Source: Clostridia bacterium (lineage in GTDB: Bacteria > Bacillota > Clostridia > Peptostreptococcales > JAAYPU01). From it: a stretch of DNA of 64,000 nucleotides. The notes beneath the pieces were generated by a model. The model did no database searches. It was not told the DNA's origin and was given only the letters and a program-made list of their open reading frames with translations. Position numbers and translations under genes: made by a program. The DNA lies in assembly GCA_016278615.1 (NCBI GenBank), contig JADQBM010000054.1, forward strand, positions 23,104 to 87,103. Reading direction: 5' to 3'. Shown here one piece after another: positions 1 through 64,000 of this stretch (positions are counted from its first letter, which is position 1; each line of letters begins with the position of its first letter).

Positions 1-2742
1 TTTCAAAATGCTATAGTTATTTATGAGGCTCCTTCTAGGGATGTAAACATAGTGGAACTTATGGAGCCAATACAATTAGATATACATAGTGAATTTCCTA
101 AAATAGTTCAAAATTCATTTAGAAAGAGAGAATTCAAGTATTGCGCATATGGGTATCCAGCATCAAAGCCCGAAGGACATTCTCAACAAGGTATAATACT
201 TGATGAATATATTGATATTAATGGCGATAGAATAATTGATGTATCGCTTGGAGAAGGAAGACTGACTGATTATAGAGGGTATTCTGGCTCGCCAGTTATT
301 TGTAATGGTCAACTGATAGGTCTTGCAATAGAGCAAACAGTTGGATTGAATACAGCACAGAGTATCAAAGTACTTGACTTTTCATCAGCAATAGACTATT
401 TAGAAGAAGATTGGTTATGTTTTGATGATTTCGTTGAAGAGATTATTTGTACTTTTCAGAGAGAATCCATTGATGAAATAGCAAGAAATAAAGCAAATGG
501 CAAATATGTTCCAGAAATATTTATTGAATTAGGTACAATGAAAGAATACTTAAGAGGGCTTAGTGATCCAGTTCTTTTTTTTGAGAAACATCTAGATTAT
601 ATTAGACGTCATAATTTTGAACAGTATAATTTACTTCTAGAAAGATATGGACTTACAAAGATTCAATTTATTGAAGGAGAGAATGAAGTATCACTTGATA
701 ATGTAAAAAACATTTCGGAGGAGATGATTATAAAATTAAAGGATATGCTAACCTACGTTACTAAATTGACCAGATCTTCTGATATAAGAGAGAATGTACC
801 AGATGAATATCTTGAATTATTTGATTTGACCTTTCATCAGCACAGACTTATGGGTCTTGAATGGGAGTTGAGGGATAGAATAAGTTTTTTTGAATCATTA
901 AAGGCCAATCAAATTCTTCTTACGGAAAAGGCAGGACAAGGTAAGACTAATTTACTCTGTGATTTTACTGAAAACGTACTTTTACGAAAGGGAATACCTT
1001 GCTTTTTCATTGGGATGAGAAACTTAATTGATGATGATATTTCAAAGACTATGATTAACTATTATAAATATGATTTATCAATTGAAGAATTATTTAAAGT
1101 ATTAGATTTCTATTCGCAGAATGTGCAGAAACCCTTTGTTATAGTATTAGATGCAATCAACGAACAAAAGGATGTAATCAACTCAAAAAATAAACTTTAT
1201 TCATTTTTAAATCAAGCAAGTTCTTTTAACAATGTAAAAGTAATCATGACAGCAAGAACAGAGTACTTTGACGAAAAATTCGGAGACATAAGTGATAAAT
1301 GCCCTCAAGTTGAACAGTTTACATCATATAATTGGAAGTCTCAACATTCAAAATTATGTGAAAGGGTATTTCATGGGTACATGGAACATTTTAACATTGA
1401 AATTCATGATATTGATGATTTGATTTATGAGCAATTGTCAAAGGATTTCTTGTTATTAAGAATGTTTTCGGAAGCATATCATGGCTTGAAAGAGTCTCCA
1501 ACAATAATTCCAGCTTTACTTCATTTATTTAGATATGAAATATTTGAGAAATATTACAATTATAAAAGAAAGAGCCTAAAAGAATGGGATAGGCACCACG
1601 GAGTTTATGATGGAGGTTCAACATATGACAGTTTGATAAATATAGTCACAGATTATATGATTCAAAATATTCGATTTAGCAATATTGAACGCTCGTTGAT
1701 TGTTGAGAAGGTTCAGAATAATCTATTAGTAAAGTTAATAGATGAAGATATCATATTTCGAGATGATATCAAGAAAACTAAAGGATTAATTGAAAAGAGT
1801 GTTGAGGTTATAAATTTTACATTTGATGAATTCCGTGACTTTTGTCTTGCAAAGAAAATAATAGAGAATTTTGATGATAGCAATCATGATGAATCAATTG
1901 AGGTAATAAATAATCTCACTCAAGATAACTTAGAGATTTCAGAAGGTGTTCAAAAGTACCTATTCTTTGCAAGTAAAAAACATCAAAATGACACATTTAC
2001 AAATATAATTATAAAACAAAAATGGTTTAATCATATATACTTTAACAATATTTTTTCTGTAAGTGAAGAATTTATTTTAGAGAGAGATGTGACATTTATT
2101 AAAAGGCTATTAACTAATATGAATTTCTATGAAAAGCATCTTGGTATAGTTATTATGATATACTCAAGTCTTATCAGAAGATATAATACACATGTCTATT
2201 CAAAATTAAACATTAGGTTATTAATTACGATCTTCGAGAACATTGATGATTCAGATTTTAGAATGTATGTACATGATATTTTTAGTTCAAGTTATGAGGA
2301 TAGATTCTCATATTATGGAAGAAAAGCAGAAAGAATTCCTATAGATATGTTAGTGAAAAAATTGAAATATTATATGAGGAAGTCTTTTAACGAAGATATA
2401 GTGATTTTTCTTTCTTATCTTCATTACAGAGGTATATATATACATGATTTTTTTGATTGGTGTATTGAGAAGTTCTCAAATCAATGCATTGAAATGTTTG
2501 AAAATTTAATTGATGTGAATGAAGAAATAGTTAATGAAGTTATCGGTCATACAGTTCAAGACCTCTCTTGTTACGAATTAGAACTTGATCATGAATTAAT
2601 TGACAGATGGGAGAACATCAAGAAGCGATGCGAAAGAAAAATGAATGTTGATAGTAGTGATTTAAGTATGTATACTGATCAGGAACTGGATGAAATGTTA
2701 AAAAAACTGGAAAGCGAATTAGGCATATGGGAGGAAGATTAA
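1..2742 (+). CDS. Trypsin-like serine protease domain fused to a STAND (NACHT-like) P-loop NTPase with a long helical C-terminal region; 5'-partial in this window
   Basis: Frame 1 has no stop between base 1 and the first ATG at 52, so the ORF probably starts left of the window. GYSGSPVICNGQLIGL matches the chymotrypsin-fold GxSGxP serine motif. AGQGKTN is a Walker A, FVIVLDAINE a Walker B, and VKVIMTART a NACHT-like segment. About 450 aa of helical C-terminus follows. Confidence 0.7.
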   Translation, partial: FQNAIVIYEAPSRDVNIVELMEPIQLDIHSEFPKIVQNSFRKREFKYCAYGYPASKPEGHSQQGIILDEYIDINGDRIIDVSLGEGRLTDYRGYSGSPVICNGQLIGLAIEQTVGLNTAQSIKVLDFSSAIDYLEEDWLCFDDFVEEIICTFQRESIDEIARNKANGKYVPEIFIELGTMKEYLRGLSDPVLFFEKHLDYIRRHNFEQYNLLLERYGLTKIQFIEGENEVSLDNVKNISEEMIIKLKDMLTYVTKLTRSSDIRENVPDEYLELFDLTFHQHRLMGLEWELRDRISFFESLKANQILLTEKAGQGKTNLLCDFTENVLLRKGIPCFFIGMRNLIDDDISKTMINYYKYDLSIEELFKVLDFYSQNVQKPFVIVLDAINEQKDVINSKNKLYSFLNQASSFNNVKVIMTARTEYFDEKFGDISDKCPQVEQFTSYNWKSQHSKLCERVFHGYMEHFNIEIHDIDDLIYEQLSKDFLLLRMFSEAYHGLKESPTIIPALLHLFRYEIFEKYYNYKRKSLKEWDRHHGVYDGGSTYDSLINIVTDYMIQNIRFSNIERSLIVEKVQNNLLVKLIDEDIIFRDDIKKTKGLIEKSVEVINFTFDEFRDFCLAKKIIENFDDSNHDESIEVINNLTQDNLEISEGVQKYLFFASKKHQNDTFTNIIIKQKWFNHIYFNNIFSVSEEFILERDVTFIKRLLTNMNFYEKHLGIVIMIYSSLIRRYNTHVYSKLNIRLLITIFENIDDSDFRMYVHDIFSSSYEDRFSYYGRKAERIPIDMLVKKLKYYMRKSFNEDIVIFLSYLHYRGIYIHDFFDWCIEKFSNQCIEMFENLIDVNEEIVNEVIGHTVQDLSCYELELDHELIDRWENIKKRCERKMNVDSSDLSMYTDQELDEMLKKLESELGIWEED

Positions 2743-3167
2743 TGATAATATATCCTATTGATTTGAATGACTTCAGCAGAAAGTATATAGTAATAAAGAG
2801 TCCTGATATGAGTCTCGAGTACATTATAAAGCAGTTTTTAAAACTTTCAGGAATGGATCCAGCTAAGTATGCAGGAAAACTTTTTTCAAGTATATTAACC
2901 AATTTTTTTTATGAAATCGAAGATTTGGAGCATCTTTATGAAAAATTTTATTTGTTAGAGTACGATTCTTTTGAAGATTATTTGTATAAAAAAATGCTAA
3001 TTGATAAGGAAGAAATAGATTTTTTGATCCCTAATCAAAAAGAGGGTGAAAAGTTGTATTTTGCTGATTTAGGGCATACCGTATCTAATAACTATGAGAA
3101 TTTATTCGAATATGAAGAAGAAAATCTCCTGTTAAAAATTAATGATGTTTTGGAGGTGATTAAGTGA
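2742..3167 (+). CDS. Hypothetical acidic protein (141 aa)
   Basis: ATG 2742 overlaps the upstream stop (TAATG, 2740-2744) and follows SD GGGAGGAAG (2729-2737). The track start at 2727 has no SD. Asp/Glu/Tyr-rich, with no motif I can name. Confidence 0.55.
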   Translation: MIIYPIDLNDFSRKYIVIKSPDMSLEYIIKQFLKLSGMDPAKYAGKLFSSILTNFFYEIEDLEHLYEKFYLLEYDSFEDYLYKKMLIDKEEIDFLIPNQKEGEKLYFADLGHTVSNNYENLFEYEEENLLLKINDVLEVIK

Positions 3168-3562
3168 AAATAAAAGCAGATTATATTACTAATAGTTCAT
3201 CGACTTCTTTCGTAATAATTACCGATGATGAACTTGGAAGAGATAAATTTTATAAATGGTTTGGAATAGACCTCGAATCGGATTTTACATACATATTTAA
3301 AGAGTTGTTTGATGCTGTCAAATATAACTCTAAACCTATCGAAGATGAAATTGAAAAGGGACAATCTTTAGATGATTTTCTTTCAATGTACCACTTAACG
3401 AGTGAAGTTGAAAGAGTGAAAAAAGCACTTGTATTAGGAAAGAAAGTCAGAGTAGGTAAATTGAAAAGTGATGAGGGTTACATACAAACATTTTTTTGCT
3501 TAGATTCATTTTGCATAGATAATGAGTTAGTGTATTTCAATGCATTAAGTAATGGGTGGTAA
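3164..3562 (+). CDS. Hypothetical protein (132 aa)
   Basis: The GTG start overlaps the upstream TGA (GTGA, 3164-3167). SD GGAGGTGA lies just upstream. No recognisable motif. Confidence 0.55.
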   Translation: MKIKADYITNSSSTSFVIITDDELGRDKFYKWFGIDLESDFTYIFKELFDAVKYNSKPIEDEIEKGQSLDDFLSMYHLTSEVERVKKALVLGKKVRVGKLKSDEGYIQTFFCLDSFCIDNELVYFNALSNGW

Positions 3563-4638
3563 GTATGGATGATATAGTTTTGATAGATAAGAAAAAAAGC
3601 TACTACTATTACTATTTCAACAAAAGCAAGGGCTTAAGTATAAGAAGCGAATACAAAGGTTTCGAAGACCCATTTTGGTCAATTGAGGGACCAGAACTTC
3701 TCGATGTTGCTATTACAAACTTTTGCGAAAGAGAATGCAGCTTTTGTTATAGAGATTCATCTATTGAAGGAAAACACATGAATTTGAATGACTTTGAGAC
3801 TGTTCTGAAAAATATGATAGAGTCAAATTGCTATCAGATTGCGTTGGGCGGAGGTAATCCGAATCAGCACCCTAATTTTGTTGAGATACTTAAAATGTGT
3901 AGAGAAAAATATAGAATAGTCCCCTCGTACACTACTAATGGAGATGGATTGACTAAAGAAATACTGGCAGCTAGCAAGCAGTATTGTGGAGCAGTAGCAA
4001 TTAGTTATTATAAGCCGTTTGAGAAGTTTATAGCTGCTTTAGAAAATATATTATCCTATAGCATAAAAACCAATATTCATTTTTTACTTACACCTGAAAC
4101 AATTAAAACAGCAATAGATTGGTTAAGGAATCCTCCTAAATATCTAAATGGTATTAATGCTATAGTCTTCTTAAATTATAAACCTGTAGGAGTTAATATA
4201 AGCAATAGCCTATTGCTCAAAAATAGCGATCTTATTAAAGAATTCTTCAATCTAATTAGCAAACATGATATTAGTCGATTCAAAATTGGTTTTGATAGTT
4301 GTACAGTTTCTGGAATAGTTGAAAATCTAAATTTTAATCCTAATTTTATTGAATCCTGTGAGGCAGGACGGTTTTCAGCATTTATTTCTGAAGACATGAT
4401 ATTATATCCTTGTTCCTTCATGGAGAGAAGCTCTGAAGGAACAGATTTAACTAACATATCTTTAAAAGAATCGTGGTTAAAATCAACAGACTTTCAATTT
4501 ATAAGGGATAAGATCAATTTAAATGCATGTAAAAATAACTGTAAATATGAAAGACACTGTAAAGGAGGATGCCCGATATTTAGTGAGATTAACATATGTA
4601 ATAATTTTTTATTTCAATCAGATAAAAGTCCAATATAA
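3556..4638 (+). CDS. Radical SAM enzyme with C-terminal SPASM/twitch-like Cys cluster
   Basis: NFCERECSFCY is the CxxxCxxC radical SAM cluster motif. ALGGGNP is a GGE-like SAM-binding motif and SYTTNG is typical of the SPASM subgroup. The C-terminal CKNNCKYERHCKGGCP forms a Cys cluster. The likely true start is ATG 3565 (SD GGGTGG 3554-3559), 3 nt after the upstream stop at 3560-3562. Confidence 0.8.
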   Translation: MVSMDDIVLIDKKKSYYYYYFNKSKGLSIRSEYKGFEDPFWSIEGPELLDVAITNFCERECSFCYRDSSIEGKHMNLNDFETVLKNMIESNCYQIALGGGNPNQHPNFVEILKMCREKYRIVPSYTTNGDGLTKEILAASKQYCGAVAISYYKPFEKFIAALENILSYSIKTNIHFLLTPETIKTAIDWLRNPPKYLNGINAIVFLNYKPVGVNISNSLLLKNSDLIKEFFNLISKHDISRFKIGFDSCTVSGIVENLNFNPNFIESCEAGRFSAFISEDMILYPCSFMERSSEGTDLTNISLKESWLKSTDFQFIRDKINLNACKNNCKYERHCKGGCPIFSEINICNNFLFQSDKSPI

Positions 4639-4770
4639 AGATTGATAATATTAATCTATAATATTTATTATCTATTGCTACTTACTTTTCTTAAGTATAC
4701 TATGAGTAATTTTAGGCATAATATAACAAAAAAATAAGATATATCAGCAATAGAGGGAGATGTAAGTAGC

Positions 4771-6063
4771 ATTAGCACAAACCTATATAGCCTAAAACCC
4801 TTAGGTATAAATACAGAATTTATAGAAAGCCAAACTAGTTATATATCGAGATTAGCGGAAGCGCACTTAGTCAGTGTAGGTATTCTTATAGCCAAAGAAG
4901 TTGCACCTATACTAGGAAAAGTTTATTTAAATAAGGATAGTCGTTTTTACGACTTTGCTATACAGTTAAATGCACTTGGGAATCAAGCAAGAGATTTTTC
5001 GTATGCTTTATCCATGCTAACTGGAGTATATAGTATTAATGAGCTTACGCTTGCATCTTGGAGCAATGTACTTCCTTCCAGAGAATTATTTAGCCAAAGT
5101 AAAAAATGGTGTCCTAAGTGTTTTGAGGATTGGAAAAAAAATAATCAAATAATTTATGAACCAATAATATGGAATTTTAAAGAAGTAAATATATGCAAAA
5201 TTCATGGTGTCAGATTGAAAACGGAGTGCCCCTATTGTTCTAAGCCGATACCTGTATTAACTAGAACATCAAGAAATGGCTTTTGCCCTTATTGTAGAAG
5301 TTGGTTAGGTTCAAATGATATAACCGATGAAATTGTTGATTCTAAACATAATTCTTGGAAGTATTTTGTAGTAAATAATATTGGAACCTTATTAAAAGCT
5401 AAAAGTGAAGAAAAAACTAATTGGTCACAAGACAATATTGTATCATTTTTAGAATCATTGATAGAAAAGACAGTCTGTGCCTTTTCACGTTGTTTTGATA
5501 TTCCTAAATCAACAGTAAGTTCATGGTTCGGAGACAATCATAAGCCAATTTTGCAGACTTTATTGAAAATATGTTATCGATTAGATATAAACATTATTGA
5601 AGTATTAAGCTCAAATGAATTACATGTTTCGTTGATATCTGAGAAAGATTATAATGATATCTCGAGAGAAAATAAAAATACTAATAATAGTAAAGTAAGA
5701 AGAAAAATAGATTGGGATAATGTAGAAGAAAAACTAATTGGAATAATAAATAATAAAGATTTTAACACTTCTTCAGTTCGTGAAGTAGCTAGAAACCTAA
5801 ATTGTAATGCGAGATTACTATATAGTCATTTTCCAGATTTGTGTAAAAAAATATCAGAAGATCACGATATTTTTATTAGGTATCAGAAGATACGAAAGGA
5901 TAAAGAAAAAAGACAGAAAGTCTTAGAAGTTACATTTGATTTATATAATCAAGGGGTATATCCTACTAGACGAAAAGTAGAAGCAATATTGGATTCGAAT
6001 ATTTCGCTACGAAGAAAAGATAATTATTCTATATGGAAAGATGCTGTAAAGAGTTTTCAATAA
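4771..6063 (+). CDS. tniQ: TniQ/TnsD-like transposition target-selection protein, paralog 1 (start codon uncertain)
   Basis: Zinc-ribbon pairs WCPKCFEDW, CPYCSKPI and FCPYCRSWLG, plus HTH-like PKSTVSSWFGDNHKPIL. It is collinear with the ORF at 10214-11512 over its whole length. The frame is open from 4738 and encodes the conserved N-terminus (LYSLKPLGINTEFIESQTSYISRLAEAHLVSVGILI). There is no ATG/GTG/TTG before 5014. ATT 4771 follows SD GAGGGAG (4753-4759). Confidence 0.6.
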   Translation: MSTNLYSLKPLGINTEFIESQTSYISRLAEAHLVSVGILIAKEVAPILGKVYLNKDSRFYDFAIQLNALGNQARDFSYALSMLTGVYSINELTLASWSNVLPSRELFSQSKKWCPKCFEDWKKNNQIIYEPIIWNFKEVNICKIHGVRLKTECPYCSKPIPVLTRTSRNGFCPYCRSWLGSNDITDEIVDSKHNSWKYFVVNNIGTLLKAKSEEKTNWSQDNIVSFLESLIEKTVCAFSRCFDIPKSTVSSWFGDNHKPILQTLLKICYRLDINIIEVLSSNELHVSLISEKDYNDISRENKNTNNSKVRRKIDWDNVEEKLIGIINNKDFNTSSVREVARNLNCNARLLYSHFPDLCKKISEDHDIFIRYQKIRKDKEKRQKVLEVTFDLYNQGVYPTRRKVEAILDSNISLRRKDNYSIWKDAVKSFQ

Positions 6064-6183
6064 TAAGTGGAAGAATTTGACTTAACGCTTAATATAATGT
6101 AGAATATTGTAAAATAATCATTTGGTGATATATATGAAAAAATTTAAGTGTATAAAAAATTTAAAATTTATAGGTTTTTAAAG

Positions 6184-6220
6184 ACCGACTAACTAGCTTA
6201 GTCGGTTTTATTTTTTTTTG
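6184..6220 (+). terminator. Rho-independent terminator after tniQ paralog 1
   Basis: ACCGACTAA / TTAGTCGGT perfect 9-bp stem with loop CTAGC, followed by a T-run. Confidence 0.7.
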
Positions 6221-6272
6221 TAAAAAATAAATTAAAAAAATTTTAAAAATTAAAATAAAAAGGAGAATTTAT

Positions 6273-8948
6273 ATGTTTACTTCATATGAATATGAACAAT
6301 GGTGTAAGAAACTTTTTTTGACGGATAGTGCAATTGAAATAATAAATAGAGTCAGAGAAAGTGAGCCTTCGCGTCGTGTGGGAGGTGGGAGAAAAAATGT
6401 GGTTGGTGCTTATCCAAGTAAAAAAATGGGTGTCTCTATTCAGTTTGAAAGCCATCAGGTAGAACTACCAGGTTTATATCTTAAAGAATACGATGATTCT
6501 GTTATAGAAATGTACGATCAACCTCCATCTATAAAGATAAGATACAAATCTCTTACTGAGAAAGTTGTAACACCATTTTATACTCCAGATTATTTTGTGA
6601 TTTATGACGATAGGGCTGGCTGGGAGGAATGGAAGACCGAGGAAGAACTAGGCGAGCTAGCTCGAAAATCGCCAAATCGGTATGTAAAGGTTCATGGAAA
6701 GTGGCGATGCCCTCCTGCTGAAGAGTATGCAAAACAATTTGGATTACATTATTGGTTGAAATCGTCATCTGAAATAAACTGGATATTTCACAGAAATATA
6801 ATTTTTCTTGAGGACTATCTATTAGATACGCAAACTATTATTGATTCTGAAATTATCAATACTGTATTCTCTTATATTCGTAATAACCCAGGAGTGTTTT
6901 TAATAGAAGTATTAGAAAACTTTAAAGAAGAAGTTGACAATATTTATTATATGATTGCAAGAAAGTTGATTTACGTTAATTTGGAGCAAGAACTGCTCAC
7001 TGAGCAAGAGTATACTCGTGTATTTGTAAACAAAGAAAGTTCTTTATCCTTCAAAACATTGAACACTACTAGAAAAGTCCCTACCTATACCAACTATTCA
7101 TTGAATATTGAACCTGGTAATAAAATCCTATGGGATGGCAATACGTGGGTGATAATGAACTTGGGAGAAAAGAATATTTCACTCATATCAGATGATGAAA
7201 ATGTTTTAGCAATTCCCAAAGAACAGTTTTACAGTTTGATTTCCGAACAGCATATTAAGAGTGATGAGAGCGAGGTAATAAAAGAGAGAAATTCAATAAT
7301 AAATTCAAAATTGATAAATGCTAACAAACAAGCGCTGGAAGAAGCTAATCGTCGATATCAAATAATATTGCCTATTATTGAAGGTAAAAAAACGAAAGAG
7401 CTTGGGGATGTTGGTGTGACTGAACGAACTGTGAGGAATTGGATAAAGAGTTACAAACAAGCTGAAACAGATTACGGGGCAGGATTTATTGGATTGATTC
7501 CTAAATTTAAAGATCAAGGAAATAGAGTCCCCCATCTTCCAACAGAAACGTTAGAAACAGTTGATATCTTTTTAGGTGAAAATGAAGATGTGACTAATCA
7601 AAGCATTAACGTATTGTATGGGAAGCTATGTAAGCTGTGCGAGGAAAAAGGAATTATTAGTCCTAGCATGAAAAGTTTTAGAAAAAAAATAAAATCAAGA
7701 CCGAAAGATAATAAAATTCTAAAGACTATGGGAAGCAGAGCAGCTTACCAACATGAAGAATTTATATGGTCATTGGATATAACAACCCCTAGGCACGGAG
7801 AGCGACCTTTTGAAATTGCGCATATAGATCATACGGAACTTGATTTGCAACTTGTACATTCAAGAACAAAAAAATCTATGGGTAGACCTTGGCTTACTTT
7901 AATGGTAGATGCATTTTCAAGAAGAGTACTAGCCTTTTATATCACTTTTGATAATCCATCCTACAGAAGCAATATGATGGTTATTCGAGAATGTGTAAGA
8001 AGATTTAATAGGCTTCCGCAAACAATTGTATCTGATGGTGGACGCGATTTTAAAAGCACTTATTATGATACATTACTAGCATACTACGGAGTGACTAAGA
8101 AGCTACGTCCTCCTCATAAAGCACGATTTGGTTCAGTGGTAGAGAGAGTGTTTGGTACAACTATGTCCCAAATAATTAATAACCTAAAAGGAAACACAAA
8201 AATAATGAAAAATAATACTAGGCAAGTTACTAAATCAGTCAATCCTATAAATCATGCTGTATGGACATTGCCTAGCATATATGAACTTTTAAAAGAGTAT
8301 TTCTATGATTTTTATGATACTACCGAACATACAACGCTTGGAGAATCACCAAGAGAAGCTTTTGAGGGAATTCAATCTATATCTGGGAAAAGGCCATTCA
8401 GATATATTCCTTATAATGAAGAGTTTATAATTATGACACTTCCTGCTGCTAAGAAAAATAATGGTACTGCTAAGGTTGACTCCCAGCGAGGAGTGAAAGT
8501 AAATTATTTTTACTATAATAATGAACAATTTCGGAAGCCAAGCTTAGATAAAGCTCGAGTTCAAGTTCGTTATGACCCTTGGAATGTAGGAGTGGTTTAT
8601 TGCTATATTAATGGAAAGTGGACAAAAGCTTATTCTGATTTTTATGCAATTTTTAAAAACAGAACAGAAAAAGAGATTATAATTGCTTCTGACGAACTAC
8701 GAAGCCAAAAAAAGATGCATGGAAAAAAATATGTGGTTACGGCAAGAAGGTTAGCAGATTTTTTAATAACTGCTGAATATAAAGAAGAAGAACTAATAAA
8801 GCAACGTCAACGAGATGAAGAGATGGCACCTCAATTACGAGTAATTAGTGGGTTTCAAGAAGAGGAGTTAGAAAAAGAAGATGAACTGGATGAAGTGAAT
8901 AAAGAATTTGATAAATTACTTAATTTTAATTTGGATGAAGAAGACTAA
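6273..8948 (+). CDS. tnsAB: Tn7-like transposase: TnsA-like endonuclease domain fused to TnsB-like DDE transposase
   Basis: The N-terminal ~190 aa carries a TnsA-type pattern: FESHQVE (E), YTPDYFV (D), WEEWKT (E-x-K). DDE core: AHIDHTELD (D), IVSDGGRDFKS (D), SVVERVFGT (E). SD AAAAGGAGA precedes the ATG. Confidence 0.8.
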   Translation: MFTSYEYEQWCKKLFLTDSAIEIINRVRESEPSRRVGGGRKNVVGAYPSKKMGVSIQFESHQVELPGLYLKEYDDSVIEMYDQPPSIKIRYKSLTEKVVTPFYTPDYFVIYDDRAGWEEWKTEEELGELARKSPNRYVKVHGKWRCPPAEEYAKQFGLHYWLKSSSEINWIFHRNIIFLEDYLLDTQTIIDSEIINTVFSYIRNNPGVFLIEVLENFKEEVDNIYYMIARKLIYVNLEQELLTEQEYTRVFVNKESSLSFKTLNTTRKVPTYTNYSLNIEPGNKILWDGNTWVIMNLGEKNISLISDDENVLAIPKEQFYSLISEQHIKSDESEVIKERNSIINSKLINANKQALEEANRRYQIILPIIEGKKTKELGDVGVTERTVRNWIKSYKQAETDYGAGFIGLIPKFKDQGNRVPHLPTETLETVDIFLGENEDVTNQSINVLYGKLCKLCEEKGIISPSMKSFRKKIKSRPKDNKILKTMGSRAAYQHEEFIWSLDITTPRHGERPFEIAHIDHTELDLQLVHSRTKKSMGRPWLTLMVDAFSRRVLAFYITFDNPSYRSNMMVIRECVRRFNRLPQTIVSDGGRDFKSTYYDTLLAYYGVTKKLRPPHKARFGSVVERVFGTTMSQIINNLKGNTKIMKNNTRQVTKSVNPINHAVWTLPSIYELLKEYFYDFYDTTEHTTLGESPREAFEGIQSISGKRPFRYIPYNEEFIIMTLPAAKKNNGTAKVDSQRGVKVNYFYYNNEQFRKPSLDKARVQVRYDPWNVGVVYCYINGKWTKAYSDFYAIFKNRTEKEIIIASDELRSQKKMHGKKYVVTARRLADFLITAEYKEEELIKQRQRDEEMAPQLRVISGFQEEELEKEDELDEVNKEFDKLLNFNLDEED

Positions 8949-8987
8949 GTAATAGTTGTGCATTTTTCCGTATGAGAGGTTAAAAAA

Positions 8988-10169
8988 ATGATAAAAAGTA
9001 TTAGTAATAGTGATATGTCCCAAAAACTAAATCATAGGTTTTCAGAAGAACTGATAGAAGGTGACAAAGAAATAAAGATGGAATATTTTAAGAATTATGT
9101 TGTTGAACATAAGTTTTTAGAAAATGCTATTATTGATACAATAGGTTCTCTTACAAACCATGTTTCTGAAAGTTTAGTTTTTGTATGTGGTCCATCAGGT
9201 GTTGGAAAAAAAGAGCTTATTAGGGGAGTCACAAAAAGACTAAATAGTATGGCAGAGAAAAAAATCATAGAAAATCCAGGATGCATTCCTGTAGTACAAG
9301 TTGAGGCTTTAGCACCACAACAAGGTAGTTTTAATTTTAATAACTTATATAAAAGTATACTAAAAACCATGAATGAGGTATTGCTAAATTCTAAAATATC
9401 GTATAGTGATATAACAAGTGTTGATTCACTTGGACAAAGCATTACTTTATCAAAGGTACAAAAGGCTGAATATCATGAGGTGCTACAAAATGCATTAAGA
9501 TATAGAGATGTAATGGCTTTAATAATTAATGAAGCACACCATATGTTAAGAATATCAGGCAGTAAAAAATTCAACTGGTCAATAGATTTATTAAAATCAC
9601 TAACGAATGAAAGCCAAACGCCCATTGTTTTAGTTGGGACTTATGCACTAGCTTCGTACTTAGTAGATTTTGAAAGTGTGATAACTGATCAAATAAATCA
9701 AAGGGCTAGAATAATAAATTTTCCTCGATATAGACAAGATGTAGTAGAAGAGGTAGATGTTTTTTTAAAAACTGCAAAGAAGCTTTTGCTAAATATGCCC
9801 CTTGAGAAAACATCAGAACATCTTATAGATAAGGACTGGAGATATTTTTACAAGTATTCTTTAGGTTGCATTGGAACGTTAAAAAATTGGCTTATGCGGG
9901 CCTATTCAGTTGCTTTAGATTCTCAATCAAAAACTCTAAAAAAAGAACATTTAGATCAAACAAAGATTACAGGCTTAAGGAGTTCGGGAATGCTTAATAG
10001 CATTATTGAAGGTGAAAGAACTATGGAAAGTATACTTTCAGAAGGGGACATAAGTATAAAATTAGGTTTTGGTAAAACAAAGGAGAAAACTGAAAACAGT
10101 ACAGACACCCAAACTAATAAAACAACAAAGCCATTCGAGAGAAAATCTAAAAGGGATGCAGTAAGATAA
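8988..10169 (+). CDS. tnsC: TnsC/TniB-like AAA+ transposition ATPase
   Basis: P-loop VCGPSGVGKKEL and Walker B-like ALIINEAHH. It sits directly after the transposase, as in Tn7/Tn5053-type operons. Confidence 0.7.
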   Translation: MIKSISNSDMSQKLNHRFSEELIEGDKEIKMEYFKNYVVEHKFLENAIIDTIGSLTNHVSESLVFVCGPSGVGKKELIRGVTKRLNSMAEKKIIENPGCIPVVQVEALAPQQGSFNFNNLYKSILKTMNEVLLNSKISYSDITSVDSLGQSITLSKVQKAEYHEVLQNALRYRDVMALIINEAHHMLRISGSKKFNWSIDLLKSLTNESQTPIVLVGTYALASYLVDFESVITDQINQRARIINFPRYRQDVVEEVDVFLKTAKKLLLNMPLEKTSEHLIDKDWRYFYKYSLGCIGTLKNWLMRAYSVALDSQSKTLKKEHLDQTKITGLRSSGMLNSIIEGERTMESILSEGDISIKLGFGKTKEKTENSTDTQTNKTTKPFERKSKRDAVR

Positions 10170-10213
10170 ATATATAAAAAAGATAGAAACAAGAGAAACA
10201 AGGGGGAATTTAT

Positions 10214-11512
10214 TTGGATTTATTTTCATATAACGAGATAAGTTCTTTATATCATGTTAAACCAATAGGTATAGGAACGGCTAATGTCGAGAGCCTTTCA
10301 GGATATATGAAAAGGTTAGCAGAAGCGTATATGGTTTCAGTTGGAATTTTAATAAGAAAAGTGATAATTCCTAATATAAATAGGGATTATTTAAGAGTAG
10401 ATGATTTTGCAGGAAATTATAGCAATAACATAAATACGCTATCATCAGACATATCAAAAGCTGTGGTTAAAATTCTTGAAACAAGAACATATAATGACAA
10501 TCTTATATTTTTAACTATGGGTATATGGAGAGATTTTTTGCATCCTAGAAAAATGTTTCGAGAATATCATGCATGGTGTCCAATTTGTTACGAAGAAAGA
10601 TTACAGAGAGGGGCACCTATATATGAAGAATTAATATGGAACTTTAATGATGTAGAAACATGCATAAAGCATCAAGTAAAATTAGTGCAGATTTGTCCTT
10701 ATTGTAACTGTCGGATGAAAATATTAAGTTCCTTATCACGAGTGGGATATTGTGATAAGTGTAATTCTTGGTTAGGCTTAAAAAGCTACAAGAGTGATAT
10801 AGTTACGGAAGAAACAAAAGAATGGGATAACTGGGTTTATAAAAATGTTGGACAGCTACTTTCAGACGCGCCAACTTTTTGTTTTAAAAAAAATGATCAA
10901 TTTAGAGATAATTTAAATGAGTTTCTTAAAGTTAAATATGTATCCCAATACAAACTTGCACGAGTATTAAAGATTTCTAAAAGTGTAATTCAAGGATGGA
11001 TTGCTGGCAATAAACCAACTCTATCAAGCATATTGAAACTATCCTATATATCAGGGTATTCAGTAAGAGAATTGCTTACAGAAGATATTAAACCTTTAGG
11101 ACAAGTTTTTAAAAAGAAAATTGTGCGAAAAGACAATATCAAGAACAACATTGATAAAGAAAAGATTAAAATTGAATTACATAAAGCAATTGAATTAAAT
11201 AATGGTCTGTCTTTATCAAAGTTTTGTCAACATAATGGTATAGTACCAAGAACAGTAAAAAAACATTTTCCTAAAGAGACAAAAAAATTACTAGATAATT
11301 ATAATGAATATAAAAAGAACTGCAAAATAGAAAGACATAATTTTATAATTAGCACAATGCATAATCTTCACAATAGAGGTATATATCCAGGAAGAAAAGC
11401 ATTAATAAAAGAAACTGGTAAAAACCTTGTATTAAGTAGTCAAGATAGAGAAATATGGACAAGAACATTAAAAGTATTAGGCTATAATATTAGATATTAT
11501 AATAAGATATAA
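10214..11512 (+). CDS. tniQ: TniQ/TnsD-like transposition target-selection protein, paralog 2
   Basis: TTG start after SD AAGGGGGA. WCPICYEE, CPYCNCRM and YCDKCNSWLG zinc-ribbon pairs. HTH-like SKSVIQGWIAGNKPTL. Confidence 0.75.
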   Translation: MDLFSYNEISSLYHVKPIGIGTANVESLSGYMKRLAEAYMVSVGILIRKVIIPNINRDYLRVDDFAGNYSNNINTLSSDISKAVVKILETRTYNDNLIFLTMGIWRDFLHPRKMFREYHAWCPICYEERLQRGAPIYEELIWNFNDVETCIKHQVKLVQICPYCNCRMKILSSLSRVGYCDKCNSWLGLKSYKSDIVTEETKEWDNWVYKNVGQLLSDAPTFCFKKNDQFRDNLNEFLKVKYVSQYKLARVLKISKSVIQGWIAGNKPTLSSILKLSYISGYSVRELLTEDIKPLGQVFKKKIVRKDNIKNNIDKEKIKIELHKAIELNNGLSLSKFCQHNGIVPRTVKKHFPKETKKLLDNYNEYKKNCKIERHNFIISTMHNLHNRGIYPGRKALIKETGKNLVLSSQDREIWTRTLKVLGYNIRYYNKI

Positions 11513-11789
11513 TTGCACGGAAATTAGTGATTAAGTATACAGAAAATTTTTAAACCAAAAACAAAATCCTTATTACATTTATAGTAATGTGGATTTATAA
11601 TTTTGTTATATAATATGGTAAAATATTGATGTGTTAGATAATTTATCTTATAATGATGTTTAATTTCATTGTGTTACTCGTTATTGTTTTGTAAAATATA
11701 ATTAAGAAAAGTATGGACAATTTCTAGAGATGTCAAAAGTCTCTGGATTATAGATATAGAAAAAAGAAATGAATACAGGAGGACACCCC

Positions 11790-13370
11790 GTGCCAACATT
11801 AAACTGGATAGGAAAAGAAAAGGTAATTAATCATCATTTAGATGTACCATATAGAGTGTTAGACCGTAAATACAGTTTTGATGAAAACGGACAACATAAA
11901 GAGGATAATGTTAGTGAAAATAAGATTATTCGTGGTGACAATTTGGAGGCATTAAAAGCACTTTTACCACAGTACGAAGGTAAAGTTAAGTGTATTTACA
12001 TAGACCCACCATATAATACAGGCGAAGAAAAATGGATATATAATGATAATGTAAATGACTATAAATTAAAAAAATGGCTTGGTGAAGTTGTGGGAAAAGA
12101 AGGAGAAGATTTATCAAGACATGATAAGTGGCTTTGTATGATGTATCCACGTTTAAAATTATTACATAAATTATTAGATAAAATAAATGGTGTTATTTTT
12201 ATTTCGATAGATGAAAATGAATTTGCTAATCTAAAACTTATTTGTAATGAAATCTTTGGTAGTAATAAACATATTGCAACGATAGCTTGGCAAAAAAGAT
12301 ATTCACGAGAAAATAGAGAAGCAATTGGAGACGCTCATGAGTATATTTTAATCTATGCTATGGATAAAAAACAATTTAAGGAAAATAGACATTTAGTACC
12401 TATGAATGAAAAACAAGCAAAAGTATACAAAAATTCTAATAATGATCCTAAAGGAAGATGGAGACCAATACCTATGACTGCACAAGCAGGACATGCTACA
12501 AAAGATCAGTTCTATCCAATTGTAGCACCAAAAGGAGAGATTCATTATCCTCCTGAAGGTAGATGTTGGAGTATGATGGAAGATACATTTAATGAGCTTC
12601 TTTCACAAGGCAGAATTTATTTTGGTAAAAACGAAAATTCGCAGCCAAATGTTATTAGATACTTGTCAGAAGTTGATGGGGTTGTTCCTTGGACATGGTG
12701 GCCCCACGAAGAAGTTGGACATACAGATGGTGCAAAAAAAGAAATCTACTCAATTCTAGGAAAAAAAGTTGCTTTTGATACTCCAAAGCCAGTTACATTA
12801 ATAATGAGAATTATTCAAATGATAACTGATAAAAATGATATTATACTTGACAGTTTTGCTGGAACAGGTACAACCGCACATGCAGTTTTGAATATTAACA
12901 AAGCAGATGAAGGCAATCGCAAATTTATATTAGTTGAAATGGAAGATTATGTTGAAAGCATAACTGCTGAACGTGTAAAACGCATTATTAACGGTTCTAG
13001 TGATTTTGAAGGTACTGGTGGGAGTTTCAGCTTTTATGATTTAGGAGAACCACTTTTAACTGAAAATCAAAATTTGAACGAAAATATTTCTGTTGATAAA
13101 ATTAGAGAATATATTTATTTTATGGAAACTAAGGCAATCTTACCGAGAAATAATGAGAAATATTATCTTGATACATATAACAATACAGCATACTATTTCT
13201 TTTATGAAAAAGATAAAGTTACAACTTTAAATTATGAATTTTTAAAGACAATTAAAGTTACAGCAGAAAATTATGTTATTTATTCAGATATTTGTTCTTT
13301 AAGTGAAGATGAACTATTAAAATATCATATCACGTTTAAAAAAATTCCACGTGATATAGCTAGACTGTAG
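11790..13370 (+). CDS. mod: Type III restriction-modification methyltransferase (Mod)
   Basis: IYIDPPYNTG (DPPY catalytic motif) and DSFAGTGTTAHAV (SAM-binding motif I). GTG 11790 lies 7 nt after SD AGGAGG (11777-11782). The in-frame ATG at 11769 has no SD. Confidence 0.85.
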   Translation: MPTLNWIGKEKVINHHLDVPYRVLDRKYSFDENGQHKEDNVSENKIIRGDNLEALKALLPQYEGKVKCIYIDPPYNTGEEKWIYNDNVNDYKLKKWLGEVVGKEGEDLSRHDKWLCMMYPRLKLLHKLLDKINGVIFISIDENEFANLKLICNEIFGSNKHIATIAWQKRYSRENREAIGDAHEYILIYAMDKKQFKENRHLVPMNEKQAKVYKNSNNDPKGRWRPIPMTAQAGHATKDQFYPIVAPKGEIHYPPEGRCWSMMEDTFNELLSQGRIYFGKNENSQPNVIRYLSEVDGVVPWTWWPHEEVGHTDGAKKEIYSILGKKVAFDTPKPVTLIMRIIQMITDKNDIILDSFAGTGTTAHAVLNINKADEGNRKFILVEMEDYVESITAERVKRIINGSSDFEGTGGSFSFYDLGEPLLTENQNLNENISVDKIREYIYFMETKAILPRNNEKYYLDTYNNTAYYFFYEKDKVTTLNYEFLKTIKVTAENYVIYSDICSLSEDELLKYHITFKKIPRDIARL

Positions 13371-13381
13371 GTGGTGACAAA

Positions 13382-15979
13382 ATGGAGTTAAAAAAATATC
13401 AAAAACAAGTACTAAAAGACCTTACAGATTATCTAAGAGTTTTAAATGAGACTTATGATTTAAACACGTCCTACATTAAGTACTGGGAAAATAAAGATGT
13501 TAAGGTTGGTTTGGGGGGGTTACCTAACTATAAAGATACAATAAGTAGAACACCAAATATTTGCTTTAAAGTGCCAACAGGTGGAGGAAAAACATTTATT
13601 GCGTCTGCATCGCTAAAGCTTTTTTTTGATCATATGTCGTTATCGAAATCAAAGGTTGTTGCTTGGCTTGTTCCATCAAATGCAATACTAGAACAAACAA
13701 TTCGCACTTTGAGCGATGTAACTCACCCTTATAGACAAAAAATTGAGTTGGATTTTAACGGCAGAGTTGAGGTGTTGGCTAAAGAGCAACTACTAAATGG
13801 GCAAAGCTTTAATCCTACTTCTATAAAGGAACAACTTACTATTTGTGTTCTTAGTTACGATTCTATCCGTAGTAATAAAAAAGAGGGTAGAAAAGTCTAC
13901 CAGCAAAATAGCCAATTGGCACCGTTTGAAGTATTTTATAAAACTCCTGAAACTTTGATTGAAAATGTAGACAATACGGCACTAATTCAAGTTTTAAATC
14001 AGTTATCGCCTATTGTGGTTGTTGATGAAAGCCATAATGCGGAATCTGATTTAAGTGTTGAAATGATTAAGAATCTTAATCCATCATTTGTGCTTGATTT
14101 GACTGCGACACCGAAAAAGAATAGTAATATTATTTCTTATGTTGATGCTAGAGAACTAAAAAAAGAGAATATGGTCAAATTACCTGTTGTCGTGTATAAC
14201 CGTAATAGCAAGCAAGATGTTGTATCAGATGCAATACATCTTCGCGAAAATCTTGAAAAACAAGCCCTAGAGAAAGAAGTACAAACAGGAACATATATAC
14301 GCCCAATTGTTCTTTTTCAAGCTCAGCCAAAAGGAAAAGAGGATAATGCAACTTTTGAAAAGTTAAAGGAAGAATTAATTGGACTTGGGATACCAAAAGA
14401 ACAAATAGCTATAAAAACATCAAATATAAATGAAATTAAAGGTACTGACTTAATAAGTAGAGATTGCGAAGTAAGATATATTATCACGGTAAATGCTTTA
14501 AAGGAAGGTTGGGACTGTTCTTTCGCATATATTCTCGCTACACTTGCCAATAAAACTTCAAAAGTTGATGTGGAGCAAATTTTAGGTCGTGTATTGCGGT
14601 TACCATATGCAACAAAACATAAAAGCTCTGCTCTTAATTTGGCATACGTTTTAACCTGCTCAAATGATTTTAGAGATACACTTGAGAATATCGTAAAGGG
14701 TTTAAATAAAGCAGGATTTAGTAAAAAAGATTGTAGAATTGGTGAAATCGTAGGAAGTGAGATAGAACAACCACAATATGCTCAAGAAGAACAATTATCT
14801 ATAAAAGAAAGTAATGTGAAAGAAGAATTCTTGGACATTGATTTTAATATAGTTAAAGAAAATATCGAAACTTTAAAAGACAAAATTAATAAAGATAATA
14901 TTTCTGAAATGATAGAAATTGCTATAAAACAAAATGAAGAGTATGAAAGTAAGATAAAAAAATTTGAAGCAGAAGGTTTTTTTGGAGGTGAGATTGGTGG
15001 ATTTATGAATCAGTATAAAATGAATGAGCAGTATAAAAATTCAATGAATATTCTTCCGCAGTTTGTCCATAAGGAAGCGGTGCCTCTATTGGGAATAGCT
15101 GAATCTGTTTTGCTTACAAAAGAGTATTTGAATGATGGGTTCACACTTGCTGATAAGGACGCACAAATTAATCTTCAACTATCGACTAATGATGTATATA
15201 AAGTTGATATTTCTGTAAACGGTGAAGCTGTTCCTAAATATCAAAAAGCAACGGAAAAAGAAAGTAAATATTTCAAAGAATATTTTGACACATTGCCAAG
15301 TGAAAGTAAAATTAAAATATGTAAAGACATGTTATATCAACAGCTTAATAAATCTGATAGCACGGTTTCGATGGATTTGCGTAACTATATAGATAGAATT
15401 GTAGATAATATGACAAAAGATGAATTAGCTGTGCTTGAAACATCTATTACTACCTATTCAAGAAAGATAAAAGAAAAAATCGATCAATTACAACTTGAAT
15501 ATAGAGAAAAACAATTCAAAAAGATGATCGATACAGGCGAAATTATATGTGAGCCGTATTATAGTTTGCCTATGGTTATTTGTCCTGTTAATAGTATTGA
15601 TTCTATTCCTAATTCATTATATGAAGCAGAAGGCGATATAAATGATTTTGAACATCAAGTTATTACGGAAATTTCAGGTCTTGAAAATATTTTGTGGTGG
15701 CATAGAATCATTGATCGCAAAGGTTTTTGTTTAAATGGCTTTATCAATCATTATGCTGACTTTATGATTATGACTAAAAATGGTACACTCGTTATAATAG
15801 AGACAAAAGGAGATTATCTTGATAATACAGACAGTAAGCAAAAATTGTTGCTGGGCAAACTATGGCAGGCAAATGCAGGTAATGGCTATAAGTATTTTAT
15901 GGTATTTAATAATAAAGACTTAAAACTTGACGGAGCTTATGTATTAGATGAATTTATAGGCGTGATAAAGAAGTTATAG
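13382..15979 (+). CDS. res: Type III restriction enzyme Res subunit (SF2 helicase plus PD-(D/E)xK nuclease)
   Basis: Helicase motifs FKVPTGGGKTFIA (I), VVVDESHNA (II), LDLTATP (III), QILGRVLRLP (VI). C-terminal ADFMIMTKNGTLVIIETKG is a nuclease motif. Confidence 0.85.
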   Translation: MELKKYQKQVLKDLTDYLRVLNETYDLNTSYIKYWENKDVKVGLGGLPNYKDTISRTPNICFKVPTGGGKTFIASASLKLFFDHMSLSKSKVVAWLVPSNAILEQTIRTLSDVTHPYRQKIELDFNGRVEVLAKEQLLNGQSFNPTSIKEQLTICVLSYDSIRSNKKEGRKVYQQNSQLAPFEVFYKTPETLIENVDNTALIQVLNQLSPIVVVDESHNAESDLSVEMIKNLNPSFVLDLTATPKKNSNIISYVDARELKKENMVKLPVVVYNRNSKQDVVSDAIHLRENLEKQALEKEVQTGTYIRPIVLFQAQPKGKEDNATFEKLKEELIGLGIPKEQIAIKTSNINEIKGTDLISRDCEVRYIITVNALKEGWDCSFAYILATLANKTSKVDVEQILGRVLRLPYATKHKSSALNLAYVLTCSNDFRDTLENIVKGLNKAGFSKKDCRIGEIVGSEIEQPQYAQEEQLSIKESNVKEEFLDIDFNIVKENIETLKDKINKDNISEMIEIAIKQNEEYESKIKKFEAEGFFGGEIGGFMNQYKMNEQYKNSMNILPQFVHKEAVPLLGIAESVLLTKEYLNDGFTLADKDAQINLQLSTNDVYKVDISVNGEAVPKYQKATEKESKYFKEYFDTLPSESKIKICKDMLYQQLNKSDSTVSMDLRNYIDRIVDNMTKDELAVLETSITTYSRKIKEKIDQLQLEYREKQFKKMIDTGEIICEPYYSLPMVICPVNSIDSIPNSLYEAEGDINDFEHQVITEISGLENILWWHRIIDRKGFCLNGFINHYADFMIMTKNGTLVIIETKGDYLDNTDSKQKLLLGKLWQANAGNGYKYFMVFNNKDLKLDGAYVLDEFIGVIKKL

Positions 15980-16065
15980 AGAAATATACATTTTGTGAAG
16001 TTGAAAAATATAATTAATAGTCTGGTCTTAAGTAGGGTGAAGTGGTAAAGCTTAATCCTTAACAT

Positions 16066-16192
16066 TGTTTTGAATTCAAGGAAAATTTATAGTTCTTTTT
16101 TGAATTGAAGGAAAAATTATGATTCCAAATGCAAAAAAGTTATCCTCCTAAAAGATTGATTTTAGGAGGATTTTTTGAAAAGTTATGGTTCC
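16066..16192. repeat. Three direct repeats, candidate transposase-binding sites of a Tn7-like end
   Basis: TTTTGAATTCAAGGAAAATTTATAGTTC (16068-16095), TTTTGAATTGAAGGAAAAATTATGATTCC (16097-16126) and the shortened TTTTGAAAAGTTATGGTTCC (16173-16192). All three are in the same orientation. Confidence 0.35.
16143..16176 (+). terminator. Rho-independent terminator downstream of res
   Basis: TCCTCCTAAAA / TTTTAGGAGGA perfect 11-bp stem with loop GATTGA, then TTTTTT. Confidence 0.75.
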
Positions 16193-16222
16193 AAAAGAAG
16201 AAAACTTATAAGAATTGCCACA

Positions 16223-16830
16223 GACGCAGAGGGAGCAAGGAGGGAGAGCATCTCCCTCGTTAAGAGACTGATGTTGTCAGTCGGAGTTCCTCTTCAGGGG
16301 TGACAGGCAGAATACTTTCTGCCGCCAAGAGGGGACAGAGTCCCCTATGGAGAGCGCCAGCGACAGGAGGTTGTTCGAATCATCTCGGGAGTGCCAGAAG
16401 CAATCCTCGTTTTCCTTGGATTTTCAAGGAAGATGAGGATTTTTGTGTTCAAGAGAACTTGCAGTTGATTACGAGTAGTTATAGATTCCGTCCTTGTGAC
16501 TGCCTGGGGGTGACAGGCAGAATACTTTCTGCGGCCAAGAGACTTAAATGGGCAGAGCCCGGGGACATTCCTCAAAGAAATTCACCGTCTTGTAGAGGTG
16601 TGTCCCATTTCCTTATAAGAGCGCCAGCGACAGGAGGTTGTTCGAATCATCTTGAAGCCCTAGCTCAAATCTCTGATTTGATGTGCAGGTCTCATGCAAC
16701 ACGAAAAGTGGAACTCTCCAATCTTTGATTGGAAAGAGTTGCCATTCGCAACGAAACAGAAATTTTAGATTTCGTTGTTGAGACTGTGTAAATCTTAGAT
16801 TTCGTCTTCGTGACTGCCTAGAGTGCCAAA
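16223..16830. repeat. GC-richer mosaic repeat region built of hairpin words with internal duplications
   Basis: GGGGTGACAGGCAGAATACTTTCTGC(C/G)GCCAAGAG occurs at 16297-16331 and 16507-16541. AGAGCGCCAGCGACAGGAGGTTGTTCGAATCATCT occurs at 16351-16385 and 16618-16652. The segment 16652-16757 is related to units at 58751-58957 and 62025-62125. Confidence 0.8.
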
Positions 16831-16872
16831 AGCAAAAACCCTTAGTTTTCACTGGAGGTTCTTGCTTTTTTA
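16831..16872. terminator. Bidirectional hairpin terminator (serves the thioesterase gene on the minus strand)
   Basis: AGCAAAAACC / GGTTCTTGCT stem (one mismatch) with T-runs on both strands. Confidence 0.55.
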
Positions 16873-16893
16873 AGAGATAAATGAAACCCAGAA

Positions 16894-17313
16894 CTACCTC
16901 AAATTCTTAGCAAACTCTCTAAGTTTTAACTCTTTTTCATCTATGGGAGCAGGGAGAGTAATATGGTGAGATTGTTTCTTTCCTTCATGATCAACACAGA
17001 CAAATGAAACATAACCATCTGTTAAAACAAGGTTTTCGTTATTTCTTGTAGAATAAGTATAAACAGTCAAGCTTGTTCTTCCAGCATAAACTACTTTAGA
17101 TTGAAGAAATAGCAGATTGCCTCTTTCGATAGGTTGTGGAAATTCCATGCCATGAATTTTAATACAGACAATATTCCCAGGATCACCATATAGAGCTGCT
17201 GCGGCGATAAAAGAAGCTTCTACAAACCATTCAGCCATTCTACCTGCAAAGAGGGTTCCGTGGTGGTTCAGGTCTTCCGATTTAATTAGATGTGTACAAA
17301 CATATTCTTTCAT
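16894..17313 (-). CDS. Acyl-CoA thioesterase (hotdog fold)
   Basis: LNHHGTLFAGRMAEWFVEASFIAA is typical of acyl-CoA hydrolases. The start is set at MKEYVC, after SD GAGAGGAA. The track start at 17355 adds 14 unsupported residues. Confidence 0.7.
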   Translation of the reverse strand: MKEYVCTHLIKSEDLNHHGTLFAGRMAEWFVEASFIAAAALYGDPGNIVCIKIHGMEFPQPIERGNLLFLQSKVVYAGRTSLTVYTYSTRNNENLVLTDGYVSFVCVDHEGKKQSHHITLPAPIDEKELKLREFAKNLR

Positions 17314-17518
17314 GGTATTCCTCTCTTTTTTAATAATAAAACTAAGATAAAACAATTATAACATACATATTTATGATGATTTAATGAACAAATCAAAAAG
17401 TTTAGATGATAAAAAATCTAGATAACAGGAAAAGTTTACGCTGTATACAGAGAAATCTGTAAACGATATAATAGAAATATCTTATAATTCTATTACTTAT
17501 ATAAAAAGGGCTGATTAC

Positions 17519-18166
17519 ATGATAGAGAATCTCAAAGATTTTGTAGAAGAACTGGCATCGATAAAGGTAACACCGAACGTATATAATCAGTATTCATATG
17601 GACACCAAGAAAATTATATAAGAAGAGATAATCTCTTAACTTATTTAATTCAAATGTATAAATTAAAGCCAAGAGTTATACTTGTAGGTGAAGCGCCTGG
17701 ATACAGAGGGTGTCGTCTTACAGGAGTTCCCTTTACAAGTGAACATTTACTTATGAATAATATGGAGGGACTCTACCTATTTGGCAAGGAAAATGGATAT
17801 AGACTAGTCTTAGAGAAGGAAAAGAACCTTAAAGAAGCAACGGCTACTATCATATGGAGTACCCTTATAGAACACGATATATTGCCACTATCCTGGAATG
17901 CTTTTCCCTTTCATCCCTATAGAAAAGGTAATAAAGAAAGTAATAGAACGCCTCTGAAAAAAGAGCTTCTATTAGGTGGCAAGCCTCTTCATAAATTAAT
18001 TAAAATGTTTAATATTGAAACAGTTATTGCGGTCGGAAATAAAGCTGAAGAGAGTCTTCATAATCTTGGTTTAAGTTGTAAGAAAGTAAGGCATCCTGCT
18101 CAGGGTGGAAAAAATGAATTTGTTAAGGGTATAAAAGAGATTAAAGAAGGGCTTTTAAGTCAATAG
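17519..18166 (+). CDS. Uracil-DNA glycosylase superfamily protein (family 4/5-like)
   Basis: Motif A GEAPGYRGCRLTGVPFTSE and C-terminal motif B VRHPAQGG. Confidence 0.65.
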   Translation: MIENLKDFVEELASIKVTPNVYNQYSYGHQENYIRRDNLLTYLIQMYKLKPRVILVGEAPGYRGCRLTGVPFTSEHLLMNNMEGLYLFGKENGYRLVLEKEKNLKEATATIIWSTLIEHDILPLSWNAFPFHPYRKGNKESNRTPLKKELLLGGKPLHKLIKMFNIETVIAVGNKAEESLHNLGLSCKKVRHPAQGGKNEFVKGIKEIKEGLLSQ

Positions 18167-18239
18167 TGTTCATTGAATATGAGGAGACTTAATATGAAAT
18201 AGTGCAAACAGGATTTCATTTTAGCGGTATTAGTGATAG

Positions 18240-18469
18240 GTCTTGCTTAATAAAGCTGGAATGACACCAAGCATGTCACGAGTAGGAAAATGTATTGATA
18301 ACAGACCGATGGAAGGGTTCTTTGGAATATTAAAATCAGAAATGTTTTATGGTAAAACTTTCAATCGTTAGAAGAATATATAAAGTTCTACAATGAAAAG
18401 AGATTTCAAAAAAGGCTAAAGTGCTTAGCTCCGATGGAATATCGAAACCAAGCACTCTTAATTGCATGA
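18240..18469 (+). pseudogene. IS3-family transposase (OrfB) C-terminal remnant
   Basis: Translates to VLLNKAGMTPSMSRVGKCIDNRPMEGFFGILKSEMFYGKTFNR, then a stop. After a frame change it continues EEYIKFYNEKRFQKRLKCLAPMEYRNQAL. This is the conserved tail of IS3/IS150 transposases, with an internal deletion and no upstream part. Confidence 0.7.
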
Positions 18470-18555
18470 TATTTAATTAATTCACCTGTCTACTTGACAT
18501 GGGTCAGTTCATATCCTCGGTTTTCCTATTTGAATTAAGTATAATCAAAAGTGAT

Positions 18556-19839
18556 TTATAAAACCGTTACCCTCTCAAATGAATATTTCTCAAATTCTTT
18601 ATCATTAATAATTCTTTCAAGGATTTCCACCAACCGATATACTTCTTCATAAGAAACGTATAAAGCAACCGGCGCTAAACGAATAACATTTGGTTCACGA
18701 TAGTCAGGAATCACCTTATTATCACGTAGAGCTAGGCTTATTCGATAGGCTTCATGATGCTCCAAACAAATATGTCCACCCCGACGTTGATCTTCTCGGG
18801 GATTGCCAATAGAATAACCATACTTAGATAATTTGTTATCGATTAAGTACATTAGATATGCTGTAATATGCAATGATTTAGCACGAATTTTTTCTATTCC
18901 AACCTCATTAAAGATATTTAGAACGCCATCTAAGGGTGCCATTGAAAATATGTTATGAGTTCCTAGTAGCCATCCATTTGCATCCTTATCTTGATCAAAA
19001 TCATGATTCATTAGAAATTGGCTTTCATCCTTATTTCCAAACCATCCTTTAAGACCTGCACTCATACCAAAGTGCTTTCTATTTATATACATACCAGCTG
19101 TAGCCCCTGGTCCAGAATTTAAATATTTATATGAACACCACACAGCAAAATCAGGATCAATGCTTTTAAAGTCATGAGGGACACAACCAATTGAATGAGC
19201 TAAGTCCCATCCTATTATAATGCCACGCTTATGAGCCTCCTTAGTAATCAGCTCCATATTTATAAGTTGCGAGCTACGATATAAAACCGATGGTAATAGT
19301 ATCAATGCTACATCTTCATCCATTTTGGATATAATATCTTCTTCCGAAAGGGTAAGGCCATCCTTGCTTTTGACTTTGACTAATACATCTTCTGCCTTAT
19401 AACCTTTAAGGTCGATCATACTCTTAGTTGCATAAATATCTGTAGGAAAATTTAATTCATCAACAAGGATTTTATATTTATTCTCTGTTGGCGCATAGAA
19501 AGTAGCGATTCCCTGATGGATATTAGTTGTGATACTTCCCATTATGATGATTTCATCTGCATCTGCATTAATAAGATATTTTAGTTTTTCTGCAATATTT
19601 TTAGAAAAGTTAAAATAGCGACCGTTTTCAGCACCCCAGATTTTTATTGCTTCTTGTCGCCAGATATTAAAAACATTTAATAAGGCTTCCTCAGCATCCT
19701 TAGAGCTTAATCCTAATGAGTTTCCATCCATATAGATTTCGCCTTCATTTAGATAAAAACGGTCTCGAACATAATGGAGTGAATCTGATTTATCCAATTC
19801 TTTAGCAAAGGCTAACCCATCTTTAAAGACATATCCCAT
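18556..19839 (-). CDS. kynU: Kynureninase (PLP-dependent)
   Basis: GWDLAHSIGCVPHDF and AVWCSYKYLNSGPGATAGMYINRKH match the kynureninase signature region. The length of 427 aa fits. Confidence 0.75.
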   Translation of the reverse strand: MGYVFKDGLAFAKELDKSDSLHYVRDRFYLNEGEIYMDGNSLGLSSKDAEEALLNVFNIWRQEAIKIWGAENGRYFNFSKNIAEKLKYLINADADEIIIMGSITTNIHQGIATFYAPTENKYKILVDELNFPTDIYATKSMIDLKGYKAEDVLVKVKSKDGLTLSEEDIISKMDEDVALILLPSVLYRSSQLINMELITKEAHKRGIIIGWDLAHSIGCVPHDFKSIDPDFAVWCSYKYLNSGPGATAGMYINRKHFGMSAGLKGWFGNKDESQFLMNHDFDQDKDANGWLLGTHNIFSMAPLDGVLNIFNEVGIEKIRAKSLHITAYLMYLIDNKLSKYGYSIGNPREDQRRGGHICLEHHEAYRISLALRDNKVIPDYREPNVIRLAPVALYVSYEEVYRLVEILERIINDKEFEKYSFERVTVL

Positions 19840-20286
19840 TGCATATACCTCCTTATAGTAACATTCATAAATCTATCTTTTTAAGTTATTTATTGATTAT
19901 TATTTTAATATAAAAATTATAAAATTGATAGATGTCACTTTGGAGATAATGGTAATAGCGATAGTAATAACAGACTAATTAAAACCGTAGGCGATATTGA
20001 AATAACTTTAATTGTACATGGAGAAGCAATAAAAAGTATATAATAAAACTTGATTCGACAGAATGGCATTTTTATTCTAAAATATAATAGTATTTAGATA
20101 AAACTCTAATAAAAAGGAGACGTAAATGTGAGACGATTCTTTTTAGGAAAAGCAATTGGTACGATTATCGTTTTTGGGATTTTAGGCATCTATTTATTGT
20201 TGAGATATTTGCTACAGCTTTTTTAGAATCAGATAATTAGTACCCATAAATATAAAAAAAATAGGGATTCCAATGGAGGGATTATA

Positions 20287-20940
20287 ATGAATCAAGTCTA
20301 TGCACCGGGTTGTGCGCTTATGATCTATAAACCTAAGCTGGCAAAGAAAATGTTGAAGTTTTTAAATGAGAATTTAAATGTCATGCCTGAGCACTTAATT
20401 TGTTGTAAACATGAGCCTAATCTCGAAAGCCATACGAAGGTAATAAATACCTGTGCAGGTTGTGACAGAAGGTATAGAGAACTTTATGAGGGAATATCTA
20501 CAATCTCTCTATGGGAAATAATAGCTGACAGTAAAACTTTTCCGTTTCCTAACTACAAGGGCATGGAAATGACCATTCATGATGCTTGTCCGACACGTAC
20601 GGAAGAAAGAGTGCATTTTGCAATTAGAAGACTTCTTGAAAAGATGAATATAAAGTGGATAGAACCCAAAAATACAGGCACAAAGGCCATCTGCTGTGGG
20701 GATAGTTTTTATGGTGTTTTGCCAGTAGAGCAAGTCAAAGAGCAGATGAAGAAACGTGGGGATGAAATGCCGTGCAATGATGTAGTGGTATACTGTGTTT
20801 CCTGTATTAAATCCATGCACATCGGAGGGAAAAAGCCGCGCTATATCATAGATCTTCTTTTTGGAGAGGATACTGAGATTGGTACATTTGAGCCGGATTT
20901 ATGGCATGATGAATTGCAAAGATTCATTGATGCGCACTAA
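20287..20940 (+). CDS. CCG-domain (HdrB/LutA-like) cysteine-rich Fe-S protein
   Basis: Two Cys-rich half-domains. The second shows C-x34-CC-x32-CxxC (DACPTR ... AICCGDS ... YCVSC). Confidence 0.5.
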   Translation: MNQVYAPGCALMIYKPKLAKKMLKFLNENLNVMPEHLICCKHEPNLESHTKVINTCAGCDRRYRELYEGISTISLWEIIADSKTFPFPNYKGMEMTIHDACPTRTEERVHFAIRRLLEKMNIKWIEPKNTGTKAICCGDSFYGVLPVEQVKEQMKKRGDEMPCNDVVVYCVSCIKSMHIGGKKPRYIIDLLFGEDTEIGTFEPDLWHDELQRFIDAH

Positions 20941-21073
20941 TAATAAAGGGCGCTAATGGAGCGGAGCTTTTTAGAAGGATTCAATCACAAATTATTTTCA
21001 AATAAGACTTGACATTTTCATGAGATAATTTATAATCATTTATAGACCGACCGTCGGTAGAGAGGAGCATGGT

Positions 21074-21706
21074 ATGAAATCAGTCAAAGAAGGTGAAGTA
21101 CGAAAAAAAGAGATTCTGGTTGTAGCGCGAGAATTATTCATCACGAAAGGGTATGAACAAACTTCTGTTAACGACATTTTAAAGATTGTAGATATAGCCA
21201 AAGGCACCTTTTACTATTATTTTGCTTCCAAGGAAGAAGTACTGGAGGCAATCATTCTTGATATCGTTGAGGAGGGAGCAAGGAGGGCAGAGATGATTCT
21301 AAAGGATAAATCCATTCCATTGGTAAATCGTATTATGATGGCGATAATGGCACAGGCTCCGGAATTCGAGGGATCCGATGAGATAAAGGAAGAAATTCAT
21401 AAAGTTGAGAATGTAAAACTGGAACAGTTATATTTAAGGGCAATGCTCAAGCGTATGACACCGGTTTTAAATGAAACTGTTTTAGAAGGTATTGATCAGG
21501 ATATTTTCCATATGGCGTATCCCACGGAATGCATAGAATCCATTTTGCTCTTGGGCCATATGATGTTTGATTGCGATGTTTTCGAGTGGGAAAAGGAAGA
21601 TTACCCAAAGAAAATACAGGCATTTTTGAGTAATGCAGAAAAAATGCTGGGGACAAAAGAAGGGGAACTTAAAAGCTTTTTACAGATGTTCGGGCAGATG
21701 TCATAG
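21074..21706 (+). CDS. TetR family transcriptional regulator
   Basis: N-terminal HTH TSVNDILKIVDIAKGTFYYYFASKEEVL. Confidence 0.85.
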   Translation: MKSVKEGEVRKKEILVVARELFITKGYEQTSVNDILKIVDIAKGTFYYYFASKEEVLEAIILDIVEEGARRAEMILKDKSIPLVNRIMMAIMAQAPEFEGSDEIKEEIHKVENVKLEQLYLRAMLKRMTPVLNETVLEGIDQDIFHMAYPTECIESILLLGHMMFDCDVFEWEKEDYPKKIQAFLSNAEKMLGTKEGELKSFLQMFGQMS

Positions 21707-21846
21707 AGGGCAGGGCATCTATAAAAACTTTTTTTTACTAACTAACCGACCGAGGGTCGTTAGAATGATAATGGAATGAAATGAAATATTTACAGTTAAA
21801 GTTTTAAATATAATATAGATTTTTTTAAGGTTTAGGGAGGATATCG

Positions 21847-23166
21847 ATGAATCAATGGGACGAAATACAAAACACTGAAATAAAAAGTCGGAAAAAGGCA
21901 ATGAAGAAGTTTATGATACTGTTGGCCGGCCAGCTGATATCAAGTATCGGCAGCGGATTAACCGCCTTTGGCCTTGTTATCTATGTACTGTCATTGACAG
22001 GATCTGTTACAGCTACTGCTATTGTTAGCATTTGCGCATTCCTGCCATCCATTCTTTTGGCTCCTGTGGGTGGTGTCTTGGCCGATCATTATGACAGAAG
22101 GGTGATGATGATTCTCGGGGAAATGTTTTCCGGCTTTGGATTAGTCATATGCTTGGTCACCATTATGAGTGCAAATCCTTCACTTGTGTTAATCTGCGTT
22201 GGGGTAGGTGTCAGTTCCTTGTTTACGGCTTTGATGGAACCGGCATTTAAGGCGACCATTACGGATTTATTATGGGAAGAAGATTTTGCTAAGGCGGGTG
22301 GAATGGTTCAAATCGCAAACAATGCCAAACTATTAATTTCCCCAGCTATTGCAGGAGTATTGTTACAGATTACGACTGTAAGTACCCTGATAATCATCGA
22401 TATGCTTACTTTTTTTATAACGGCATTTATTATAGTGGCTGTAAAGAAAGGCATGGTTACAAAACTCAAGGAAAATGCTGGTTTGAGCTTTCTCAAGGAA
22501 ATAAAGGAAGGTATTGCAGCATTACGTGGGAAAAGCGGTATTGTAGCAATGATTGTGGTTATGACAATTGTGGTTTTCTGCCTTGGTTTCGTACAGATTT
22601 TAAGCAAGCCACTTATACTTGCTTTCGCAGGTGAAATAGAACTGGGTATTCTTGCGACAGTTAGTGCATGGGGCATGATGGCTGGAAGTATCATAATCAG
22701 CTCCATGGTGAAAGCAAAATCTTATGTGAGGATGCTTTCCATCGGATTGTTCGGTTGTGGCATTTTTTTTGCACTGATGGGCGTTAAGGAAAATCTGTTT
22801 TTGATTGCAACATTCGGATTTATGATGTTTGCATTTATGCCGGCTGTTCAGATTGGTGCGGAAGTCTTGATACGTAATAATCTTTCCAATGAAGTACAGG
22901 GTCGAGCTTTTGGGTTGATAAGTTTTATTACTCAGATGGGTTACGTCTTTGCTTATGTTTTGTCAGGAGTTCTTTCGGATTATGTTTTTGAGCCGTTTAT
23001 GTCTGGTAACAGTTTGTTCGCCATAAAAATAGGGGAAGTAATCGGTACCGGACCAGGGAGAGGAATTGCACTGCTGATATTGGTTGCAGGCATGACACTG
23101 GCAACTGTAGGAATCGTTGTTTTTAGACTGAAAAGTGTAAAAACATTAGAGGGAGGAATAATTTAG
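21847..23166 (+). CDS. MFS transporter
   Basis: About 12 predicted hydrophobic helices. LADHYDRR loop motif. SD GGGAGG lies 6 nt before the ATG. Confidence 0.75.
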   Translation: MNQWDEIQNTEIKSRKKAMKKFMILLAGQLISSIGSGLTAFGLVIYVLSLTGSVTATAIVSICAFLPSILLAPVGGVLADHYDRRVMMILGEMFSGFGLVICLVTIMSANPSLVLICVGVGVSSLFTALMEPAFKATITDLLWEEDFAKAGGMVQIANNAKLLISPAIAGVLLQITTVSTLIIIDMLTFFITAFIIVAVKKGMVTKLKENAGLSFLKEIKEGIAALRGKSGIVAMIVVMTIVVFCLGFVQILSKPLILAFAGEIELGILATVSAWGMMAGSIIISSMVKAKSYVRMLSIGLFGCGIFFALMGVKENLFLIATFGFMMFAFMPAVQIGAEVLIRNNLSNEVQGRAFGLISFITQMGYVFAYVLSGVLSDYVFEPFMSGNSLFAIKIGEVIGTGPGRGIALLILVAGMTLATVGIVVFRLKSVKTLEGGII

Positions 23167-23167
23167 A

Positions 23168-25498
23168 ATGAAATTATTACAAAATCTTGTCTGGAAGGAC
23201 TTTAAGAGAAACAAGGTCATCACAACTGTTTTGGCGGTATTTCTGGTTCTTTCGGCTCTTTTTATGGCAGGCGGCTTAAGGGTGACAGGTACAATGATAT
23301 CTTCGCTTAACGGGTTAAATGAACTGGCTGTGCCGCCCCAATACATGATCATGCATAAGGGAACCTATGATGAGGGAGCCTTTGAAAATTTTGTGAAAAC
23401 CCATGATTATATTAAAGATTCGCTAATAGTCAAGATGCTTGATATTAGCAATGCAAATATTATTTATCAGGGTGAAACCATGGAAAAGTGTCTCATGGAT
23501 AACGGTTTCGTTATTCAGAATAAAGGATTTGATTTTCTCCTTAATATGGATAATGAAATTGCTGTTGTTCAGGAGGGAGAAATCGGGGTTCCTGTTTATT
23601 ATGGTGAGGAGCTTGGTATTCAGGTGGGAGATGTCATCACATTGCATGAAGGCGATTATCGTAAGGAGTTGACTGTATCAACAATCATTCGTGATTCAAC
23701 GATGAACGCAGCACTTACATCTTCAAAGCGTTTCCTAATTAGTCAGGCAGATCTTGATGAAATAAGTCTTCACATGGGAGAATGGGAATACTGTTTTGAA
23801 TTCCTATTAGGGGAGGGTACATCTACGTCGGTATTGGAGAAGGATTATATGGATGCGGGCATGCCTAGAAACGGGGTTGCTGTAACAGGCAGCCTTCTTT
23901 CCATGCTGAATAATCTTTCTTATGGACTGGTAGCATTTATAATCATCGCCATCAGTATTCTCTTAATAATGATAGCAATCTTGTGTTTATCTTATATTAT
24001 TCGGGCAACCATGGCAGAAGAGAATTACACTATCGGGGAAATGAAAGCCATTGGATTTTCAGGAAAAGCGATTGCGGAATTATATCAGATGAAATATGTA
24101 ATGCTTGTGCTAGTAGCGGGTGCCATAGGTTATCTGGCAGCCATTCCCTTTGGAGATTTCTTTTCATCTTCGGTTATTAAGTACTGCGGATATGGTACGG
24201 TTGAGTGGATGAAATGGGTATTTCCTTTCATCGGAGTTATTCTACTTAGTCTGATCGTAATGATGAGATGCCGCAGAATCATTCGCAAGAATTTAAAAAG
24301 TACTGTTATGGAACTGATGCGTGGAGAAGAGAAGATAAAAAAAGAAGGGCACTATTCTTTACCTTCTTCAGGGCTAAAAAATCGCAATCTCACCATAGCA
24401 ATGGGTGAATTTAAATGTAAATGGAAGGAATATTTCGTTATCTTTTTCGTATTTATATTTTCATCATTTTTAATTCTACTTCCCATGAATATGAAGAATA
24501 CCATTGAAAACCCATCTTTTATTTCTTATATGGGTGTAGGAGAATGTGATATTCGTATTGATATCCAGTACAGTGAGAAACTGGCGGAACAAAAAGATGC
24601 GGCTATTTCATATCTGGAGAATGATTCGGAAATTGAAAAGTATGCAATTTATCAAAATGGTTACGTACAGTTACAGAATGCGGAGGGAGAATGGGAATAC
24701 ATTCGAGTGGTAAGTGGTGATGAATCTATTTTTCCATTGGCCTATCTTGAGGGAAGGGCACCGGATGACAGTAAAGAAATGGCACTCTCTTATCTGAATG
24801 CCACCGAATTAGGAAAAGAAGTTGGCGATTCCCTGGCGGTTATTTATCAGGGGGAAGAACTTTTGTTTAACGTCTCCGGGATTTATCAGGATATTACTTA
24901 CGGTGGCAAGACTGCCAAAGCAGCCATTGACTTTGATGAAAAAGATGTGGAGGTCTATATAATTTATTTGGATGTCAGTGACGGTGTCACTATACAGGAA
25001 AAGACGGGTGAACTTCGAAGTATTTTGACAGATAGTAAAATAACCCCCATCAGTGAGTTCATTTCCCAGACCCTTGGGGGTATTACGGATAACATGGGCC
25101 TGGTTGAAGGTGCAGCCATCTTGATTTCATTGCTGTTAATCATGCTTATTACCGTGATGATTTTGCAGCTTATCACAGCGAGGGAACACAGTGCAATCGC
25201 AATCAAGAAAGCAATTGGTTTTTCAAACCGAGATATCAGAATACAGTTTGGAATACGGATTCTTATGATTCAATTCGTGGCAATCGTTGTGGGAACCATC
25301 CTCGCAAACTCTTTGGGAGAAGAAATTTTCGGATGGATGCTTTCATCTATGGGCGCAACAAAAATAACCATGTTAGTTGACCCGGTTAAGGCCTACCTGC
25401 TTTGCCCTGCAGCGCAACTACTTGTAGTCTTTTTCACAGTGATTGTGGCAACCAATGTTGTCAGAAAATATCATATCAGAGATCAAATAATGGAATAA
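23168..25498 (+). CDS. ABC transporter permease, FtsX/MacB-type with large extracytoplasmic domains
   Basis: 776 aa with two FtsX-like 4-TM blocks separated by soluble domains. It is adjacent to the ATPase gene. Confidence 0.7.
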   Translation: MKLLQNLVWKDFKRNKVITTVLAVFLVLSALFMAGGLRVTGTMISSLNGLNELAVPPQYMIMHKGTYDEGAFENFVKTHDYIKDSLIVKMLDISNANIIYQGETMEKCLMDNGFVIQNKGFDFLLNMDNEIAVVQEGEIGVPVYYGEELGIQVGDVITLHEGDYRKELTVSTIIRDSTMNAALTSSKRFLISQADLDEISLHMGEWEYCFEFLLGEGTSTSVLEKDYMDAGMPRNGVAVTGSLLSMLNNLSYGLVAFIIIAISILLIMIAILCLSYIIRATMAEENYTIGEMKAIGFSGKAIAELYQMKYVMLVLVAGAIGYLAAIPFGDFFSSSVIKYCGYGTVEWMKWVFPFIGVILLSLIVMMRCRRIIRKNLKSTVMELMRGEEKIKKEGHYSLPSSGLKNRNLTIAMGEFKCKWKEYFVIFFVFIFSSFLILLPMNMKNTIENPSFISYMGVGECDIRIDIQYSEKLAEQKDAAISYLENDSEIEKYAIYQNGYVQLQNAEGEWEYIRVVSGDESIFPLAYLEGRAPDDSKEMALSYLNATELGKEVGDSLAVIYQGEELLFNVSGIYQDITYGGKTAKAAIDFDEKDVEVYIIYLDVSDGVTIQEKTGELRSILTDSKITPISEFISQTLGGITDNMGLVEGAAILISLLLIMLITVMILQLITAREHSAIAIKKAIGFSNRDIRIQFGIRILMIQFVAIVVGTILANSLGEEIFGWMLSSMGATKITMLVDPVKAYLLCPAAQLLVVFFTVIVATNVVRKYHIRDQIME

Positions 25499-25509
25499 GG
25501 AGTCGAGCC

Positions 25510-26238
25510 ATGATTAGAGTTGAACAAATAAGTAAATCTTTTAAAGATACTAAAGTTTTGAATAATATATCTTTTGAAATAAAAAAAGGAGACTTCGTTG
25601 CAGTTATGGGACCTTCTGGTTCTGGTAAGTCAACGCTTCTCTACAGTATCAGCGGTATGGATAGCATTAATGACGGAAGCGTATTGTTTGAAGGAATAAA
25701 CATATCCCAAATGCAGGAAGATGAGTTATCCGGATTCCGGTTAAACAAAATGGGATTTGTATTTCAGAATGCGCAGTTGTTAAAGAATCTTTCTATCTTT
25801 GATAATATTATATTACCCGGTCTTGTAGCCAAAAAAGAATTGGCGGAGGACATAAGGAAACGTGCATGGTCATTGATGAAGCGAATGGAAATTGAAGGAA
25901 TCGAAGAGCGTGATATCCGGGAAGTTTCCGGCGGACAGTTACAACGGGCTTCCATTTGCCGTGCCATGATCAATAATCCAGAAATTCTGTTTTTGGATGA
26001 ACCTACAGGAGCTCTGAATTCTGGAGCCACAGATCAGGTATTGGCAATTCTGGAAGATTTGAATCGCGATGGAATGACCATAATGACCGTTACCCATGAT
26101 CCCCTTGTTGCCGCCAAAGCTAAGAAAGTAATCTATATCATTGACGGGCAGATTGCTGGTTGTAAGAAATTCTCAGTGGGTGCAGACCGACAAAGAGAAC
26201 TGGACGAATGGTTAAAGGGATTCCAATCAAAGGCATAA
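25510..26238 (+). CDS. ABC transporter ATP-binding protein (MacB/LolD-like)
   Basis: GPSGSGKSTLL (Walker A), VSGGQLQRASICRAM (signature), LFLDEPTGALN (Walker B). The start is MIRVEQ at 25510, after SD AAGGAG. The track start at 25402 overlaps the permease. Confidence 0.85.
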   Translation: MIRVEQISKSFKDTKVLNNISFEIKKGDFVAVMGPSGSGKSTLLYSISGMDSINDGSVLFEGINISQMQEDELSGFRLNKMGFVFQNAQLLKNLSIFDNIILPGLVAKKELAEDIRKRAWSLMKRMEIEGIEERDIREVSGGQLQRASICRAMINNPEILFLDEPTGALNSGATDQVLAILEDLNRDGMTIMTVTHDPLVAAKAKKVIYIIDGQIAGCKKFSVGADRQRELDEWLKGFQSKA

Positions 26239-26663
26239 CATTACGAATAGCGACGGTGACTTTTTCACCAGTTGTTTCTTCGACTGTGTCTTTAAAGCAT
26301 CGTCAAATAAATTTTTACATTCAGTATTTGATGGTTTTTCTTCAAAAATTTCATTCATTTTCATAATTGCTTATTGAAAACACATACAATATTTAATAAA
26401 ATTAAAAAATTGAGAGGAAATTTATGTTATTTTGTCGTATAATACGATTATGTAACATAATTAGTAAATTGTTGCATATGTCCATGCTTTTATAGGACAT
26501 TTAATAAAACTATATAGCTCCGAATGGGGGCTTTTATATTTGTATCAACTAATTATTAAGCCGATCTTGTGATTTTGTTTAAATAGATTAAATAATAAAT
26601 GAACAAAAAAAGGAGGTAAATAGCCATATTTGTTACTACTCAGATTTTAATAGGGGTGAAGTT

Positions 26664-28727
26664 ATGGAAAAGAGAAAAAATGAAAAAATGAATGTATTTA
26701 AGAATGCGAAAATAGGTTTAAAGGTAAAAATGCTTACAGGTATCATCATTGCTTTATTGATTAGTCCACCCATTGCAGTTTTTATTAATGGATGGATACA
26801 AAAAATAGATTTGATTAGCGGAAACTTATCTGTCTACATATCTACAGGAATTAATCTATTGGTTGTATCAGTCATTATAATGGTTGAACTTAATCTGTTT
26901 ATATTAAAACCGCTGAATAGAATTAAAATAGTAGCAACGAAATTAGCAGAAGGGGACATAAATGTAGATATTTCTCAACAATCCTCCGATGAGGTAGGCG
27001 AGCTTATGCAAACATTGAAGCGGATGATTGATAATATCGCTGAGCAGGCAAGAAATGCTGAAAAAATAGCAGAAGGGGACCTTACTTTAAGCATAGAACC
27101 AAAATCAGATAAGGATGTATTGGCTCTAAGTATGAAAAAAGTCGTTCAGGAATTAAAAAATTTGGTAGAGGAATCCATCCTTCTATCAGATGCAGCCATT
27201 GAAGGGAATCTTGAGGTGCGTGGCGATACAGACAAACTTCAAGGTGGGTATAAAGATATTATTACTGGCATGAATAGAACCTTGGATGCAATTTTAGATC
27301 CATTGCAAATTGGAATAAGTTTCATTTCAGGTTTAGCTGCAGGAACCCAAATGGATTATATTCCAGACACAAATAAATATAATGGCCTTTATAAAGAGCT
27401 AATAATAAACTTGAATAGTGTTTTAGAGGCATTATTACTAATGTTAAATGAAGTAGGTGGCTTAACAAAAGCTTCCGTAGAAGGAGATTTATCTTATCGA
27501 GCAGATACTTCTAAGCTTAGAGGTGGATATGTTGATATTGTAGGAGGCATTAATGAAACATTAGATGCTGTTATTGAACCAGTACAAGAGGCATCAACGG
27601 TATTAGAAGAGATGACAAAAGGTAATTTAAGTGCAAGAGTGCAGGGAGAATATAGAGGGGATCATGCAAAAATCAAGAATGCCCTAAACTTTACAGGGGA
27701 GACCATAAAAGGATACATAAATGAGATTTCTAATAGCTTAGAAGACATGTCAGAAAAAGATTTTACAGGTGGCATAGAACGGGAATATATAGGAGACTTT
27801 ATCAAGCTCAAAGATTCTATTAATAATATATTAGAGCAATTCAACACAGTTCTTTTAGAAATTAATGCTTCAGCAGAGCAAGTTGAATCCGGTGCGGATC
27901 AAGTGGCTTCTTCTAGCCAAGGATTGTCTCAAGGGTCCTCGGAGCAAGCGGGTTCTGTAGAAGAAATCGGTGCAACTATCACCCAAGTAACAGAACAAAC
28001 TAAGAAGAATGCTGAAAACGCAACCAAGGCCAATGACTTATCGGTGAAAGCTAAAGCAGATGCAGAAAGTGGCAATAGGCAAATGGCAGAAATGCTAAAC
28101 GCTATGAATGAAATAAAAGACTCCTCAAAAAATATTTCAAACATCATAAAAGTCATTGATGAAATTGCTTTTCAGACCAATATATTAGCATTAAATGCAG
28201 CCGTAGAAGCAGCCAGAGCAGGAGAACACGGGAAAGGCTTTGCCGTGGTAGCAGAAGAAGTGAGAAACCTTGCGGCAAGGAGTGCTGAAGCAGCAAAAGA
28301 GACAACGGAATTGATTGATAATTCTATCAATAAGGTGGATGAAGGTTATAAAATGGCCAATGATACAGCAGAAGCTTTAGGGCAGATTGTAACAGGTGTT
28401 ACCAATGCAGAAGAAATTGTTGGGATGATAGCAGATGCCTCAAACGAGCAGGCCAAAGCAATAGGGGAAATCAATCAAGGCATCGAACAAATTTCCCAAG
28501 TAACCCAAAGCAATACCGCCACAGCAGAAGAAAGTGCATCTGCCAGTGAAGAAATGTCTGGACAAGCGCAGATGTTAAAAGCATTGATTCAGGAATTCCG
28601 ACTTAGAGATACGGGCAAAAAATTATCTGGGAGCACCATTAGTAACAAAAAAATTCAAGCACCAAGAGCAAGTGAAAAGGCAGACATCGAAATATCTTTA
28701 GACGATGACAGCTTTGGAAAATACTAA
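26664..28727 (+). CDS. Methyl-accepting chemotaxis protein (poly-HAMP type)
   Basis: N-terminal TM pair, HAMP-like repeats, and the conserved signalling hairpin [37 protein letters not shown]. Confidence 0.9.
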
Positions 28728-28771
28728 AATTTACGGTCTACAATAAATCATTAAATATTTAAAATTATTTA

Positions 28772-28811
28772 AAGCCAAAGGTACCTCATATGAGAGTTCC
28801 GTTGGCTTTTT
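28772..28811 (+). terminator. Hairpin terminator after the first MCP gene
   Basis: AAGCCAA ... TTGGCTT outer stem with inner pairing, followed by TTTTT. Confidence 0.55.
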
Positions 28812-29052
28812 AAACTTAAATAATAAAACAGCAGAGATAAAAATTAAAGGAAATAAATACAACAAAATAGTATTAGTAAAAAAATGTAAAAAAAGAGGTA
28901 AAATGGAAAATGTTGTCGAAAATATACTATTGTAAAAATTTGTATTTACATTTTTTTTATGCCTAAATTTAAAAAAGGGGGTTTAGTTCAAAGGAAGGGA
29001 AAGACGCTTTTATACTAATAATCAAAAAATAATTATAGGAGGACTATATTCA

Positions 29053-31695
29053 ATGAAATGGTTTATTAATCTTAAGATTTCAACCAAGCTCATAACAAGC
29101 TTCATTTTAGTAGCATGTTTAGCTGCAGCAGTAGGCGCAGTAGGATTTATTGGAATGTCAAATACTCAAAAGGCACAAGACGATATAGCGAGTGTTCGAC
29201 TGCCAAGTGTAAAAGCTTTATTAACCATGAGCGAAGCACAAACAGCGGTACTTACAGGGGAAAGAGGGCTCGTTAACAGACGGATGATGGATCCTGAAAT
29301 AAGAAATGTTCAATATCAGTATATAGAAGATGCATTTTCCAGAGCTGAAGAAGCATGGCGTATATATGAGCCACTTCCACAAACCCAAGATGAAGCAGTG
29401 ATGTGGAAACAATTTGTTCCCCAATGGGAAGACTGGAAAGAAAAAAGTGCTATTGTTGTAGCATTATCCAAAGAAAAGGATCAATTACTACAAGGGAGCG
29501 TGTCATTAGAGGACACCAGAATAACTGCTATGGATCAGGAGATTTTTGATGCCTCTTTAGAGTCACAAAAGTTTTTTATAATAGCAGAAACGACTTTGAA
29601 TCAACTGGTAGATGAAAATATGATAGAAGCTGAACGCCAAGATCAAGCGGCAGATGCTTCAAATGAAAAGATGACAATGATTCTAATAATTATTATTGCA
29701 TTAGCAGTTATTCTTGCCATTGCTTTAGGACTATTTATTAGTAGAATCATTAACAAACCACTTATTCAATTGAAGAAAGCTTCAGATAAGTTAGCAATTG
29801 GAGATATTGATATATTTTTTGAAGGTGAAAGCAAAGATGAAATAGGTCAGCTTATGAAATCTTTTAATGAGATGACAGAAGGTATAAAACAACAAGCTCT
29901 GGTTGCTGAAGAAATTTCAAGGGGAAACTTTGAGGTTGATGTTACAGTAAGAAGTGAACATGATATTTTAAATAAAAGCATGAAGAATATGAATGAAAAA
30001 ATCAAAAACATGCGCCAAGATATCAAGAACATAATCAAAAACATAGAAAATGGCCGATTTAACCTTGAAAGTAATGCAGAAGATTTTGATGGTGGATGGA
30101 AAGAAATCGTCTCGGGAATTTATCACGTTATTGGGTCATTTGTCAAATACTTTGATTCTCTACCTATTATTTTAATGACAGTTGATAAGGAATATTCCAT
30201 AAATTATTTGAATAAAACAGGGACAGATATGTTTGGAACAGATCATGATGGTATTTTCGGCAAAAAGTGCTATAACTACTTTAAAACAGATGACTGTAAA
30301 ACAGAAAAATGTATCTGTGAAAGGGCTATGGTAGACAAAAAAACATCCAGCGGTGATAACATATGCTATGCTGGAGATAATCCAATGTATATTTATTATT
30401 CGGGTATACCCATGATTGATGGTAATGGAGATATCACAGGGGTGCTGGAAATCGTATTGGATCAAACAAAAGTAAAACTGGCACAAATTGTAGCAGATAA
30501 ACAAGCCAAATATCAAGAAATAGAAGTAAAAAAGCTTATTGATAATTTGGATCTTCTAGCTCAAGGAAACCTGAACATTAAAACATCCTTAGCCGATTCC
30601 GATGAGGATACTAAGGGAATAGCAAATAACTTTATGAAAATTAACGATAGCCTAGAAACAAGCACCAATGAAATTAAATCCTATGTGGATGAACTGTCTA
30701 ATATATTATCGGACATGTCAGAAAAGGATTTCACCGGCGGCATAGAACGTGAATACCTAGGAGATTTCATCAAGCTTAAAGATTCCATTAACAATATTTT
30801 AGAACAATTCAATTCCGTACTTTCAGAAATTAATGCCTCTGCAGAGCAAGTTGAGTCCGGTGCTGACCAAGTAGCATCCTCAAGCCAAGGTCTGTCTCAA
30901 GGCTCCTCAGAGCAAGCAGGATCTGTAGAGGAAATCAGTGCAAGCATTACACAAGTAACAGAACAAACCAAAGAAAATGCTGTAAATGCCAATAAAGCCA
31001 ATGATCTATCGGTTAAAGCCAAAACAGATGCACAAAATGGCAATGCCCAGATGGCTGAAATGCTCAAAGCGATGAATGAAATAAAAGAATCCTCAAAAAA
31101 TATTTCAAACATCATAAAAGTCATAGATGAAATTGCATTCCAAACCAATATATTGGCCCTTAATGCTGCCGTAGAAGCAGCAAGAGCAGGAGAGCACGGC
31201 AAAGGCTTTGCAGTGGTAGCAGAAGAAGTAAGAAACCTTGCTGCAAGAAGTGCCAAAGCCGCAAAAGAGACAACAGAATTAATCGATAACTCCATCAACA
31301 AAGTAGACGAAGGCTACAAGATGGCCAATGATACGGCAGAAGCTTTAGGCCAGATCGTAACAGGCGTCACCAATGCAGTGGAAATCGTTAGCATGATTGC
31401 AGATGCCTCCAATGAACAAGCCAATGCAATAGGAGAAATCAATCAAGGAATTGAACAAATATCACAAGTGACCCAAAGCAATACAGCCACAGCAGAAGAG
31501 AGCGCATCCGCCAGTGAAGAAATGGCTGGACAAGCACAAATGCTCAAGAGTTTAATTCAAGAATTTAAATTACAAGAAACTGTGAAAAAGCTTCAAGGCA
31601 ATACCGCTCAAGTTAAAAAGTTAAATAAACCTAAAAGTAATAGAAATGCAGATATCGAAATATCCCTTAATGATGACAGCTTCGGAAAATATTAG
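29053..31695 (+). CDS. Methyl-accepting chemotaxis protein with periplasmic helical sensor, HAMP and a cytoplasmic 4-Cys PAS-like domain
   Basis: TM1, a ~180 aa periplasmic region and TM2. HAMP ([18 protein letters not shown]). Cys motif [22 protein letters not shown]. Conserved MCP signalling domain. Confidence 0.9.
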
Positions 31696-31762
31696 AAGGG
31701 ATTGACAAGCAAGATATTACAAATAGCCGGTTTTACCAACAGAACAAAGTGAGGTGAAAAAC

Positions 31763-32227
31763 ATGACACAGTACCTAACATTCATTCTTGATGAAGAATA
31801 TTATGGCATAGATATCTCAAGTGTCATAGAGATCATTGGCATACAGAAAATTACGCAACTTCCTCAACAACCAGATTATGTAAATGGGGTTATTAATCTC
31901 AGAGGGAGAATCATACCTGCTTTAGATGTTCGGACAAGATTTAATAAAAAGAGAATTGAATATGACGAACGAACCTGTATTATCGTAGTGGATGTAAAAG
32001 ATACAATGGTAGGATTTATAGTAGATCGCGTAGACGAAGTTATGACCATATCAGATGAAAGTATTTCAGAACCTCCAAGGTTTAATGAAGACTTCAAAGG
32101 CAGATATGTCCAAGGCATTGCACGAGTTGAAGACAACATTATTATGTTGCTAGAAAGTGGATTGCTTTTATCAAGTCAGGAACTTCACGCAACAAAATCT
32201 TTACAAGATGTTGAAATGTTAGAATAA
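31763..32227 (+). CDS. cheW: Chemotaxis coupling protein CheW
   Basis: CheW-like sequence (VNGVINLRGRIIPALDVR). The start is MTQYLTF after SD GAGGTGA, the same arrangement as the paralog at 35427. Confidence 0.85.
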   Translation: MTQYLTFILDEEYYGIDISSVIEIIGIQKITQLPQQPDYVNGVINLRGRIIPALDVRTRFNKKRIEYDERTCIIVVDVKDTMVGFIVDRVDEVMTISDESISEPPRFNEDFKGRYVQGIARVEDNIIMLLESGLLLSSQELHATKSLQDVEMLE

Positions 32228-32238
32228 AAATAGTGGTA

Positions 32239-32284
32239 TATAGAAAAAAGCTAAGAAAAATATTCTTAGCTTTTTCTATATATA
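32239..32284 (+). terminator. Rho-independent terminator after cheW
   Basis: AGAAAAAGCTAAGAA / TTCTTAGCTTTTTCT long stem. Confidence 0.7.
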
Positions 32285-32614
32285 AAATTTTTTAAGTCAA
32301 CCCATGATGTTGAGTGTTGTTGATTAAAACTCATTAAAGTGATTTATATTCAATTAAGAGGGTAATAATAATGTACAGTATTTTATAATTAATATTTGTT
32401 GGAAAATCATTTTGCGATTTGCTAAAAGATAATAAAGAAAATAGTTAAAATTGAAAAAAGTCTATTTATAGAAAGAATTGTAATCGTAAAACTATTTAAA
32501 TGAGGTGATAAATTTTGACAAAATATTTGTTAATTCGACAATAACTGGTAGATTGTTTCAATAGACTGATTTATAATACAATTAACTATTCTATATAGCG
32601 TTAACAAAATATAA

Positions 32615-32695
32615 GTCTAAATGAAAGGGCAAACCTCTTGAAAGGGAGAGACGCAAAACTATAGGGCCTTAAAGGGCAGCCAGTTTCCAAGTTAG
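32615..32695 (+). promoter_or_regulatory. c-di-GMP-I (GEMM-I) riboswitch aptamer
   Basis: GGGCAAACCUCUUGAAAGGGAGAGACGCAAAACUAUAGGGCC...GGGCAGCCAGUUUCC. It contains GGCAAACC, a GAAA-capped hairpin, ACGCAAA and AGCCAGUUnCC in the canonical order. It lies ~90 nt upstream of the MCP start. Confidence 0.75.
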
Positions 32696-32781
32696 ATTTT
32701 TTCTTTTAGAAAGGAGGCGTATAATACTATAACTTTAGTCAGACAAAATATAAAATTGAAAGCAAGATGAGGAGGATTTAT

Positions 32782-35376
32782 ATGTCAATATTTCTTAATC
32801 GTAAAATTGCTACAAAGATGATTACCGGGTTTGTTTTGGTTGCGCTTATTGCTGCAGTTGTTGGGGTTATAGGCATACAAAACATGCATGTTATTGATGA
32901 AGCAGATACAGAGCTTTATGAATTAAATTTGGTTCCTATCGTTTATCTTGGGGAGATGACCCAGACGTTTCAGGAAATACGTAGTTATATGTACTATGCC
33001 ATTCTTGCAGAAACCCCTGAAGCAAAAGCAGAGGCTCTTGATAGAATGATTGCGAGAAGGACTGTATTTAGTGAGGCCTATGAAGCTTTTGGGGCAATAC
33101 CCATGACGGAAGATGAGCAGGCGAAATATAATGAACTTACTGAAGCGCGAAAAGACTATGCAGATGCTTATAACCAGGCCATGGAGTTCATTGAAGAAAA
33201 CAGGATTTCAGAAGCCATTGCAATAGTAGGAGACGACGGCGCATATGGCATAGCCCTTAAGGCTGAACAGGACATTATTACTGAAATAGTAGAAATGAAA
33301 ACAGAAAACGCACAAGCACAAGCAGAAAACAATACTGAAACAGCAAACTCAGCAACAACAATGATGATTATTATTATAGCCGCTGGAGTCATTGTCGCTA
33401 TTCTTATAGGCATCTTCTTAAGTCGCATTATTGCAACGCCCATTAAGAAAGTAACCAATGCTGCCCAAAGACTTTCTTTAGGAGATATTAATGTCAATGT
33501 AGAATCCACAAGCAAAGATGAAATAGGATTACTGACCAACGCTTTCTCAGAAATGGTAGAAAACATCAAGGAGCAGGCAGAAAATGCCCAAAGAATTGCT
33601 GAAGGCGATTTATCCATAGAAATCGAAGAGAAATCGGATAAAGATGTTTTAGCACTAAGTATGAAGAAGGTAGTAGATTCTTTAAGAACATTAGAAGAAG
33701 AACAACAACAATTAATTGATGCGGTTGTTCATGGTAAACTGGATCATCGTGGGCAGACAGATAAGTTTAATGGTGCCTATAAAAATATAGTCAGTGGCAT
33801 CAATCAGCTAGTTGGGTCTTTGGTTAACTATTTTGAAATAATACCCAATCCTATACAGTTTATGGATAAAGATTTGAATTTTCTGTATATGAACAAGACA
33901 GCCAGCAGTCTTCTGGGGAAATCAAAAGAAGAGCTTAAAGGAACCATGTGTGCAGATGCATGGAAGACCAGTAAGTGCTTGAAGGCAGATTGTCCTTGTG
34001 CTCGTTCAATGAAAGAAAATGAAGTTGTATTAGCCGATAATGATTGTGATATAGGTGGAAAGCATTATGACATCTACTGTACAGGAGCACCTATAAAAGA
34101 TTTACAAGGTAATATCGTGGGATCCTTTGAATTTGTTATGGACCAATCAGATGTGAAACAAGCACAAAGAGTTGCACAAAAAGTATCTGATTATCAAGGA
34201 AAAGAAGTCGTAAAAATAAGAGAGCAGCTAGAGAAATTATCAGAAGGAGACTTAGATATTTCAGTTCAGATAGAAAACGGAGACATGGATACACAAGAAG
34301 CTCGAGCAGCATTAAACGAGATAGCAGATGCGGTTAACAAAACAGCTAAACAGCTAAAGGATATAATAAAAGAAATATCAATGGTTTTATCAGAAATGGC
34401 AGATAAAAATCTGGATATAGAAATAGAGACACAATACCTTGGTGAATTTGTACAGCTAAAAGATTCTATAAATTACATAATTGAATCTTTCAATGTAACC
34501 CTTGGTGAAATCAATGCTTCTGCAGAGCAAGTAGGGTCAGGAGCGAATCAGGTAGCTTCCTCGAGTCAAGACTTGTCCCAAGGTTCATCAGAGCAAGCAG
34601 GCTCCGTAGAAGAAATCAGTGCAAGCATTACACAAGTAGCAGAACAAACCAAAGAAAATGCACAGAATGCAACCAAAGCCAATGATTTATCTGGGAAAGC
34701 AAAAGAAGATGCGCAAAATGGCAATGCCCAGATGGCTGAAATGCTCAAAGCGATGAATGAAATAAAAGAATCCTCAAAGAATATTTCAAATATCATAAAA
34801 GTCATTGATGAAATTGCATTCCAAACCAATATATTAGCATTAAATGCTGCTGTAGAAGCGGCGAGAGCAGGAGAACACGGAAAAGGTTTTGCTGTGGTAG
34901 CAGAAGAAGTGAGAAACTTAGCAGCTCGAAGTGCTAAGGCAGCAAAAGAGACAACGGAATTAATCGATAATTCCATCAATAAGGTGGATGAAGGTTATAA
35001 AATGGCCAATGATACAGCAGAAGCTTTAGGCAAGATTGTAACAGGTGTTACCAATGCAGAAGAGATTGTTGGAATGATAGCAGATGCCTCTAACGAGCAA
35101 GCCAATGCAATAGGAGAAATCAATCAAGGAATTGAGCAGATTTCTCAGGTAACCCAAAGCAATACCGCCACAGCAGAAGAAAGTGCATCCGCTAGTGAAG
35201 AAATGTCTGGACAAGCTCAGATGCTGAAAGAATTAATTCAGGAATTTAGGCTCAGAGACACAGGCAAAAAATTATCTGGAAACACCATAAATAGCAAAAA
35301 GATACAAGGGCCAAGAGCCAATGGAAAGGCAGATATTAAAATATCTTTAGACGATGACAGCTTTGGAAAATACTAG
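32782..35376 (+). CDS. Methyl-accepting chemotaxis protein (paralog of 29053-31695) with 4-Cys PAS-like domain
   Basis: Same architecture as the 29053 paralog. Cys motif [22 protein letters not shown]. The start is ATG 32782 after SD GAGGAGG. The track start at 32767 lies inside the SD. Confidence 0.9.
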
Positions 35377-35426
35377 TGAAATAGAATCTATAACTTCTAT
35401 TAAATGCAACAAAGCGAGGTGAAAAA

Positions 35427-35891
35427 ATGACTCAATATCTGACTTTTATTCTTGATGAAGAGCATTATGGAATCGCTATTTCTAATGTAATTGAGATTGT
35501 TGGTATGCAAAAGATTACCCAAATGCCACAACAGCCCGATTATGTAAATGGCGTTATTAATCTTCGAGGAAGAATCATACCAACCATAGATGTTCGAACA
35601 AGATTTAACAAGGAAAAAGCCGAATATGACGAACGTACTTGTATCATAGTAGTTGATGTTCAGGAAACCATGGTAGGCTTTATCGTGGATCGAGTAGATG
35701 AAGTGTTAACCATACAAGATGAAAACATATCCGAACCTCCAAGATTTAATCAGGATTTTAAGGGGCGATATGTTAAAGGAATTGCGAAAGTAGAGGATAT
35801 TATTATCATGCTACTAGAGAGTGAACGATTGCTCTTGGAAAAAGAATTAAAAGAAGCAAGTTCCTTGAAAAACGAACAAGCTATAGTTTAA
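35427..35891 (+). CDS. cheW: Chemotaxis coupling protein CheW (paralog)
   Basis: Near-collinear with 31763-32227 (MTQYLTFILDEEHYGI...). Confidence 0.85.
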   Translation: MTQYLTFILDEEHYGIAISNVIEIVGMQKITQMPQQPDYVNGVINLRGRIIPTIDVRTRFNKEKAEYDERTCIIVVDVQETMVGFIVDRVDEVLTIQDENISEPPRFNQDFKGRYVKGIAKVEDIIIMLLESERLLLEKELKEASSLKNEQAIV

Positions 35892-35897
35892 AACAAA

Positions 35898-35924
35898 AGG
35901 GGCCTCCATTGGAGGTCTCTTTTA
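35898..35924 (+). terminator. Rho-independent terminator after the second cheW
   Basis: GGGGCCTCC ATT GGAGGTCTC hairpin followed by TTTT. Confidence 0.65.
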
Positions 35925-36031
35925 AGTATGAAGGTAGCTTTTTACATATTACAAATAATATTTTGAGGCATTCATAGGTGACAAAAAATGATATAATTGG
36001 ATAAAATAATGTGATTATAAAGGTGTTTTAT

Positions 36032-37213
36032 ATGGAAGCATATATTGCAAGGCAACCGATATTTGATCGAAAAATGAATGTATATGGATATGAACTCCTG
36101 TACAGGAAAGGTTTAAACAATTTCTATGAAGGCTTGGATGATGGTCAATCCACCTCGGAATTGATTCGAAATGCCTTTCTTGTCATGCAGTTTAATGAGC
36201 TAACAAATGGGACAAAAGCATTTATTAACTTTTCCAGAAAGCTCTTGGAGAACCAAACGCCTCTACTGTTACCAAAGGAGACAATTGTAGTTGAAATATT
36301 AGAAAGAGTAGAAGCAAATGAAGTGGTGATAGAATCCTGCAAAGAACTGAAAAGAAAGGGATATATATTAGCTTTAGATGATTTTGTCTTTAATGAAGCA
36401 TTTTTACCTCTTATTGAATTAGCAGATATTATTAAAATTGAATTTAATGCGGTTCCCCAAAAAGAGCAGTTGAGATTAATAAAAAAGTATAAAGGGATAA
36501 AGTTTTTAGCAGAAAAAATTGAGACAAGAGAAGATTATGAAATCGCTTCAGAAATGGGATATGATTTCTTTCAAGGCTACTTTTTCAGCAAACCCGTTAT
36601 TTTAGCCAGTAAGAAAATTGAAGTATTGAACAGTAATCTCATTAAAATGATAGAAGAGCTTAATCAAGAAGAACCCAATTATCAAAAAGTTGTTGAGATT
36701 ATAGAAAGGGATTTAGGCCTTACCTATAAGTTGTTAAAGCTCGCCAATTCTACTTTTTTTGCATCTCAAAATAAAATATATTCCATTAAGCAGGCTTTAG
36801 TTCGGTTAGGTATTGGAGAAATGAAAAAATGGGCATATTTAATGACCTTGCGAGAAATCCGAAATAATAAGAATAATGAATTAATAATTAATTGCTTGGT
36901 TCGAGGAAAATCAATGGAACTGCTATCTATTGAAATGGGAATGAAAAACAAACATTTAGAATTCTTTTTAACGGGCATGTTTTCATCTATGGATACACTT
37001 CTCAACCGAAAAATGGAAGATATTATTATTGATCTACCTTTAACCAGCGACGTTGAGGAAGCCTTGTTAAAGAAAGACAACCAATTAAGAAGGGTATTAG
37101 ACAAAGTCATCTGCTATGAGTTGGGACGCTGGGATCAAGTAGGTGAAGTATTTAGCCAGGGTGTAACAAGTGAACGCTTTACGGATCTCTATTTTAAAGC
37201 TTTGAAGTGGTAA
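36032..37213 (+). CDS. EAL-domain c-di-GMP phosphodiesterase with C-terminal HDOD-like domain (PdeH/YuxH-like architecture)
   Basis: ARQPIFDRK, VVEILERV (EAL variant EIL), LALDDFV, FLAEKIETRE, GYDFFQGYFFSKP. The C-terminal ~190 aa is HDOD-like. The start is set at MEAYIARQ. Confidence 0.75.
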   Translation: MEAYIARQPIFDRKMNVYGYELLYRKGLNNFYEGLDDGQSTSELIRNAFLVMQFNELTNGTKAFINFSRKLLENQTPLLLPKETIVVEILERVEANEVVIESCKELKRKGYILALDDFVFNEAFLPLIELADIIKIEFNAVPQKEQLRLIKKYKGIKFLAEKIETREDYEIASEMGYDFFQGYFFSKPVILASKKIEVLNSNLIKMIEELNQEEPNYQKVVEIIERDLGLTYKLLKLANSTFFASQNKIYSIKQALVRLGIGEMKKWAYLMTLREIRNNKNNELIINCLVRGKSMELLSIEMGMKNKHLEFFLTGMFSSMDTLLNRKMEDIIIDLPLTSDVEEALLKKDNQLRRVLDKVICYELGRWDQVGEVFSQGVTSERFTDLYFKALKW

Positions 37214-37342
37214 ATGAAGTTAATAATTAAAGATATTTGTTAAAACAACAGCCCTTTAGTCGAGACATGTTTATCCATGGATAAACATGCCGTCAATAAA
37301 TCATTTGACTGTAAAAGAAGGATAAAAGCAAGAGATAGAAAC

Positions 37343-38326
37343 CTAAAAGAAATTTTCTAAAAAAATAGCATTAGACAAGCCAGACAAATAGTCATCAATA
37401 TTAGTAGAGAAGATGACTTTTTCTAAAGCATTATAATCATAAGGCACTTCTTTAAGCATCATTTCCAGTTCACTGATATCTTTCTTTCCGAAAAAGTCGC
37501 CAATAATATAGGCTTCTTTGATAATGCCATTTATTAAATTTAAGCGTAATTCCACATTGCCTTTGGCATATTTAAAGTTATTTTTGAAAGTAAATTCAGA
37601 AAAACTTTTATAATTCCACTCAAATGTAGAATATTTTGTCTCAGATAGCTGCTGAATATGAAATTTATCTTCTTCGGACAGTGAATAACTCTGACAATTA
37701 GGGAAATTTTCCATTATATAATCTGTTATTAAGTTGGAGAATTCTTTGATGGTTATTTTTTCGTTCAAGTAATCATATATATTTCCAACTCGGCTTCGAA
37801 CGGACTTAATCGCCTTATCCTCGAATTTACTCTCTGATACATTAAGAGAAGCAGCCAAAGAAGGTATATCTGAATTAAATAGTAAAGTTCCGTGGTGAAG
37901 GACCTTGGAGGAAGTATAATACTGTGCATTTCCTGATATCTTTTTACCCTCTATTGTTAAATCATTTCGACCAGAAAACTCTGCAGGAACACCAAGGGTA
38001 TGCAACACATCTAAAACTGGTTTGGTGTATTCCCTGAAGACGGAATCCATCTCTTTGCTCTTATTTTCCACAATGAAACAGAAATTCAGATTCCCAAAAT
38101 CATGATAGACAGCGCCACCTCCTGACATTCTTCGAACTACGGGCAAATCATGTTGTCTGACATAATTTTGATTGATTTCTGAGTAAGTATTTTGGTTTTT
38201 TCCTATGATGATGCAGGGTGAATTGATATATAACATAAAGATGTTATCCTGCATTTTATTAAGCAAATACTCTTCAGAAGCAATATTTTCATAGCAAAGT
38301 GAAAAAGGACTAACGATGCATTTCAT
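37343..38326 (-). CDS. lplA: Lipoate-protein ligase A
   Basis: VVRRMSGGGAVYHDFGNLNF and GKKISGNAQY motifs. The length of 327 aa fits. Confidence 0.8.
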   Translation of the reverse strand: MKCIVSPFSLCYENIASEEYLLNKMQDNIFMLYINSPCIIIGKNQNTYSEINQNYVRQHDLPVVRRMSGGGAVYHDFGNLNFCFIVENKSKEMDSVFREYTKPVLDVLHTLGVPAEFSGRNDLTIEGKKISGNAQYYTSSKVLHHGTLLFNSDIPSLAASLNVSESKFEDKAIKSVRSRVGNIYDYLNEKITIKEFSNLITDYIMENFPNCQSYSLSEEDKFHIQQLSETKYSTFEWNYKSFSEFTFKNNFKYAKGNVELRLNLINGIIKEAYIIGDFFGKKDISELEMMLKEVPYDYNALEKVIFSTNIDDYLSGLSNAIFLENFF

Positions 38327-38588
38327 AGTAACCTCCCAAGGAAATCTTTTATTTTCTTATGCGTTTATATTCCAAAACAATTTATTCTACCGATCTTTCT
38401 ATTAAGTCAATGATTGTTTTTAAGTTTAACAGATGAATTATTTTAAAGCAAGGCCATGCCTTTTGTGTATCCACATAAAGTACTTTGCTTCATTTTTTAA
38501 AGCTTCCTGTTCTATTTTTATATGAACCAATCTTCTAAAATCGACATAATATATATTGAACTCCCAAAATATTAAAGGAGAGGTATAA

Positions 38589-39077
38589 ATGAGTCATAAT
38601 GCAAGCAATAATAACATTGGCGGTATCGAGAACCGCGAATGCGATTGCTGTTTACAAGACTGTGACAGAATCAGAGACAAAAGTGAAAAGGCATTGGCAC
38701 AAGCGGATAAAAATTTAGATAATGCAGTTGATTCACTTAAAGATACAATTTGCCAGCTTAAAAAATGGAGAAAATGCCAATGTATTGGGGATCAGCTAGA
38801 AGCAGCCGCTGAAGATTGTGAAAGAGCAAATAATAGAATCATCAGATGTGTTAAACCAACCATGCGGATTGCAAGACGTAGAACCCCACGTAACCCTCTT
38901 TTGGTCGCAGCAGCCAGGGCAGAAGCTCAGGGGGAAAATTTAGTCAACAGAGCTTTTTGTATGTTAGAAAAGTCTCTGTGTCTTCTAAAACAAGCCGAGA
39001 AATGTTTTGATAAAGCCGAGGCACTTGAAAATGCAGCAGAGAACTTAAACGATAGAAAACCTTGCTGTTGTAGATAA
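38589..39077 (+). CDS. Cysteine-rich helical hypothetical protein (162 aa)
   Basis: SD AAAGGAGAGG. 16 Cys, including CDCC at the N-terminus and CCC at the C-terminus. Ala/Glu-rich predicted helices. It has its own terminator. Confidence 0.55.
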   Translation: MSHNASNNNIGGIENRECDCCLQDCDRIRDKSEKALAQADKNLDNAVDSLKDTICQLKKWRKCQCIGDQLEAAAEDCERANNRIIRCVKPTMRIARRRTPRNPLLVAAARAEAQGENLVNRAFCMLEKSLCLLKQAEKCFDKAEALENAAENLNDRKPCCCR

Positions 39078-39112
39078 TAAAATAGTTGAATTCATTTAGT
39101 TACAGTATATAT

Positions 39113-39138
39113 GGCCCTGCTTGAAACTAAGCAGGGCC
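39113..39138 (+). terminator. Hairpin terminator
   Basis: GGCCCTGCTT / AAGCAGGGCC perfect 10-bp stem. The T-run is weak. Confidence 0.55.
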
Positions 39139-39268
39139 AATTTAACAGTATATTTAAACTCAGCAGCCAAATATTTATTTTAATTCGACATTTTGTTTGA
39201 TTTAAACAAAGGAGTTTCTATGTTTTGAAAGAATATAGTAAATAATCATTACAAATTGGAGGTGAATT

Positions 39269-40654
39269 ATGAGTATATTAATTAAAAACGGTACTATCAT
39301 TACAGCCATTGATGAATTTGTGGGAGATATTTTTGTTGAAGGAGAGACCATCAGAGCGGTTGGAGAAAACCTTAAAGTAGAGGCGGATGAAACCATAGAG
39401 GCTGAAGGAAAGTACGTACTGCCCGGGGGTATAGACCAACATGTTCATTTTTCTTTCAATTATAGAGGAGAAAAGGTTAGAGGATTTGAGACATCCAACG
39501 CAGCTTTAGTTGGCGGAACCACAACTCTGATTGAATTTGTGAATCAAGAAGAAGGCAAAGGAATGATTGAAACCATAGACAACTATAACAAAGAGTCCGT
39601 AGAGAGTATCGCTATGGTTGATTATTGCTTTCACGGTGTAGCGGGAGAGGCTAATGAACAATTGTTTGCAGAAATCCCTAAAATGGCGGAATATGGCGTA
39701 CCTACCATGAAGCTCTTTATGGCATATAAAGGGGCACCTTATCATTGTGATGATGCAGCAATATTCAGAGCGCTACAAGCATCCAAAGACGCAGGGGTTA
39801 CCATTATGGTACATGCTGAAAATGCAGATATCATTGATATTTTGCAAAAACAGCTTGTTGCTGAAGGAAAAGTTGAGCCTTATTATCATGCAGTATCCAG
39901 ACCCGTCTATGCAGAAGTAGAAGCAACACAAAGAGCAATTTATCTTGCAGCTACTGCTGGCGCCCCTCTTTATGTGGTCCATGTTTCCTGTCAGGAAGCA
40001 ATGGAAGCCATAAGAGAAGCCAATAACAAAGGCTTGCCCATCTTTGGTGAGACATGCGCACACTATTTGGTACTGGATGAATCCGATTTGGCCAAGCCAA
40101 ATTTTGAAGGGGCGAAGTATGTTTGCTCGCCTCCATTGAGAACACAAAGACATAGAGATGTCTTATGGAATGCAGTAAAAAATAACTGGCTTAATGCCGT
40201 GAGTTCGGATCATTGTGGTTTTGATTTTAAAAAACAAAAACATATGGGCATTAAAAACTTTGCAGATATCCCCAACGGCACACCCAGCCTTGAAAACCGC
40301 TTTGATATCTTATGGACTTATGGGGTTGAGGCAGGGAAAATAAGCAGATCAAAGTTTGTAGAATTATTTTCCACAAATCCTGCAAAAATCAATGGGTTAG
40401 ATAACAAAGGGCATATAGGGATTGGATATGATGCAGATATTGTTATATTTGATCCTGATAAAAAAGGGATTATTACGGCGGAAGGAAGCTTACAAGGTGT
40501 AGACTACAGCCCTTACGAGGGGATGGAAAAAATCGGAACTGTTGAGAAAGTATATCTAAGGGGTAATCTAACAGTCAAAGACGGAAAGTTTATAGGAGAA
40601 AAAGGCCAAGGAAGATTTATCAAAGGAAAGCCATTTGGACTGTGCTACAAATAA
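39269..40654 (+). CDS. Dihydropyrimidinase / D-hydantoinase (cyclic amidohydrolase)
   Basis: GGIDQHVHF (HxH metal site), MKLFMAYKG (carboxylated Lys), MVHAEN, YVVHVS, VSSDHCGF. Confidence 0.85.
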   Translation: MSILIKNGTIITAIDEFVGDIFVEGETIRAVGENLKVEADETIEAEGKYVLPGGIDQHVHFSFNYRGEKVRGFETSNAALVGGTTTLIEFVNQEEGKGMIETIDNYNKESVESIAMVDYCFHGVAGEANEQLFAEIPKMAEYGVPTMKLFMAYKGAPYHCDDAAIFRALQASKDAGVTIMVHAENADIIDILQKQLVAEGKVEPYYHAVSRPVYAEVEATQRAIYLAATAGAPLYVVHVSCQEAMEAIREANNKGLPIFGETCAHYLVLDESDLAKPNFEGAKYVCSPPLRTQRHRDVLWNAVKNNWLNAVSSDHCGFDFKKQKHMGIKNFADIPNGTPSLENRFDILWTYGVEAGKISRSKFVELFSTNPAKINGLDNKGHIGIGYDADIVIFDPDKKGIITAEGSLQGVDYSPYEGMEKIGTVEKVYLRGNLTVKDGKFIGEKGQGRFIKGKPFGLCYK

Positions 40655-40688
40655 AGACGCATTAACCATTAAAAATAGAAATACCATC

Positions 40689-40723
40689 AAAAAACAGCAT
40701 TTTTTTATTAATGCTGTTTTTTG
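40689..40723 (+). terminator. Rho-independent terminator after the hydantoinase gene
   Basis: AAAAACAGCAT / ATGCTGTTTTT stem followed by a T-run. Confidence 0.7.
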
Positions 40724-40917
40724 ATGCACCCCGTCTCCTCGCCTAATTGTAACCAAAACAACTCTAAAAGAATAATGTAAAACGATGAAGAGAATATATT
40801 AATTCTTAAGGATCAAGTCGCAATAATCTATATTTTTTAAATGCCTCTAAAATATGTGAACTTAGGAATGTACACTTCATCGACTTATAGAGTTTAAAAT
40901 TTAAAGGAGGAATAGTT

Positions 40918-41925
40918 TTGAAAAGTAAATGGTGTAAAGGTTTGATTTTGGGATTGGTTTGTTTACTTATTCCCTTGTTGGGCACGGGTTGCCAGACAGC
41001 AGAAGACTTAACAGTGGTGAAGCTGAATGAAGTCGCACATACTATTTTTTATGCACCCCAATATGCAGCAATAAGCCAAGGATTTTTTGAGGAAGAGGGT
41101 TTAGAAATTGACTTGGTATGCGGTCAGGGCGCGGATAAGGTGACAACCGCCGTCTTGTCTGGGGATGCAGACATAGGTTTCTGCGGTCCAGAGGCGACCA
41201 TCTATGTCTATAACGAAGGAAAAGAGGACTATGTGGTTTCCTTTGCGCAATTGACAAAACGAGATGGGTCTTTTCTGCTCTCCAGAGAAGAAAACCCGGA
41301 TTTTACTTTTGATGAAGTCATAGGAAAGGAAATCATTGGCGGTCGTAAGGGTGGAATGCCTGAAATGACACTTGAATGGGTACTCAAAGATAATGGAATT
41401 ATTCCCGGAGAAGATGTATTTGTAGACACAAGCATTCAATTTGCCGCTATGTCAGGAGCATTTATTGGAGGAACTGGAGATTATGTAACACTTTTTGAAC
41501 CCACAGCACTGGCTTTAGAAAAAGAGGGCCTTGGCTATGTTGTAGCCTCTATTGGTGTTGAAAGTGGAGAGCTTCCTTATACTTGCTATAATGCAAAAAA
41601 GAGTTTTATTGAAAACAATCCAGACATTATTCAAAAGTTTACAAATGCCATTTATAAGGGGCAACTTTGGGTAGAGGCACATACTTCTGAAGAAATAGCA
41701 GCAGCAATAATGGAGTTCTTCCCAGATACTTCTATGGAGGATTTGACAGCTGTTGTAGAAAGATATAAGAGCCAAGACACATGGAAAAAGGAACCTGCTC
41801 TTTCTCAAGAGGCCTTTGAACATTTGCAGGATATCATAGAAGAAGCAGGAGTGTTAGAAAAAAGAGCGCCTTATGATGCATTGGTTACTACTGAATTTGC
41901 AGAAAACGTTATTAGTGGAGAATAA
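40918..41925 (+). CDS. ABC transporter substrate-binding lipoprotein (NMT1/THI5-like, nitrate/sulfonate/bicarbonate family)
   Basis: Lipobox LLGTGC. Fold family is inferred from sequence character and from the SsuB/SsuC-type partner genes. Confidence 0.65.
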   Translation: MKSKWCKGLILGLVCLLIPLLGTGCQTAEDLTVVKLNEVAHTIFYAPQYAAISQGFFEEEGLEIDLVCGQGADKVTTAVLSGDADIGFCGPEATIYVYNEGKEDYVVSFAQLTKRDGSFLLSREENPDFTFDEVIGKEIIGGRKGGMPEMTLEWVLKDNGIIPGEDVFVDTSIQFAAMSGAFIGGTGDYVTLFEPTALALEKEGLGYVVASIGVESGELPYTCYNAKKSFIENNPDIIQKFTNAIYKGQLWVEAHTSEEIAAAIMEFFPDTSMEDLTAVVERYKSQDTWKKEPALSQEAFEHLQDIIEEAGVLEKRAPYDALVTTEFAENVISGE

Positions 41926-41976
41926 GAATTAGTGTATTGTTGAAGCTGTTGTTTTGATATTTCTAAGAAGGAAAAG

Positions 41977-42750
41977 GTGAGAATGGTGAGTAAAAAGATA
42001 TTAACGATCCGCAATTTAACGAAATCCTACCATACTATAAGCAGTGAAACCCTTGCAATAAAAGACTTCTCTTTAACCCTATTTGAGGGTGAGTTTATTG
42101 TCATCGTGGGACCAAGTGGATGCGGAAAATCTACGATTTTATCTATTTTATCGGGTCTTTTGGAGCCATCTTCAGGAGAGATTATTTATCATTCACAGGC
42201 AAATTCCCTTACCATCGGTTATATGTTGCAAAATGATCACTTGTTTCCCTGGCGGACCATATTAAAAAATGCTATTCTCGGTCTAGAGATTCAAGGAAGG
42301 GCAACACAAGATAATATCGATAAAGTAAAACGTCAATTAGAGATGTATGGATTAGGCAAATTCATTAACAGCTACCCAAATCAGCTATCGGGAGGAATGC
42401 GCCAGAGAGCAGCGCTCATTCGAACTTTAGCGATTAACCCGGATATATTTCTTTTAGATGAACCTTTTTCCGCCTTAGATTATCAAACCAGATTGGCAGT
42501 TTCTGAAGACATTGTCTCCATTTTAAAAAAAGAGAAGAAGACAGTTATTATGATTACACATGACTTAAATGAGGCCATATCTATGGCCTCAAAGGTAATT
42601 GTAATCAGTAAGAGACCAGGAAAGATTATTGATGCCCATGAGATCCAACTTTCATCAGAGGGAGAAAGCATGCTTGATAAAAGAAAAGCACCTGAATTTA
42701 TGGACTACTACAATCAAATCTGGAAGGAGTTGGATGTTCATGTGGAATAA
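41977..42750 (+). CDS. ABC transporter ATP-binding protein (SsuB/TauB-like)
   Basis: GPSGCGKSTIL, LSGGMRQRAALIRTL, LLDEPFSALD. The start could instead be ATG 41983. Confidence 0.85.
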   Translation: MRMVSKKILTIRNLTKSYHTISSETLAIKDFSLTLFEGEFIVIVGPSGCGKSTILSILSGLLEPSSGEIIYHSQANSLTIGYMLQNDHLFPWRTILKNAILGLEIQGRATQDNIDKVKRQLEMYGLGKFINSYPNQLSGGMRQRAALIRTLAINPDIFLLDEPFSALDYQTRLAVSEDIVSILKKEKKTVIMITHDLNEAISMASKVIVISKRPGKIIDAHEIQLSSEGESMLDKRKAPEFMDYYNQIWKELDVHVE

Positions 42751-43549
42751 AAATCTTCAAAAACTATCTGAACATGAAAAATATCTTGTTCAAATTAAAA
42801 AAGAAAATATAAAAGTGCATGCTACGAGGGTTAGCATCCTTATTGTATTTTTTTGCTTGTGGGAACTTGCAGCTAATTTGTCATGGATAGACCCTTTCAT
42901 TGCAAGCCAGCCTACGGCTATATTTGAAACCTTAGTACAACTTAGTTCCAATGGCGAACTCTATCGACACTTGCTAATTACTATAGGGGAAACCGTTGTA
43001 GGTTTTATGTTAGGGACTATACTAGGAACGCTAGTGGCAATTTTGCTATGGTGGTCTCCATTTTTATCAAGAGTTTTGGATCCGTATATTGTTGTATTAA
43101 ACAGCTTGCCCAAGGTTGCATTAGGTCCTATTATCATCGTATGGGTGGGCGCAGGATTTGCCGCTGTTATTACAATGACATTATTGATATCCGGGATTAT
43201 AACGATTATTAATGTTTATGGAGGATTCCATGAAGTGGATCAGGAAAAGATCATTCTCGTGAGAAGTTTTGGGGCAACAAAAAAACAAGTGCTTCAAAAA
43301 GTGATACTGCCTGCCAGCTTTCCTAACATTATAAACGCTTTAAAAATAAATGTAGGACTTTCTTGGGTAGGGGTCATAATGGGTGAGTTTTTAGTATCAA
43401 AAGCTGGTTTAGGGTATTTGATTGTCTATGGAAGTCAAGTTTTCAAGTTGAATTTAGTTATGACAAGTGTTCTTGTATTGGCAGTAGCTTCTGTAGGAAT
43501 GTACTTAGGAGTGGCTTATTTGGAAAAGAAAATAATAAGACATCTTTGA
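42740..43549 (+). CDS. ABC transporter permease (SsuC/TauC-like, BPD_transp_1)
   Basis: Six hydrophobic helices. ATG 42740 (or 42734) follows SD GGAAGGAG (42722-42729). The track start at 42629 overlaps the ATPase gene by 120 nt. Confidence 0.75.
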   Translation: MWNKNLQKLSEHEKYLVQIKKENIKVHATRVSILIVFFCLWELAANLSWIDPFIASQPTAIFETLVQLSSNGELYRHLLITIGETVVGFMLGTILGTLVAILLWWSPFLSRVLDPYIVVLNSLPKVALGPIIIVWVGAGFAAVITMTLLISGIITIINVYGGFHEVDQEKIILVRSFGATKKQVLQKVILPASFPNIINALKINVGLSWVGVIMGEFLVSKAGLGYLIVYGSQVFKLNLVMTSVLVLAVASVGMYLGVAYLEKKIIRHL

Positions 43550-43560
43550 CAATAAAGTTT

Positions 43561-43600
43561 TATAGCTACGGATGAAGTTTCAAACTCATCTGTAGCTATA
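43561..43600. terminator. Bidirectional hairpin between convergent genes
   Basis: TATAGCTACGGATGA ... TCATCTGTAGCTATA long imperfect palindrome. Confidence 0.6.
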
Positions 43601-43675
43601 AACTATAATTAATAAATAGGTCGATATTTAAGTCCAATTTTAGCAAATTTTAGTAAAGCATTAACGAGAAGTTAA

Positions 43676-44248
43676 CTATTTATTTAAAGTCTTTAATACC
43701 CATGCGATGTTTTGACCTAAATCTTTCATGGTCTTCATGCCTTCATCGTCCTTAAGGACATCCCCTATATCTCTTCCAACACCTTGGTTCCAATAACTTG
43801 AACCAACAATAATGCCTTCTGAGATGGTAAACAGATTGTTCATTGAGTTAAAGGCTGCTATGGCACCGTTTCTTCTCATGGCCACCACAGAAGCACATAC
43901 TTTTCTTTTTAATATTTGGTTAGGTCTTCCTAAATAACCCACTCGATCAATAAAGGCTTTCATTTGCGCAGACAAATCAGCGAAATAAACGGGTGATCCA
44001 AGGAGAATGCCGTCAGACTGAATAATCTTTTCAACGGCTTCATTAACAATATCATCATCAAAAATACAACGATTATTTAATTTTTTCTTGCATTCCATAC
44101 AAGCGATACATCCGTGAATATTTCTATCCCCCACATGTACGATTTCTGTCTCTATTCCTTCTTTTTCAAGAGAATCACATACTGTTTTCAATAGAGAATA
44201 TGTATTACCGTTTTTTCGGGGACTCCCATTAAAAGCTGTTATTTTCAT
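43676..44248 (-). CDS. Iron-sulfur flavoprotein / NADPH-dependent FMN reductase family
   Basis: Flavodoxin-like N-terminus (MKITAFNGSPRKNGNT). Compact Cys motif CIACMECKKKLNNRC (CxxCxxCx7C), as in ISF proteins. Confidence 0.7.
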   Translation of the reverse strand: MKITAFNGSPRKNGNTYSLLKTVCDSLEKEGIETEIVHVGDRNIHGCIACMECKKKLNNRCIFDDDIVNEAVEKIIQSDGILLGSPVYFADLSAQMKAFIDRVGYLGRPNQILKRKVCASVVAMRRNGAIAAFNSMNNLFTISEGIIVGSSYWNQGVGRDIGDVLKDDEGMKTMKDLGQNIAWVLKTLNK

Positions 44249-44343
44249 TTTTTCATACCTCCTACAAATAATTCTAAGACTATTATATCATTATTTTTTA
44301 ATATTTAGCACAAAATAGAAGGAAAAAGGAAAGAGGGAGAAAG

Positions 44344-45300
44344 ATGAAAATTCGGTTTGGCTATGTAGCATCTGCTTTAAATCTTGAGGGAATCACGTCG
44401 TCAGGGGTGCTTACTTTTTCCAGATACAAAAAACTATCCCCAGATGACAGGATTAATGAGTTGAAACGAGTTACCATGTCTAATATCAAGGCACTGGAAA
44501 CAATAATAAAATACAACATTAAGAACCAGATTCATTTTTATAGAATTACTTCAAAGCTTTTTCCACTGGCTACACATCCTGAAGTAACAGAATGGAATTA
44601 CAAGGATATTTTTTATAAAGAGTTGGTAGACGTGGGGTCGTTGATTAAAAAATATGACATGAGAGTGGATACCCATCCAGATCATTTTAATGTCATTAAC
44701 AGCTTAAAAGAAACGGTTGTCAGTAGCACCATAAAAGAATTGGAATATCATAATAATATTTTTGAATTGTTAGATTATCCTGAAGGAAAGATGATATTGC
44801 ACTTAGGAAGTACTCAAGGAGGAAAGGAACAAAGCATTGAGCGTTTAGTAAAAAATTTTGAAACAATCTCCAAAGACATCCAATCTAAAATAATTTTGGA
44901 GAATGATGATAAAACCTTTAATATTTTAGAAACTTTATCTACATGTCAAAGGTTGAATATTCCCATGGTATTGGATTATCATCATTATATTTGTAATAAA
45001 GGCGGAATTATTTTAGAAGATTATATACATGAAATATTAGAGACCTGGCGGAAGCAAGCGCTTCCGCCAAAGGTGCATATTTCAAGTTCGCGAGAAGAAA
45101 AAAATAAGATGAGTCATTCAGATTATTTGGATCCTAAAAATCTTTTTGATTTTCTTGAGATTCTAAAAAAAGGAGAGCGGGATGTAGATGTGATGCTTGA
45201 ATCTAAACAAAAAGACAGAGCACTTTTTAGGCTCATGAAGGAGATTAGAGAGATTGACAAAAATATCAAGTGGATAGATGAAACTACCATGGAAATATGA
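44344..45300 (+). CDS. uvdE: UV damage endonuclease UvdE
   Basis: IRFGYVASAL, DTHPDHF, LENDDK, LDYHH: TIM-barrel UvdE signature segments. Confidence 0.8.
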   Translation: MKIRFGYVASALNLEGITSSGVLTFSRYKKLSPDDRINELKRVTMSNIKALETIIKYNIKNQIHFYRITSKLFPLATHPEVTEWNYKDIFYKELVDVGSLIKKYDMRVDTHPDHFNVINSLKETVVSSTIKELEYHNNIFELLDYPEGKMILHLGSTQGGKEQSIERLVKNFETISKDIQSKIILENDDKTFNILETLSTCQRLNIPMVLDYHHYICNKGGIILEDYIHEILETWRKQALPPKVHISSSREEKNKMSHSDYLDPKNLFDFLEILKKGERDVDVMLESKQKDRALFRLMKEIREIDKNIKWIDETTMEI

Positions 45301-45304
45301 TAGA

Positions 45305-45735
45305 ATTTTAGAACAGGGTACAGGTGACAGGTGACAGGGAACAGAGATTAGAGATGTGTAGGGACGAGATTAGGGATTAGGGATTAGAGATTAGGGATGT
45401 GTAGGGACGACCCTTGCGGTTGTCCTTAAGAGATTGTAGGGGCCGGTCGCCGTGCCTGCCCGAGAAAAAGCAAGTTGAAGTTTAAGTGTAAGTAGAAGTG
45501 AAAGTTGAAGGATAAGGGTAAGCAGAAGCAGAAGCAGAAGTAGTTTAAGGTTAGCAAGAAGTCTTTAAACTAACACTACTCCGAAGGAGTCCATTTAAAC
45601 TTAAACTCAACTTATGCTACTCCGAAGGAGTCCACTTAAACTTCAACTTATGCTACTCCGAAGGAGTCCATTTAAACTTAAACTCACCTATGCTACTCCG
45701 AAGGAGTCTATTTATACTTAATACTTATACTAGGA
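45305..45735. repeat. Composite mosaic element (heptamer arrays, GC-rich word, AAGNNN hexamer array, ~41-bp tandem repeats)
   Basis: ACAGGKN heptamers at 45311-45345. TTAGGGA-type repeats with ATGTGTAGGGACGA twice. GTAGGGGCCGGTCGCCGTGCCTGCCCG. Twelve in-phase AAGNNN hexamers at 45472-45543. Four tandem units containing ACTCCGAAGGAGTC at 45576-45730. Confidence 0.85.
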
Positions 45736-45743
45736 GAATTATC

Positions 45744-46190
45744 ATGCATGAATTTTTTATGAGAGAAGCGTTAAAAGAAGCCCAAAAAGCATATGAATTG
45801 GGAGAAGTACCCATAGGAGCCGTTGTTGTAAAAGAGGGGAAGATCGTTGGGTCGGGACATAATATGAGGGAAAGTTTAAAAGATCCTATAGCACATGCGG
45901 AGATTATGGCAATACGAGAGGCTTCCAAGTGTTTAGGTGGATGGAGATTGATAGATTGCGAAATGTATGTTACAGTAGAGCCGTGTCCTATGTGTGCAGG
46001 TGCAGCAGTGATGGCAAGGCTTAAGCATGTTTACATTGGTACTATGGACAGCAAAGGTGGGGCAGCAGGTTCCGTTATGAACGTTTTACAGGATGAACGC
46101 TTAAATCATATGCTTCTGATTACAACAGGGATTTTACAGGAGCAATGTGAAAAAATCATGAAAGATTTTTTCAAACAGTTAAGACACTAA
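45744..46190 (+). CDS. tadA: tRNA adenosine(34) deaminase
   Basis: HAEIMAIREAS and VEPCPMCAGA zinc-binding motifs. The start is MHEFFMREAL after SD TAGGAGA. The track start at 45690 reads through the repeat. Confidence 0.85.
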   Translation: MHEFFMREALKEAQKAYELGEVPIGAVVVKEGKIVGSGHNMRESLKDPIAHAEIMAIREASKCLGGWRLIDCEMYVTVEPCPMCAGAAVMARLKHVYIGTMDSKGGAAGSVMNVLQDERLNHMLLITTGILQEQCEKIMKDFFKQLRH

Positions 46191-46210
46191 GAAAAGGTGA
46201 GTGATACAAA

Positions 46211-46360
46211 ATGTGGGAAGTATTGGATAACGACATATTGAGTATTTTTCTTACGGCGCTGGTTTTGTTAGGGGCTGGGATGTTGATTAAAAATTTGAAA
46301 GAAAAGAAAGAAGCGCAAACAAAAGGCAATCCAAATAACGATTTCAAAAGAAAAAAGTAA
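46211..46360 (+). CDS. Possible small membrane protein (49 aa)
   Basis: Not in the ORF track (under 60 aa). ATG 46211 follows SD AAGGTGAG. It has one hydrophobic helix (ILSIFLTALVLLGAGMLI) and a Lys-rich tail. Confidence 0.35.
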   Translation: MWEVLDNDILSIFLTALVLLGAGMLIKNLKEKKEAQTKGNPNNDFKRKK

Positions 46361-46403
46361 TTGATAGCATGACATAACCCTCTGAAGAAAGGAAAAAACT
46401 AAA

Positions 46404-46673
46404 ATGCTTAAAAGAATTTTTATTGTTGCATTGATTATCCTAATGAGCCTGTCTTTTTATTGTGTGGTTTTTGCAGATAGCAACATAGAGAATGATGAAC
46501 CTTCTACCCTTACAGCGCAGGATGACAATCAAGAAACAACTCAAGAAAGCACAGGAGAAAGCAGAGAGCTCACAACCAGCAGGAGGTATTCATTACAAAT
46601 AGGAATTGCTTTATTAATAATCATTGGAGCCTATAAAATCTATAAATACATTAAATGTAAAAAAAGATCTTAA
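46404..46673 (+). CDS. Hypothetical secreted/anchored protein (89 aa)
   Basis: N-terminal signal-like helix, an acidic Thr/Gln-rich middle and a C-terminal TM helix with a basic tail. Confidence 0.5.
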   Translation: MLKRIFIVALIILMSLSFYCVVFADSNIENDEPSTLTAQDDNQETTQESTGESRELTTSRRYSLQIGIALLIIIGAYKIYKYIKCKKRS

Positions 46674-46895
46674 CTTTTCATGTGGCACCTTAGGATTCTT
46701 AGTCACAGATAATAAGTGAATAAAATAAATTTAATAAAATAGTAATGGTTCTTTAATATGAACGTAACAATTGCAGTTTAATATAAGAGAAGAAGCAAAC
46801 AAGTTCTCCCTCTCTTTAATATATATAAATGCTTAAACTGCGGATTTATTTTTCTGAACTCGCAGTTTTTTGCTTTACAGGCATGAGGTGATAAA

Positions 46896-47120
46896 ATGAA
46901 TCATAAAACAGTTAAAACAATATCTAATATCCTTTTTTATATGGCTATAATTATTGGAGGATATGGGATATTTAAAACAATTATTACTTATATAAACACA
47001 CCACCAGGGGTATGCCCTATTTCGAGTTATAGACAATATTTAATTTATGCCTTGGGATTATCCGTTCTTTCTTTAATTGCGACATGGTTTAATGATAGGA
47101 GATTAGGGAATAGAGATTAA
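46896..47120 (+). CDS. Hypothetical membrane protein (74 aa)
   Basis: SD GAGGTGA. Two hydrophobic helices. The last codons run into the heptamer repeat array. Confidence 0.5.
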   Translation: MNHKTVKTISNILFYMAIIIGGYGIFKTIITYINTPPGVCPISSYRQYLIYALGLSVLSLIATWFNDRRLGNRD

Positions 47121-47170
47121 GATGAATAGATGAAAGTTATGGTTAGTTTTGCTTAGGCAAAACTTTCTTT
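47095..47170. repeat. Short mosaic element (heptamer array plus hairpin)
   Basis: GATTAGGGAATAGAGATTAAGATGAATAGATGAAAG, then the hairpin GGTTAGTTTTGCTTAGGCAAAACTTTC. The same word occurs at 61898-61922. Confidence 0.7.
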
Positions 47171-47171
47171 A

Positions 47172-48092
47172 TTATTCATTAGAATCCTTCTTTTTGCGGC
47201 CAAGGAGGTTGGCGCCTAATACGCCCGCTATGATCAAAGCGGAACCAATGGCTTGATATGTTGAAAAGGGTTCTCCTAAAAAGATAATACCTACAAATAT
47301 AGAAATAACAGTGGATACATTTAGAAAAACACCAGTTTTGTAAGCTTCAATATTCTGCAATGCTTGATTCAGAAAAAAGGTTGATAACACTGTGGTTCCG
47401 ATACCTAAATATAAAACAGAAAAGACAAAAGAAGTATTTTTCAAAGGCTCAAATATTAAAAACATTGTGCCATTAAGCAAATGATGACCTAAAAGCAACA
47501 CACTGTAAAAAATTGCAGATACTGCAAACATGCCATAGCTCATTTCAAATGGAGAGAATTTATTCTTATAGCTTCTTGCAAGGACATTATAAGCGGATTG
47601 TGCAAAGCTGGAAAAGAACAGCAGAACAAGTCCCAACATACTGGCATCCTTAAGATTAAAGCCTTTCATAAAAAAGATAAAGATAACCCCTGAGATAGAT
47701 ACAGAAATGCCAATAGTCTGAAGAAAACTTGGTCTTTCTTTTAGAAATATGGAAGCAAGGATCGCAATCAGTGCAGGAGAGACTGCAAACATGATACCAC
47801 TTTCTATAGAGGATGCGTATTGCAGCCCCATAGCTTGCAGACCAAAGAACAGAACAGAATAAAAAAGAGCTAAAAGACTTAGAGCTTTATAATCCTCTAA
47901 ATAGAGATTTATTTTAAGAATTTTAGTTTTCTTTAGAAGGAAAAGACAAATGAAAGCTACAAAAAATCTAAAGGCAACGGCTTCTAAAGGGGTAGAAGTT
48001 GCTACGGATATTTTTGAACCTATAAATGAAAAACCAACTAAAATCGAAAATAGGATAATACTAATATATGCAACAACGATGTCTCGTTTCAA
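47172..48092 (-). CDS. EamA/DMT family transporter
   Basis: Ten hydrophobic helices in two EamA-like halves. 306 aa. Confidence 0.7.
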   Translation of the reverse strand: MKRDIVVAYISIILFSILVGFSFIGSKISVATSTPLEAVAFRFFVAFICLFLLKKTKILKINLYLEDYKALSLLALFYSVLFFGLQAMGLQYASSIESGIMFAVSPALIAILASIFLKERPSFLQTIGISVSISGVIFIFFMKGFNLKDASMLGLVLLFFSSFAQSAYNVLARSYKNKFSPFEMSYGMFAVSAIFYSVLLLGHHLLNGTMFLIFEPLKNTSFVFSVLYLGIGTTVLSTFFLNQALQNIEAYKTGVFLNVSTVISIFVGIIFLGEPFSTYQAIGSALIIAGVLGANLLGRKKKDSNE

Positions 48093-48130
48093 TCTAATCT
48101 CACTCCTTTAAATTAAACAGGAAAAACATT

Positions 48131-48481
48131 TCATGCCTCTCCGCTAATGGCTAAATTGCAAAATAAGTCATATTCATTTAGAGATAAGGTGAGATGTTCA
48201 TAATTCAACTCAAAATTTGCAACGGATGAATTCAAATCAATATTTCTCAGAACATGAATCGTTGCACAGTTATTATCTTTGGATTTTGCTATTCGAATTA
48301 AGACGCCATAAACACTAGGAAATTGAATGCCTTCAAAAAGCCCTTTGTTTTGCAGTGTAGAGGAAAGCCTTAAAGTTCTGTAATCAATGGGAACCAATAA
48401 ATCCATATCCCATTGGTCTTCGTGGACAACTCTTATTTCAATATCGCTTTGAATATTCAAATTATAATTGTTATAAGTCAT
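48131..48481 (-). CDS. Hypothetical protein (116 aa)
   Basis: ORF only; no motif recognised. Confidence 0.4.
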   Translation of the reverse strand: MTYNNYNLNIQSDIEIRVVHEDQWDMDLLVPIDYRTLRLSSTLQNKGLFEGIQFPSVYGVLIRIAKSKDNNCATIHVLRNIDLNSSVANFELNYEHLTLSLNEYDLFCNLAISGEA

Positions 48482-48572
48482 TATTTTCTCCAGCCTTCAA
48501 AACTATATTATAATATAATGATATAATAAATATAATAACAAATATACTAAAATAAATGAATGGTTAAACAAT

Positions 48573-49616
48573 ATGGAAAGAATTATCTTACATCTGGATA
48601 TGGATGCTTTTTTTGCATCTGTGGAGCAAGTAGACTTCCCTGAGCTTAAAGGAAAGCCTGTTGTCGTGGGTGGAATCGGGGAAAGAGGGGTTGTTGCTAC
48701 ATGCTCATATGAAGCACGTAAATACGGCATTCATTCTGCAATGCCTGGTTTCATGGCCCGTCAGAAATGCGCCCATGCTATTTTTTTGCCTGTAAGAATG
48801 AAAAGATATAAGGAAGTGTCCAACAGGATATTTAGATTGTTAAACCAATACACAAAGAAGATAGAGCCAATCTCTATTGATGAAGCTTTTTTAGACTTAT
48901 CAGAATACAGCGAAGAATACCTATTAATAGCCCGAAAGATTAAGAAAAGCATAAAAAGTCAAACGGGCCTTACAGTCTCTATGGGTGTGTCCTACAATAA
49001 ATTTCTTGCTAAAATGGCCTCGGAGTGGGAAAAGCCAAATGGATTTAAAGTTATTACAAAGGAGATGATTCCCAACATTCTTCTGCCGCTACCCATAGGT
49101 AAAATATATGGAATTGGGGAAAAGACAGTGTCTAAACTTAATGGATTGGGTGTATATCATGTAGAGGATCTAATGAAATGGCCTGTGGCCTATATGGATA
49201 ATTTCTTTGGAAAGCAGGGGGAAGAAATATATAACCTTATAAGAGGCATTGATTCTCGAGAAATAGAAACTGAAAAAGAAGTCAAATCTATAGGAAGAGA
49301 GACAACTTTAGACAAGGATACGGATGACATGACAACGTTACTGGAATATCTTAAAGGATTCTCTGTTCATGTGTCATATGCATTGCGTGTTAAAAAACTC
49401 TATGCAAAAACCATTACAGTTAAAATAAAAACAGATCGATTTGCACAGCATACCAAGAGCAGAACCATAGATACACCCATAGATAAATCAAAGGACATCT
49501 ATAAAGAGGCTGCAGATTTGTTAAAAGAAATGAAACTCAATGAAAAAATTAGATTAATTGGATTAACCGTTTCGAATATATCAGATGATTATTATGAGCA
49601 GATGAGACTGTTTTAG
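48573..49616 (+). CDS. dinB: DNA polymerase IV (Y-family)
   Basis: ILHLDMDAFFASVEQ, SIDEAFLD and the little-finger region. 347 aa. Confidence 0.9.
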   Translation: MERIILHLDMDAFFASVEQVDFPELKGKPVVVGGIGERGVVATCSYEARKYGIHSAMPGFMARQKCAHAIFLPVRMKRYKEVSNRIFRLLNQYTKKIEPISIDEAFLDLSEYSEEYLLIARKIKKSIKSQTGLTVSMGVSYNKFLAKMASEWEKPNGFKVITKEMIPNILLPLPIGKIYGIGEKTVSKLNGLGVYHVEDLMKWPVAYMDNFFGKQGEEIYNLIRGIDSREIETEKEVKSIGRETTLDKDTDDMTTLLEYLKGFSVHVSYALRVKKLYAKTITVKIKTDRFAQHTKSRTIDTPIDKSKDIYKEAADLLKEMKLNEKIRLIGLTVSNISDDYYEQMRLF

Positions 49617-49829
49617 GAAGAGGTAGAAATTTTTAGATAACAGATAAAAGATAAAAGTTTAGGATAATTTTGTTGCACAAAATTTTCATATTTATCGGAA
49701 AAAAGATTTTACAAAAAAAGAAAGTTTTGCAAAAGCAAAACTCACCATAACTATTATCTATTATCTATTATCTATTATCTGTTATCTCTTATCTATCTCT
49801 TATCTATCTCTTATCTATCTTTTACCCTG
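49617..49829. repeat. Palindromic mosaic element (archetype) between convergent dinB and ald
   Basis: GATAANA-type array at 49634-49657. Hairpins at 49664-49688 and 49722-49741. The reverse-complement TNTTATC array lies at 49749-49822. Confidence 0.85.
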
Positions 49830-50948
49830 TTACCTCAAAAGGTCCATTGGGTCGTAATATGGCAACCCAAGACTTTCTGCTACTGCTTGATAAGTAACCT
49901 TTCCTTTGTAAGTATTTAAACCTTTCAAAAGAGAATCATTTTCCATAAGAGCGGTTTCAACACCTTTTTCAGCCAACTGCTGTGTATAATTTAAAGTTGA
50001 CGCTTCCAGGGCAAAAGTTGATGTCCTTGGAACGGCACCAGGCATGTTGGCGACAGAATAATGAAGGACGCCATGTTTTTCATAACAAGGATTATCGTGG
50101 GTTGTTACTCTATCAATGGTTTCTATTGACCCTCCTTGATCAATGGCAACATCTACAATAACAGATCCTTTTTTCATTGTCTTGACCATTTCTTCTGTGA
50201 CCGTTTTTGGAGCACTCTTTCCTACAACCAATACAGCTCCGATGAGGAGATCCGTTTCTTTAACGGCATTTGCACAATTATATTCATTGTAGGCAAGGGT
50301 CTTTATTCGACCCATAAAAATATCGTCAAGATGAGCAAGTCGCATAGGGTTTATATCCAATACTGTAACGCTGGCACCTAAACCGACGGCCATTTTAGCC
50401 GCATTGGCACCAACAATGCCACCCCCCACAATGGTTACTTCCCCAGGAGCAACACCAGGTACACCTCCAAGAAGTATCCCTGACCCACCATTATACTTTT
50501 GTAGGAGATTGGCCCCGATTTGAACAGACATTCTCCCGGCAACTTCACTCATAGGAGCCAGTAAAGGCAGTGAGCCATTAGGAAGAGAAATGGTTTCGTA
50601 TGCGATTCCTGTAATTTCTTTTTCAATTAAAGCAAGAGTTAATTCCCGATTAGGTGCAAGGTGTAAATAGGTAAAGAGGGTTTGATTCTTTTTAAATAAA
50701 GCATACTCTGAGGACAAAGGTTCTTTAACTTTTATAATCATTTCAGCGTCATTGAACAAACTTGATTTTTGAGAATAGATATGGGCACCTGTTTTGATAT
50801 ATTCATCATCTTCGAAACCACTTCCAACGCCCGCTCCTGCTTCTACTAATACGGAATGTCCCCTCGTGATGAGTGTTCTAACGCCTCCAGGGGTTAAAGC
50901 TACTCTGTTTTCATTGTTTTTGATTTCTTTTGGCACTCCAATAATCAT
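49830..50948 (-). CDS. ald: Alanine dehydrogenase
   Basis: [24 protein letters not shown]-terminus and the NAD-binding [17 protein letters not shown]. Confidence 0.9.
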
Positions 50949-51014
50949 TTTGTATCCTCCTTATTCATAGAAAAATTTTAAGTATTAGATAATCACCATT
51001 TAATAGCAAGCTTA

Positions 51015-51500
51015 TTATAATTTTTTCTTTGTAATTGAATCAGCCTCAGGTTCTGGTGAAACACTATAGTTATTCTTTAATGTGGAAAGAATAACATTTG
51101 TTTGAGTTTTTTGGATCCCTGGAATACTTTTAATACGGTTCATAATACGTTCCAAGGTATGTGTGCTATGGGTAATAATTTTTAAAGAATAATCATAATC
51201 ACCGGTTATATAATAACATTCTAATATTTCATCTTCGCAATCTATAAAGGATAAGAAATCATCTGTGTACTCTGGACGTTCCAACCGGATGTTCATAATA
51301 ACGGACAATTCTTTATGAAGTAAAAGGGGGTCTAAAATAACAGTATACGCCTGAACGACACCTGAACCTTCTAATTTTTTAAGGCGTTCACCCACTGCAG
51401 AGACAGACATATTTACTTTTTTGCTAATCTCAGAGATGGTCAATCTGGCATCTTTTTGAAGAAGCTGAATAATCCTTACATCTGTTATGTCCATAAGCAT
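51015..51500 (-). CDS. Lrp/AsnC family transcriptional regulator
   Basis: HTH DARLTISEISKKVNMSVSAVGERLKKLE plus a RAM domain. It lies directly upstream of ald on the same strand. Confidence 0.85.
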   Translation of the reverse strand: MLMDITDVRIIQLLQKDARLTISEISKKVNMSVSAVGERLKKLEGSGVVQAYTVILDPLLLHKELSVIMNIRLERPEYTDDFLSFIDCEDEILECYYITGDYDYSLKIITHSTHTLERIMNRIKSIPGIQKTQTNVILSTLKNNYSVSPEPEADSITKKKL

Positions 51501-51774
51501 TTCTCCTTTATTCTAAGTATGTAGTTGAAAACGTATTACTATGCGCAAGATTTATTCATATTTTATCATATTGGAGAATGTATTTAAACAGTTAGAGGAA
51601 ACTGCAGAAAATATTACGGTTATTTTATAAAAGACGGAAAATTATTTGAAAGAATTTATTTAAAATGATTGCCATGTATAATTATTTTGGTTAAATCTTA
51701 AATGAATTTAGATTTTAATTGGAAAAATTTAAAAAATAAGGTTATATTCAATAAAGAAATGGGTAGTATAAATA

Positions 51775-51858
51775 ATGAACGGCAAACCCCCTTAAACCCC
51801 CTATTATAAAATATTTATAATCCCCCCACTAAAGGCACTCGTTGGAGTGCCTTTTTTG
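51775..51858 (+). ncRNA. Candidate small RNA with three C-rich motifs and an intrinsic terminator
   Basis: C5-C6 runs at 51787-51791, 51797-51801 and 51822-51827 in an AT-rich context. GGCACTC GTTG GAGTGCC hairpin plus T6 at 51833-51857. No ORF fits. The 5' end is not defined. Confidence 0.3.
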
Positions 51859-51887
51859 AGAATTCCCATGCACAAAATATTTGGTAA

Positions 51888-51896
51888 TGGTATAAT
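51888..51896 (+). promoter_or_regulatory. Extended -10 promoter element (TGGTATAAT)
   Basis: TGnTATAAT match. The -35 is weak. It would drive a ~290-nt glnS leader composed of the mosaic element. Confidence 0.4.
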
Positions 51897-52165
51897 AGTG
51901 TAAAGTCCGTAGGGGCTGGCCTCGCGCCTGCCCGGTAATAGTAAGAGTAAGTTGAAGTTTAAGTTTAAGTAATAAGTAGTTGAAGTACAAGTGTTATGGT
52001 AGATTTTGTTTTACAAAATCCTCTATTTATACTTAAACTACTCCGAAGGAGTCTTTTTAAACTTAAGCTTCACGATTAATACCACTCCGAAGGAGTCTTT
52101 TTAAACTTAAGCTTCACGATTAATACCACTCCGAAGGAGTCCACTTAAACTCAAACTTCAAAATT
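51897..52165. repeat. Composite mosaic element, second copy of the 45305-45735 type
   Basis: GTAGGGGCTGGCCTCGCGCCTGCCCG, an AAGNNN array at 51943-51972, the hairpin GATTTTGTTTTACAAAATC, and a 44-bp tandem unit containing ACTCCGAAGGAGTC. The unit is exact at 52041-52084 and 52085-52128, with a partial third copy. Confidence 0.85.
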
Positions 52166-52195
52166 TATATATATAACGAAAGGTTGGTTGATAGA

Positions 52196-53866
52196 ATGGC
52201 AGCAGATAACGAAAAAAATATAGGAAAAACTGAAACTGAAGAGACGTCTTCAAATTTTATTCAAAATATAATTGATGAAGATTTAAAAGAAGGTGTATAT
52301 AAAAATAGAGTACATACACGTTTCCCGCCTGAGCCAAATGGCTATCTACATATTGGCCATGCTAAATCCATTTGTTTGAATTTCAGCTTGGCTGAAAAAA
52401 ACAAAGGATTATGCAATTTAAGATTTGATGATACGAATCCTGTAAAAGAAGACATCGAATATGTGGAATCCATAAAAGAGGACGTTAAATGGCTTGGATT
52501 TCAATGGGATGGCTTATATTTTGCATCGGATTATTTTCAAAAGATGTATGAATGTGCTGTCAAGCTAATAAAAAAAGGAAACGCATATGTTTGTGATTTA
52601 TCGGCTGAAGAAATAAAAGCCTTTAGAGGTACCCTTAATGGCCCTGGGGAAAATAGTCCTTTTAGAAACAGAAGCATAGAAGAAAATCTTGAATTATTTG
52701 AGAAAATGAAAAACGGTGAATTTAAAGATGGTGAAAAAGTATTGCGCTTGAAGATTGATATGGCATCACCTAATTTAAACATGAGGGATCCCGTTGTCTA
52801 TAGAATTTCTCATAATACGCATCATAACACGGGTGATGAGTGGTGTGTTTATCCAATGTATGATTATGCGCACCCTTTAGAAGACGCTTTTGAGAATATA
52901 ACCCATTCAATCTGCACACTGGAATTCGAAGATCATAGGCCTCTTTATGATTGGGTATTAAAGGAATTAGAATTCATAACCCCTCCTAAACAGATTGAAT
53001 TTGCCAGACTCAACTTGACCCATACAGTAATGAGTAAACGGTATTTGAAAGCCCTTGTAGAGGATGGGGCAGTAGAAGGCTGGGATGATCCCAGAATGCC
53101 TACCATTGCAGGTCTTCGAAGAAGAGGCTGTACGCCTGAAGCCATTCGTGATTTTTGTGATAGAATAGGCGTTGCTAAGAGCAACAGTACGGTTGATATG
53201 GCTCTTTTGGAACATTGCATTCGAGAGGATCTCAAACCCAAAGTTGAGACGAAAATGGTGGTTGTAGATCCTTTGAAAGTTGTTATTACCAATTACCCCG
53301 AGGAACAAGTAGAATGGTTTGAGGTTGAGAACAATAAGGAAGATGAAAGTATGGGAAAAAGAAAAGTGCCTTTTTCTAAAGAAATCTATATTGATAGAGG
53401 AGACTTCATGGAAAACCCCCCTAAAAAGTTTTTTCGATTATTTTTAGGTAATGAAGTGCGTTTAAAAGGTGCTTATTTCATAAAATGCCAAGAAGTCATT
53501 AAGGATTCTGAAGGCATGGTGACTGAATTAAGATGTACTTACGATCCAGAGACTCGAAGTGGAAGTGGATTTAATGCACGAAAGGTTAAAGGAACTTTGC
53601 ATTGGGTGGATGCTGCTCATGCACAAAAAATAACAATCAATGCTTATAGCCATCTCATGGTGCAAAATGAAGATGAAGAAAATGTTCTAAATCCTGAATC
53701 TCTCAAGATATATAAAGGCTATGCAGAACCAAGCATCAAGGATTCAAAACATAATCAGCGATATCAATTCTTTAGACATGGATACTTCTTTGCAGATCCC
53801 GTACTTACAAAAGGCGATGCTTATGTTTTTAATCGAATTGTTGAGCTTAAAAGCTCATATAAGTAA
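52196..53866 (+). CDS. glnS: Glutamine--tRNA ligase
   Basis: [14 protein letters not shown] (HIGH), VMSKR (KMSKS) and a GlnRS-type N-terminus. ATG 52196 is preferred over the TTG at 52184. Confidence 0.9.
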
Positions 53867-53887
53867 AAATTAAAGATTGTGACCATA

Positions 53888-53937
53888 AATCAGGCTAAGG
53901 TTAAAACTGTTCATTGACCTTAGCCTGATTCTTTATT
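53888..53937 (+). terminator. Rho-independent terminator after glnS
   Basis: AATCAGGCTAAGGT / ACCTTAGCCTGATT 14-bp stem followed by a T-rich tail. Confidence 0.7.
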
Positions 53938-54038
53938 ATACTTACAATGTCGTTTTAAAGAAATAAACCTACTTAAGAGTGATTCATTTACAATAGATTA
54001 GATAATGGACCCAAAAGGTTTTTTTAGAAGGTGAGAGT

Positions 54039-55628
54039 ATGAAAGAAAAGAATAATACAAAACATACATTAATTCATTGGCATAATTTTAAACTCAAACT
54101 GGTTTTTGAAGGCCTTGCCATCGGCATTTTAACAGGATTGGTTATTGTTGCCTATCGCGTGCTTTTAGACTCGGCTTCTCATCTTCGGAGTGCGGTGGTT
54201 GAGGCAACGAGGGGGAATCCAATTAAAATCATAGCATTTTTTGGCGTCTTAATCTTAATTGGAGCGATCATTAAATATATGATAAAAAAAGTACCTTTAA
54301 TCAGAGGGAGCGGTATTCCCCAAGTAAAGGGGTTCTTATACCGAAAGTTTGATATGGAGTGGAAAAGTACACTGCTATATAAATTTATTGGAGGCGTATT
54401 AGCCATTGGTGCGGGACTTTCTTTAGGGAGAGAAGGGCCTTCTATACAAATTGGTGGCGCAATTGGTAAAGGCTTTTCTGATATATTTAAAAGAAAAAAA
54501 TTAGAAGAAAAATTTCTTGTCACAGAAGGTGCCAGTGCAGGACTTGCGGCTGCTTTCAATGCACCCCTGGCAGGAGTTATGTTTTCATTGGAGGAGCTCC
54601 ACAAGAATTTTTCACCCATTGTAATTATTTCTGCGCTCACCGCTTCAGTAACGGCGGACTTTATTTCAAAAAGTTTTGTAGGAATCGAACCAATCTTTAA
54701 TTTCAGTGGGGTGGAGGCTTTGCCTTTAAAGTATTACCCTTATGTACTGATCCTTGGACTCATAATGGGTATTTTTGGTGTTATTTTTAACAAGTCTATT
54801 TTAGTAACTCAGAAATATTACAAAAAGAAAACCCTCATTCCCAAAAGGTACAAAGCCTATATTCCCTTTGTTTTGGCCGGAATATTTGCTTTCATTCTGC
54901 CAGAGGTTTTGGGAGGCGGTCATTTTCTAATTGAAGAAATGTCTCATATTAATTTTTCCATAAAATTTTTACTTGTTTTATTACTCATCAAATTTTCCTT
55001 TACGATGATTTGTTATGGTTCAGGAGCACCGGGAGGTATCTTTCTACCTTTACTTGTAATTGGTGCTATTACAGGCAATATCTATGGAGAAATTCTCCAT
55101 CAGTATGTAGGAATGGAAGCGAGCTACATCAATAACATGATGATTCTTGCTATGGCAGGGTATTTCACTGCAATAGTAAGAGCACCAATTACTGGATGTA
55201 TTCTAATTAGTGAAATGGCAGGGTCTTTACAACATTTACTGGCGCTGTCGTTTATTGCAGTTGTTACATATATAATTGCAGATGTAATGAAGTCCAAGCC
55301 CATATACGATTCACTATTAGAGATTTTAGATAGAAATAATCGCAATAATTTTAAAAGTAATACAGATACAAAAGTGATTATAGAAAATGTCGTATGTATG
55401 GGGTCTGAAAGTGAAGGAAAAATGATAAAAGAAATTCCCTGGCCTGAAAACTGTCTTATCGTAGGTATTAAAAGGGGAGATAAAGAGAAAATCCCCACAG
55501 GAGACACCATCTTACAAACAGGAGATCTCATCATTGCCTTAACAGATGAAGACATCGCATCTGAAGCAGTAAAAAATCTCTCTAAAGTAACGGAAGTCTG
55601 CAAAGAAGCAGGGGAAAATGCGAACTGA
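54039..55628 (+). CDS. ClC family chloride channel/antiporter with C-terminal TrkA-C (RCK_C) domain
   Basis: GREGPSIQIG and GAPGGIFLP selectivity-filter motifs. The soluble C-terminal ~80 aa is RCK_C-like. Confidence 0.85.
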   Translation: MKEKNNTKHTLIHWHNFKLKLVFEGLAIGILTGLVIVAYRVLLDSASHLRSAVVEATRGNPIKIIAFFGVLILIGAIIKYMIKKVPLIRGSGIPQVKGFLYRKFDMEWKSTLLYKFIGGVLAIGAGLSLGREGPSIQIGGAIGKGFSDIFKRKKLEEKFLVTEGASAGLAAAFNAPLAGVMFSLEELHKNFSPIVIISALTASVTADFISKSFVGIEPIFNFSGVEALPLKYYPYVLILGLIMGIFGVIFNKSILVTQKYYKKKTLIPKRYKAYIPFVLAGIFAFILPEVLGGGHFLIEEMSHINFSIKFLLVLLLIKFSFTMICYGSGAPGGIFLPLLVIGAITGNIYGEILHQYVGMEASYINNMMILAMAGYFTAIVRAPITGCILISEMAGSLQHLLALSFIAVVTYIIADVMKSKPIYDSLLEILDRNNRNNFKSNTDTKVIIENVVCMGSESEGKMIKEIPWPENCLIVGIKRGDKEKIPTGDTILQTGDLIIALTDEDIASEAVKNLSKVTEVCKEAGENAN

Positions 55629-55882
55629 TATAAGAAAGATAAGAGATAACAGATAAGAGAATCACAAGATAGATAAGAGAATCACAGGAAAGATAAGAGA
55701 TAATAGATAATAGTTAAGGAATAAAAAAGGGACTAAAAGCATTTTAGTCCCTTTTTTAAATCTAAGTAGAAACATAGATAAATCCATGAAAAATGAAGAT
55801 TTTGGAACAAAATCCACCTCAACTGTTATCTGTTATCTATTATCTATTATCTTTCTTGCAATTATCTATTATCTGTTATCTC
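55629..55882. repeat. Palindromic mosaic element between convergent ClC and hydF genes
   Basis: GATAAGA-type array at 55632-55718, a central terminator hairpin, the hairpin GATTTTGGAACAAAATC, and the inverted TNTTATC array at 55822-55886. Confidence 0.85.
55723..55757. terminator. Bidirectional terminator
   Basis: AAAAAAGGGACTAAAA / TTTTAGTCCCTTTTTT, symmetric with A/T runs on both sides. Confidence 0.8.
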
Positions 55883-57085
55883 TTATCTTTCTTTTAATTT
55901 CTTTTCATACATTCCCGTCACCTTATCCAGTATGCCATTCATATAGGCAATGGCGGTACCGTAATTTGTAATGGGAATATTATTTTTTTGGGCTTGGATG
56001 ATTCTTGACATCATTTGCTTTCGGTTAAACATACAACCACCACAGTGGATGATCAATTTATATTCAGAAAGATCATCCCCAAAATCAATACCAGCCTTTG
56101 TAACGGTTTCTATCTTCTTCCCTGTATATTCTTTCAGCCATTTAGGTAATTTTTCTCTTCCGATATCACCCTGCAGAGGATGATGGGTGCAGGCTTCGGC
56201 GATTAAAACCTTATCATAATCCTGAAGTTCACTGATTGCGACGGCACCTGCTATAAAACTGTCTAAATCCCCTTTGTATCGAGACATTAATATAGAAAAT
56301 GAAGTTAAAGGCACATCTTTAGGGAGTATCTCATTGACTTTTTCAAATACCTGAGAGTCTGTTACAACTAAATCAGGTTGATGCTTTATCTTTGTGAGCA
56401 TAACTTCAAGGTTGTCATCTGTTACGGTTATGGCGAGGCCTTTGTGGTCTAAGATATCACGAAGGGTCTGAACCTGAGGTAAGATTAATCGACCTTTTGG
56501 CGCTTGAATGTCTTGAGGCGCAACCAACACAATGGTATCACCTGGCTTTATCAAGTCTCCTAAAATGGTATCCTTCTCATAGAAGGGAACATGATGAAAC
56601 AGCTCCGTTTTTAGGCGCTGGATGGAAGCGGGGTCATTAGTACAAGTCTTAACAAAAGGCATATCAAATTCTTGATACATAGCCATATCAGGATTGAGGA
56701 TATCTATTTTATTTATAACACCTATAACAGGAATATTTGCCTCCTTAAGCATAGAAAGCCATTCATGCTCTATGGGACTTATTGGGTTTTCTGATGAAAA
56801 AATAACTAAAGCAATATCTGTTTTAGAAATAACTTCCCTTGTTTTATTAACACGGAGCGTGCCAATGTCCCCCTCATCATCAATACCTGCTGTGTCAATA
56901 ATAACTACAGGACCTATAGGTAATAGCTCCATAGCCTTGTATACAGGGTCTGTTGTCGTGCCGGATATATTGGATACTAAAGCAATATCTTGCCCAGTGA
57001 TGGCATTAATCAAACTAGATTTGCCAACATTACGCCGCCCAAAAATAGCAATGTGCAGTCTATTGGCATTTGGTGTATGTTGCAT
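55883..57085 (-). CDS. hydF: [FeFe]-hydrogenase H-cluster maturation GTPase HydF
   Basis: GRRNVGKSSLINAITG (G1), DTAGIDD (G3), and C-terminal EACTHH ... HCGGCMFN cluster-binding cysteines. Confidence 0.85.
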   Translation of the reverse strand: MQHTPNANRLHIAIFGRRNVGKSSLINAITGQDIALVSNISGTTTDPVYKAMELLPIGPVVIIDTAGIDDEGDIGTLRVNKTREVISKTDIALVIFSSENPISPIEHEWLSMLKEANIPVIGVINKIDILNPDMAMYQEFDMPFVKTCTNDPASIQRLKTELFHHVPFYEKDTILGDLIKPGDTIVLVAPQDIQAPKGRLILPQVQTLRDILDHKGLAITVTDDNLEVMLTKIKHQPDLVVTDSQVFEKVNEILPKDVPLTSFSILMSRYKGDLDSFIAGAVAISELQDYDKVLIAEACTHHPLQGDIGREKLPKWLKEYTGKKIETVTKAGIDFGDDLSEYKLIIHCGGCMFNRKQMMSRIIQAQKNNIPITNYGTAIAYMNGILDKVTGMYEKKLKER

Positions 57086-57104
57086 GATAAAACCTCCTTT
57101 TCAA

Positions 57105-57265
57105 CTTGATATAGATAAGAGATAACAGATAATAGATAAGAGTTAAGGTAGAAATTTTTCTTTGTTCAAATTTCCTCTATCAATCTTTTAATTCAATTGG
57201 AGATTTTAGAATCAAAATCATCCTTAACTGTTAACTGTTATCTATTATCTCTTATCTTTCAATTT
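57105..57265. repeat. Palindromic mosaic element in the hydG-hydF intergenic region
   Basis: GATAAGAGATAACAGATAATAGATAAGAGTTAAGG (57108-57148), the hairpins GAAATTT...AAATTTC and GATTTTAGAATCAAAATC, then CCTTAACTGTTAACTGTTATCTATTATCTCTTATC (57222-57260). Confidence 0.85.
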
Positions 57266-57269
57266 TCAG

Positions 57270-58688
57270 TTATAAATACAGATCCCTCGTGCCTTCTTCA
57301 ATTTTTTTTAATTGTTCTTCAGTGAGGCTTTTTACTTTTTCTGATTTTATATCCTTTACGGACTGCTGTATAAGTTGATTACCAATAGCCTTTAATTCCT
57401 CATCTGCATAATCCATTAAGTACTCCTTGAAAGTCATTAAGGCATTGGGAAGACAAACATTATTGATTTCACCTGATTTAGCAAGACGCATAAATCGGTC
57501 ACCTGTTCTTCCACTTCGATAGCATGCCGTACAAAAACTAGGGACATAACCGTCCTGACAAAGGACCTTAAGCATTTCCATAGGAGAACGATGATCTTCT
57601 ACATTGAACTGTTTCGTATTCAATTCTTCTTTTTCGGGATTTTCATTAAATTCATCTGTATAACCCCCTACGCCGGTGCAAGAACCGGAGCTTACTTGTG
57701 AAACGCCAAGCTCTAAGACCTTCTCCCTAAAGCCCGGAGCTTCCCTGGTAGAAAGAATAAGACCTGTATAGGGTACAGATAATCGTATGACAGCTACGAT
57801 TTTCATAAACGCTTCATCGTTGATTAAGTGAGGATAGTTCCCTAGGTTAACACCTTCGGCCTTCTTTAATCGGGGTACCGAGATGGTATGAGGTCCTACA
57901 CCAAAGGTTTCTTCCATATGTTCCTTGTGCATCATCATGGCCACGGTATCATATTTATAATCATACAGACCATAAAGCACCCCAAAGCCAACATCGTCTA
58001 TTCCACCCTCCATGGCTCGGCTCATAGCAGTCGTGTGAAATTCATAGTTATGCTTGGGACCATTTGGATGAAGCAATTCATATGTTTCCTTATGATAAGT
58101 TTCTTGGAAAAGAATATAAGTGCCAATGCCTGCTTCTTTTAATTTTTTATAATTCTCAACAGTTGTTGCTGCAATATTAACATTGATTCTTCTGATGCTT
58201 CCGTTATCAAAATGAAAGGAATAAATGGTTTCCATGCACTTGAGGATGTATTCAATAGGGCATTGAAGGGGGTCTTCTCCGGCTTCAAGGGCAATTCTTT
58301 TATGACCTAAGGACTCAAGAACTTGAACTTCTTTCTTGAGTTCTTCCATATTAAGCTGCTTTCTTGTTAATTCAGAATTACAGTTTTTGTAGCCGCAATA
58401 TTCACAATTATTAATGCAGTAATTACTGACATATAATGGAGCAAACATCACAATTCGTTTACCATATATTTTTTCTTTAATCTCTTTAGCAATTTGAAAC
58501 ATTTCTAAAAGAAGTGTTTCATCTTCAACATTTAAAAGTACAGCAGTTTCATCATGGGTCAGACCATTCATCTTTCTTGCTTTTTCTAAAAGTCTTTTTA
58601 TATAATCATGATCCTGAGATTTTTCTTTTGCATACTCTAAAGTTTTTAATATTTCTTTATGATTAATAAATTCATATGCCTTTTTCAT
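57270..58688 (-). CDS. hydG: [FeFe]-hydrogenase maturase HydG (radical SAM tyrosine lyase)
   Basis: CINNCEYCGY radical SAM motif, ThiH-like core, C-terminal CTACYRSGRTG cluster motif. 472 aa. Confidence 0.85.
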   Translation of the reverse strand: MKKAYEFINHKEILKTLEYAKEKSQDHDYIKRLLEKARKMNGLTHDETAVLLNVEDETLLLEMFQIAKEIKEKIYGKRIVMFAPLYVSNYCINNCEYCGYKNCNSELTRKQLNMEELKKEVQVLESLGHKRIALEAGEDPLQCPIEYILKCMETIYSFHFDNGSIRRINVNIAATTVENYKKLKEAGIGTYILFQETYHKETYELLHPNGPKHNYEFHTTAMSRAMEGGIDDVGFGVLYGLYDYKYDTVAMMMHKEHMEETFGVGPHTISVPRLKKAEGVNLGNYPHLINDEAFMKIVAVIRLSVPYTGLILSTREAPGFREKVLELGVSQVSSGSCTGVGGYTDEFNENPEKEELNTKQFNVEDHRSPMEMLKVLCQDGYVPSFCTACYRSGRTGDRFMRLAKSGEINNVCLPNALMTFKEYLMDYADEELKAIGNQLIQQSVKDIKSEKVKSLTEEQLKKIEEGTRDLYL

Positions 58689-58704
58689 TTAATTCCCACC
58701 TTTC

Positions 58705-58957
58705 GTTATTAGGTAACAGGGTACAGGGTACAGGTAAAAGTTCTTAAAGCTTGAAGCCCTAGCTCAAATTGAAGCCCTAACACAGAATTTCTGATTCTGA
58801 TGTAGGTCTCATGCAACGAGAAAGAAATTTTATATTTCGTCTTCTCGACTGCCTGATTTGATGTGCAGGTCTCATACAAGTGGAACTTTCTAATCTACGA
58901 TTAGTTAAAGTTGCCATTCGCTCCGTGGAAACTCTCCAATCGCTGATTGGAATAGAG
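58705..58957. repeat. Mosaic repeat region (GTACAGG heptamers plus GC-richer word modules) in the hydE-hydG intergenic region
   Basis: GGTAACAGGGTACAGGGTACAGG at 58711-58733. TTGAAGCCCTAGCTCAAAT at 58751-58769. The 78-nt block 58854-58931 is identical to the reverse complement of 62025-62102. Confidence 0.85.
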
Positions 58958-58961
58958 TTTT

Positions 58962-59993
58962 TCAGTTAAATCCCGCTGCATCTCCTCTACTTTCGGATAC
59001 CTTTCGACCATAAGATATAATAGATGCTTCAAGTTTTCTTCTATTCTCATATATGGATACATCTTGAATCAGAGGGTTGGGATAAATATCATAAAGCTTT
59101 TGATATTTATAGGGTTCTATTTTTTTCATTACAACATTTGCTCCAGTACAAAAAGGATTAAAGGATTTCTGCGCATTGTTCACCGTTATGGAGGTTGTGA
59201 TGGGCAAATGGGTTTTCTTAAGTAAAATCCTTGTAATAGCAACACATTTTAATGCAATTAAGTTATCACCAGGAGGATATTGGGCCAATGGTGTTTTGGG
59301 ATGAGGAATAAAGACACCAATACCTGCCATTTCAACATCTAATTTCTTAAGGAAAAGGATATCATCTGCCAAGGACTCAATCGTTTGTCCTGGGAGACCT
59401 ACCATAAAACCGCTTCCCGTCTGATACCCAAGAGACTTTAGGTCTTCTAAGCACTTTAACCTTTTTTCAAAGGAAGAGGGGGGATGGTATTTGTTGTATA
59501 ATGTTTTGTCAGCTGTTTCATGCTTAAGAAGATATCGGTCCGCTCCATCTTTCTTCCACTGACGATAGGCTTCAAAGGAGTGTTCGCCGATACTTAATGT
59601 AAGTGCCACATCTCCCAACTTTTTTATTTGACGGATTAAATCTGATATTTTATCTGCATCGTAAAAAGGATCTTCTCCTGATTGAAGAATAATGGATTTA
59701 TACCCAGCTAAAGTAGCTTCTTTTGCGATGGAGACTATGTCATTTGATTCTAAGCGATATCTTGTTGCATCCTTGTTTAATCCATTTATTCCACAATAAT
59801 GGCAAGAAGATTTGCAGTAATTTGAAAACTCTATAATTCCTCGAATATGAATTTCCCGTCCAAAGATCTTTTCAGTTATTTCTGCAGCTTTTGAAAAAAG
59901 ATAGGCATCGCAATTGTCATTTAACAATTCTATGATTTCTTCTTTAGATGGATCTGAATAATCAATAATTTTGTCAATTATGTTATGAGTCAT
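58962..59993 (-). CDS. hydE: [FeFe]-hydrogenase maturase HydE (radical SAM)
   Basis: CKSSCHYCGI radical SAM motif with a BioB-like core. 343 aa. It sits in the hyd maturase cluster. Confidence 0.8.
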   Translation of the reverse strand: MTHNIIDKIIDYSDPSKEEIIELLNDNCDAYLFSKAAEITEKIFGREIHIRGIIEFSNYCKSSCHYCGINGLNKDATRYRLESNDIVSIAKEATLAGYKSIILQSGEDPFYDADKISDLIRQIKKLGDVALTLSIGEHSFEAYRQWKKDGADRYLLKHETADKTLYNKYHPPSSFEKRLKCLEDLKSLGYQTGSGFMVGLPGQTIESLADDILFLKKLDVEMAGIGVFIPHPKTPLAQYPPGDNLIALKCVAITRILLKKTHLPITTSITVNNAQKSFNPFCTGANVVMKKIEPYKYQKLYDIYPNPLIQDVSIYENRRKLEASIISYGRKVSESRGDAAGFN

Positions 59994-59998
59994 GAGAG

Positions 59999-60244
59999 CT
60001 ATACCTTCGTCAGCGCAGATTTCACTTGAATCCCCGCAATCTTACCCAATTTACCTGTAAGTGAACTGACTTCATCTGAGGTGCCATCGATGAGTAGAGA
60101 AATCACGGATATGTTTTTCTCTTTGTAAGGAACGCCCATCCTTCCGATAATCAGGTTTGCGTGAGCATGTAGAATTGTATTGACCTCAGCAGATTTATGA
60201 ATATCTTCTACTACAATACCTATAACTCCAATTCGTTTATCCAT
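59999..60244 (-). CDS. TM1266-family small ACT-like protein (iron-only hydrogenase system regulator)
   Basis: MDKRIGVIGIVVEDIHKSAEVNTILHAHANLIIGRMGVPY pattern and its position directly upstream of hydE. The start is set at MDKRIG after SD AAAGGAG. Confidence 0.6.
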   Translation of the reverse strand: MDKRIGVIGIVVEDIHKSAEVNTILHAHANLIIGRMGVPYKEKNISVISLLIDGTSDEVSSLTGKLGKIAGIQVKSALTKV

Positions 60245-60472
60245 TGTTTGCACTCCTTTCATTTTCTAAATAAAAAAATCCCTACCGGGACAGTAAAATA
60301 AAAAAACTTCGGCAGAACCGAAGTATTGTTATCTCTATGGTTTTCTGCCCCCTTCACTTAGATAAATCCTTGTAAACAGGAATTCTTATATGAATTTTAT
60401 TCCCTTCTGACAGTATCGTACTCTCAGAACAGAACTTAATACCATTGTAAAACGTTTCCAAAGGAAAATCAA
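60245..60472 (-). promoter_or_regulatory. Promoter plus ~190-nt leader with intrinsic terminators upstream of the hyd maturase cluster
   Basis: On the minus strand there is TTGATT (60467-60472), 17 nt, then TACAAT (60444-60449). Within the leader are CTTCGG TTCTG CCGAAG plus U8 (60299-60323) and TCCC GGTA GGGA plus U7 (60272-60290). Confidence 0.5.
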
Positions 60473-60574
60473 GTATAATGTTAAAAAAATATCAAACAGG
60501 AAAAAACTTTTCTAACAGGTTTCACATTTGAGTTTTAGTGATATAATTCAATAGAGATTTCTTTGTCGAGGTGT

Positions 60575-61780
60575 ATGATGCAAAATTCTAAGAAAAAAAT
60601 TCAACAAATAATCGCAATATGTATGGGGCATTTTATGAATGATGTATTTATGAATTTACTCATTCCCTTGTCTTTTTTGTTTAAAATTAAAATGGGGTTA
60701 ACCTATGCGGAACAAGCCATGATTGGTACTGTCATTATTTCCTTAGGATCTTTTGGACAGCCTCTTGTTGGGCATGCTGTAGACAAAAAAGGAAAATCAG
60801 GGCTTTTAATTATAGCAATCCTATGGATTGGGGTGCTTACAAGTATTGCAGGCTTTATTAACCACTACTATTTACTTCTTTTTATAGCGGGATTAGGTGC
60901 CTTGGGGTCTGCACTTTATCATCCCTTAGGATCATCTTTAGTAATTAATCTTTTAGGGAAAACAAAGGGTGCTGGACTGTCTATCTTTATCACCGTAGGA
61001 AGTTTTGCTATTGGATTTGCTCCATTTGTGGCCATTCCCTTAGCAACAAAATTTGGTTTAAAGTCTTTGGTTCTTTTTATCATTCCGACTATTATAACGG
61101 CTGCAATTATGTACTTTTTTAAAGTTCATGAGATAAAACTTGGTGTAAAGGCAGAAGATGATAAAAATACAACAAGGGTGATTGATAAGTCTAAAATAAG
61201 TTGGGTTGCCTCTTTGATTACGGTTTCAGTTATTCGGTCCTTAATCTTTAGAAGTTTTTTGTTGGCCTTTGGTGTTCAAGTATTACTCATGAAAGGGGTA
61301 GAGGAGATTGTAGCAGGAATTGCACTCTCTCTGCTTATGTGGACGACATCTGCTGGAACTTTTGCTGGAGGCTACCTTAGTGATAAATACGGTGGAAAGA
61401 ATACAATGATTTTTTCTAGTGTCGTTGTAACCCTTCTTCTTATTTTATTAATTATTGCCAAAGGTGTTCCTTCACTCATTATTTTCATCTTGATAGGTTT
61501 TGGTGCCGGGCTGGGCAATGCCCCAAATATCACCATGGCACAAGAGATCATACCAAGGAATACCAGTCTCGCTACAGGACTCATCTTTGGTCTTGGGGGA
61601 GGACTGGGGGGCGTAATCATGTACTTTTATGGAATGATAGCGGACTCTACAAGTCTTTTTACAGCGGTTACATTACTATTAATTCCAGTTATTATTATGG
61701 ATATATTGATTTTTCTAAATCCAATATATGAGGATGGAGAAATTGTGACCAAACTGACAGTTAAGCGAGAAAAAAGATAG
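60575..61780 (+). CDS. MFS transporter
   Basis: About 12 hydrophobic helices. The start is ambiguous (TTG 60563, ATG 60575 or ATG 60578). Confidence 0.7.
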   Translation: MMQNSKKKIQQIIAICMGHFMNDVFMNLLIPLSFLFKIKMGLTYAEQAMIGTVIISLGSFGQPLVGHAVDKKGKSGLLIIAILWIGVLTSIAGFINHYYLLLFIAGLGALGSALYHPLGSSLVINLLGKTKGAGLSIFITVGSFAIGFAPFVAIPLATKFGLKSLVLFIIPTIITAAIMYFFKVHEIKLGVKAEDDKNTTRVIDKSKISWVASLITVSVIRSLIFRSFLLAFGVQVLLMKGVEEIVAGIALSLLMWTTSAGTFAGGYLSDKYGGKNTMIFSSVVVTLLLILLIIAKGVPSLIIFILIGFGAGLGNAPNITMAQEIIPRNTSLATGLIFGLGGGLGGVIMYFYGMIADSTSLFTAVTLLLIPVIIMDILIFLNPIYEDGEIVTKLTVKREKR

Positions 61781-62153
61781 ATAAAAGATAATAGATAAGA
61801 TAGGCAAGAAGAATAGATTAGAGATAACAGATAATAGATGAGTAGGGATAGATAATAGATAAGTAGGGATAGATAACAGATAACAGATAAGAGTTGTGGT
61901 TAGTTTTGTGAACAAAACTTTCATTATGTATAGAAAAATATTCTATTAGATAATTAGGACATTTTGTGCTAAACAAAATGTCTACCTTACTGAAAAATTC
62001 TTTTAAAATCAACAGATTTTAGAATTTCCACGGAGCGAATGGCAACTTTAACTAATCGTAGATTAGAAAGTTCCACTTGTATGAGACCTGCACATCAAAT
62101 CATAGATTTGAGCTAGGGCTTCAACTGTTATCTATTAATTATTATCTATTATC
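61775..62153. repeat. Large mosaic element (heptamer arrays, three hairpins, inverted GC-word block)
   Basis: GATAANA-type array at 61775-61893. Hairpins at 61898-61922 and 61958-61982. GC-word block at 62025-62125 in inverted orientation. TNTTATC array at 62125-62153. Confidence 0.85.
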
Positions 62154-62193
62154 TAAAAAAGTAAAAGGGCTTTGATAGCAAAGGATGAAGTAT

Positions 62194-62988
62194 ATGACAA
62201 ATGTATTAATAACAATCCAATATGATGGGACTGGGTATAGCGGGTGGCAAAGGCAGCCTCATAAAAAAACAGTTCAAGGTGAGATTGAAAAAGCGCTAAG
62301 CAAGTTATGCAAACAACCTATAAAAATTAACGGAACAAGTAGGACGGATGCAGGTGTCCACGCATATGGACAGGCTGCGAGTTTTGCAGGGGACTTTGAA
62401 ATACCAGTTGAAAGAATTAAATTAGCGGTAAATGGATTGCTCCCGAAGGACATATACATTTTAAGTGTGGAGGAAGTCAATGATGATTTTCATGCAAGAT
62501 TTTCAGCTAAAGGGAAAACCTATCAATATAAAATTATATGTACCCATGAAAGGGATGTTTTTTTAAGAAATTATTACTATAATATAGATAAGGATTTAAA
62601 TGTTTCAGCCATGCGTGAAGCAGCCAAATGCTTCATAGGGACACAAGACTTTGCTACTTTCATGTCTTCAGGGAGTAAAGTATATAACACGGTACGAACC
62701 ATTTATTCTTTAGATATCATCGAAGAAGAGTTGGACACAAAGGTAAAATCCATTAAAGAAAAGGTTGTGACCATTGAAATTACAGGAGATAGTTTTTTGT
62801 ATAATATGGTTAGAATTATTTCAAGAACCTTGGTAGAGGTAGGCTTGGAAAAGCTTAAGCCAGAAGATATCCCCTTTATTATAAAAGCTAAAAAAAGAAG
62901 CTTGGCAAGGCTTATTGCACCGCCCGGGGGATTGTATTTAAATAAAGTTTATTTTGATGAAACAGAAATAAAGGAGAGAATAATATGA
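62194..62988 (+). CDS. truA: tRNA pseudouridine(38-40) synthase
   Basis: IQYDGTGYSGWQRQ and GTSRTDAGVHA (catalytic Asp). The start is set at MTNVLI. Confidence 0.9.
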   Translation: MTNVLITIQYDGTGYSGWQRQPHKKTVQGEIEKALSKLCKQPIKINGTSRTDAGVHAYGQAASFAGDFEIPVERIKLAVNGLLPKDIYILSVEEVNDDFHARFSAKGKTYQYKIICTHERDVFLRNYYYNIDKDLNVSAMREAAKCFIGTQDFATFMSSGSKVYNTVRTIYSLDIIEEELDTKVKSIKEKVVTIEITGDSFLYNMVRIISRTLVEVGLEKLKPEDIPFIIKAKKRSLARLIAPPGGLYLNKVYFDETEIKERII

Positions 62989-63275
62989 TTACAGCAAAAC
63001 AAAGAAGTTATTTAAGAGGACTGGCTAATAATCTTGAACCTATTGTCAATATTGGAAAAGGAGGACTGACGCCAAATATCCTCAGTCAGATTTCTGAAGC
63101 ACTGGAAGCCAGGGAAATTGTTAAAGTCAAGCTATTAGATTCCAGCCTTTTAGATCCAAGGGATACAGCAAATGAAGTGTGTAGCACCCTCCAAGCAGAA
63201 TATGTACAAAGTATAGGAAGTCGATTCGTTGTGTACAAAGAGTCTGAGAAGAACAAGACTATTCAGTTGCCATAG
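62985..63275 (+). CDS. yhbY: YhbY-family (CRM domain) RNA-binding protein
   Basis: LRGLANNLEPIVNIGKGGLT ... EIVKVKLL pattern. ATGA overlap with truA. Confidence 0.8.
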   Translation: MITAKQRSYLRGLANNLEPIVNIGKGGLTPNILSQISEALEAREIVKVKLLDSSLLDPRDTANEVCSTLQAEYVQSIGSRFVVYKESEKNKTIQLP

Positions 63276-63278
63276 AAA

Positions 63279-63398
63279 AATAACAGATAAGAGATAAGAG
63301 ATAAAAGATAACAGTTAAGGAGAATTTTGTTTCACAAAATTTAATTAAATAATAATAGTTTTGCTTCAGCAAAACTTCCCAAAACTATTATCTATTAA
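63279..63398. repeat. Mosaic element (heptamer array plus two hairpins plus short inverted array)
   Basis: ATAACAGATAAGAGATAAGAGATAAAAGATAACAGTTAAGG, the hairpins GAATTTTGTTTCACAAAATT and AGTTTTGCTTCAGCAAAACT, then ACTATTATCTATTAAG. Confidence 0.8.
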
Positions 63399-63424
63399 GA
63401 AAAACAGATAAAGGAGAAAAAAAC

Positions 63425-63850
63425 ATGGGTCGTTCAGTACGTGTGGAACAATTACTTCCGTATAAAATTAAGGATGTATGGGGCGCTATAACGACGCCGA
63501 GAGTTATGAAAGAATGGGGGCTTCAAACCAACTTTAAACTCATGAAAGACAAGCCTTTTTATTTTAGGGATACATCTCGTAAAAAAGAGCTTCTTATTCA
63601 TTGTCGGGTTATAGACTTCGAAGAAAACAAGACCCTGTGCTATACATGGGGGGATAAAACCCATGTCCCCACATTGGTCACGTTCACATTGACCGAGACG
63701 CCAAATGGAACCAAGGTAGAAGTAGAGCATAGTGGATTTGAAGGGATACATGGTTACTTCGCATATAAAAATTTTGGGGGCGTTTGGAAAAAAATGATTA
63801 TGTTCGAATTACCTAGGGCAATGGAAAAGTTTAATTATAAGAAAATCTGA
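63425..63850 (+). CDS. SRPBCC (AHSA1/START-like) superfamily protein
   Basis: N-terminal pattern RVEQLLPYKIKDVWGAITTPRVMKEWG. The size of 141 aa fits. Confidence 0.6.
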   Translation: MGRSVRVEQLLPYKIKDVWGAITTPRVMKEWGLQTNFKLMKDKPFYFRDTSRKKELLIHCRVIDFEENKTLCYTWGDKTHVPTLVTFTLTETPNGTKVEVEHSGFEGIHGYFAYKNFGGVWKKMIMFELPRAMEKFNYKKI

Positions 63851-64000
63851 TTTATTTTGCTAATTAACAATTAATAATGAATAATGTATAATTAAGGGTA
63901 AATTTTCCATGTTTGTCATTGAAAATTCAATTATAATATTGAATAATAAAAAGGAATTTTGAATTAATTAATTTCAAAATTCCTTCATTCATTGTGCATT

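Follow-up and report, generated by a model that had tools for sequence, protein, structure and literature searches.

We analyzed a window of 64,000 nucleotides from a Clostridia bacterium (GCA_016278615.1, JADQBM010000054.1:23104–87103, positions counted from its first letter) and found an intact Tn7-family transposon with anti-phage cargo, located in the clostridial chromosome just 3′ of a tRNA-Arg gene. The element is 17,932 bp long, starts 1.7 kb upstream of the window and ends at position 16222. Its genes are arranged as an Avs1-like defence operon, Q1, tnsAB, tnsC, Q2 and a type III restriction-modification (R-M) system, with window positions 4771–11512 holding the core, made up of tnsD-like gene 1 (Q1), the TnsA-TnsB fusion, TnsC and tnsD-like gene 2 (Q2). 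The original prediction, made from the sequence alone, had described a Tn7-like core with a TnsA-TnsB fusion, a TnsC ATPase and two paralogous selectors, and all of these were recovered where it had placed them. The features of the locus are as follows.

1–2742, plus strand: 3′ part of a 991-aa gene for a trypsin-like protease/STAND NTPase resembling Avs1b and Avs2
2742–3562, plus strand: two small ORFs (141 and 132 aa), overlapping the cargo genes next to them and in the same orientation
3565–4638, plus strand: radical SAM/SPASM protein (357 aa) that ends the Avs1-like operon
4694–4770, plus strand: conserved Q1 leader
4771–6063, plus strand: Q1, upstream TnsD-type selector, 430 aa from a probable ATT start at 4771 (Pfam, PmcCAST TnsD match)
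6134–6181, plus strand: 15-codon ORF, MKKFKCIKNLKFIGF
6181–6219, plus strand: intrinsic-terminator-like hairpin between Q1 and tnsAB
6273–8948, plus strand: tnsAB, TnsA endonuclease and TnsB DDE transposase, 891 aa (Pfam, PDB 9BW1)
8988–10169, plus strand: tnsC, AAA+ regulator, 393 aa (Pfam)
10214–11512, plus strand: Q2, downstream TnsD-type selector, 432 aa (Pfam, PmcCAST TnsD match)
11769–15979, plus strand: type III R-M (mod 11769–13370, res 13382–15979)
16060–16222, minus strand: tRNA-distal transposon end, terminal sequence ...AAGAATTGCCACA
16223–16227, no strand: target-site duplication GACGC (second copy at 53–57 of contig L001)
L001 381–1565, upstream of the window: Avs1a-like MBL-fold gene

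Ends and cargo of the element

The tRNA-proximal end lies outside the window and is known only from the Logan contig L001, which overlaps the window by 16,324 nt without a mismatch. There, GACGC at positions 53–57 directly precedes the end at position 58 (TGTTGCAATGACC...), giving a perfect 5-bp target-site duplication on both sides of the element. We searched for TGT/ACA ends that are flanked by an exact 5-bp duplication and in which 15 or more of 24 terminal bases match, and obtained exactly one solution in L001 (58/17989, duplication GACGC) and exactly one in the related locus L002 (4667/20437, duplication ATTTT). The imperfect TGT...ACA inverted ends carry arrays of ~15-bp repeats resembling transposase sites, three at the proximal and four at the distal end, which are predicted to be TnsB sites; the distal repeats (16080–94, 16110–24, 16176–90 and the terminal 16200–22) share one orientation.

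Cargo flanks the core. The 991-aa gene starts 233 nt before the window and was matched by PADLOC to Avs2 (3.4e-24) and Avs1b (1.7e-18), and the gene upstream of it to Avs1a (1.5e-79). The radical SAM/SPASM protein was supported by Radical_SAM (2.8e-12) and SPASM TIGR04085 (29.6 bits, cut-off 27), and the R-M genes by MTase_III (3.6e-197) and REase_III (9.8e-76). The two small ORFs gave no family match in domain scans, and the same pair is found in L004.

Transposition proteins

Over its full length, the TnsAB protein shares 45% identity with PmcCAST TnsAB, whose structure is solved (PDB 9BW1; E 9e-232, residues 6–867), and a single 891-aa ORF holds both TnsA and TnsB. The TnsA-type N-terminus proposed earlier, a PD-(D/E)xK endonuclease domain, was confirmed by a Pfam match to PF08722 (E 2.8e-10, 41 bits against a cut-off of 26.5), and the Mu/rve-type TnsB part matched rve (1.9e-09) and Mu-transpos_C (3e-06). 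The catalytic residues are all in place and align with those of PmcCAST TnsAB: E59, D106, E119 and K121 in the TnsA part and D519, D588 and E624 in the TnsB part. The motifs on which the proposal had been built are found at residues 58–64 (FESHQVE), 103–109 (YTPDYFV), 117–121 (WEEWK), 517–521 (HIDHT), 587–593 (SDGGRDF) and 622–627 (VVERVF). In McCAST, mutation of the residue equivalent to D106 leads to cointegrates. The search returned 1,136 TnsAB homologues with E ≤ 1e-5, and nearly all of the best 120 listed were ~880–935 aa long.

The ATPase predicted to follow the transposase is a 393-aa AAA+ regulator with matches to TniB (1.9e-11) and AAA_22 (1.9e-10) and a Walker A motif GPSGVGKK. Its Walker B motif reads IINE in place of IIDE, as it does in four of six relatives; because the Asp is replaced by Asn, the activity of the protein is not guaranteed.

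In agreement with the original prediction, domain scans of the 11 element genes and 30 other large window ORFs detected no cas domain and a repeat scan of the window no CRISPR-like spaced repeat; the element thus lacks the cas effector and array that characterize CRISPR-associated transposons (types I-B2, I-D, I-F3 and V-K). Pfam, NCBIfam and PADLOC scans of the element's proteins gave no match to the TnsE family, the second selector of Tn7 proper, and the second selector here is a TnsD paralog.

Two TnsD-type selectors

Both flanking proteins contain the TniQ domain PF06527 (Pfam; 1e-13 for Q1 and 1.7e-14 for Q2), giving the element two copies of a TniQ/TnsD-family selector, and both match PmcCAST TnsD (E 3.5e-69 over residues 4–429 for Q1 and 7e-54 over residues 10–393 for Q2). 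By these alignments, Q1 and Q2 are full-length TnsD-type proteins, homologues of the tRNA-reading TnsD of PmcCAST; the earlier label "TniQ/TnsD-like" was right about the family and can be sharpened. Q2 starts with a TTG, 7 nt after a Shine-Dalgarno-like GGGGGA.

The proposed paralogy of the two was borne out by aligning them: the alignment spans 434 residues at 30% identity (E 3e-59), far beyond chance, and takes in the CxxC pairs, the helix-turn-helix and the C-terminal N-x-G-V/I-Y-P motif. The 30% identity indicates that the two copies diverged long ago, and upstream copies are 42–58% identical among themselves and ~28–30% identical to any downstream copy. The order selector-tnsAB-tnsC-selector was found in all the intact relatives examined from clostridia and bacilli, with the flanking layout in L002, L004, L006, L014, L016 (where Q1 is frameshifted), L018, L020, L021, L026–28, L056, L061, L062 and L065. 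Both selectors lie within a single pair of inverted ends and one 5-bp duplication, and so belong to one element, as had been claimed. The downstream copy varies among relatives, with L002 carrying a version of a different lineage and L004 a version with an extra domain.

Start, leader and terminator of Q1

Frame 1 is open from 4738 to 6063 (441 codons) after a TAA at 4735–4737, and because it contains no ATG, GTG or TTG before ATG 5014, its first canonical start, the 441-codon frame is not a conventional ORF. The original prediction had located the gene correctly; translation probably begins at ATT 4771, which aligns with the start ATG of the ortholog P0133 and with an NCBI-annotated ATT start in Desulfosporosinus sp. 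FKB. In comparison with L007, the 81 codons upstream of ATG 5014 show dN of 0.126 and dS of 0.553, with dN below that of the rest of Q1; judged by these rates, the N-terminus is under purifying selection. Approximately two-thirds of the Q1 orthologs have a canonical start and the AUU start is restricted to a subset, the start-less configuration being kept in L007, L002/L003 and L006.

The leader (4694–4770) is ~90% identical to that of L007 at the nucleotide level, compared with differences at 39–57% of the synonymous sites of Q1, and no alignment was found farther upstream. It contains a –10-like ATAATA, a Shine-Dalgarno-like GAGGGAG (4752–4758) and an out-of-frame ATG-TAA (4760–4765). A weak start codon such as this probable AUU would keep the level of Q1 low.

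The terminator ascribed earlier to the upstream paralog was confirmed and is conserved: a 12-bp stem (6181–6209) followed by a T-run, present in 9 of 11 clostridial loci, with none of the pairs broken in eight sequences and compensatory changes at three pairs. The 15-codon ORF in front of it follows a GGTGAT and ends with a stop codon directly adjoining the hairpin; it possibly encodes a leader peptide. In L007, L002, L006 and L056, short ORFs with a Shine-Dalgarno sequence are found in a comparable position.

Insertion sites

A spacing of 28 nt separates the element, which is inserted in one orientation, from the CCA with which tRNA-Arg(CCT) ends. Of the tRNA gene, L001 includes no more than the final 29 nt; these (positions 1–29) are identical to the 3′ end of the tRNA-Arg(CCT) of L007, whose own element lies at the same distance of 28 nt. 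Among the relatives, insertions at tRNA-Arg(CCT) were mapped directly in L007 and indirectly in L004, and L002 is inserted 29 nt after tmRNA; the distances of 28–29 nt in L001, L007 and L002 agree with the published 29 ± 1 bp. L063 is inserted 25 nt after tRNA-Ser, and L011, a relative with a single TnsD, at tRNA-Val. Its fused transposase and its fixed-orientation insertion at a distance of ~29 bp from the end of a stable RNA gene, here a tRNA, place the element in the TnsAB-fusion tRNA-targeting clade. Homologous elements occupy equivalent positions beside different stable-RNA gene copies and also form tandem arrays, an indirect indication of transposition. The earlier suggestion that the element may use two attachment sites found no direct support: the window's copy is at one site, and no single element type was found at two sites among the mapped relatives.

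Proposed mechanism and alternative roles of the selectors

By analogy to homing in PmcCAST, McCAST and CyCAST, a TnsD-type selector would bind the tRNA gene and recruit TnsC, which would activate the fused TnsA-TnsB to cut out the element at both strands; the element would then be pasted a fixed distance downstream, leaving the tRNA gene intact. Q1 forms a unit of its own, closed by the conserved terminator and probably translated from the weak AUU. Most likely, Q1 and Q2 offer the element a choice between two protein-guided targets, tRNA-Arg(CCT) through one selector and a second target through the other. We hold with good confidence the overall explanation of an intact TnsAB-fusion tRNA-targeting transposon with alternative target choices and a separate, weakly started Q1 unit. 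A more specific version is tentative and, on balance, doubtful: a purely protein-guided two-harbour system, belonging to the clade's clostridial and bacillus branch, in which one paralog directs the element to tRNA-Arg(CCT) and the other to another stable-RNA gene, for example tmRNA, or to mobile DNA, with Q1 throttled by the conserved AUU and by a switch before tnsAB based on the terminator or on a leader peptide.

The two selectors might instead act jointly on a single attachment site, for example by forming a hetero-oligomer at the tRNA gene. Intact relatives always carry both, the two proteins retain the full TnsD architecture, and each mapped copy sits at one stable-RNA gene. Nevertheless, single-TnsD relatives insert at tRNA genes alone, as seen at the tRNA-Val of L011 and in published assays with TnsABC and TnsD, while the exchange of the downstream copy in L002 and L004 and the separate, terminator-closed unit of Q1 also speak against it; we consider joint action unlikely. 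Because a second TniQ-family protein lowers TnsD-directed homing in PmcCAST and CyCAST, as also published for McCAST, the second selector could be a modulator, with Q1 inhibiting transposition by titrating TnsC, and the ATT start and the gene's own terminator suggest weak expression. Against this, Q1 keeps the entire C-terminal DNA-binding part of the validated tRNA-reading TnsD and is nearer to that protein than Q2 is, and solo Q1-like genes are found directly beside tRNA-Ser at the transposon end in L063 and L066, making a modulator quite improbable.

Finally, Q1 could be a decaying pseudogene or the leftover of a separate older element, an outcome that the original prediction had named as speaking against it. 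The lack of ATG, GTG or TTG before codon 82, the shortening of Q1 to 349 aa by gene callers and the decayed elements or tandem arrays in L007, L016, L018, L056, L063, L066 and L067 could be read this way. This reading is largely refuted, and we give it hardly any credence: Q1 lies inside the element's ends and duplication, its frame is open for 441 codons with a constrained N-terminus, relatives keep the same start-less configuration, and orthologs occupy the same position in two classes of Firmicutes. Because the flanking layout recurs in all intact relatives examined, Q1 is not a remnant of another element; with both selectors inside one pair of ends and that layout conserved, the objection does not hold. 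Alternative target choice remains the preferred reading.

Relation to known systems

tRNA-targeting TnsAB-fusion elements with two TniQ-family proteins have already been published. Hsieh & Peters 2022 (PMC9881144) described cyanobacterial TnsAB-fusion elements that lack CRISPR, target tRNA genes and carry a "secondary TniQ", and Faure et al. 2023 (PMC10293859) "dual tniQ-tnsD" Tn7-like loci, explicitly including "two tnsD genes", that originated by duplication and are thought to have new functions. The cyanobacterial elements share with the clostridial one the transposase clade, tRNA sites, two TniQ-domain proteins, cargo accumulation and ends in which the transposase sites are unusually arranged. 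Whereas the cyanobacterial loci examined have the order tnsAB-tnsC-tniQ-tniQ with the last gene abutting the tRNA-side end, the clostridial element has one selector upstream in its own unit and cargo on both sides of the core. The dual tniQ-tnsD loci likewise have two TniQ-family genes per element, but in tandem; here they are split by tnsAB-tnsC, and the split is kept across clostridia and bacilli.

PmcCAST (type I-B2, Peltigera membranacea cyanobiont; PDB 9BW1, 8V32) has the same single-polypeptide TnsA-TnsB, TnsC and insertion ~29 bp after a tRNA gene. In contrast to it, the clostridial element lacks Cascade genes, a CRISPR array and a short TniQ, its second selector being a full-length TnsD; its selectors flank tnsAB-tnsC rather than follow them, its tns genes point away from the end next to the tRNA, and it has a clostridial host and a tRNA-Arg(CCT) target. 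With Escherichia coli Tn7 it shares heteromeric cut-and-paste TnsA and TnsB activities, the TnsC adaptor, a TnsD-type selector that recognizes a conserved gene, with the element inserted downstream of it in one orientation, TGT/ACA ends, a 5-bp duplication and the idea of two targeting pathways. It differs in the fusion of TnsA and TnsB, in having a TnsD paralog as second selector and no TnsE, in targeting a tRNA gene rather than glmS, and in carrying cargo between the att-side end and the tns genes.

The clostridial element does not overturn current understanding. It provides a fully delimited clostridial example for a clade studied almost only in cyanobacteria and, with its Avs1-like operon and type III R-M, adds another vehicle that parks anti-phage systems next to a tRNA gene. 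The weak start codon and the terminator suggest how selector dosage might be set and, if true, a two-harbour system with a throttled Q1 would give Tn7-like elements a so far undescribed way of choosing between pathways. The TnsAB-fusion clade is a chassis for programmable DNA insertion, and comparison of this natural pair of related tRNA-type readers could teach how TnsD proteins are retargeted.

Core genes of the element

The reading of the element as Tn7-like, with a TnsA-TnsB fusion, was confirmed, and the four core genes were found where the original prediction had placed them:

4771–6063 (likely), Q1, the upstream selector gene
6273–8948, tnsAB, the TnsA-TnsB fusion (891 aa)
8988–10169, tnsC
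10214–11512, Q2, the downstream selector gene

Pfam domains on the 891-aa protein are TnsA (N-terminal domain), rve (integrase core) and Mu-transposase (C-terminal domain). The protein matched the solved TnsAB of PmcCAST, a type I-B2 CRISPR-associated transposon (PDB 9BW1), with an E value of 9e-232 over residues 6–867, and conserves both the nuclease residues E59, D106, E119 and K121 and the DDE triad D519, D588 and E624. In McCAST, mutation of the D106 equivalent gives a cointegrate-former (Hsieh & Peters 2022). The fusion family comprised 1,136 proteins at E ≤ 1e-5, from cyanobacteria, bacilli, clostridia and others, and solved homologues exist for all four core proteins.

The protein encoded after tnsAB has the TniB/AAA_22 (Pfam) signature of the predicted TniB/TnsC-like ATPase. 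Its Walker B motif (window 9515–9532, residues 176–181) reads IINE, not IIDE, in the window and in the related loci L004, L062 and L065, and the aspartate is retained in L006 and in the Bacillus cereus plasmid copy. Inactivation of TnsC by this Asp-to-Asn change was considered but not favoured, the change being common to four of the six relatives.

Both flanking proteins matched TniQ (Pfam) and aligned end to end (434 residues, 30% identical, E 3e-59), bearing out their proposed paralogy. Q1 matched the PmcCAST TnsD, a tRNA-gene reader, at 3.5e-69 over residues 4–429 and Q2 at 7e-54 over residues 10–393, while matches of both to the short Cascade-partner TniQ were confined to the N-terminal core; both readers of the element are therefore of the TnsD type. 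No TnsE match was found among the element proteins and, as originally noted, there is no cas gene and no CRISPR array.

Element boundaries and insertion site

The Logan contig L001 shows identity with the window across 16,324 nt and reaches 1,767 nt farther upstream. In a blind search for element ends, the termini had to be TGT/ACA, with a match at 15 or more of 24 terminal bases, and the 5-bp duplication had to be exact. The sole solution on L001 was a GACGC-flanked pair; the search returned one pair only on L002, the relative in Desulfosporosinus sp. FKB. The proximal side in L001 reads ...GTTCGAATCATCTCGGGAGTGCCA, a 23-nt gap, GACGC and then TGTTGCAATGACCATATCTTTTCC, followed by two further copies of an ACCATA..TTTTCC repeat. 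The distal end in the window has four repeats of this type in a single orientation, terminating in ...AAGAATTGCCACA at 16222 and followed by GACGC. This pair therefore sets the element size at 17,932 bp (window –1709 to 16222).

The tRNA-Arg gene next to the element is visible for 29 nt, through the 18-kb contig L001. These 29 nt, with which the contig begins, match the 3' end of the tRNA-Arg(CCT) gene at L007 exactly; a decayed element of this kind also lies 28 nt past the CCA there. The homologous element in Desulfosporosinus sp. FKB begins 29 nt past the tmRNA gene. A vacant tRNA-Arg(CCT) site is expected to read ...CATCCGACGCAGAGGGAG... straight after the tRNA. Just ahead of the insertion point, L001 35–57 is an inverted copy of tRNA-Arg positions 44–66. 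Beyond ~16.9 kb the window is ordinary clostridial chromosome, with neither cas genes nor integrases from there onward.

The transposon is immediately followed by two tandem units of ~210 nt (window 16290–16397 and 16500–16829). Each combines GGGGTGACAGGCA... and three hairpins with the 3'-terminal 25 nt of tRNA-Arg(CCT), CCA included; L004 has one such unit at the equivalent place (19860–19965). Between the window and L004, compensatory changes are seen in hairpin 1 (GGCAGAA/TTCTGCC versus GGCATAC/GTATGCC) and hairpin 2 (GGGGAC/GTCCCC versus GGGGGC/GCCCCC), and the fold z-score is –3.9. The units had no Rfam or ARAGORN match; candidate explanations are a tRNA-like RNA and a miniature integrase-type remnant with a displaced tRNA 3' end. 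A 168-nt insert (16652–16819) interrupts the second unit, and its sequence recurs as 88-nt inverted repeats (58854–58941 and 62015–62102, 97% complementary) flanking a 3-kb segment with genes for a radical-SAM protein and an MFS transporter; this looks like a small dispersed mobile or structured repeat.

The upstream paralog belongs to the element

Paralog 1 might have been a remnant of a separate decayed element. This was refuted by the position of Q1 within the transposon ends and by the recurrence of the layout in relatives. All intact clostridial relatives (L002, L004, L006, L056, L062 and L065) have the order selector-tnsAB-tnsC-selector; L016 shares it with a frameshifted Q1. The order is also found in bacilli (L014, L018, L020, L021 and L026–28) and on the B. 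cereus plasmid pBFI_1 (L061), on which the end search found no ends. Upstream selectors are 42–58% identical to each other and ~28–30% identical to any downstream selector, and group as a single clade when placed in a rough neighbour-joining tree. Downstream selectors vary more, from 285 to 542 aa; that of L004 has an additional domain and that of L002 comes from a separate lineage. In cyanobacterial, acidobacterial and Chloroflexi relatives, by contrast, the selector genes come after tnsAB-tnsC and number one to three, with the last of them facing the tRNA gene. In the Chloroflexi locus L024 (9938–14818), three tandem TniQ-family genes adjoin tRNA-SeC.

Relatives in the genome collection were recovered with an alignment of upstream selectors; a query with a single TnsAB protein gave no confirmed relative there. 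The metagenome scan yielded five loci only, none extending to the attachment site, and the phage collection had no match. Locus flanks covered 10 kb, and the tRNA-side ends of L004 (CAKMKG010000010.1, also the contig of L008), L006 (ERZ24908655 NODE_1), L016 (NZ_CP144211.1, near 3.17 Mb) and L065 (ERZ27269056 k141_13786) lie beyond.

One or two attachment sites

Attachment sites of the element and its relatives
Window's element and L007: tRNA-Arg(CCT)
L004: tRNA-Arg(CCT), indirect, from the downstream flank
L002: tmRNA
L063 and L066, distant solo Q1-like genes: tRNA-Ser(TGA)

The L004 downstream flank has the same tRNA-like unit and 25-nt tRNA-Arg 3' copy as follow the window's element. The L002 tmRNA was missed by ARAGORN and detected by Rfam, and its absence elsewhere was judged from Rfam alone. 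In the Q1 tree, the three tRNA-Arg elements (the window's, L007 and L004) form one subclade and L002 falls in the other; the Q2 of L002 is likewise an outlier, and thus both paralogs co-vary with the site among the loci reached. L006 is mixed: its Q1 clusters with that of L002, its Q2 with those of the tRNA-Arg elements.

There are weak pointers to Q1 as the putative tRNA reader, since it is nearer than Q2 to the validated TnsD and since solo Q1-like genes adjoin tRNA-Ser. The latter (L063 and L066, 10001–11453) lie at a transposon end and are oriented toward tRNA-Ser(TGA). Head-to-tail junctions with 5 bp between elements were found in L018 (17030–17080, ...GTCACA-GTTTT-TGTGACA...) and, similarly, in L056 (10880–10950), as expected for tandem-stacked elements homing repeatedly to one site. 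The original suggestion that the element may target two attachment sites is a plausible hypothesis.

Translation start of Q1

The prediction of the upstream paralog needs correction at its start: within the frame, which is open from 4738, no ATG, GTG or TTG precedes the ATG at 5014. The 81 codons ahead of this ATG specify the initial helical portion of the TniQ core, and their divergence from L007 (dN 0.126, dS 0.553, with dN lower than in the remainder of the gene) indicates purifying selection. L007, L002/L003 and L006 have no canonical Q1 start either. These loci, L004 and the window all carry an in-frame ATT at the equivalent codon, preceded by a G-rich Shine-Dalgarno-like motif; in the ortholog P0133 this codon is ATG. 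In Desulfosporosinus sp. FKB, the NCBI-annotated start is the equivalent ATT, and the protein (P0121) begins MSPRLY. The 110 nt around the ATT are ~90% identical between the window and L007, well over the synonymous-site identity. At window 4752–4773, GAGGGAG precedes an out-of-frame ATG-TAA and the in-frame ATT, with one base differing in L007.

We infer that Q1 translation starts at AUU 4771; roughly two thirds of Q1 orthologs have an ATG or GTG start. A frameshift and re-initiation after the start-stop ATG-TAA were also considered, but simple AUU initiation is preferred because relatives have no consistent upstream out-of-frame ORF.

Hairpin upstream of tnsAB

The predicted terminator after Q1 was recovered as a hairpin at 6181–6209 with a T-run, a good terminator match. 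It is kept in 9 of 11 clostridial loci, with no broken pairs in eight sequences and compensatory changes at three pairs. In the window, a 15-codon ORF preceded by a ribosome-binding site ends in the hairpin (ORF and hairpin together, 6134–6219), a layout that resembles a leader-peptide attenuator. The Q1-tnsAB spacers of the window, L002, L006, L007 and L056 hold an ORF of 15–40 codons with its own Shine-Dalgarno, ending in or running into the conserved AAAGACCG...CGGTCTTT hairpin just 5' of tnsAB. In bacilli, Q1 and tnsAB nearly abut.

Cargo and neighbouring sequence

A five-gene cargo operon lies upstream (L001 381–6405, window 1–4638). Its products are an Avs1a-like MBL-fold protein, a protease-STAND protein that resembles a shortened Avs1b/Avs2, a pair of small proteins and a radical SAM/SPASM enzyme. 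L004 (208–8292) has the same operon in the opposite orientation, with an ATP-grasp (MvdD/RimK-like) gene and two more unannotated ORFs. The operon may be an undescribed variant of AVAST type 1.

The chromosomal part of the window has three paralogous genes for methyl-accepting chemotaxis proteins (26664–28727, 29053–31695 and 32767–35376), the third of which is preceded by a c-di-GMP-I riboswitch (32618–32691; Rfam, 59.6 bits). Short tandem arrays of a 36–44-nt unit (ACTACTCCGAAGGAGTC...TTTAAACTTAA) with a small internal hairpin, without spacers and not CRISPR-like, sit just 5' of genes for a tRNA-adenosine-deaminase-like protein and a Glu/Gln-tRNA synthetase (45575–45735 and 52037–52168). GATAA-rich dispersed intergenic repeats (AGATAAGAGATAACAGATAA; 49628–49818, 55623–55899, 57108–57271, 61756–61938 and 63269–63397) are frequently inverted pairs around genes.

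Comparison with published elements

A literature search for TnsAB elements in Firmicutes returned nothing relevant. We found no published description of the flanking selector layout conserved in Firmicutes, of tns genes that have cargo on either side and are oriented away from the tRNA-side end, of tmRNA as a site for the TnsAB-fusion clade, or of the upstream selector's non-AUG start and the conserved hairpin 5' of tnsAB. In cyanobacteria, most elements of this clade lie next to a tRNA gene that a TnsD-like protein recognises, inserted 29 ± 1 bp past the tRNA, and a second TniQ is frequent (Hsieh & Peters 2022, PMC9881144). A survey counted 1,048 "dual tniQ-tnsD" loci, tnsD pairs included, and proposed an origin by duplication followed by new function (Faure et al. 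2023, PMC10293859). Given these published TnsAB-fusion and dual-selector elements, the window's element belongs to an already known kind.

Follow-up and report, generated by a model that had tools for sequence, protein, structure and literature searches.

Two repeat-rich composites lie in the 64-kb stretch of DNA analysed here (the window), which comes from an uncultured relative of the Peptostreptococcales/Anaerovoracaceae (Family XIII). One stands between uvsE and tadA (start 45744), the other between lrp and glnS (start 52196). Both are modular, with the same modules in the same order and the same orientation at the two loci, much as an earlier note on this DNA had described them. At least five foldbacks built from heptamers, AGATAAN in the left arm and NTTATCT in the right, lie in the same window and have their core hairpin in common with the composites. 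The features are collected in Table 1.

Table 1. Repeat modules, signals and related elements in the window (positions are those of the window)
Feature	Position	Strand	Remarks
Promoter-like site 5' of tadA copy	45278..45306	+	ATGAAA, 17 nt, TAGAAT; extended -10 TGATAGAAT
Heptamer array ACAGGKN, tadA copy	45311..45344	+	~4.9 copies; Tandem Repeats Finder and sequence
Heptamer array ATTAGRG, tadA copy	45345..45400	+	includes truncated copy of first GTAG hairpin, GTGTAGGGACGAG, 45356-45368
REP-A, GTAG-tagged hairpin	45401..45425	+	GTAGGGACGACCCTTGCGGTTGTCC
REP-B, GTAG-tagged GC-rich imperfect palindrome	45436..45462	+	GTAGGGGCCGGTCGCCGTGCCTGCCCG
5' arm of tadA copy, 12 phased AAGNNN hexamers	45472..45543	+	consensus KAAGTD, 76% purine
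Degenerate central core of tadA copy	45543..45577	+	GTTTAAGGTTAG...CTAAC
3' arm of tadA copy, four tandem units	45575..45731	+	units of 36-41 nt
tadA ribosome-binding site and start codon	45732..45746	+	AGGAG, ATG (45744); from sequence
Heptamer foldback	49635..49829	.	(AGATAAN)3, two core hairpins, (NTTATCT)~10; between convergent dinB and ald; z -4.8
Promoter-like site 5' of glnS copy	51869..51896	+	TGCACA, 16 nt, TATAAT, with TG; extended -10 TGGTATAAT, 51888-51896
REP-B copy, glnS copy	51909..51934	+	GTAGGGGCTGGCCTCGCGCCTGCCCG
5' arm of glnS copy, AAGNNN hexamers	51937..51993	+	six in phase, then one-base slip
Central core of glnS copy	51994..52023	+	TTATGG-TAGATTTTGTTTTACAAAATC-CTC; hairpin -8.5 kcal/mol, z -3.6
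3' arm of glnS copy, three 44-nt units	52024..52165	+	two identical, each unit with mini-hairpin
glnS ribosome-binding site and start codon	52178..52198	+	GAAAGGTTGG, ATG (52196)
Heptamer foldback	55630..55892	.	strong terminator hairpin at apex; between convergent clcA and hydF
Heptamer foldback	57110..57260	.	between hydG and hydF, both - strand; z -6.6
Heptamer element	61768..62155	.	between MFS transporter gene and truA
Heptamer element	63278..63400	.	two core hairpins; between yhbY and AHSA1-like gene
Mini-hairpin ACTCCGAAGGAGT, exact copies	45578, 45619, 45655, 45695, 52040, 52084, 52128
GTAG-hairpin words of the family			GTAGGGGC, GTAGGGAC
Termini of the element			AAGTTGAAGTTTAAGT

Modules and setting of the two composites

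The tadA copy begins directly 3' of an extended -10 (45298-45306) that overlaps the stop codon of uvsE; this promoter-like site is absent from the earlier note, and TGATAAAAT is retained at the same place in two relatives, L089 and L092. The heptamer arrays that had been reported at the upstream end of the copy are present, the TTAGGGA-type array being ATTAGRG (45368-45398), and the ACAGGKN array has no complementary partner array. Two GTAG-tagged hairpins follow, the second of which is the GC-rich word already seen ahead of the hexamers. Read out one by one, all 12 hexamers start with AAG and are in phase: AAGTTG, AAGTTT, AAGTGT, AAGTAG, AAGTGA, AAGTTG, AAGGAT, AAGGGT, AAGCAG three times and AAGTAG. 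Each unit of the 3' arm opens with the 13-nt mini-hairpin ACTCC-GAA-GGAGT and continues as (NNACTT)n, which is the 5' hexamer in reverse complement, and over 45472-45488 and 45633-45649 the two arms are complementary at 17/17 positions. The four units had been given a common length of ~41 bp; the units exist, but their spacing is 41, 36 and 40 nt.

The glnS copy has a single GTAG hairpin, and its core hairpin is common to the heptamer-type elements. The last 44-nt unit pairs with the 5' arm over 19 nt (95% complementary). Two details of the first description need correction here: the two exact 44-bp units form an identical pair but lie one base away from where they had been placed, at 52040-52083 and 52084-52127, and the AAGNNN array is present but keeps its phase for only six units. 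The extended -10 that had been noticed upstream of this copy was found in place, with TGCACA 16 nt 5' of it, and is kept in three relatives (L026, L089 and L092); the ribosome-binding site is kept in the last two of these.

A five-unit AAGNNN pattern has 11 matches in the window against 0.03 expected, all within the tadA and glnS loci, and the mini-hairpin occurs in seven exact copies where 0.58 would be expected even at up to two mismatches. Among 17 copies of the mini-hairpin, 13 are canonical; in one a double change (ATTCC..GGAAT) is compensatory, and in another two G.T wobbles allow pairing on the sense strand only. A simple scan flags the mini-hairpin and the CTTTTT that follows it as a terminator; with a fold of only -4.6 kcal/mol it was rejected as such. 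REP-A folds at -13.9 kcal/mol (z -4.0) on the + strand and at -9.9 on the other strand, the difference being due to G.U pairing. Compared with shuffled controls the two composites are predicted to fold far more stably (z -2.4 and -3.2), and in the minimum-free-energy folds of both the end modules pair, as had been proposed for the two arms. The predicted centroid fold leaves the ribosome-binding site unsequestered.

The tadA composite contains no ORF of at least 60 aa. At its 3' edge only an in-frame extension of tadA (ATG 45690) and an antisense ORF internal to tadA are found, and a coding role was rejected, as this ATG does no more than carry the tadA ORF on into the last repeat unit, and homologues start at 45744; the tadA product is 148 aa and identical to P0001. 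Both composites fill the stretch from a promoter-like -10 to a ribosome-binding site, which makes their transcription as 5' UTRs very probable. Two other samples supply short-read contigs of the same strain that match the window at 100% identity, so the sequence is not an assembly artefact, but they do not span the arrays. These contigs end within the arrays or the GTAG hairpin, with a break at each copy, and because of this the composite appears to be multicopy in the source genome. Samples SRR24974067 and JGI 3300032098 contain this organism.

Gain, loss and replacement of copies

Metagenome Ga0209347 yielded five more copies in which the modules follow the same order; they stand beside thyA, an rlmL-like gene, moeA (after an ABC ATPase gene), an aminotransferase gene and fhs. 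Over the seven copies the order is constant, the tandem units number from one to four and the hexamers from ~6 to 17. REP-B is present in four of them (both window copies, L005 and L008) and differs mostly in the loop. The glnS copy and L005, which occupies a different locus, are 86% identical over 212 columns, an alignment that spans the GTAG hairpin, hexamers, core and two 3' units. The composite is thus dispersed as a unit and the modules are real.

The copies lie in non-coding DNA and are probably transcribed, to judge solely from promoter-like sites and position. Of the hexamer-type copies, all five that are informative run in the direction of a gene expected to transcribe them; five of the seven end just 5' of a ribosome-binding site. 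A replication-strand cause of this orientation was rejected, since the copy at L007 seems to point against replication, weakly indicated by a flanking skew of -0.22. The earlier note had seen the composite as the leader of housekeeping genes, and it is here that its account finds no support. Two of the five metagenome copies, L006 after a terminator and L007 beside the 3' end of a convergent gene, are not leaders, and L004 and L008 stand between cistrons. Nor is the composite tied to tadA. The uvsE-tadA gap, 443 nt in the window, measures 35 nt in the empty, syntenic site of L089; in L092 it is 182 nt and holds a different foldback made of heptamers, with everything between the -10 and the Shine-Dalgarno replaced rather than interrupted. 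At glnS four relatives have four different repeat sets, all between the same TGGTATAAT and the same GAAAGGTTGG. The dinB/ald gap behaves likewise, with 213 nt in the window, 4 nt in L089 and 169 nt in L092. From one related genome to the next, then, copies come, go or give way to other repeats, and the promoter and ribosome-binding site around them do not change. Between species, variation of the repeats is extreme.

The hexamer composite is one variant of a wider foldback family that also occupies 3' and convergent intergenic regions of the window. Each type of left-arm unit comes with its own complementary right arm (AAGTNN/NNACTT, AGATAAN/NTTATCT and GAGTATR/YATACTC), and arm lengths vary greatly between and within copies. 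The fold of the foldback between clcA and hydF reaches -101.9 kcal/mol (z -13.5). In the element next to truA, GTAGGGA is inserted into the left array; the core is the shared one, and the right array is short. In nine of nine foldbacks the purine-rich arm is the 5' arm.

Rfam gives no family for either copy at gathering or permissive thresholds, and up to E 10 there is nothing for the tadA copy and only chance-level matches for the glnS region. An exact-pattern scan of 185,579 species genomes and a scan of viral contigs each returned 0 matches, blastn against plasmids and phages found nothing similar, and a literature search with the mini-hairpin sequence returned only unrelated primer sequences. 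Within the genomes and metagenomes scanned the element is found only in this lineage. Intrastrand-triplex and G-quadruplex repeats were considered and do not fit the hexamer array.

Origin of the composites

The composites are probably lineage-specific, fast-evolving mosaics of interspersed foldback repeats rather than a conserved regulatory leader. The basic plan would be a purine-rich 5' arm of short tandem units (AAGTNN), an AT-rich core hairpin (AGTTATGG..ATTTTGTnnnACAAAAT..TTC) and an NNACTT 3' arm. The hexamer subfamily would have gained one or two GTAG-tagged, REP-type GC-rich hairpins, and the mini-hairpin may have entered the 3' arm and then been amplified in tandem with three or four hexamers to give units of 36-44 nt. 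Slippage, hairpin insertion and tandem duplication would suffice as building steps, with arrays lengthening and shortening through replication slippage and arm complementarity upheld by hairpin-templated (quasi-palindrome) correction, by selection for pairing, or by both. The GC hairpins may be mobile as single-stranded-DNA hairpins, like REPs with a RAYT-type transposase. The element would be tolerated only where promoter, ribosome-binding site and coding sequence stay intact, and this would be why it occupies exactly the space left between transcription start and Shine-Dalgarno, or between one stop codon and the ribosome-binding site that follows it. In the mRNA it would form a long 5' UTR, ~290 nt for glnS and ~430 nt for tadA, with a branched fold closed by pairing of the arms. 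The effects of this co-transcribed, structured 5' UTR would be incidental or tuning ones at most: by-products for expression, through RNase III processing or the stability of the mRNA, rather than a specific response to a signal.

The first description implied a dedicated leader. As a cis-regulatory RNA it would sense a signal or bind a factor and so control tadA and glnS, for example through alternative pairing of hexamers and 3' units or by exposing and hiding the GGAG of the mini-hairpin. Both window copies are indeed co-oriented in 5' UTRs, and the mini-hairpin pairs a Shine-Dalgarno-like GGAG with CUCC in a stem that is conserved with one compensatory change. The mini-hairpin is weak, however, the ribosome-binding site is free in the centroid fold and, unlike curated structured leaders such as T-boxes, riboswitches and ribosomal leaders, the composite has no Rfam match. 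The orthologous tadA leader lacks the element, the content of the glnS leader is not conserved, hexamers and units vary in number, and the other copies lie outside leaders (L006 and L007) or beside unrelated genes. This reading appears largely refuted by the comparative data and must be considered very unlikely. Still less credible, and scarcely worth entertaining, is a platform on which phased AAG triplets wrap a ring-shaped oligomeric RNA-binding protein, in the manner of TRAP with 9-11 (G/U)AG repeats, HutP with UAG repeats or Hfq with ARN repeats. Twelve perfectly phased triplets with 3-nt spacers on the sense strand invite the comparison, and TRAP has 11-12 subunits. In TRAP-type leaders the triplets are 2-3 nt apart, overlap an antiterminator or terminator and precede trp or related genes. 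AAG is a poor TRAP triplet, however, the repeat number runs from ~6 to 17 with phase slips, and no convincing terminator is present. The flanking genes have no common pathway and are unrelated to trp, the arrays are missing in relatives, the complementary arm would compete with the protein, and sister elements use AGATAAN units in the same architecture.

More weight, though still on the unlikely side, attaches to the idea that the arrays tune expression: an array and its complementary arm in the 5' UTR would form a hairpin processed by RNase III, changes in repeat number would alter expression, and the turnover would be adaptive. The arrays do sit between a promoter-like -10 and a ribosome-binding site, pairing of the arms is predicted, arrays differ greatly among relatives that retain both signals, and the hmw1A heptamer hairpin, an RNase III target, offers a precedent (PMC12721329). 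Against this, tadA, glnS, thyA and moeA are constitutive housekeeping genes and not contingency loci, the same family occupies 3' and convergent intergenic regions where translation cannot be tuned, and no length polymorphism was seen within populations, contigs from other samples being identical up to their break points. A bolder version, rather improbable, would have a process coupled to transcription and hairpins build self-complementary 6-7-nt arrays around terminator-like hairpins and fill 5' UTRs, from transcription start to Shine-Dalgarno, with hypervariable, RNase III-processed tuning knobs. If true, foldback elements would have in this process a bacterial counterpart, mutational in nature and independent of any transposase, and tuning knobs would exist genome-wide, even on housekeeping genes. 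A true MITE, with the hexamer arrays as terminal inverted repeats moved by a transposase encoded elsewhere, is about as improbable. The terminal arms are 16-19 nt long and 95-100% complementary, the element is 200-430 nt without coding capacity, seven copies are known with both filled and empty sites, and copies at unrelated loci are 86% identical. Only seven copies were sampled, however, and arm lengths differ greatly between and within copies. No target-site duplication, flanking direct repeat or sharp boundary accompanies them, and the -10-to-Shine-Dalgarno stretch is replaced as a whole. An IS110-family transposase gene does lie ~450 nt downstream of the L006 copy. It was rejected as the mover, as the conserved left end of the IS lies ~170 nt past the element, the IS copies of L093 and L095 have no element nearby and no other copy of the element is associated with it; the adjacency is coincidental.

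The mosaic repeats that we favour may spread by transposition, recombination or conversion. No transposase was found for them, and filled sites (window, L092) set against the empty site (L089) show neither a target-site duplication nor a clean boundary of insertion; nor does any transposase ORF flank a REP in the window. Some selection or function of the copies at the RNA level is possible, as a selfish element need not show five of five copies co-oriented and five of seven ending before a ribosome-binding site. A long structured glnS leader could itself be selected, repeats being present there in all four relatives. The purine-rich 5' arm of the foldbacks is a separate matter, unexplained by a mosaic of repeats; the asymmetry of a purine 5' and a pyrimidine 3' arm, with the co-evolution of the arms, points to a specific mutational or selective mechanism. 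Should the arrays be unstable within populations, mRNA stability of essential genes, genome assembly and strain typing would all be affected. A strikingly phased 'leader' can be fast-turnover repeat DNA and not a regulatory RNA, which calls for caution in scans made from sequence only.

Comparison with known repeats

By analogy, the family resembles REP, BOX and cyanobacterial STRR repeats. No description was found in the literature of bacterial inverted arms made of phased 6-7-nt repeats around a shared core with embedded GTAG hairpins, and to our knowledge Clostridia are not known for REPs. GTAG-REPs are defined as imperfect palindromes of 20-40 bp that form a stem-loop with an unpaired GTAG at one end, and the survey of Di Nocera et al. 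(2013, PMC3733652) makes no mention of Firmicutes or Clostridia. The hairpins described here are GC-rich imperfect palindromes of 25 nt (REP-A) and 26-27 nt (REP-B, -11.5 kcal/mol, with a stem of 7 bp that contains an internal mismatch). All copies start with GTAG, which lies outside the predicted stem in REP-B; in REP-A the stem takes in AG and leaves only GT unpaired. The window has no non-coding GC islands other than these words, and like GTAG-REPs they are extragenic, in DNA that is probably transcribed (PMC3733652); three full copies and some fragments are present in the 64 kb and two in 11 kb of a relative. REPs, BIMEs and REPINs likewise include elements that stand alone and others arranged head-to-tail in mosaics (PMC3733652; Bertels and Rainey 2011, PMC3116915). 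In BIMEs the REPs alternate in orientation, with conserved linker motifs between them. The difference is that the hairpins described here sit within AT-rich tandem arrays and that no inverted pairs of the REPIN or BIME kind are seen, those of the tadA copy being head-to-tail on one strand and the glnS copy having just one.

The 5' UTRs of hmw1A and hmw2A of Haemophilus influenzae contain a transcribed hairpin of heptamer repeats that is a target of RNase III, and change in repeat number requires both transcription and the hairpin (PMC12721329). There too a 7-nt repeat forms a left arm that pairs with a complementary right arm in a long hairpin, and the repeat number is unstable. The hmw repeat, however, belongs to a single phase-variable adhesin locus where RNase III processing has been demonstrated, whereas the present family is dispersed beside housekeeping genes and in 3' regions. 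The foldback transposons FB and Galileo of Drosophila (PMC3573991) have long terminal inverted repeats built of short tandem repeats. Inverted arms of this kind, with lengths that vary widely between copies, are the shared feature; as FB and Galileo are eukaryotic, kilobase-scale and transposase-linked, the resemblance is architectural only.

The STRR repeats of cyanobacteria are said to be intergenic heptamer arrays with one variable position per unit, to carry inserted hairpin repeats of 21-27 nt and to be lineage-specific and of unknown function. Heptamer arrays with embedded hairpin repeats would then be common to both. STRR belong to a different phylum and reportedly differ in sequence, and pairs of complementary arrays around a conserved core hairpin, the hexamer subfamily and the amplified mini-hairpin would be peculiar to the family described here.

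The BOX elements of Streptococcus pneumoniae consist of boxA, a variable number of boxB and boxC (Croucher et al. 2011, PMC3049150), and their restriction to one species and its closest relatives has been read as evidence of a parasitic origin. The likeness seen is one of architecture: a modular composite of a Gram-positive bacterium whose module order is kept in all seven copies, whose end modules are predicted to pair and in which one internal module is repeated in tandem, a variable number of times. Both are intergenic, co-transcribed with neighbouring genes (here probably), predicted to be highly structured and restricted to a lineage. Where BOX has unique boxA and boxC ends, the present arms are phased arrays of simple 6-7-nt repeats with GTAG-type hairpins embedded, and the amplified unit lies in the 3' arm rather than between the arms.

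Plan and dispersal of the hexamer composite

The sequence features listed in the earlier note were all found in the window, and the two copies carrying them (flanking genes uvsE, tadA, lrp, which is divergent, and glnS) were set beside five further copies to derive a common plan. The 5' arm consists of KAAGTD hexamers (about 6-17 units), the core is GTTATGG-TAGATTTTGTTTTACAAAATC, and the 3' arm comprises one to four units, each comprising a mini-hairpin, ACTCC-GAA-GGAGT, and then TTTAAACTTAAACTT, a sequence that reverse-complements the 5' hexamers. An optional GC-rich word of 26-27 nt, GTAGGGGCYGG..CCTGCCCG, stands before, within or after the hexamer array. In the window, a five-unit AAGNNN pattern gives 11 matches, against 0.03 expected, confined to the tadA and glnS loci, and ACTCCGAAGGAGT occurs exactly seven times, four 5' of tadA and three 5' of glnS, always on the + strand.

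The tadA copy holds 12 in-phase hexamers starting with AAG, as first described; the glnS array is present, yet its phase is held over six units only. The tandem units of the tadA copy exist but are not a uniform ~41 bp, being spaced 41, 36 and 40 nt, and the two identical 44-nt units of the glnS copy are real, with coordinates now corrected. The arms are complementary at 17/17 positions (tadA) and 18/19 (glnS). ACAGGKN and ATTAGRG heptamer arrays do lie upstream in the tadA copy, together with a second GTAG hairpin (a GC-rich, REP-type palindrome), GTAGGGACGACCCTTGCGGTTGTCC, and a truncated duplicate of it. The extended -10 preceding the glnS copy, TGGTATAAT, has a promoter-like counterpart ahead of the tadA copy, TGATAGAAT, that had escaped notice. 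Structure prediction, proposed earlier as a check, gave both leaders folds that the two arms close and that are better than those of shuffled controls (z of -3.2 and -2.4). The mini-hairpin by itself is predicted to be weak (-4.6 kcal/mol), and its stem is kept across 17 copies: 13 have the canonical form, and the others are one copy with a compensatory double change, one with two G.T wobbles that allow pairing on the sense strand only, one loop variant and one broken copy. In two independent samples, short-read contigs match the window at 100% identity and end within arrays or the GTAG hairpin, so the sequence is real and repetitive in the genome.

The five further loci came from a metagenome pattern scan, every one from sample Ga0209347. 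Three of the five copies directly precede a gene read in the same direction (thyA, moeA and one for an rlmL-like methyltransferase), those at thyA and moeA being intercistronic, since both begin directly after the upstream stop codon; one lies downstream of an aminotransferase gene's terminator and one adjoins the 3' end of convergent fhs. The glnS and rlmL-like-locus copies are 86% identical over 212 columns, from the GTAG hairpin through the second 3' unit, which indicates that the composite as a whole is copied from one site to another, unrelated one.

Heptamer foldbacks and the rest of the window

Of the larger intergenic gaps from 45 to 64 kb, about half hold foldbacks with a left arm of (AGATAAN)n and a right arm of (NTTATCT)n, flanked by convergent or by co-directional genes or lying within the hydG-hydF pair. 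They have in common with the hexamer elements a core, AGTTAWGG..ATTTTGTnnnACAAAAT..TTC, and their hairpins are predicted to be very stable (z -4.8, -6.6 and -13.5, the last reaching -102 kcal/mol). Every left-arm unit type is paired with its own right-arm complement, which amounts to whole-array covariation. The 5' arm is purine-rich in 9/9 foldbacks (0.67-0.79); because a foldback reads alike on either strand, this asymmetry is a real feature.

None of these foldback elements occurs in the first 45 kb, where a Tn7-like island that includes a type III restriction-modification system is followed by chemoreceptor genes. The island, of low GC (27-32%) and free of the repeat arrays, probably represents a Tn7-like transposon with a defence system as its cargo.

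Positions of features in the window
Feature	Position	Remarks
Low-GC island	1-16000	
TnsA-like endonuclease/rve integrase fusion gene	6273-8948	
Type III methylase	11769-13370	downstream of TnsA-like/rve gene
Type III Res helicase	13382-15979	downstream of TnsA-like/rve gene
30-nt unit AAATCTTAGATTTCGTCGTCGAGACTGTGT, two copies	16760-16816	gap past the island
Probable IS remnant	18167-18555	non-coding; translation (..NRPMEGFFGILKSEMFYGKTF..) like C-terminal part of IS3-type transposase, by eye
c-di-GMP-I riboswitch	32618-32691 (+)	59.6 bits, E 4e-9; two further chemoreceptor genes just upstream
Methyl-accepting chemotaxis protein gene	32767-35376	directly 3' of riboswitch
Extended -10, tadA copy	45298-45306	
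Composite, tadA copy	45305-45735	
In-phase hexamers	45472-45543	
One-armed heptamer remnant	47100-47170	
Heptamer foldbacks	49635-49829; 55630-55892; 57110-57260; 61768-62155; 63278-63400	one or two AT-rich core hairpins
C-rich segment	51760-51857 (+)	between lrp and glnS promoter
Composite, glnS copy	51897-52165	
Identical 44-nt units	52040-52083; 52084-52127	

Turnover among relatives

By GlnS comparison (best identity 73-85%), the organism falls close to the Anaerovoracaceae (Family XIII). Two syntenic relatives, L089 and L092, were reached via TadA homologues; each is ~75% identical to the window in DNA and they are ~86% identical to each other. The uvsE-tadA gap is 443 nt in the window, 35 nt (empty) in L089 and 182 nt in L092, and the dinB/ald gap 213, 4 and 169 nt. 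The tadA -10 (TGATARAAT) and ribosome-binding site are kept in all three genomes. The L092 uvsE-tadA gap contains a different foldback, (AGATAAA)3, the core hairpin and TTATCT-type repeats: this 165-nt element (L092 9819-10000 against L089 5966-6000, where it is absent) substitutes the entire stretch from the -10 to the ribosome-binding site, the site of the composite in the window.

At glnS, where a further relative, L026, was compared, the promoter TGGTATAAT is conserved in four of four genomes and the ribosome-binding site reads GAAAGGTTGG in all except L026 (GGGAAGGTG). The intervening stretch is different in each: in the window, the GTAG hairpin and hexamer composite; in L089, (GGTTAGA)8, AGATAAN repeats and a GC hairpin; in L092, (GAGTATR)6 with its complementary arm; in L026, GGTWTCW and GTGRTTA heptamers, AGATAAT repeats and a GC hairpin. 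A second GC-rich hairpin type, TCATYGCGAGCGMAGCGYGGCRATCT, without the GTAG tag, lies inside the repeat-filled leaders of L026 (2870-2900) and L089 (11540-11570). In a more distant Anaerovoracaceae chromosome (L009 2770-2950), a ~75-nt unit stands 5' of glnS in 2.3 tandem copies; as each has a TGATATAAT-like -10, the promoter region is apparently duplicated.

The ~95-nt C-rich segment, with three CCCCC motifs and then an intrinsic terminator, GGCACTCGTTGGAGTGCCTTTTTT, is near-invariant in L089, L092 and L026, where neighbouring genes are only ~75% identical; in L026 the terminator stem shows a compensatory change. Rfam gave only a sub-threshold csRNA match (25 bits, where the gathering score is 57); the segment looks like a candidate conserved C-rich small RNA in the style of RsaE/RoxS.

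Nature of the composite and known systems

We lean towards reading the composite as a mosaic foldback repeat, specific to this lineage, that arose through slippage, insertion of hairpins and duplication in tandem, became dispersed, and is passive in the putative 5' UTRs of tadA and glnS. The earlier idea of a dedicated housekeeping-gene leader is not supported, the copies being dispersed beside genes of no common pathway and leader content differing among relatives. Nor would a conserved regulatory leader be expected to show repeats that differ or vanish while promoter and ribosome-binding site stay, a pattern that fits a fast-turnover repeat in the sole permissive DNA. The main rival, modelled on the hmw 5' UTR, is that the repeat hairpin would be cut by RNase III and so control expression. 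The composite may still have an RNA-level role: its sense orientation is consistent (5/5 informative copies), it sits just 5' of the ribosome-binding site, the hairpin wobble pairs lie on the sense strand, and the glnS leader is repeat-bearing in all four relatives.

No transposase for the composite was found in the window or the composite-bearing loci, and no target-site duplication in the window and relatives compared. At the aminotransferase locus (L006 1-620, contig - strand), an IS110-family (DEDD) transposase gene begins ~450 nt downstream of the composite. Related copies at L093 and L095 share ~230 nt of non-coding sequence on their upstream side, where the guide-RNA region presumably lies, and lack a composite-type repeat nearby; IS110 was therefore rejected as the mover and the adjacency regarded as coincidental.

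Heptamer arrays with small hairpins embedded are also seen in cyanobacterial STRR and small dispersed repeats. The GC-rich words of the composite agree with the published definition of GTAG-tagged REPs, in a survey where Firmicutes and Clostridia are unmentioned (PMC3733652). Pneumococcal BOX elements follow the same modular plan, with pairing end modules and a tandemly amplifiable module, and are similarly species-restricted; they are judged parasitic yet are co-transcribed, and neighbouring genes are likely affected (PMC3049150). The best functional analogue of the window repeats is the heptamer hairpin of the H. influenzae hmw 5' UTR, which has been demonstrated to be transcribed, cut by RNase III and in control of expression (PMC12721329).

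Follow-up and report, generated by a model that had tools for sequence, protein, structure and literature searches.

Heptamer arrays adjoining a dispersed hairpin module in intergenic spacers of an uncultured Clostridia bacterium

Introduction

Tandem repeats with a 7-nt unit have, to our knowledge, neither an accepted origin nor an accepted function after 35 years. Those of cyanobacteria, the STRR heptamers, were reportedly described by Mazel et al. in 1990. Nostoc punctiforme, from another phylum than the DNA studied here, is also said to carry SDR, hairpin-capable dispersed repeats of 21–27 nt that Elhai et al. 2008 (Genome Res 18:1484) reportedly placed in a conserved context including tandem heptamers and considered mobile; we know of no sequence similarity between SDR and the hairpin module described below.

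No class of long simple-sequence repeat is commoner in prokaryotes than heptamers, and slippage of the polymerase is their proposed cause (Mrazek 2007, as related in PMC4679880 and PMC4692102). For Xanthomonas, the accessible text of Rehm et al. (2015, PMC4692102) places about 90% of the GGGAATC arrays in intergenic DNA near the 5' neighbouring ORF, reports length and sequence variation among close species and counts 70–75 convergent opposite-strand heptamer pairs per genome as potential stem-loops. The paired tandem heptamer or octamer sites on opposite strands in Geobacter metallireducens are read, in the part of Aklujkar et al. (2009, PMC2700814) that is accessible, as global-regulator sites. 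TAACTGA repeats are known from Beggiatoaceae, Cyanobacteria and Bacteroidetes (MacGregor 2015, PMC4679880), a translational role having been proposed for those upstream of start codons, and the STRR and TAACTGA systems show indels in 7-nt steps between strains (PMC4679880). Nostoc heptamers near promoters have been linked to regulation without a mechanism (bioRxiv 10.1101/2022.06.06.494920). In the accessible portions of this literature on Xanthomonas, Geobacter, cyanobacteria and Beggiatoaceae, no function or binding protein is identified.

The present analysis concerns a stretch of 64,000 nucleotides of clostridial DNA, referred to throughout as the window, in which arrays of a GATAANA heptamer flank small hairpins between genes. 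The closest named homologues of its HydF protein are from Caloramator and Thermobrachium (67–68% identity), and the DNA comes from an uncultured clostridial bacterium related to thermophiles. The genes that flank the repeats encode or include dinB, alanine dehydrogenase (ald), glnS, a CLC channel, hydF, hydG and hydE, an MFS transporter, truA, yhbY and an AHSA1-family protein.

Architecture of the elements

Five spacers carry a full element and a sixth carries a lone half-element, as follows (rc, reverse complement; full elements are given without strand).

49617–49829, no strand: full element between convergent dinB (ends 49616) and the alanine dehydrogenase gene (ends 49830). Left side: GAGGTAGAAATTTTT remnant 49620–49634, array 49636–49656 (GATAACA GATAAAA GATAAAA), boundary GTTTAGG 49657–49663. 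Hairpins 49664–49686 and 49722–49743. Right side: boundary (rc) 49745–49751, array 49752–49824 of TNTTATC units, the outer part with an 11-nt period.
55629–55887, no strand: full element between the convergent CLC channel gene (ends 55628) and hydF. Left side: arrays 55638–55658 and 55692–55712, boundary GTTAAGG 55713–55719. Centre: strong G+C-rich bidirectional terminator 55729–55751 with A and T tracts (to 55758). Right side: module hairpin 55798–55815, boundary (rc) 55817–55823, arrays 55824–55851 and 55860–55887.
57105–57265, no strand: full element between hydG (ends 57270, minus strand) and hydF (starts 57085, minus strand). Left side: array 57114–57141, boundary GTTAAGG 57142–57148, degenerate hairpin 57153–57176. 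Right side: module hairpin 57203–57220, boundary (rc) 57222–57228, array 57229–57256. The arms are 89% complementary over 36 nt.
61775–62155, no strand: full element between the MFS transporter gene (stop codon 61778–61780, within the array) and truA (starts 62185). Left side: long mixed array 61780–61892, boundary GTTGTGG 61893–61899, hairpin 61902–61919. Remainder: further hairpin 61958–61982, right array 62128–62155.
63279–63398, no strand: full element between yhbY (ends 63275) and the AHSA1-family gene (starts 63425). Left side: array 63279–63313, boundary 63314–63320, hairpin 63323–63341. Right side: hairpin 63357–63376, boundary (rc) 63379–63385, short array 63386–63398. The element is the same in the Logan and JGI contigs L353 and L354.
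47095–47164, plus strand: lone half-element abutting the stop codon of an EamA transporter gene (47172, minus strand). Degenerate array 47095–47135, boundary GTTATGG 47136–47142, hairpin 47145–47164.

An unrelated repeat of about 110 nt (62015–62124) adjoins the right array of the element at 61775.

Within these spacers TRF reported period-7 arrays at 49635–49657, 49751–49824, 55637–55718, 55826–55888, 57113–57147, 57223–57257, 61777–61890, 62128–62155 and 63280–63319, with 3–16 copies of the unit (2 to 16 overall). TRF and the sequence itself thus agree on the recurrence at five spacers between 49.6 and 63.4 kb and on the half-copy at 47.1 kb that the original prediction had listed, and its description of 49617–49829 as a left array, two hairpins and a right array was accurate. 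The right arrays are, as it held, reverse complements of the left ones (83–94% over 32–42 nt inside one element), and the proposed fold-back of whole elements is borne out by comparison with shuffled sequence for four of them (z = -5.5, -7.0, -12.6 and -3.4). The same reading took the element to be a palindromic mosaic of about 200 bp; the mosaic of arrays and hairpins stands, but element length ranges from about 120 to 380 nt across the five spacers and the true unit is a half-element.

In this half-element, (GATAANA)n is followed by a GTTNNGG boundary heptamer that keeps the register of the array, then by exactly 4 nt and a TTTTG-loop-CAAAA hairpin; two half-elements placed head to head produce the palindrome, with its inverted arrays and fold-back. 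The window holds nine copies, five on the plus strand (47136, 49657, 51993, 61893 and 63314) and four on the minus strand (49751, 55823, 57228 and 63385), and further copies are present in sister-species contigs (L120–122, L170 and L239). The phase GTT..GG, 4 nt, TTTTG is common to all nine window copies and to those of L120 and L170. Boundary words earlier proposed as shared were located at several elements: GGTAGAAATTTTT at 49622 and 57147, and GTTAAGG at 55713, 57142 and 63314 and, on the minus strand, at 57228.

The module hairpins are about 18–23 nt long and A+T-rich with a stem of 7–8 bp, and four spacers carry two each. TTTTG-loop-CAAAA hairpins number 12 in the window against about four expected, nine of them in spacers of the last 17 kb. 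Between copies the stem shows compensatory changes at three pairs (AU to GC or the reverse at two, UA to CG or the reverse at one). Double-sided stem changes amount to 12 against 6.3 in shuffles, a value attained by one of 500 shuffles, and stem registers slid by 1–3 columns give far lower covariation scores. Loops in this alignment were padded by hand, MAFFT alone having misaligned loops of unequal length, which introduces a bias towards structure; because the alignment is hand-built and structure-guided and the copies form three subfamilies, the compensatory changes may reflect few events.

A lax consensus scan for terminators flagged three of the nine module hairpins, among them 49743–49722 on the minus strand, the others having weak stems or poor T-tracts. 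The hairpin that follows ald is orthologous to a plain hairpin with a T-tract in the relative L115, where it is array-free. Rfam gave no match at gathering score in the region and nothing relevant at E ≤ 1 in 45250–64000.

Authenticity of the repeats

With up to one mismatch, the dimer GATAANAGATAA matches the window 45 times, and 41 of these matches lie at 49.6–63.4 kb. Dinucleotide-preserving shuffles give 4.7 ± 2.1 matches and none of them reaches 45. Chance low-complexity sequence or faulty assembly might be suspected in an A+T-rich genome (about 33–38% G+C) of which the short-read contigs terminate inside the arrays. Contigs of this strain assembled independently by Logan and JGI are nevertheless 100% identical to the window, so that NCBI-derived, Logan and JGI assemblies agree letter for letter and an assembly artefact is ruled out, and a sister species has an orthologous copy. 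The reading as chance or artefact is already refuted and retains next to no probability; the intergenic repeats are genuine and multi-copy.

Units, arms and gene ends

Among 51 in-register units, position 6 is free (A in 6, C in 14, G in 14 and T in 17) and the other six positions are near-invariant, an invariance that is partly circular since units were gathered by their similarity to GATAANA. Adjacent units carry the same free base in 13 of 36 cases, slightly above the 0.28 expected by chance. Together with the near-invariance of the other positions this counts against simple recent slippage, and a unit of six near-invariant positions and one free position could instead reflect sequence-specific recognition.

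The arrays would on such grounds be binding sites for a DNA- or RNA-binding regulator or a nucleoid protein. A motif of the form GATAA-N-A that accepts all four bases at one position would suit that role, arrays directly adjoin gene ends and ribosome-binding sites, and comparable roles have been proposed for heptamers near start codons in Beggiatoaceae (PMC4679880) and Nostoc (bioRxiv 10.1101/2022.06.06.494920) and for the paired sites of Geobacter (PMC2700814 in its accessible part). Against these points stand, besides the circularity of the invariance measure, flanking genes that share nothing (dinB, ald, the CLC channel gene, hydF and hydG, truA, yhbY), a copy number varying from 2 to 16, a unit that is not conserved at orthologous spacers and the coexistence of several unrelated units in the genome; nor do any of the works cited, as far as they are accessible, identify a binding protein. 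Binding sites are therefore distinctly improbable as an explanation.

With the arms of an element aligned unit by unit in register, the free position agrees in only one of 11 unit pairs, which makes the arms two similar arrays and fits their independent evolution. The same count leaves a selected perfect stem, and likewise templating of one arm by the other, unsupported.

Arrays start 0–20 nt from stop codons, between ORFs with Pfam support, and two stop codons, those of hydF and of the MFS transporter gene, fall inside arrays. The hydF stop (55883–55885) is the TAA of the outermost heptamer, and the protein ends in EKKLKER here, compared with G-stop in the sister species; the tail and stop codon of hydF in the window derive from the repeat. 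Phase variation classically works through short tandem repeats that adjoin start or stop codons, and the two embedded stop codons could be taken to mark contingency loci in which heptamer copy number switches expression of the adjacent gene. The neighbours are, however, housekeeping genes, the arrays lie outside coding frames save for those two stop codons, a change of 7 nt in sequence with stops in all frames would alter the protein by a few residues at most, and three independent samples of the strain are identical. Phase variation is accordingly given very little credence.

Distribution and other unit families in the window

Arrays occupy about eight spacers of the 45–64 kb part, in which several other spacers are array-free. 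The original prediction had arrays filling the intergenic regions of the backbone, which is too strong, and had noted their absence from a 16-kb island; they are indeed absent there, but no GATAANA element is found anywhere in 1–45 kb, on the island or beyond. Between 16 and 45 kb lie ordinary genes (chemotaxis receptors, CheW, an EAL protein, lipoate ligase) separated by array-free spacers with ordinary hairpins.

The grammar of the GATAANA elements recurs in the window with different units, both hexamers and other heptamers.

51940–52168, plus strand: AAGTNN variant upstream of glnS. Hexamer array 51940–51992; GTTATGG TAGA TTTTG..CAAAA 51993–52018, equal to the boundary and hairpin of the GATAANA half-elements; three 44-nt units, each with a ACTCCGAAGGAGT hairpin, 52037–52168.
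45311–45735, plus strand: composite spacer separating uvdE from a tadA-like deaminase gene. GAACAGG/GATTAGG heptamers 45311–45421; GTAG-led G+C hairpins 45401–45425 and 45436–45461; AAGTNN hexamers 45472–45543; four ACTCCGAAGGAGT units of 36–41 nt 45575–45735.
63861–64000, plus strand: onset of (TAATGAA)n, a third unit family, the window end cutting the array.
58713–58736, minus strand: short array of (GGGTACA)n type just upstream of the hydG ribosome-binding site.

The same-strain contig L353 completes the TAATGAA spacer with a hairpin GGAATTTTGAA..TTCAAAATTCC and (ATTCATT)n up to the convergent tyrS, and the (GGGTACA)n-type unit is also present in the sister-species contig L170. The GTAG-led G+C hairpins at 45436–45461 and 51909–51933 are a separate repeat from the GATAANA module.

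Comparison with relatives

Syntenic contigs of relatives were graded by HydF identity to the window (L120–122, 87%; L115, 80%; L116–119, 79%). The hydF/CLC spacer measures 254 nt in the window, 150 nt in L120, 67 nt in L115 and 3 nt in L116. In L120 the module core is kept (37 of 40 nt) with arrays shorter than those of the window; L115 has three unrelated heptamers and another hairpin, and L116 has none. The hydG–hydF spacer carries GATAANA in the window, AATTATG/TTAAATC around a similar GATTTT..AAAATC hairpin in L120, and hexamers with G+C hairpins in L115 and L116, while the AHSA1/tyrS spacer carries TAATGAA in the window and CTAACCT/TCCATAC in L115 and L116. A single substitution separates L120 from L121 over 2.2 kb; it makes one heptamer identical to the one beside it and leaves the length unchanged. 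Contigs of the same species showed no length polymorphism, all being 100% identical and probably from one strain.

Array lengths thus differ not only between copies, as had been pointed out for the window, but also between related genomes, and the comparison of orthologous spacers that had been suggested as a check reveals variation in both array length and presence. These differences indicate that the period of seven and the location near gene ends and hairpins persist, whereas unit, copy number and presence turn over fast. The hairpin module has been dispersed to non-orthologous spacers, and the arrays change rapidly between relatives.

Searches outside the lineage

GATAANA triplets turned up in more than 113 stretches, spread over many phyla, when one genome of each species was scanned. 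In viral contigs GATAANA was found in 110 stretches and the composition-matched heptamers GAATANA, GTAAANA and GAAATNA in at least 120 each. An element conserved across phyla was rejected on that account, the three control heptamers being at least equally frequent in viral contigs, and it is the period rather than the unit sequence that is generic. An inverted partner within 500 nt accompanies about five of 94 foreign GATAANA arrays. At a locus of Tychonema (L090), GATAACA stands next to GTCAACA in a mixed array, the latter unit presumably being STRR3. A search of metagenomes with the half-element pattern yielded three true copies among the 120 matches listed, the others being mostly chance matches in coding DNA, and the pattern is too weak for a database of that kind. 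To judge from these searches, the half-element appears to be restricted to its lineage. CRISPR, type III antitoxin RNA, DnaA boxes, a CodY box and G-quadruplexes were dropped as candidates on sequence grounds.

Relation to described repeat classes

The original prediction regarded the short-period arrays as undescribed. The excess of heptamers in intergenic DNA is in fact known (Mrazek 2007, via PMC4679880 and the accessible text of PMC4692102), and inverted arrays have precedents in the convergent heptamer pairs of Xanthomonas (PMC4692102) and Geobacter metallireducens (PMC2700814), as the accessible parts of both papers show. The window arrays have at least three head-to-tail 7-nt copies, exceed chance, lie near gene ends and vary in unit and copy number at the same spacer between related genomes, as LSSR/STRR repeats do, and the same unit lies close by on opposite strands and is able to pair, as in the Xanthomonas type. 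The window repeats belong to the described class of bacterial 7-base intergenic repeats.

Within that class the resemblance differs from system to system. With the GGGAATC repeats of Xanthomonas and the GGGGA(C/T)T repeats of Nostoc the window shares tandem 7-nt intergenic units, convergent pairs and, for Xanthomonas, occupation of the same spacers in related species with variable lengths and sequences, so far as the accessible text of PMC4692102 goes. In contrast to those G-rich units, studied as G-quadruplex formers according to the same accessible text, GATAANA cannot form a G-quadruplex; the host phyla differ from Clostridia, and the hairpin module at a fixed array phase has no counterpart described for Xanthomonas-type repeats in what is accessible of PMC4692102. 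Cyanobacterial STRR and TAACTGA repeats likewise form dispersed intergenic arrays of several unit families per genome that adjoin start or stop codons, mixed arrays included, but are mostly direct, unlike the pairs in the window; BOGUAY has one indirect repeat against 169 direct sets (PMC4679880). The sites of Geobacter metallireducens are also multicopy tandem units of 7–8 nt in opposite-strand pairs at variable spacing; their copy number is fixed at 4–5 and a hairpin module is unreported in the accessible text (PMC2700814), whereas the window arrays vary and have the module.

A likeness to the logic of REP/BIME elements had also been proposed, and it holds for the hairpin module, the inverted pairs and the confinement to spacers. 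Like REP/BIME/REPIN palindromes of 20–40 nt (Bertels & Rainey 2011, PMC3116915), the module is a small extragenic hairpin, often in inverted pairs that fold into a long structure, which forms mosaics with other motifs, lies at gene 3' ends and probably attracts other insertions. It does not extend to membership: GTAG was not found 5' of the palindrome, all copies carrying GTTNNGG and 4 nt there, the stem is A+T-rich rather than G+C-rich, and there is no RAYT gene among the window ORFs, so REP membership fails. The arms, furthermore, are microsatellite arrays of variable length instead of fixed sequence. MITEs are resembled in the inverted arms, but the definition of a MITE does not fit: no target-site duplications were seen by eye and lengths span about 120–380 nt.

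Origin and possible role

The preferred explanation, the correctness of which is judged close to evenly balanced, is that heptamer arrays have grown by slippage on the outer side of a terminator-like hairpin module that is dispersed among spacers, and that they exert an effect at the RNA level. In its favour are the common module and phase, the compensatory stem changes, the terminator-like hairpins, the turnover at orthologous spacers, the heptamer conversion between L120 and L121, the imperfect match of the arms and the fold-back of whole elements. From the boundary the (GATAANA)n microsatellite would extend outward in register as far as the end of the adjacent gene. Slipped-strand mispairing, proposed as the general process behind the bacterial heptamer excess, would let the arrays gain, lose and change units 7 nt at a time. 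The hairpin module would spread by copying, through transposition or gene conversion, as REP/BIME elements do, and the elements may be mainly tolerated or selfish DNA. Each gene would then have a 3' UTR that opens with a purine-rich array containing stop codons in every frame and continues into a weak terminator hairpin, and read-through or polycistronic transcripts could form an imperfect duplex of 20–40 bp between the two arrays, a putative 3'-end stabilizer, insulator or RNase III site. Any function would probably be exerted at transcript ends.

Several observations count against parts of this explanation in addition to the unit pattern discussed above. The small number of hairpins that pass even a lax terminator scan and the weakness of their A+T-rich stems tell against the terminator part, and the clustering in 45–64 kb with absence from 16–45 kb, like the identity of all same-species contigs, also stands against the explanation. 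A Pfam search of 59 window ORFs found Tn7-like genes as the only transposition genes and no HUH, RAYT or other candidate transposase, which counts against the copying step.

Chief among the rival explanations is non-autonomous mobility of REPIN or MITE type, in which a transposase such as a Y1 HUH enzyme acting on the single-stranded hairpin would mobilize the half-element or the inverted pair in trans; the heptamers would be either transposase-binding sites or by-products of repeated nicking and rejoining at a fixed distance from the hairpin. The strict boundary and spacing at non-orthologous sites point to copying rather than independent origin, and the compensatory changes in the hairpin, the REPIN-like long hairpins formed by inverted pairs, the presence and absence among relatives down to the 3-nt spacer of L116 and the recognition-motif-like unit of six fixed positions and one free position are all in keeping with mobility; a second small repeat at an array end (62124/62128) suggests sites that attract insertions. 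The same evidence base, however, contains only Tn7-like transposition genes, no target-site duplications at element ends on inspection by eye, non-uniform lengths of 120 to 380 nt and a module that lacks the REP-defining 5' GTAG. A single recognition sequence is moreover hard to reconcile with unit families that differ at the same spacer between relatives and among the spacers of one genome. A mobile element of this kind is thus considered unlikely, and protein binding, phase variation and artefact rank below it.

The constant phase in which the covarying hairpin, boundary heptamer and in-register array stand to one another might point to a further, enzymatic origin of the arrays, in which a hairpin-recognizing nickase or transposase of HUH type, cutting at a constant distance on the 5' side of the hairpin, would add 7-nt units through repeated rounds of abortive cleavage and rejoining. 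This is a speculative proposal that is thought a little less probable even than protein binding.

Conclusions

If the arrays did arise enzymatically, the locus would provide a concrete mechanism for the bacterial heptamer excess and would define a previously unrecognized class of very small clostridial mobile elements. In practice, heptamer arrays of such genomes break short-read assemblies and can shift gene ends. The locus is a clean case of heptamer repeats in a new lineage, that of uncultured Clostridia related to thermophiles. Its value lies mainly in two features: the anatomy of hairpin, boundary and array, with arrays locked in phase to a small hairpin of conserved structure, and the graded series of relatives, the orthologous spacers of which show arrays appearing, growing and switching unit.

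Tn7-like block and adjoining repeats

The block between 5014 and 15979 comprises a Tn7-like transposon with two TniQ genes and, after it, a type III restriction-modification pair.

5014-6063, TniQ, first copy
6273-8948, TnsA-like/TnsB fusion (rve, Mu-transposase C)
8988-10169, TniB/TnsC-like protein
10214-11512, TniQ, second copy
11769-13370, type III restriction-modification methylase
13382-15979, type III restriction-modification Res helicase

A search of the upstream ORFs at 52-3562 against Pfam produced no matches. Duplicated segments are found immediately beyond the block, within 16297-16830, and include two 35-nt pairs (16297/16507 and 16351/16618, the latter 100% identical). A repeat of roughly 90-110 nt, TTGAAGCCCTAGCTCAAATC...GTTGCCATTCGC, is present in this region, with further copies at 58854-58941, inside 58740-58960, and at 62015-62124 (97% identical); the last of these is directly adjoined by a heptamer array. 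Rfam gives no match, and the repeat may have originated as a Tn7-like end or attachment site. Farther on, the 389-nt spacer at 18167-18555, flanked by convergent UDG-family and kynureninase-like genes, seems on visual inspection to hold what is left of a reading frame for an IS3-type transposase.

Hairpin repeats and the chemoreceptor region

Further hairpins and a riboswitch were located in the window.

32618-32691, c-di-GMP-I riboswitch (59.6 bits), 5' of the chemoreceptor gene 32767-35376
45401-45425, 45436-45461 and 51909-51933, G+C-rich hairpins with a leading GTAG (GTAGGGGC..GCCC)
45575-45735 and 52037-52168, tandem 36-44-nt units with one ACTCCGAAGGAGT hairpin per unit

The tandem units lie immediately 5' of a start codon, that of a tadA-like deaminase gene in the first case and that of glnS in the second, and in each hairpin a Shine-Dalgarno-like GGAG pairs with CTCC. 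They are similar in size to type III antitoxin repeat arrays, but the genes that follow them are housekeeping genes. The GTAG-led hairpins appear REP-like by eye, and similar GTAGGG hairpins occur in relatives (L115) and at unrelated Firmicutes loci (L016, L034 and L091); no RAYT gene is present in the 64-kb window. The riboswitch lies inside a series of three MCP gene paralogues (27.7-35.9 kb; 69-82% identity over 300-nt stretches), the last two of which are each followed by a CheW gene.

Heptamer arrays

An association of arrays with hairpins also occurs in a distant phylum: in many Chryseobacterium species (loci L002, L014, L033, L044, L075, L081, L110 and L114), (GATAAAA)n is followed 20-50 nt on by a conserved TCAATAGGGGTGGGCTTTAGCCC hairpin motif. 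A-rich heptamer arrays with at least three copies are also frequent in IMG/VR contigs (loci L243-L675), including many giant-virus MAGs (GVMAG), and are built from several different units.

In the window, hydF has lost its original stop, and the repeat flank and first heptamer supply a replacement tail and TAA stop, such that the protein ends in …GMYEKKLKER* (55883-55905) compared with …GMYG* in the sister species. Two samples of the sister species, L120 and L121, differ only once across 2.2 kb: at L120 position 3932 the free base of a heptamer is exchanged between G and C, and this substitution renders two neighbouring units identical. Short-read Logan contigs of the same strain as the window (L001, L353 and L355) begin or end within heptamer arrays (window positions 55862, 57137, 62128 and 49769); the arrays break up assemblies of this organism.
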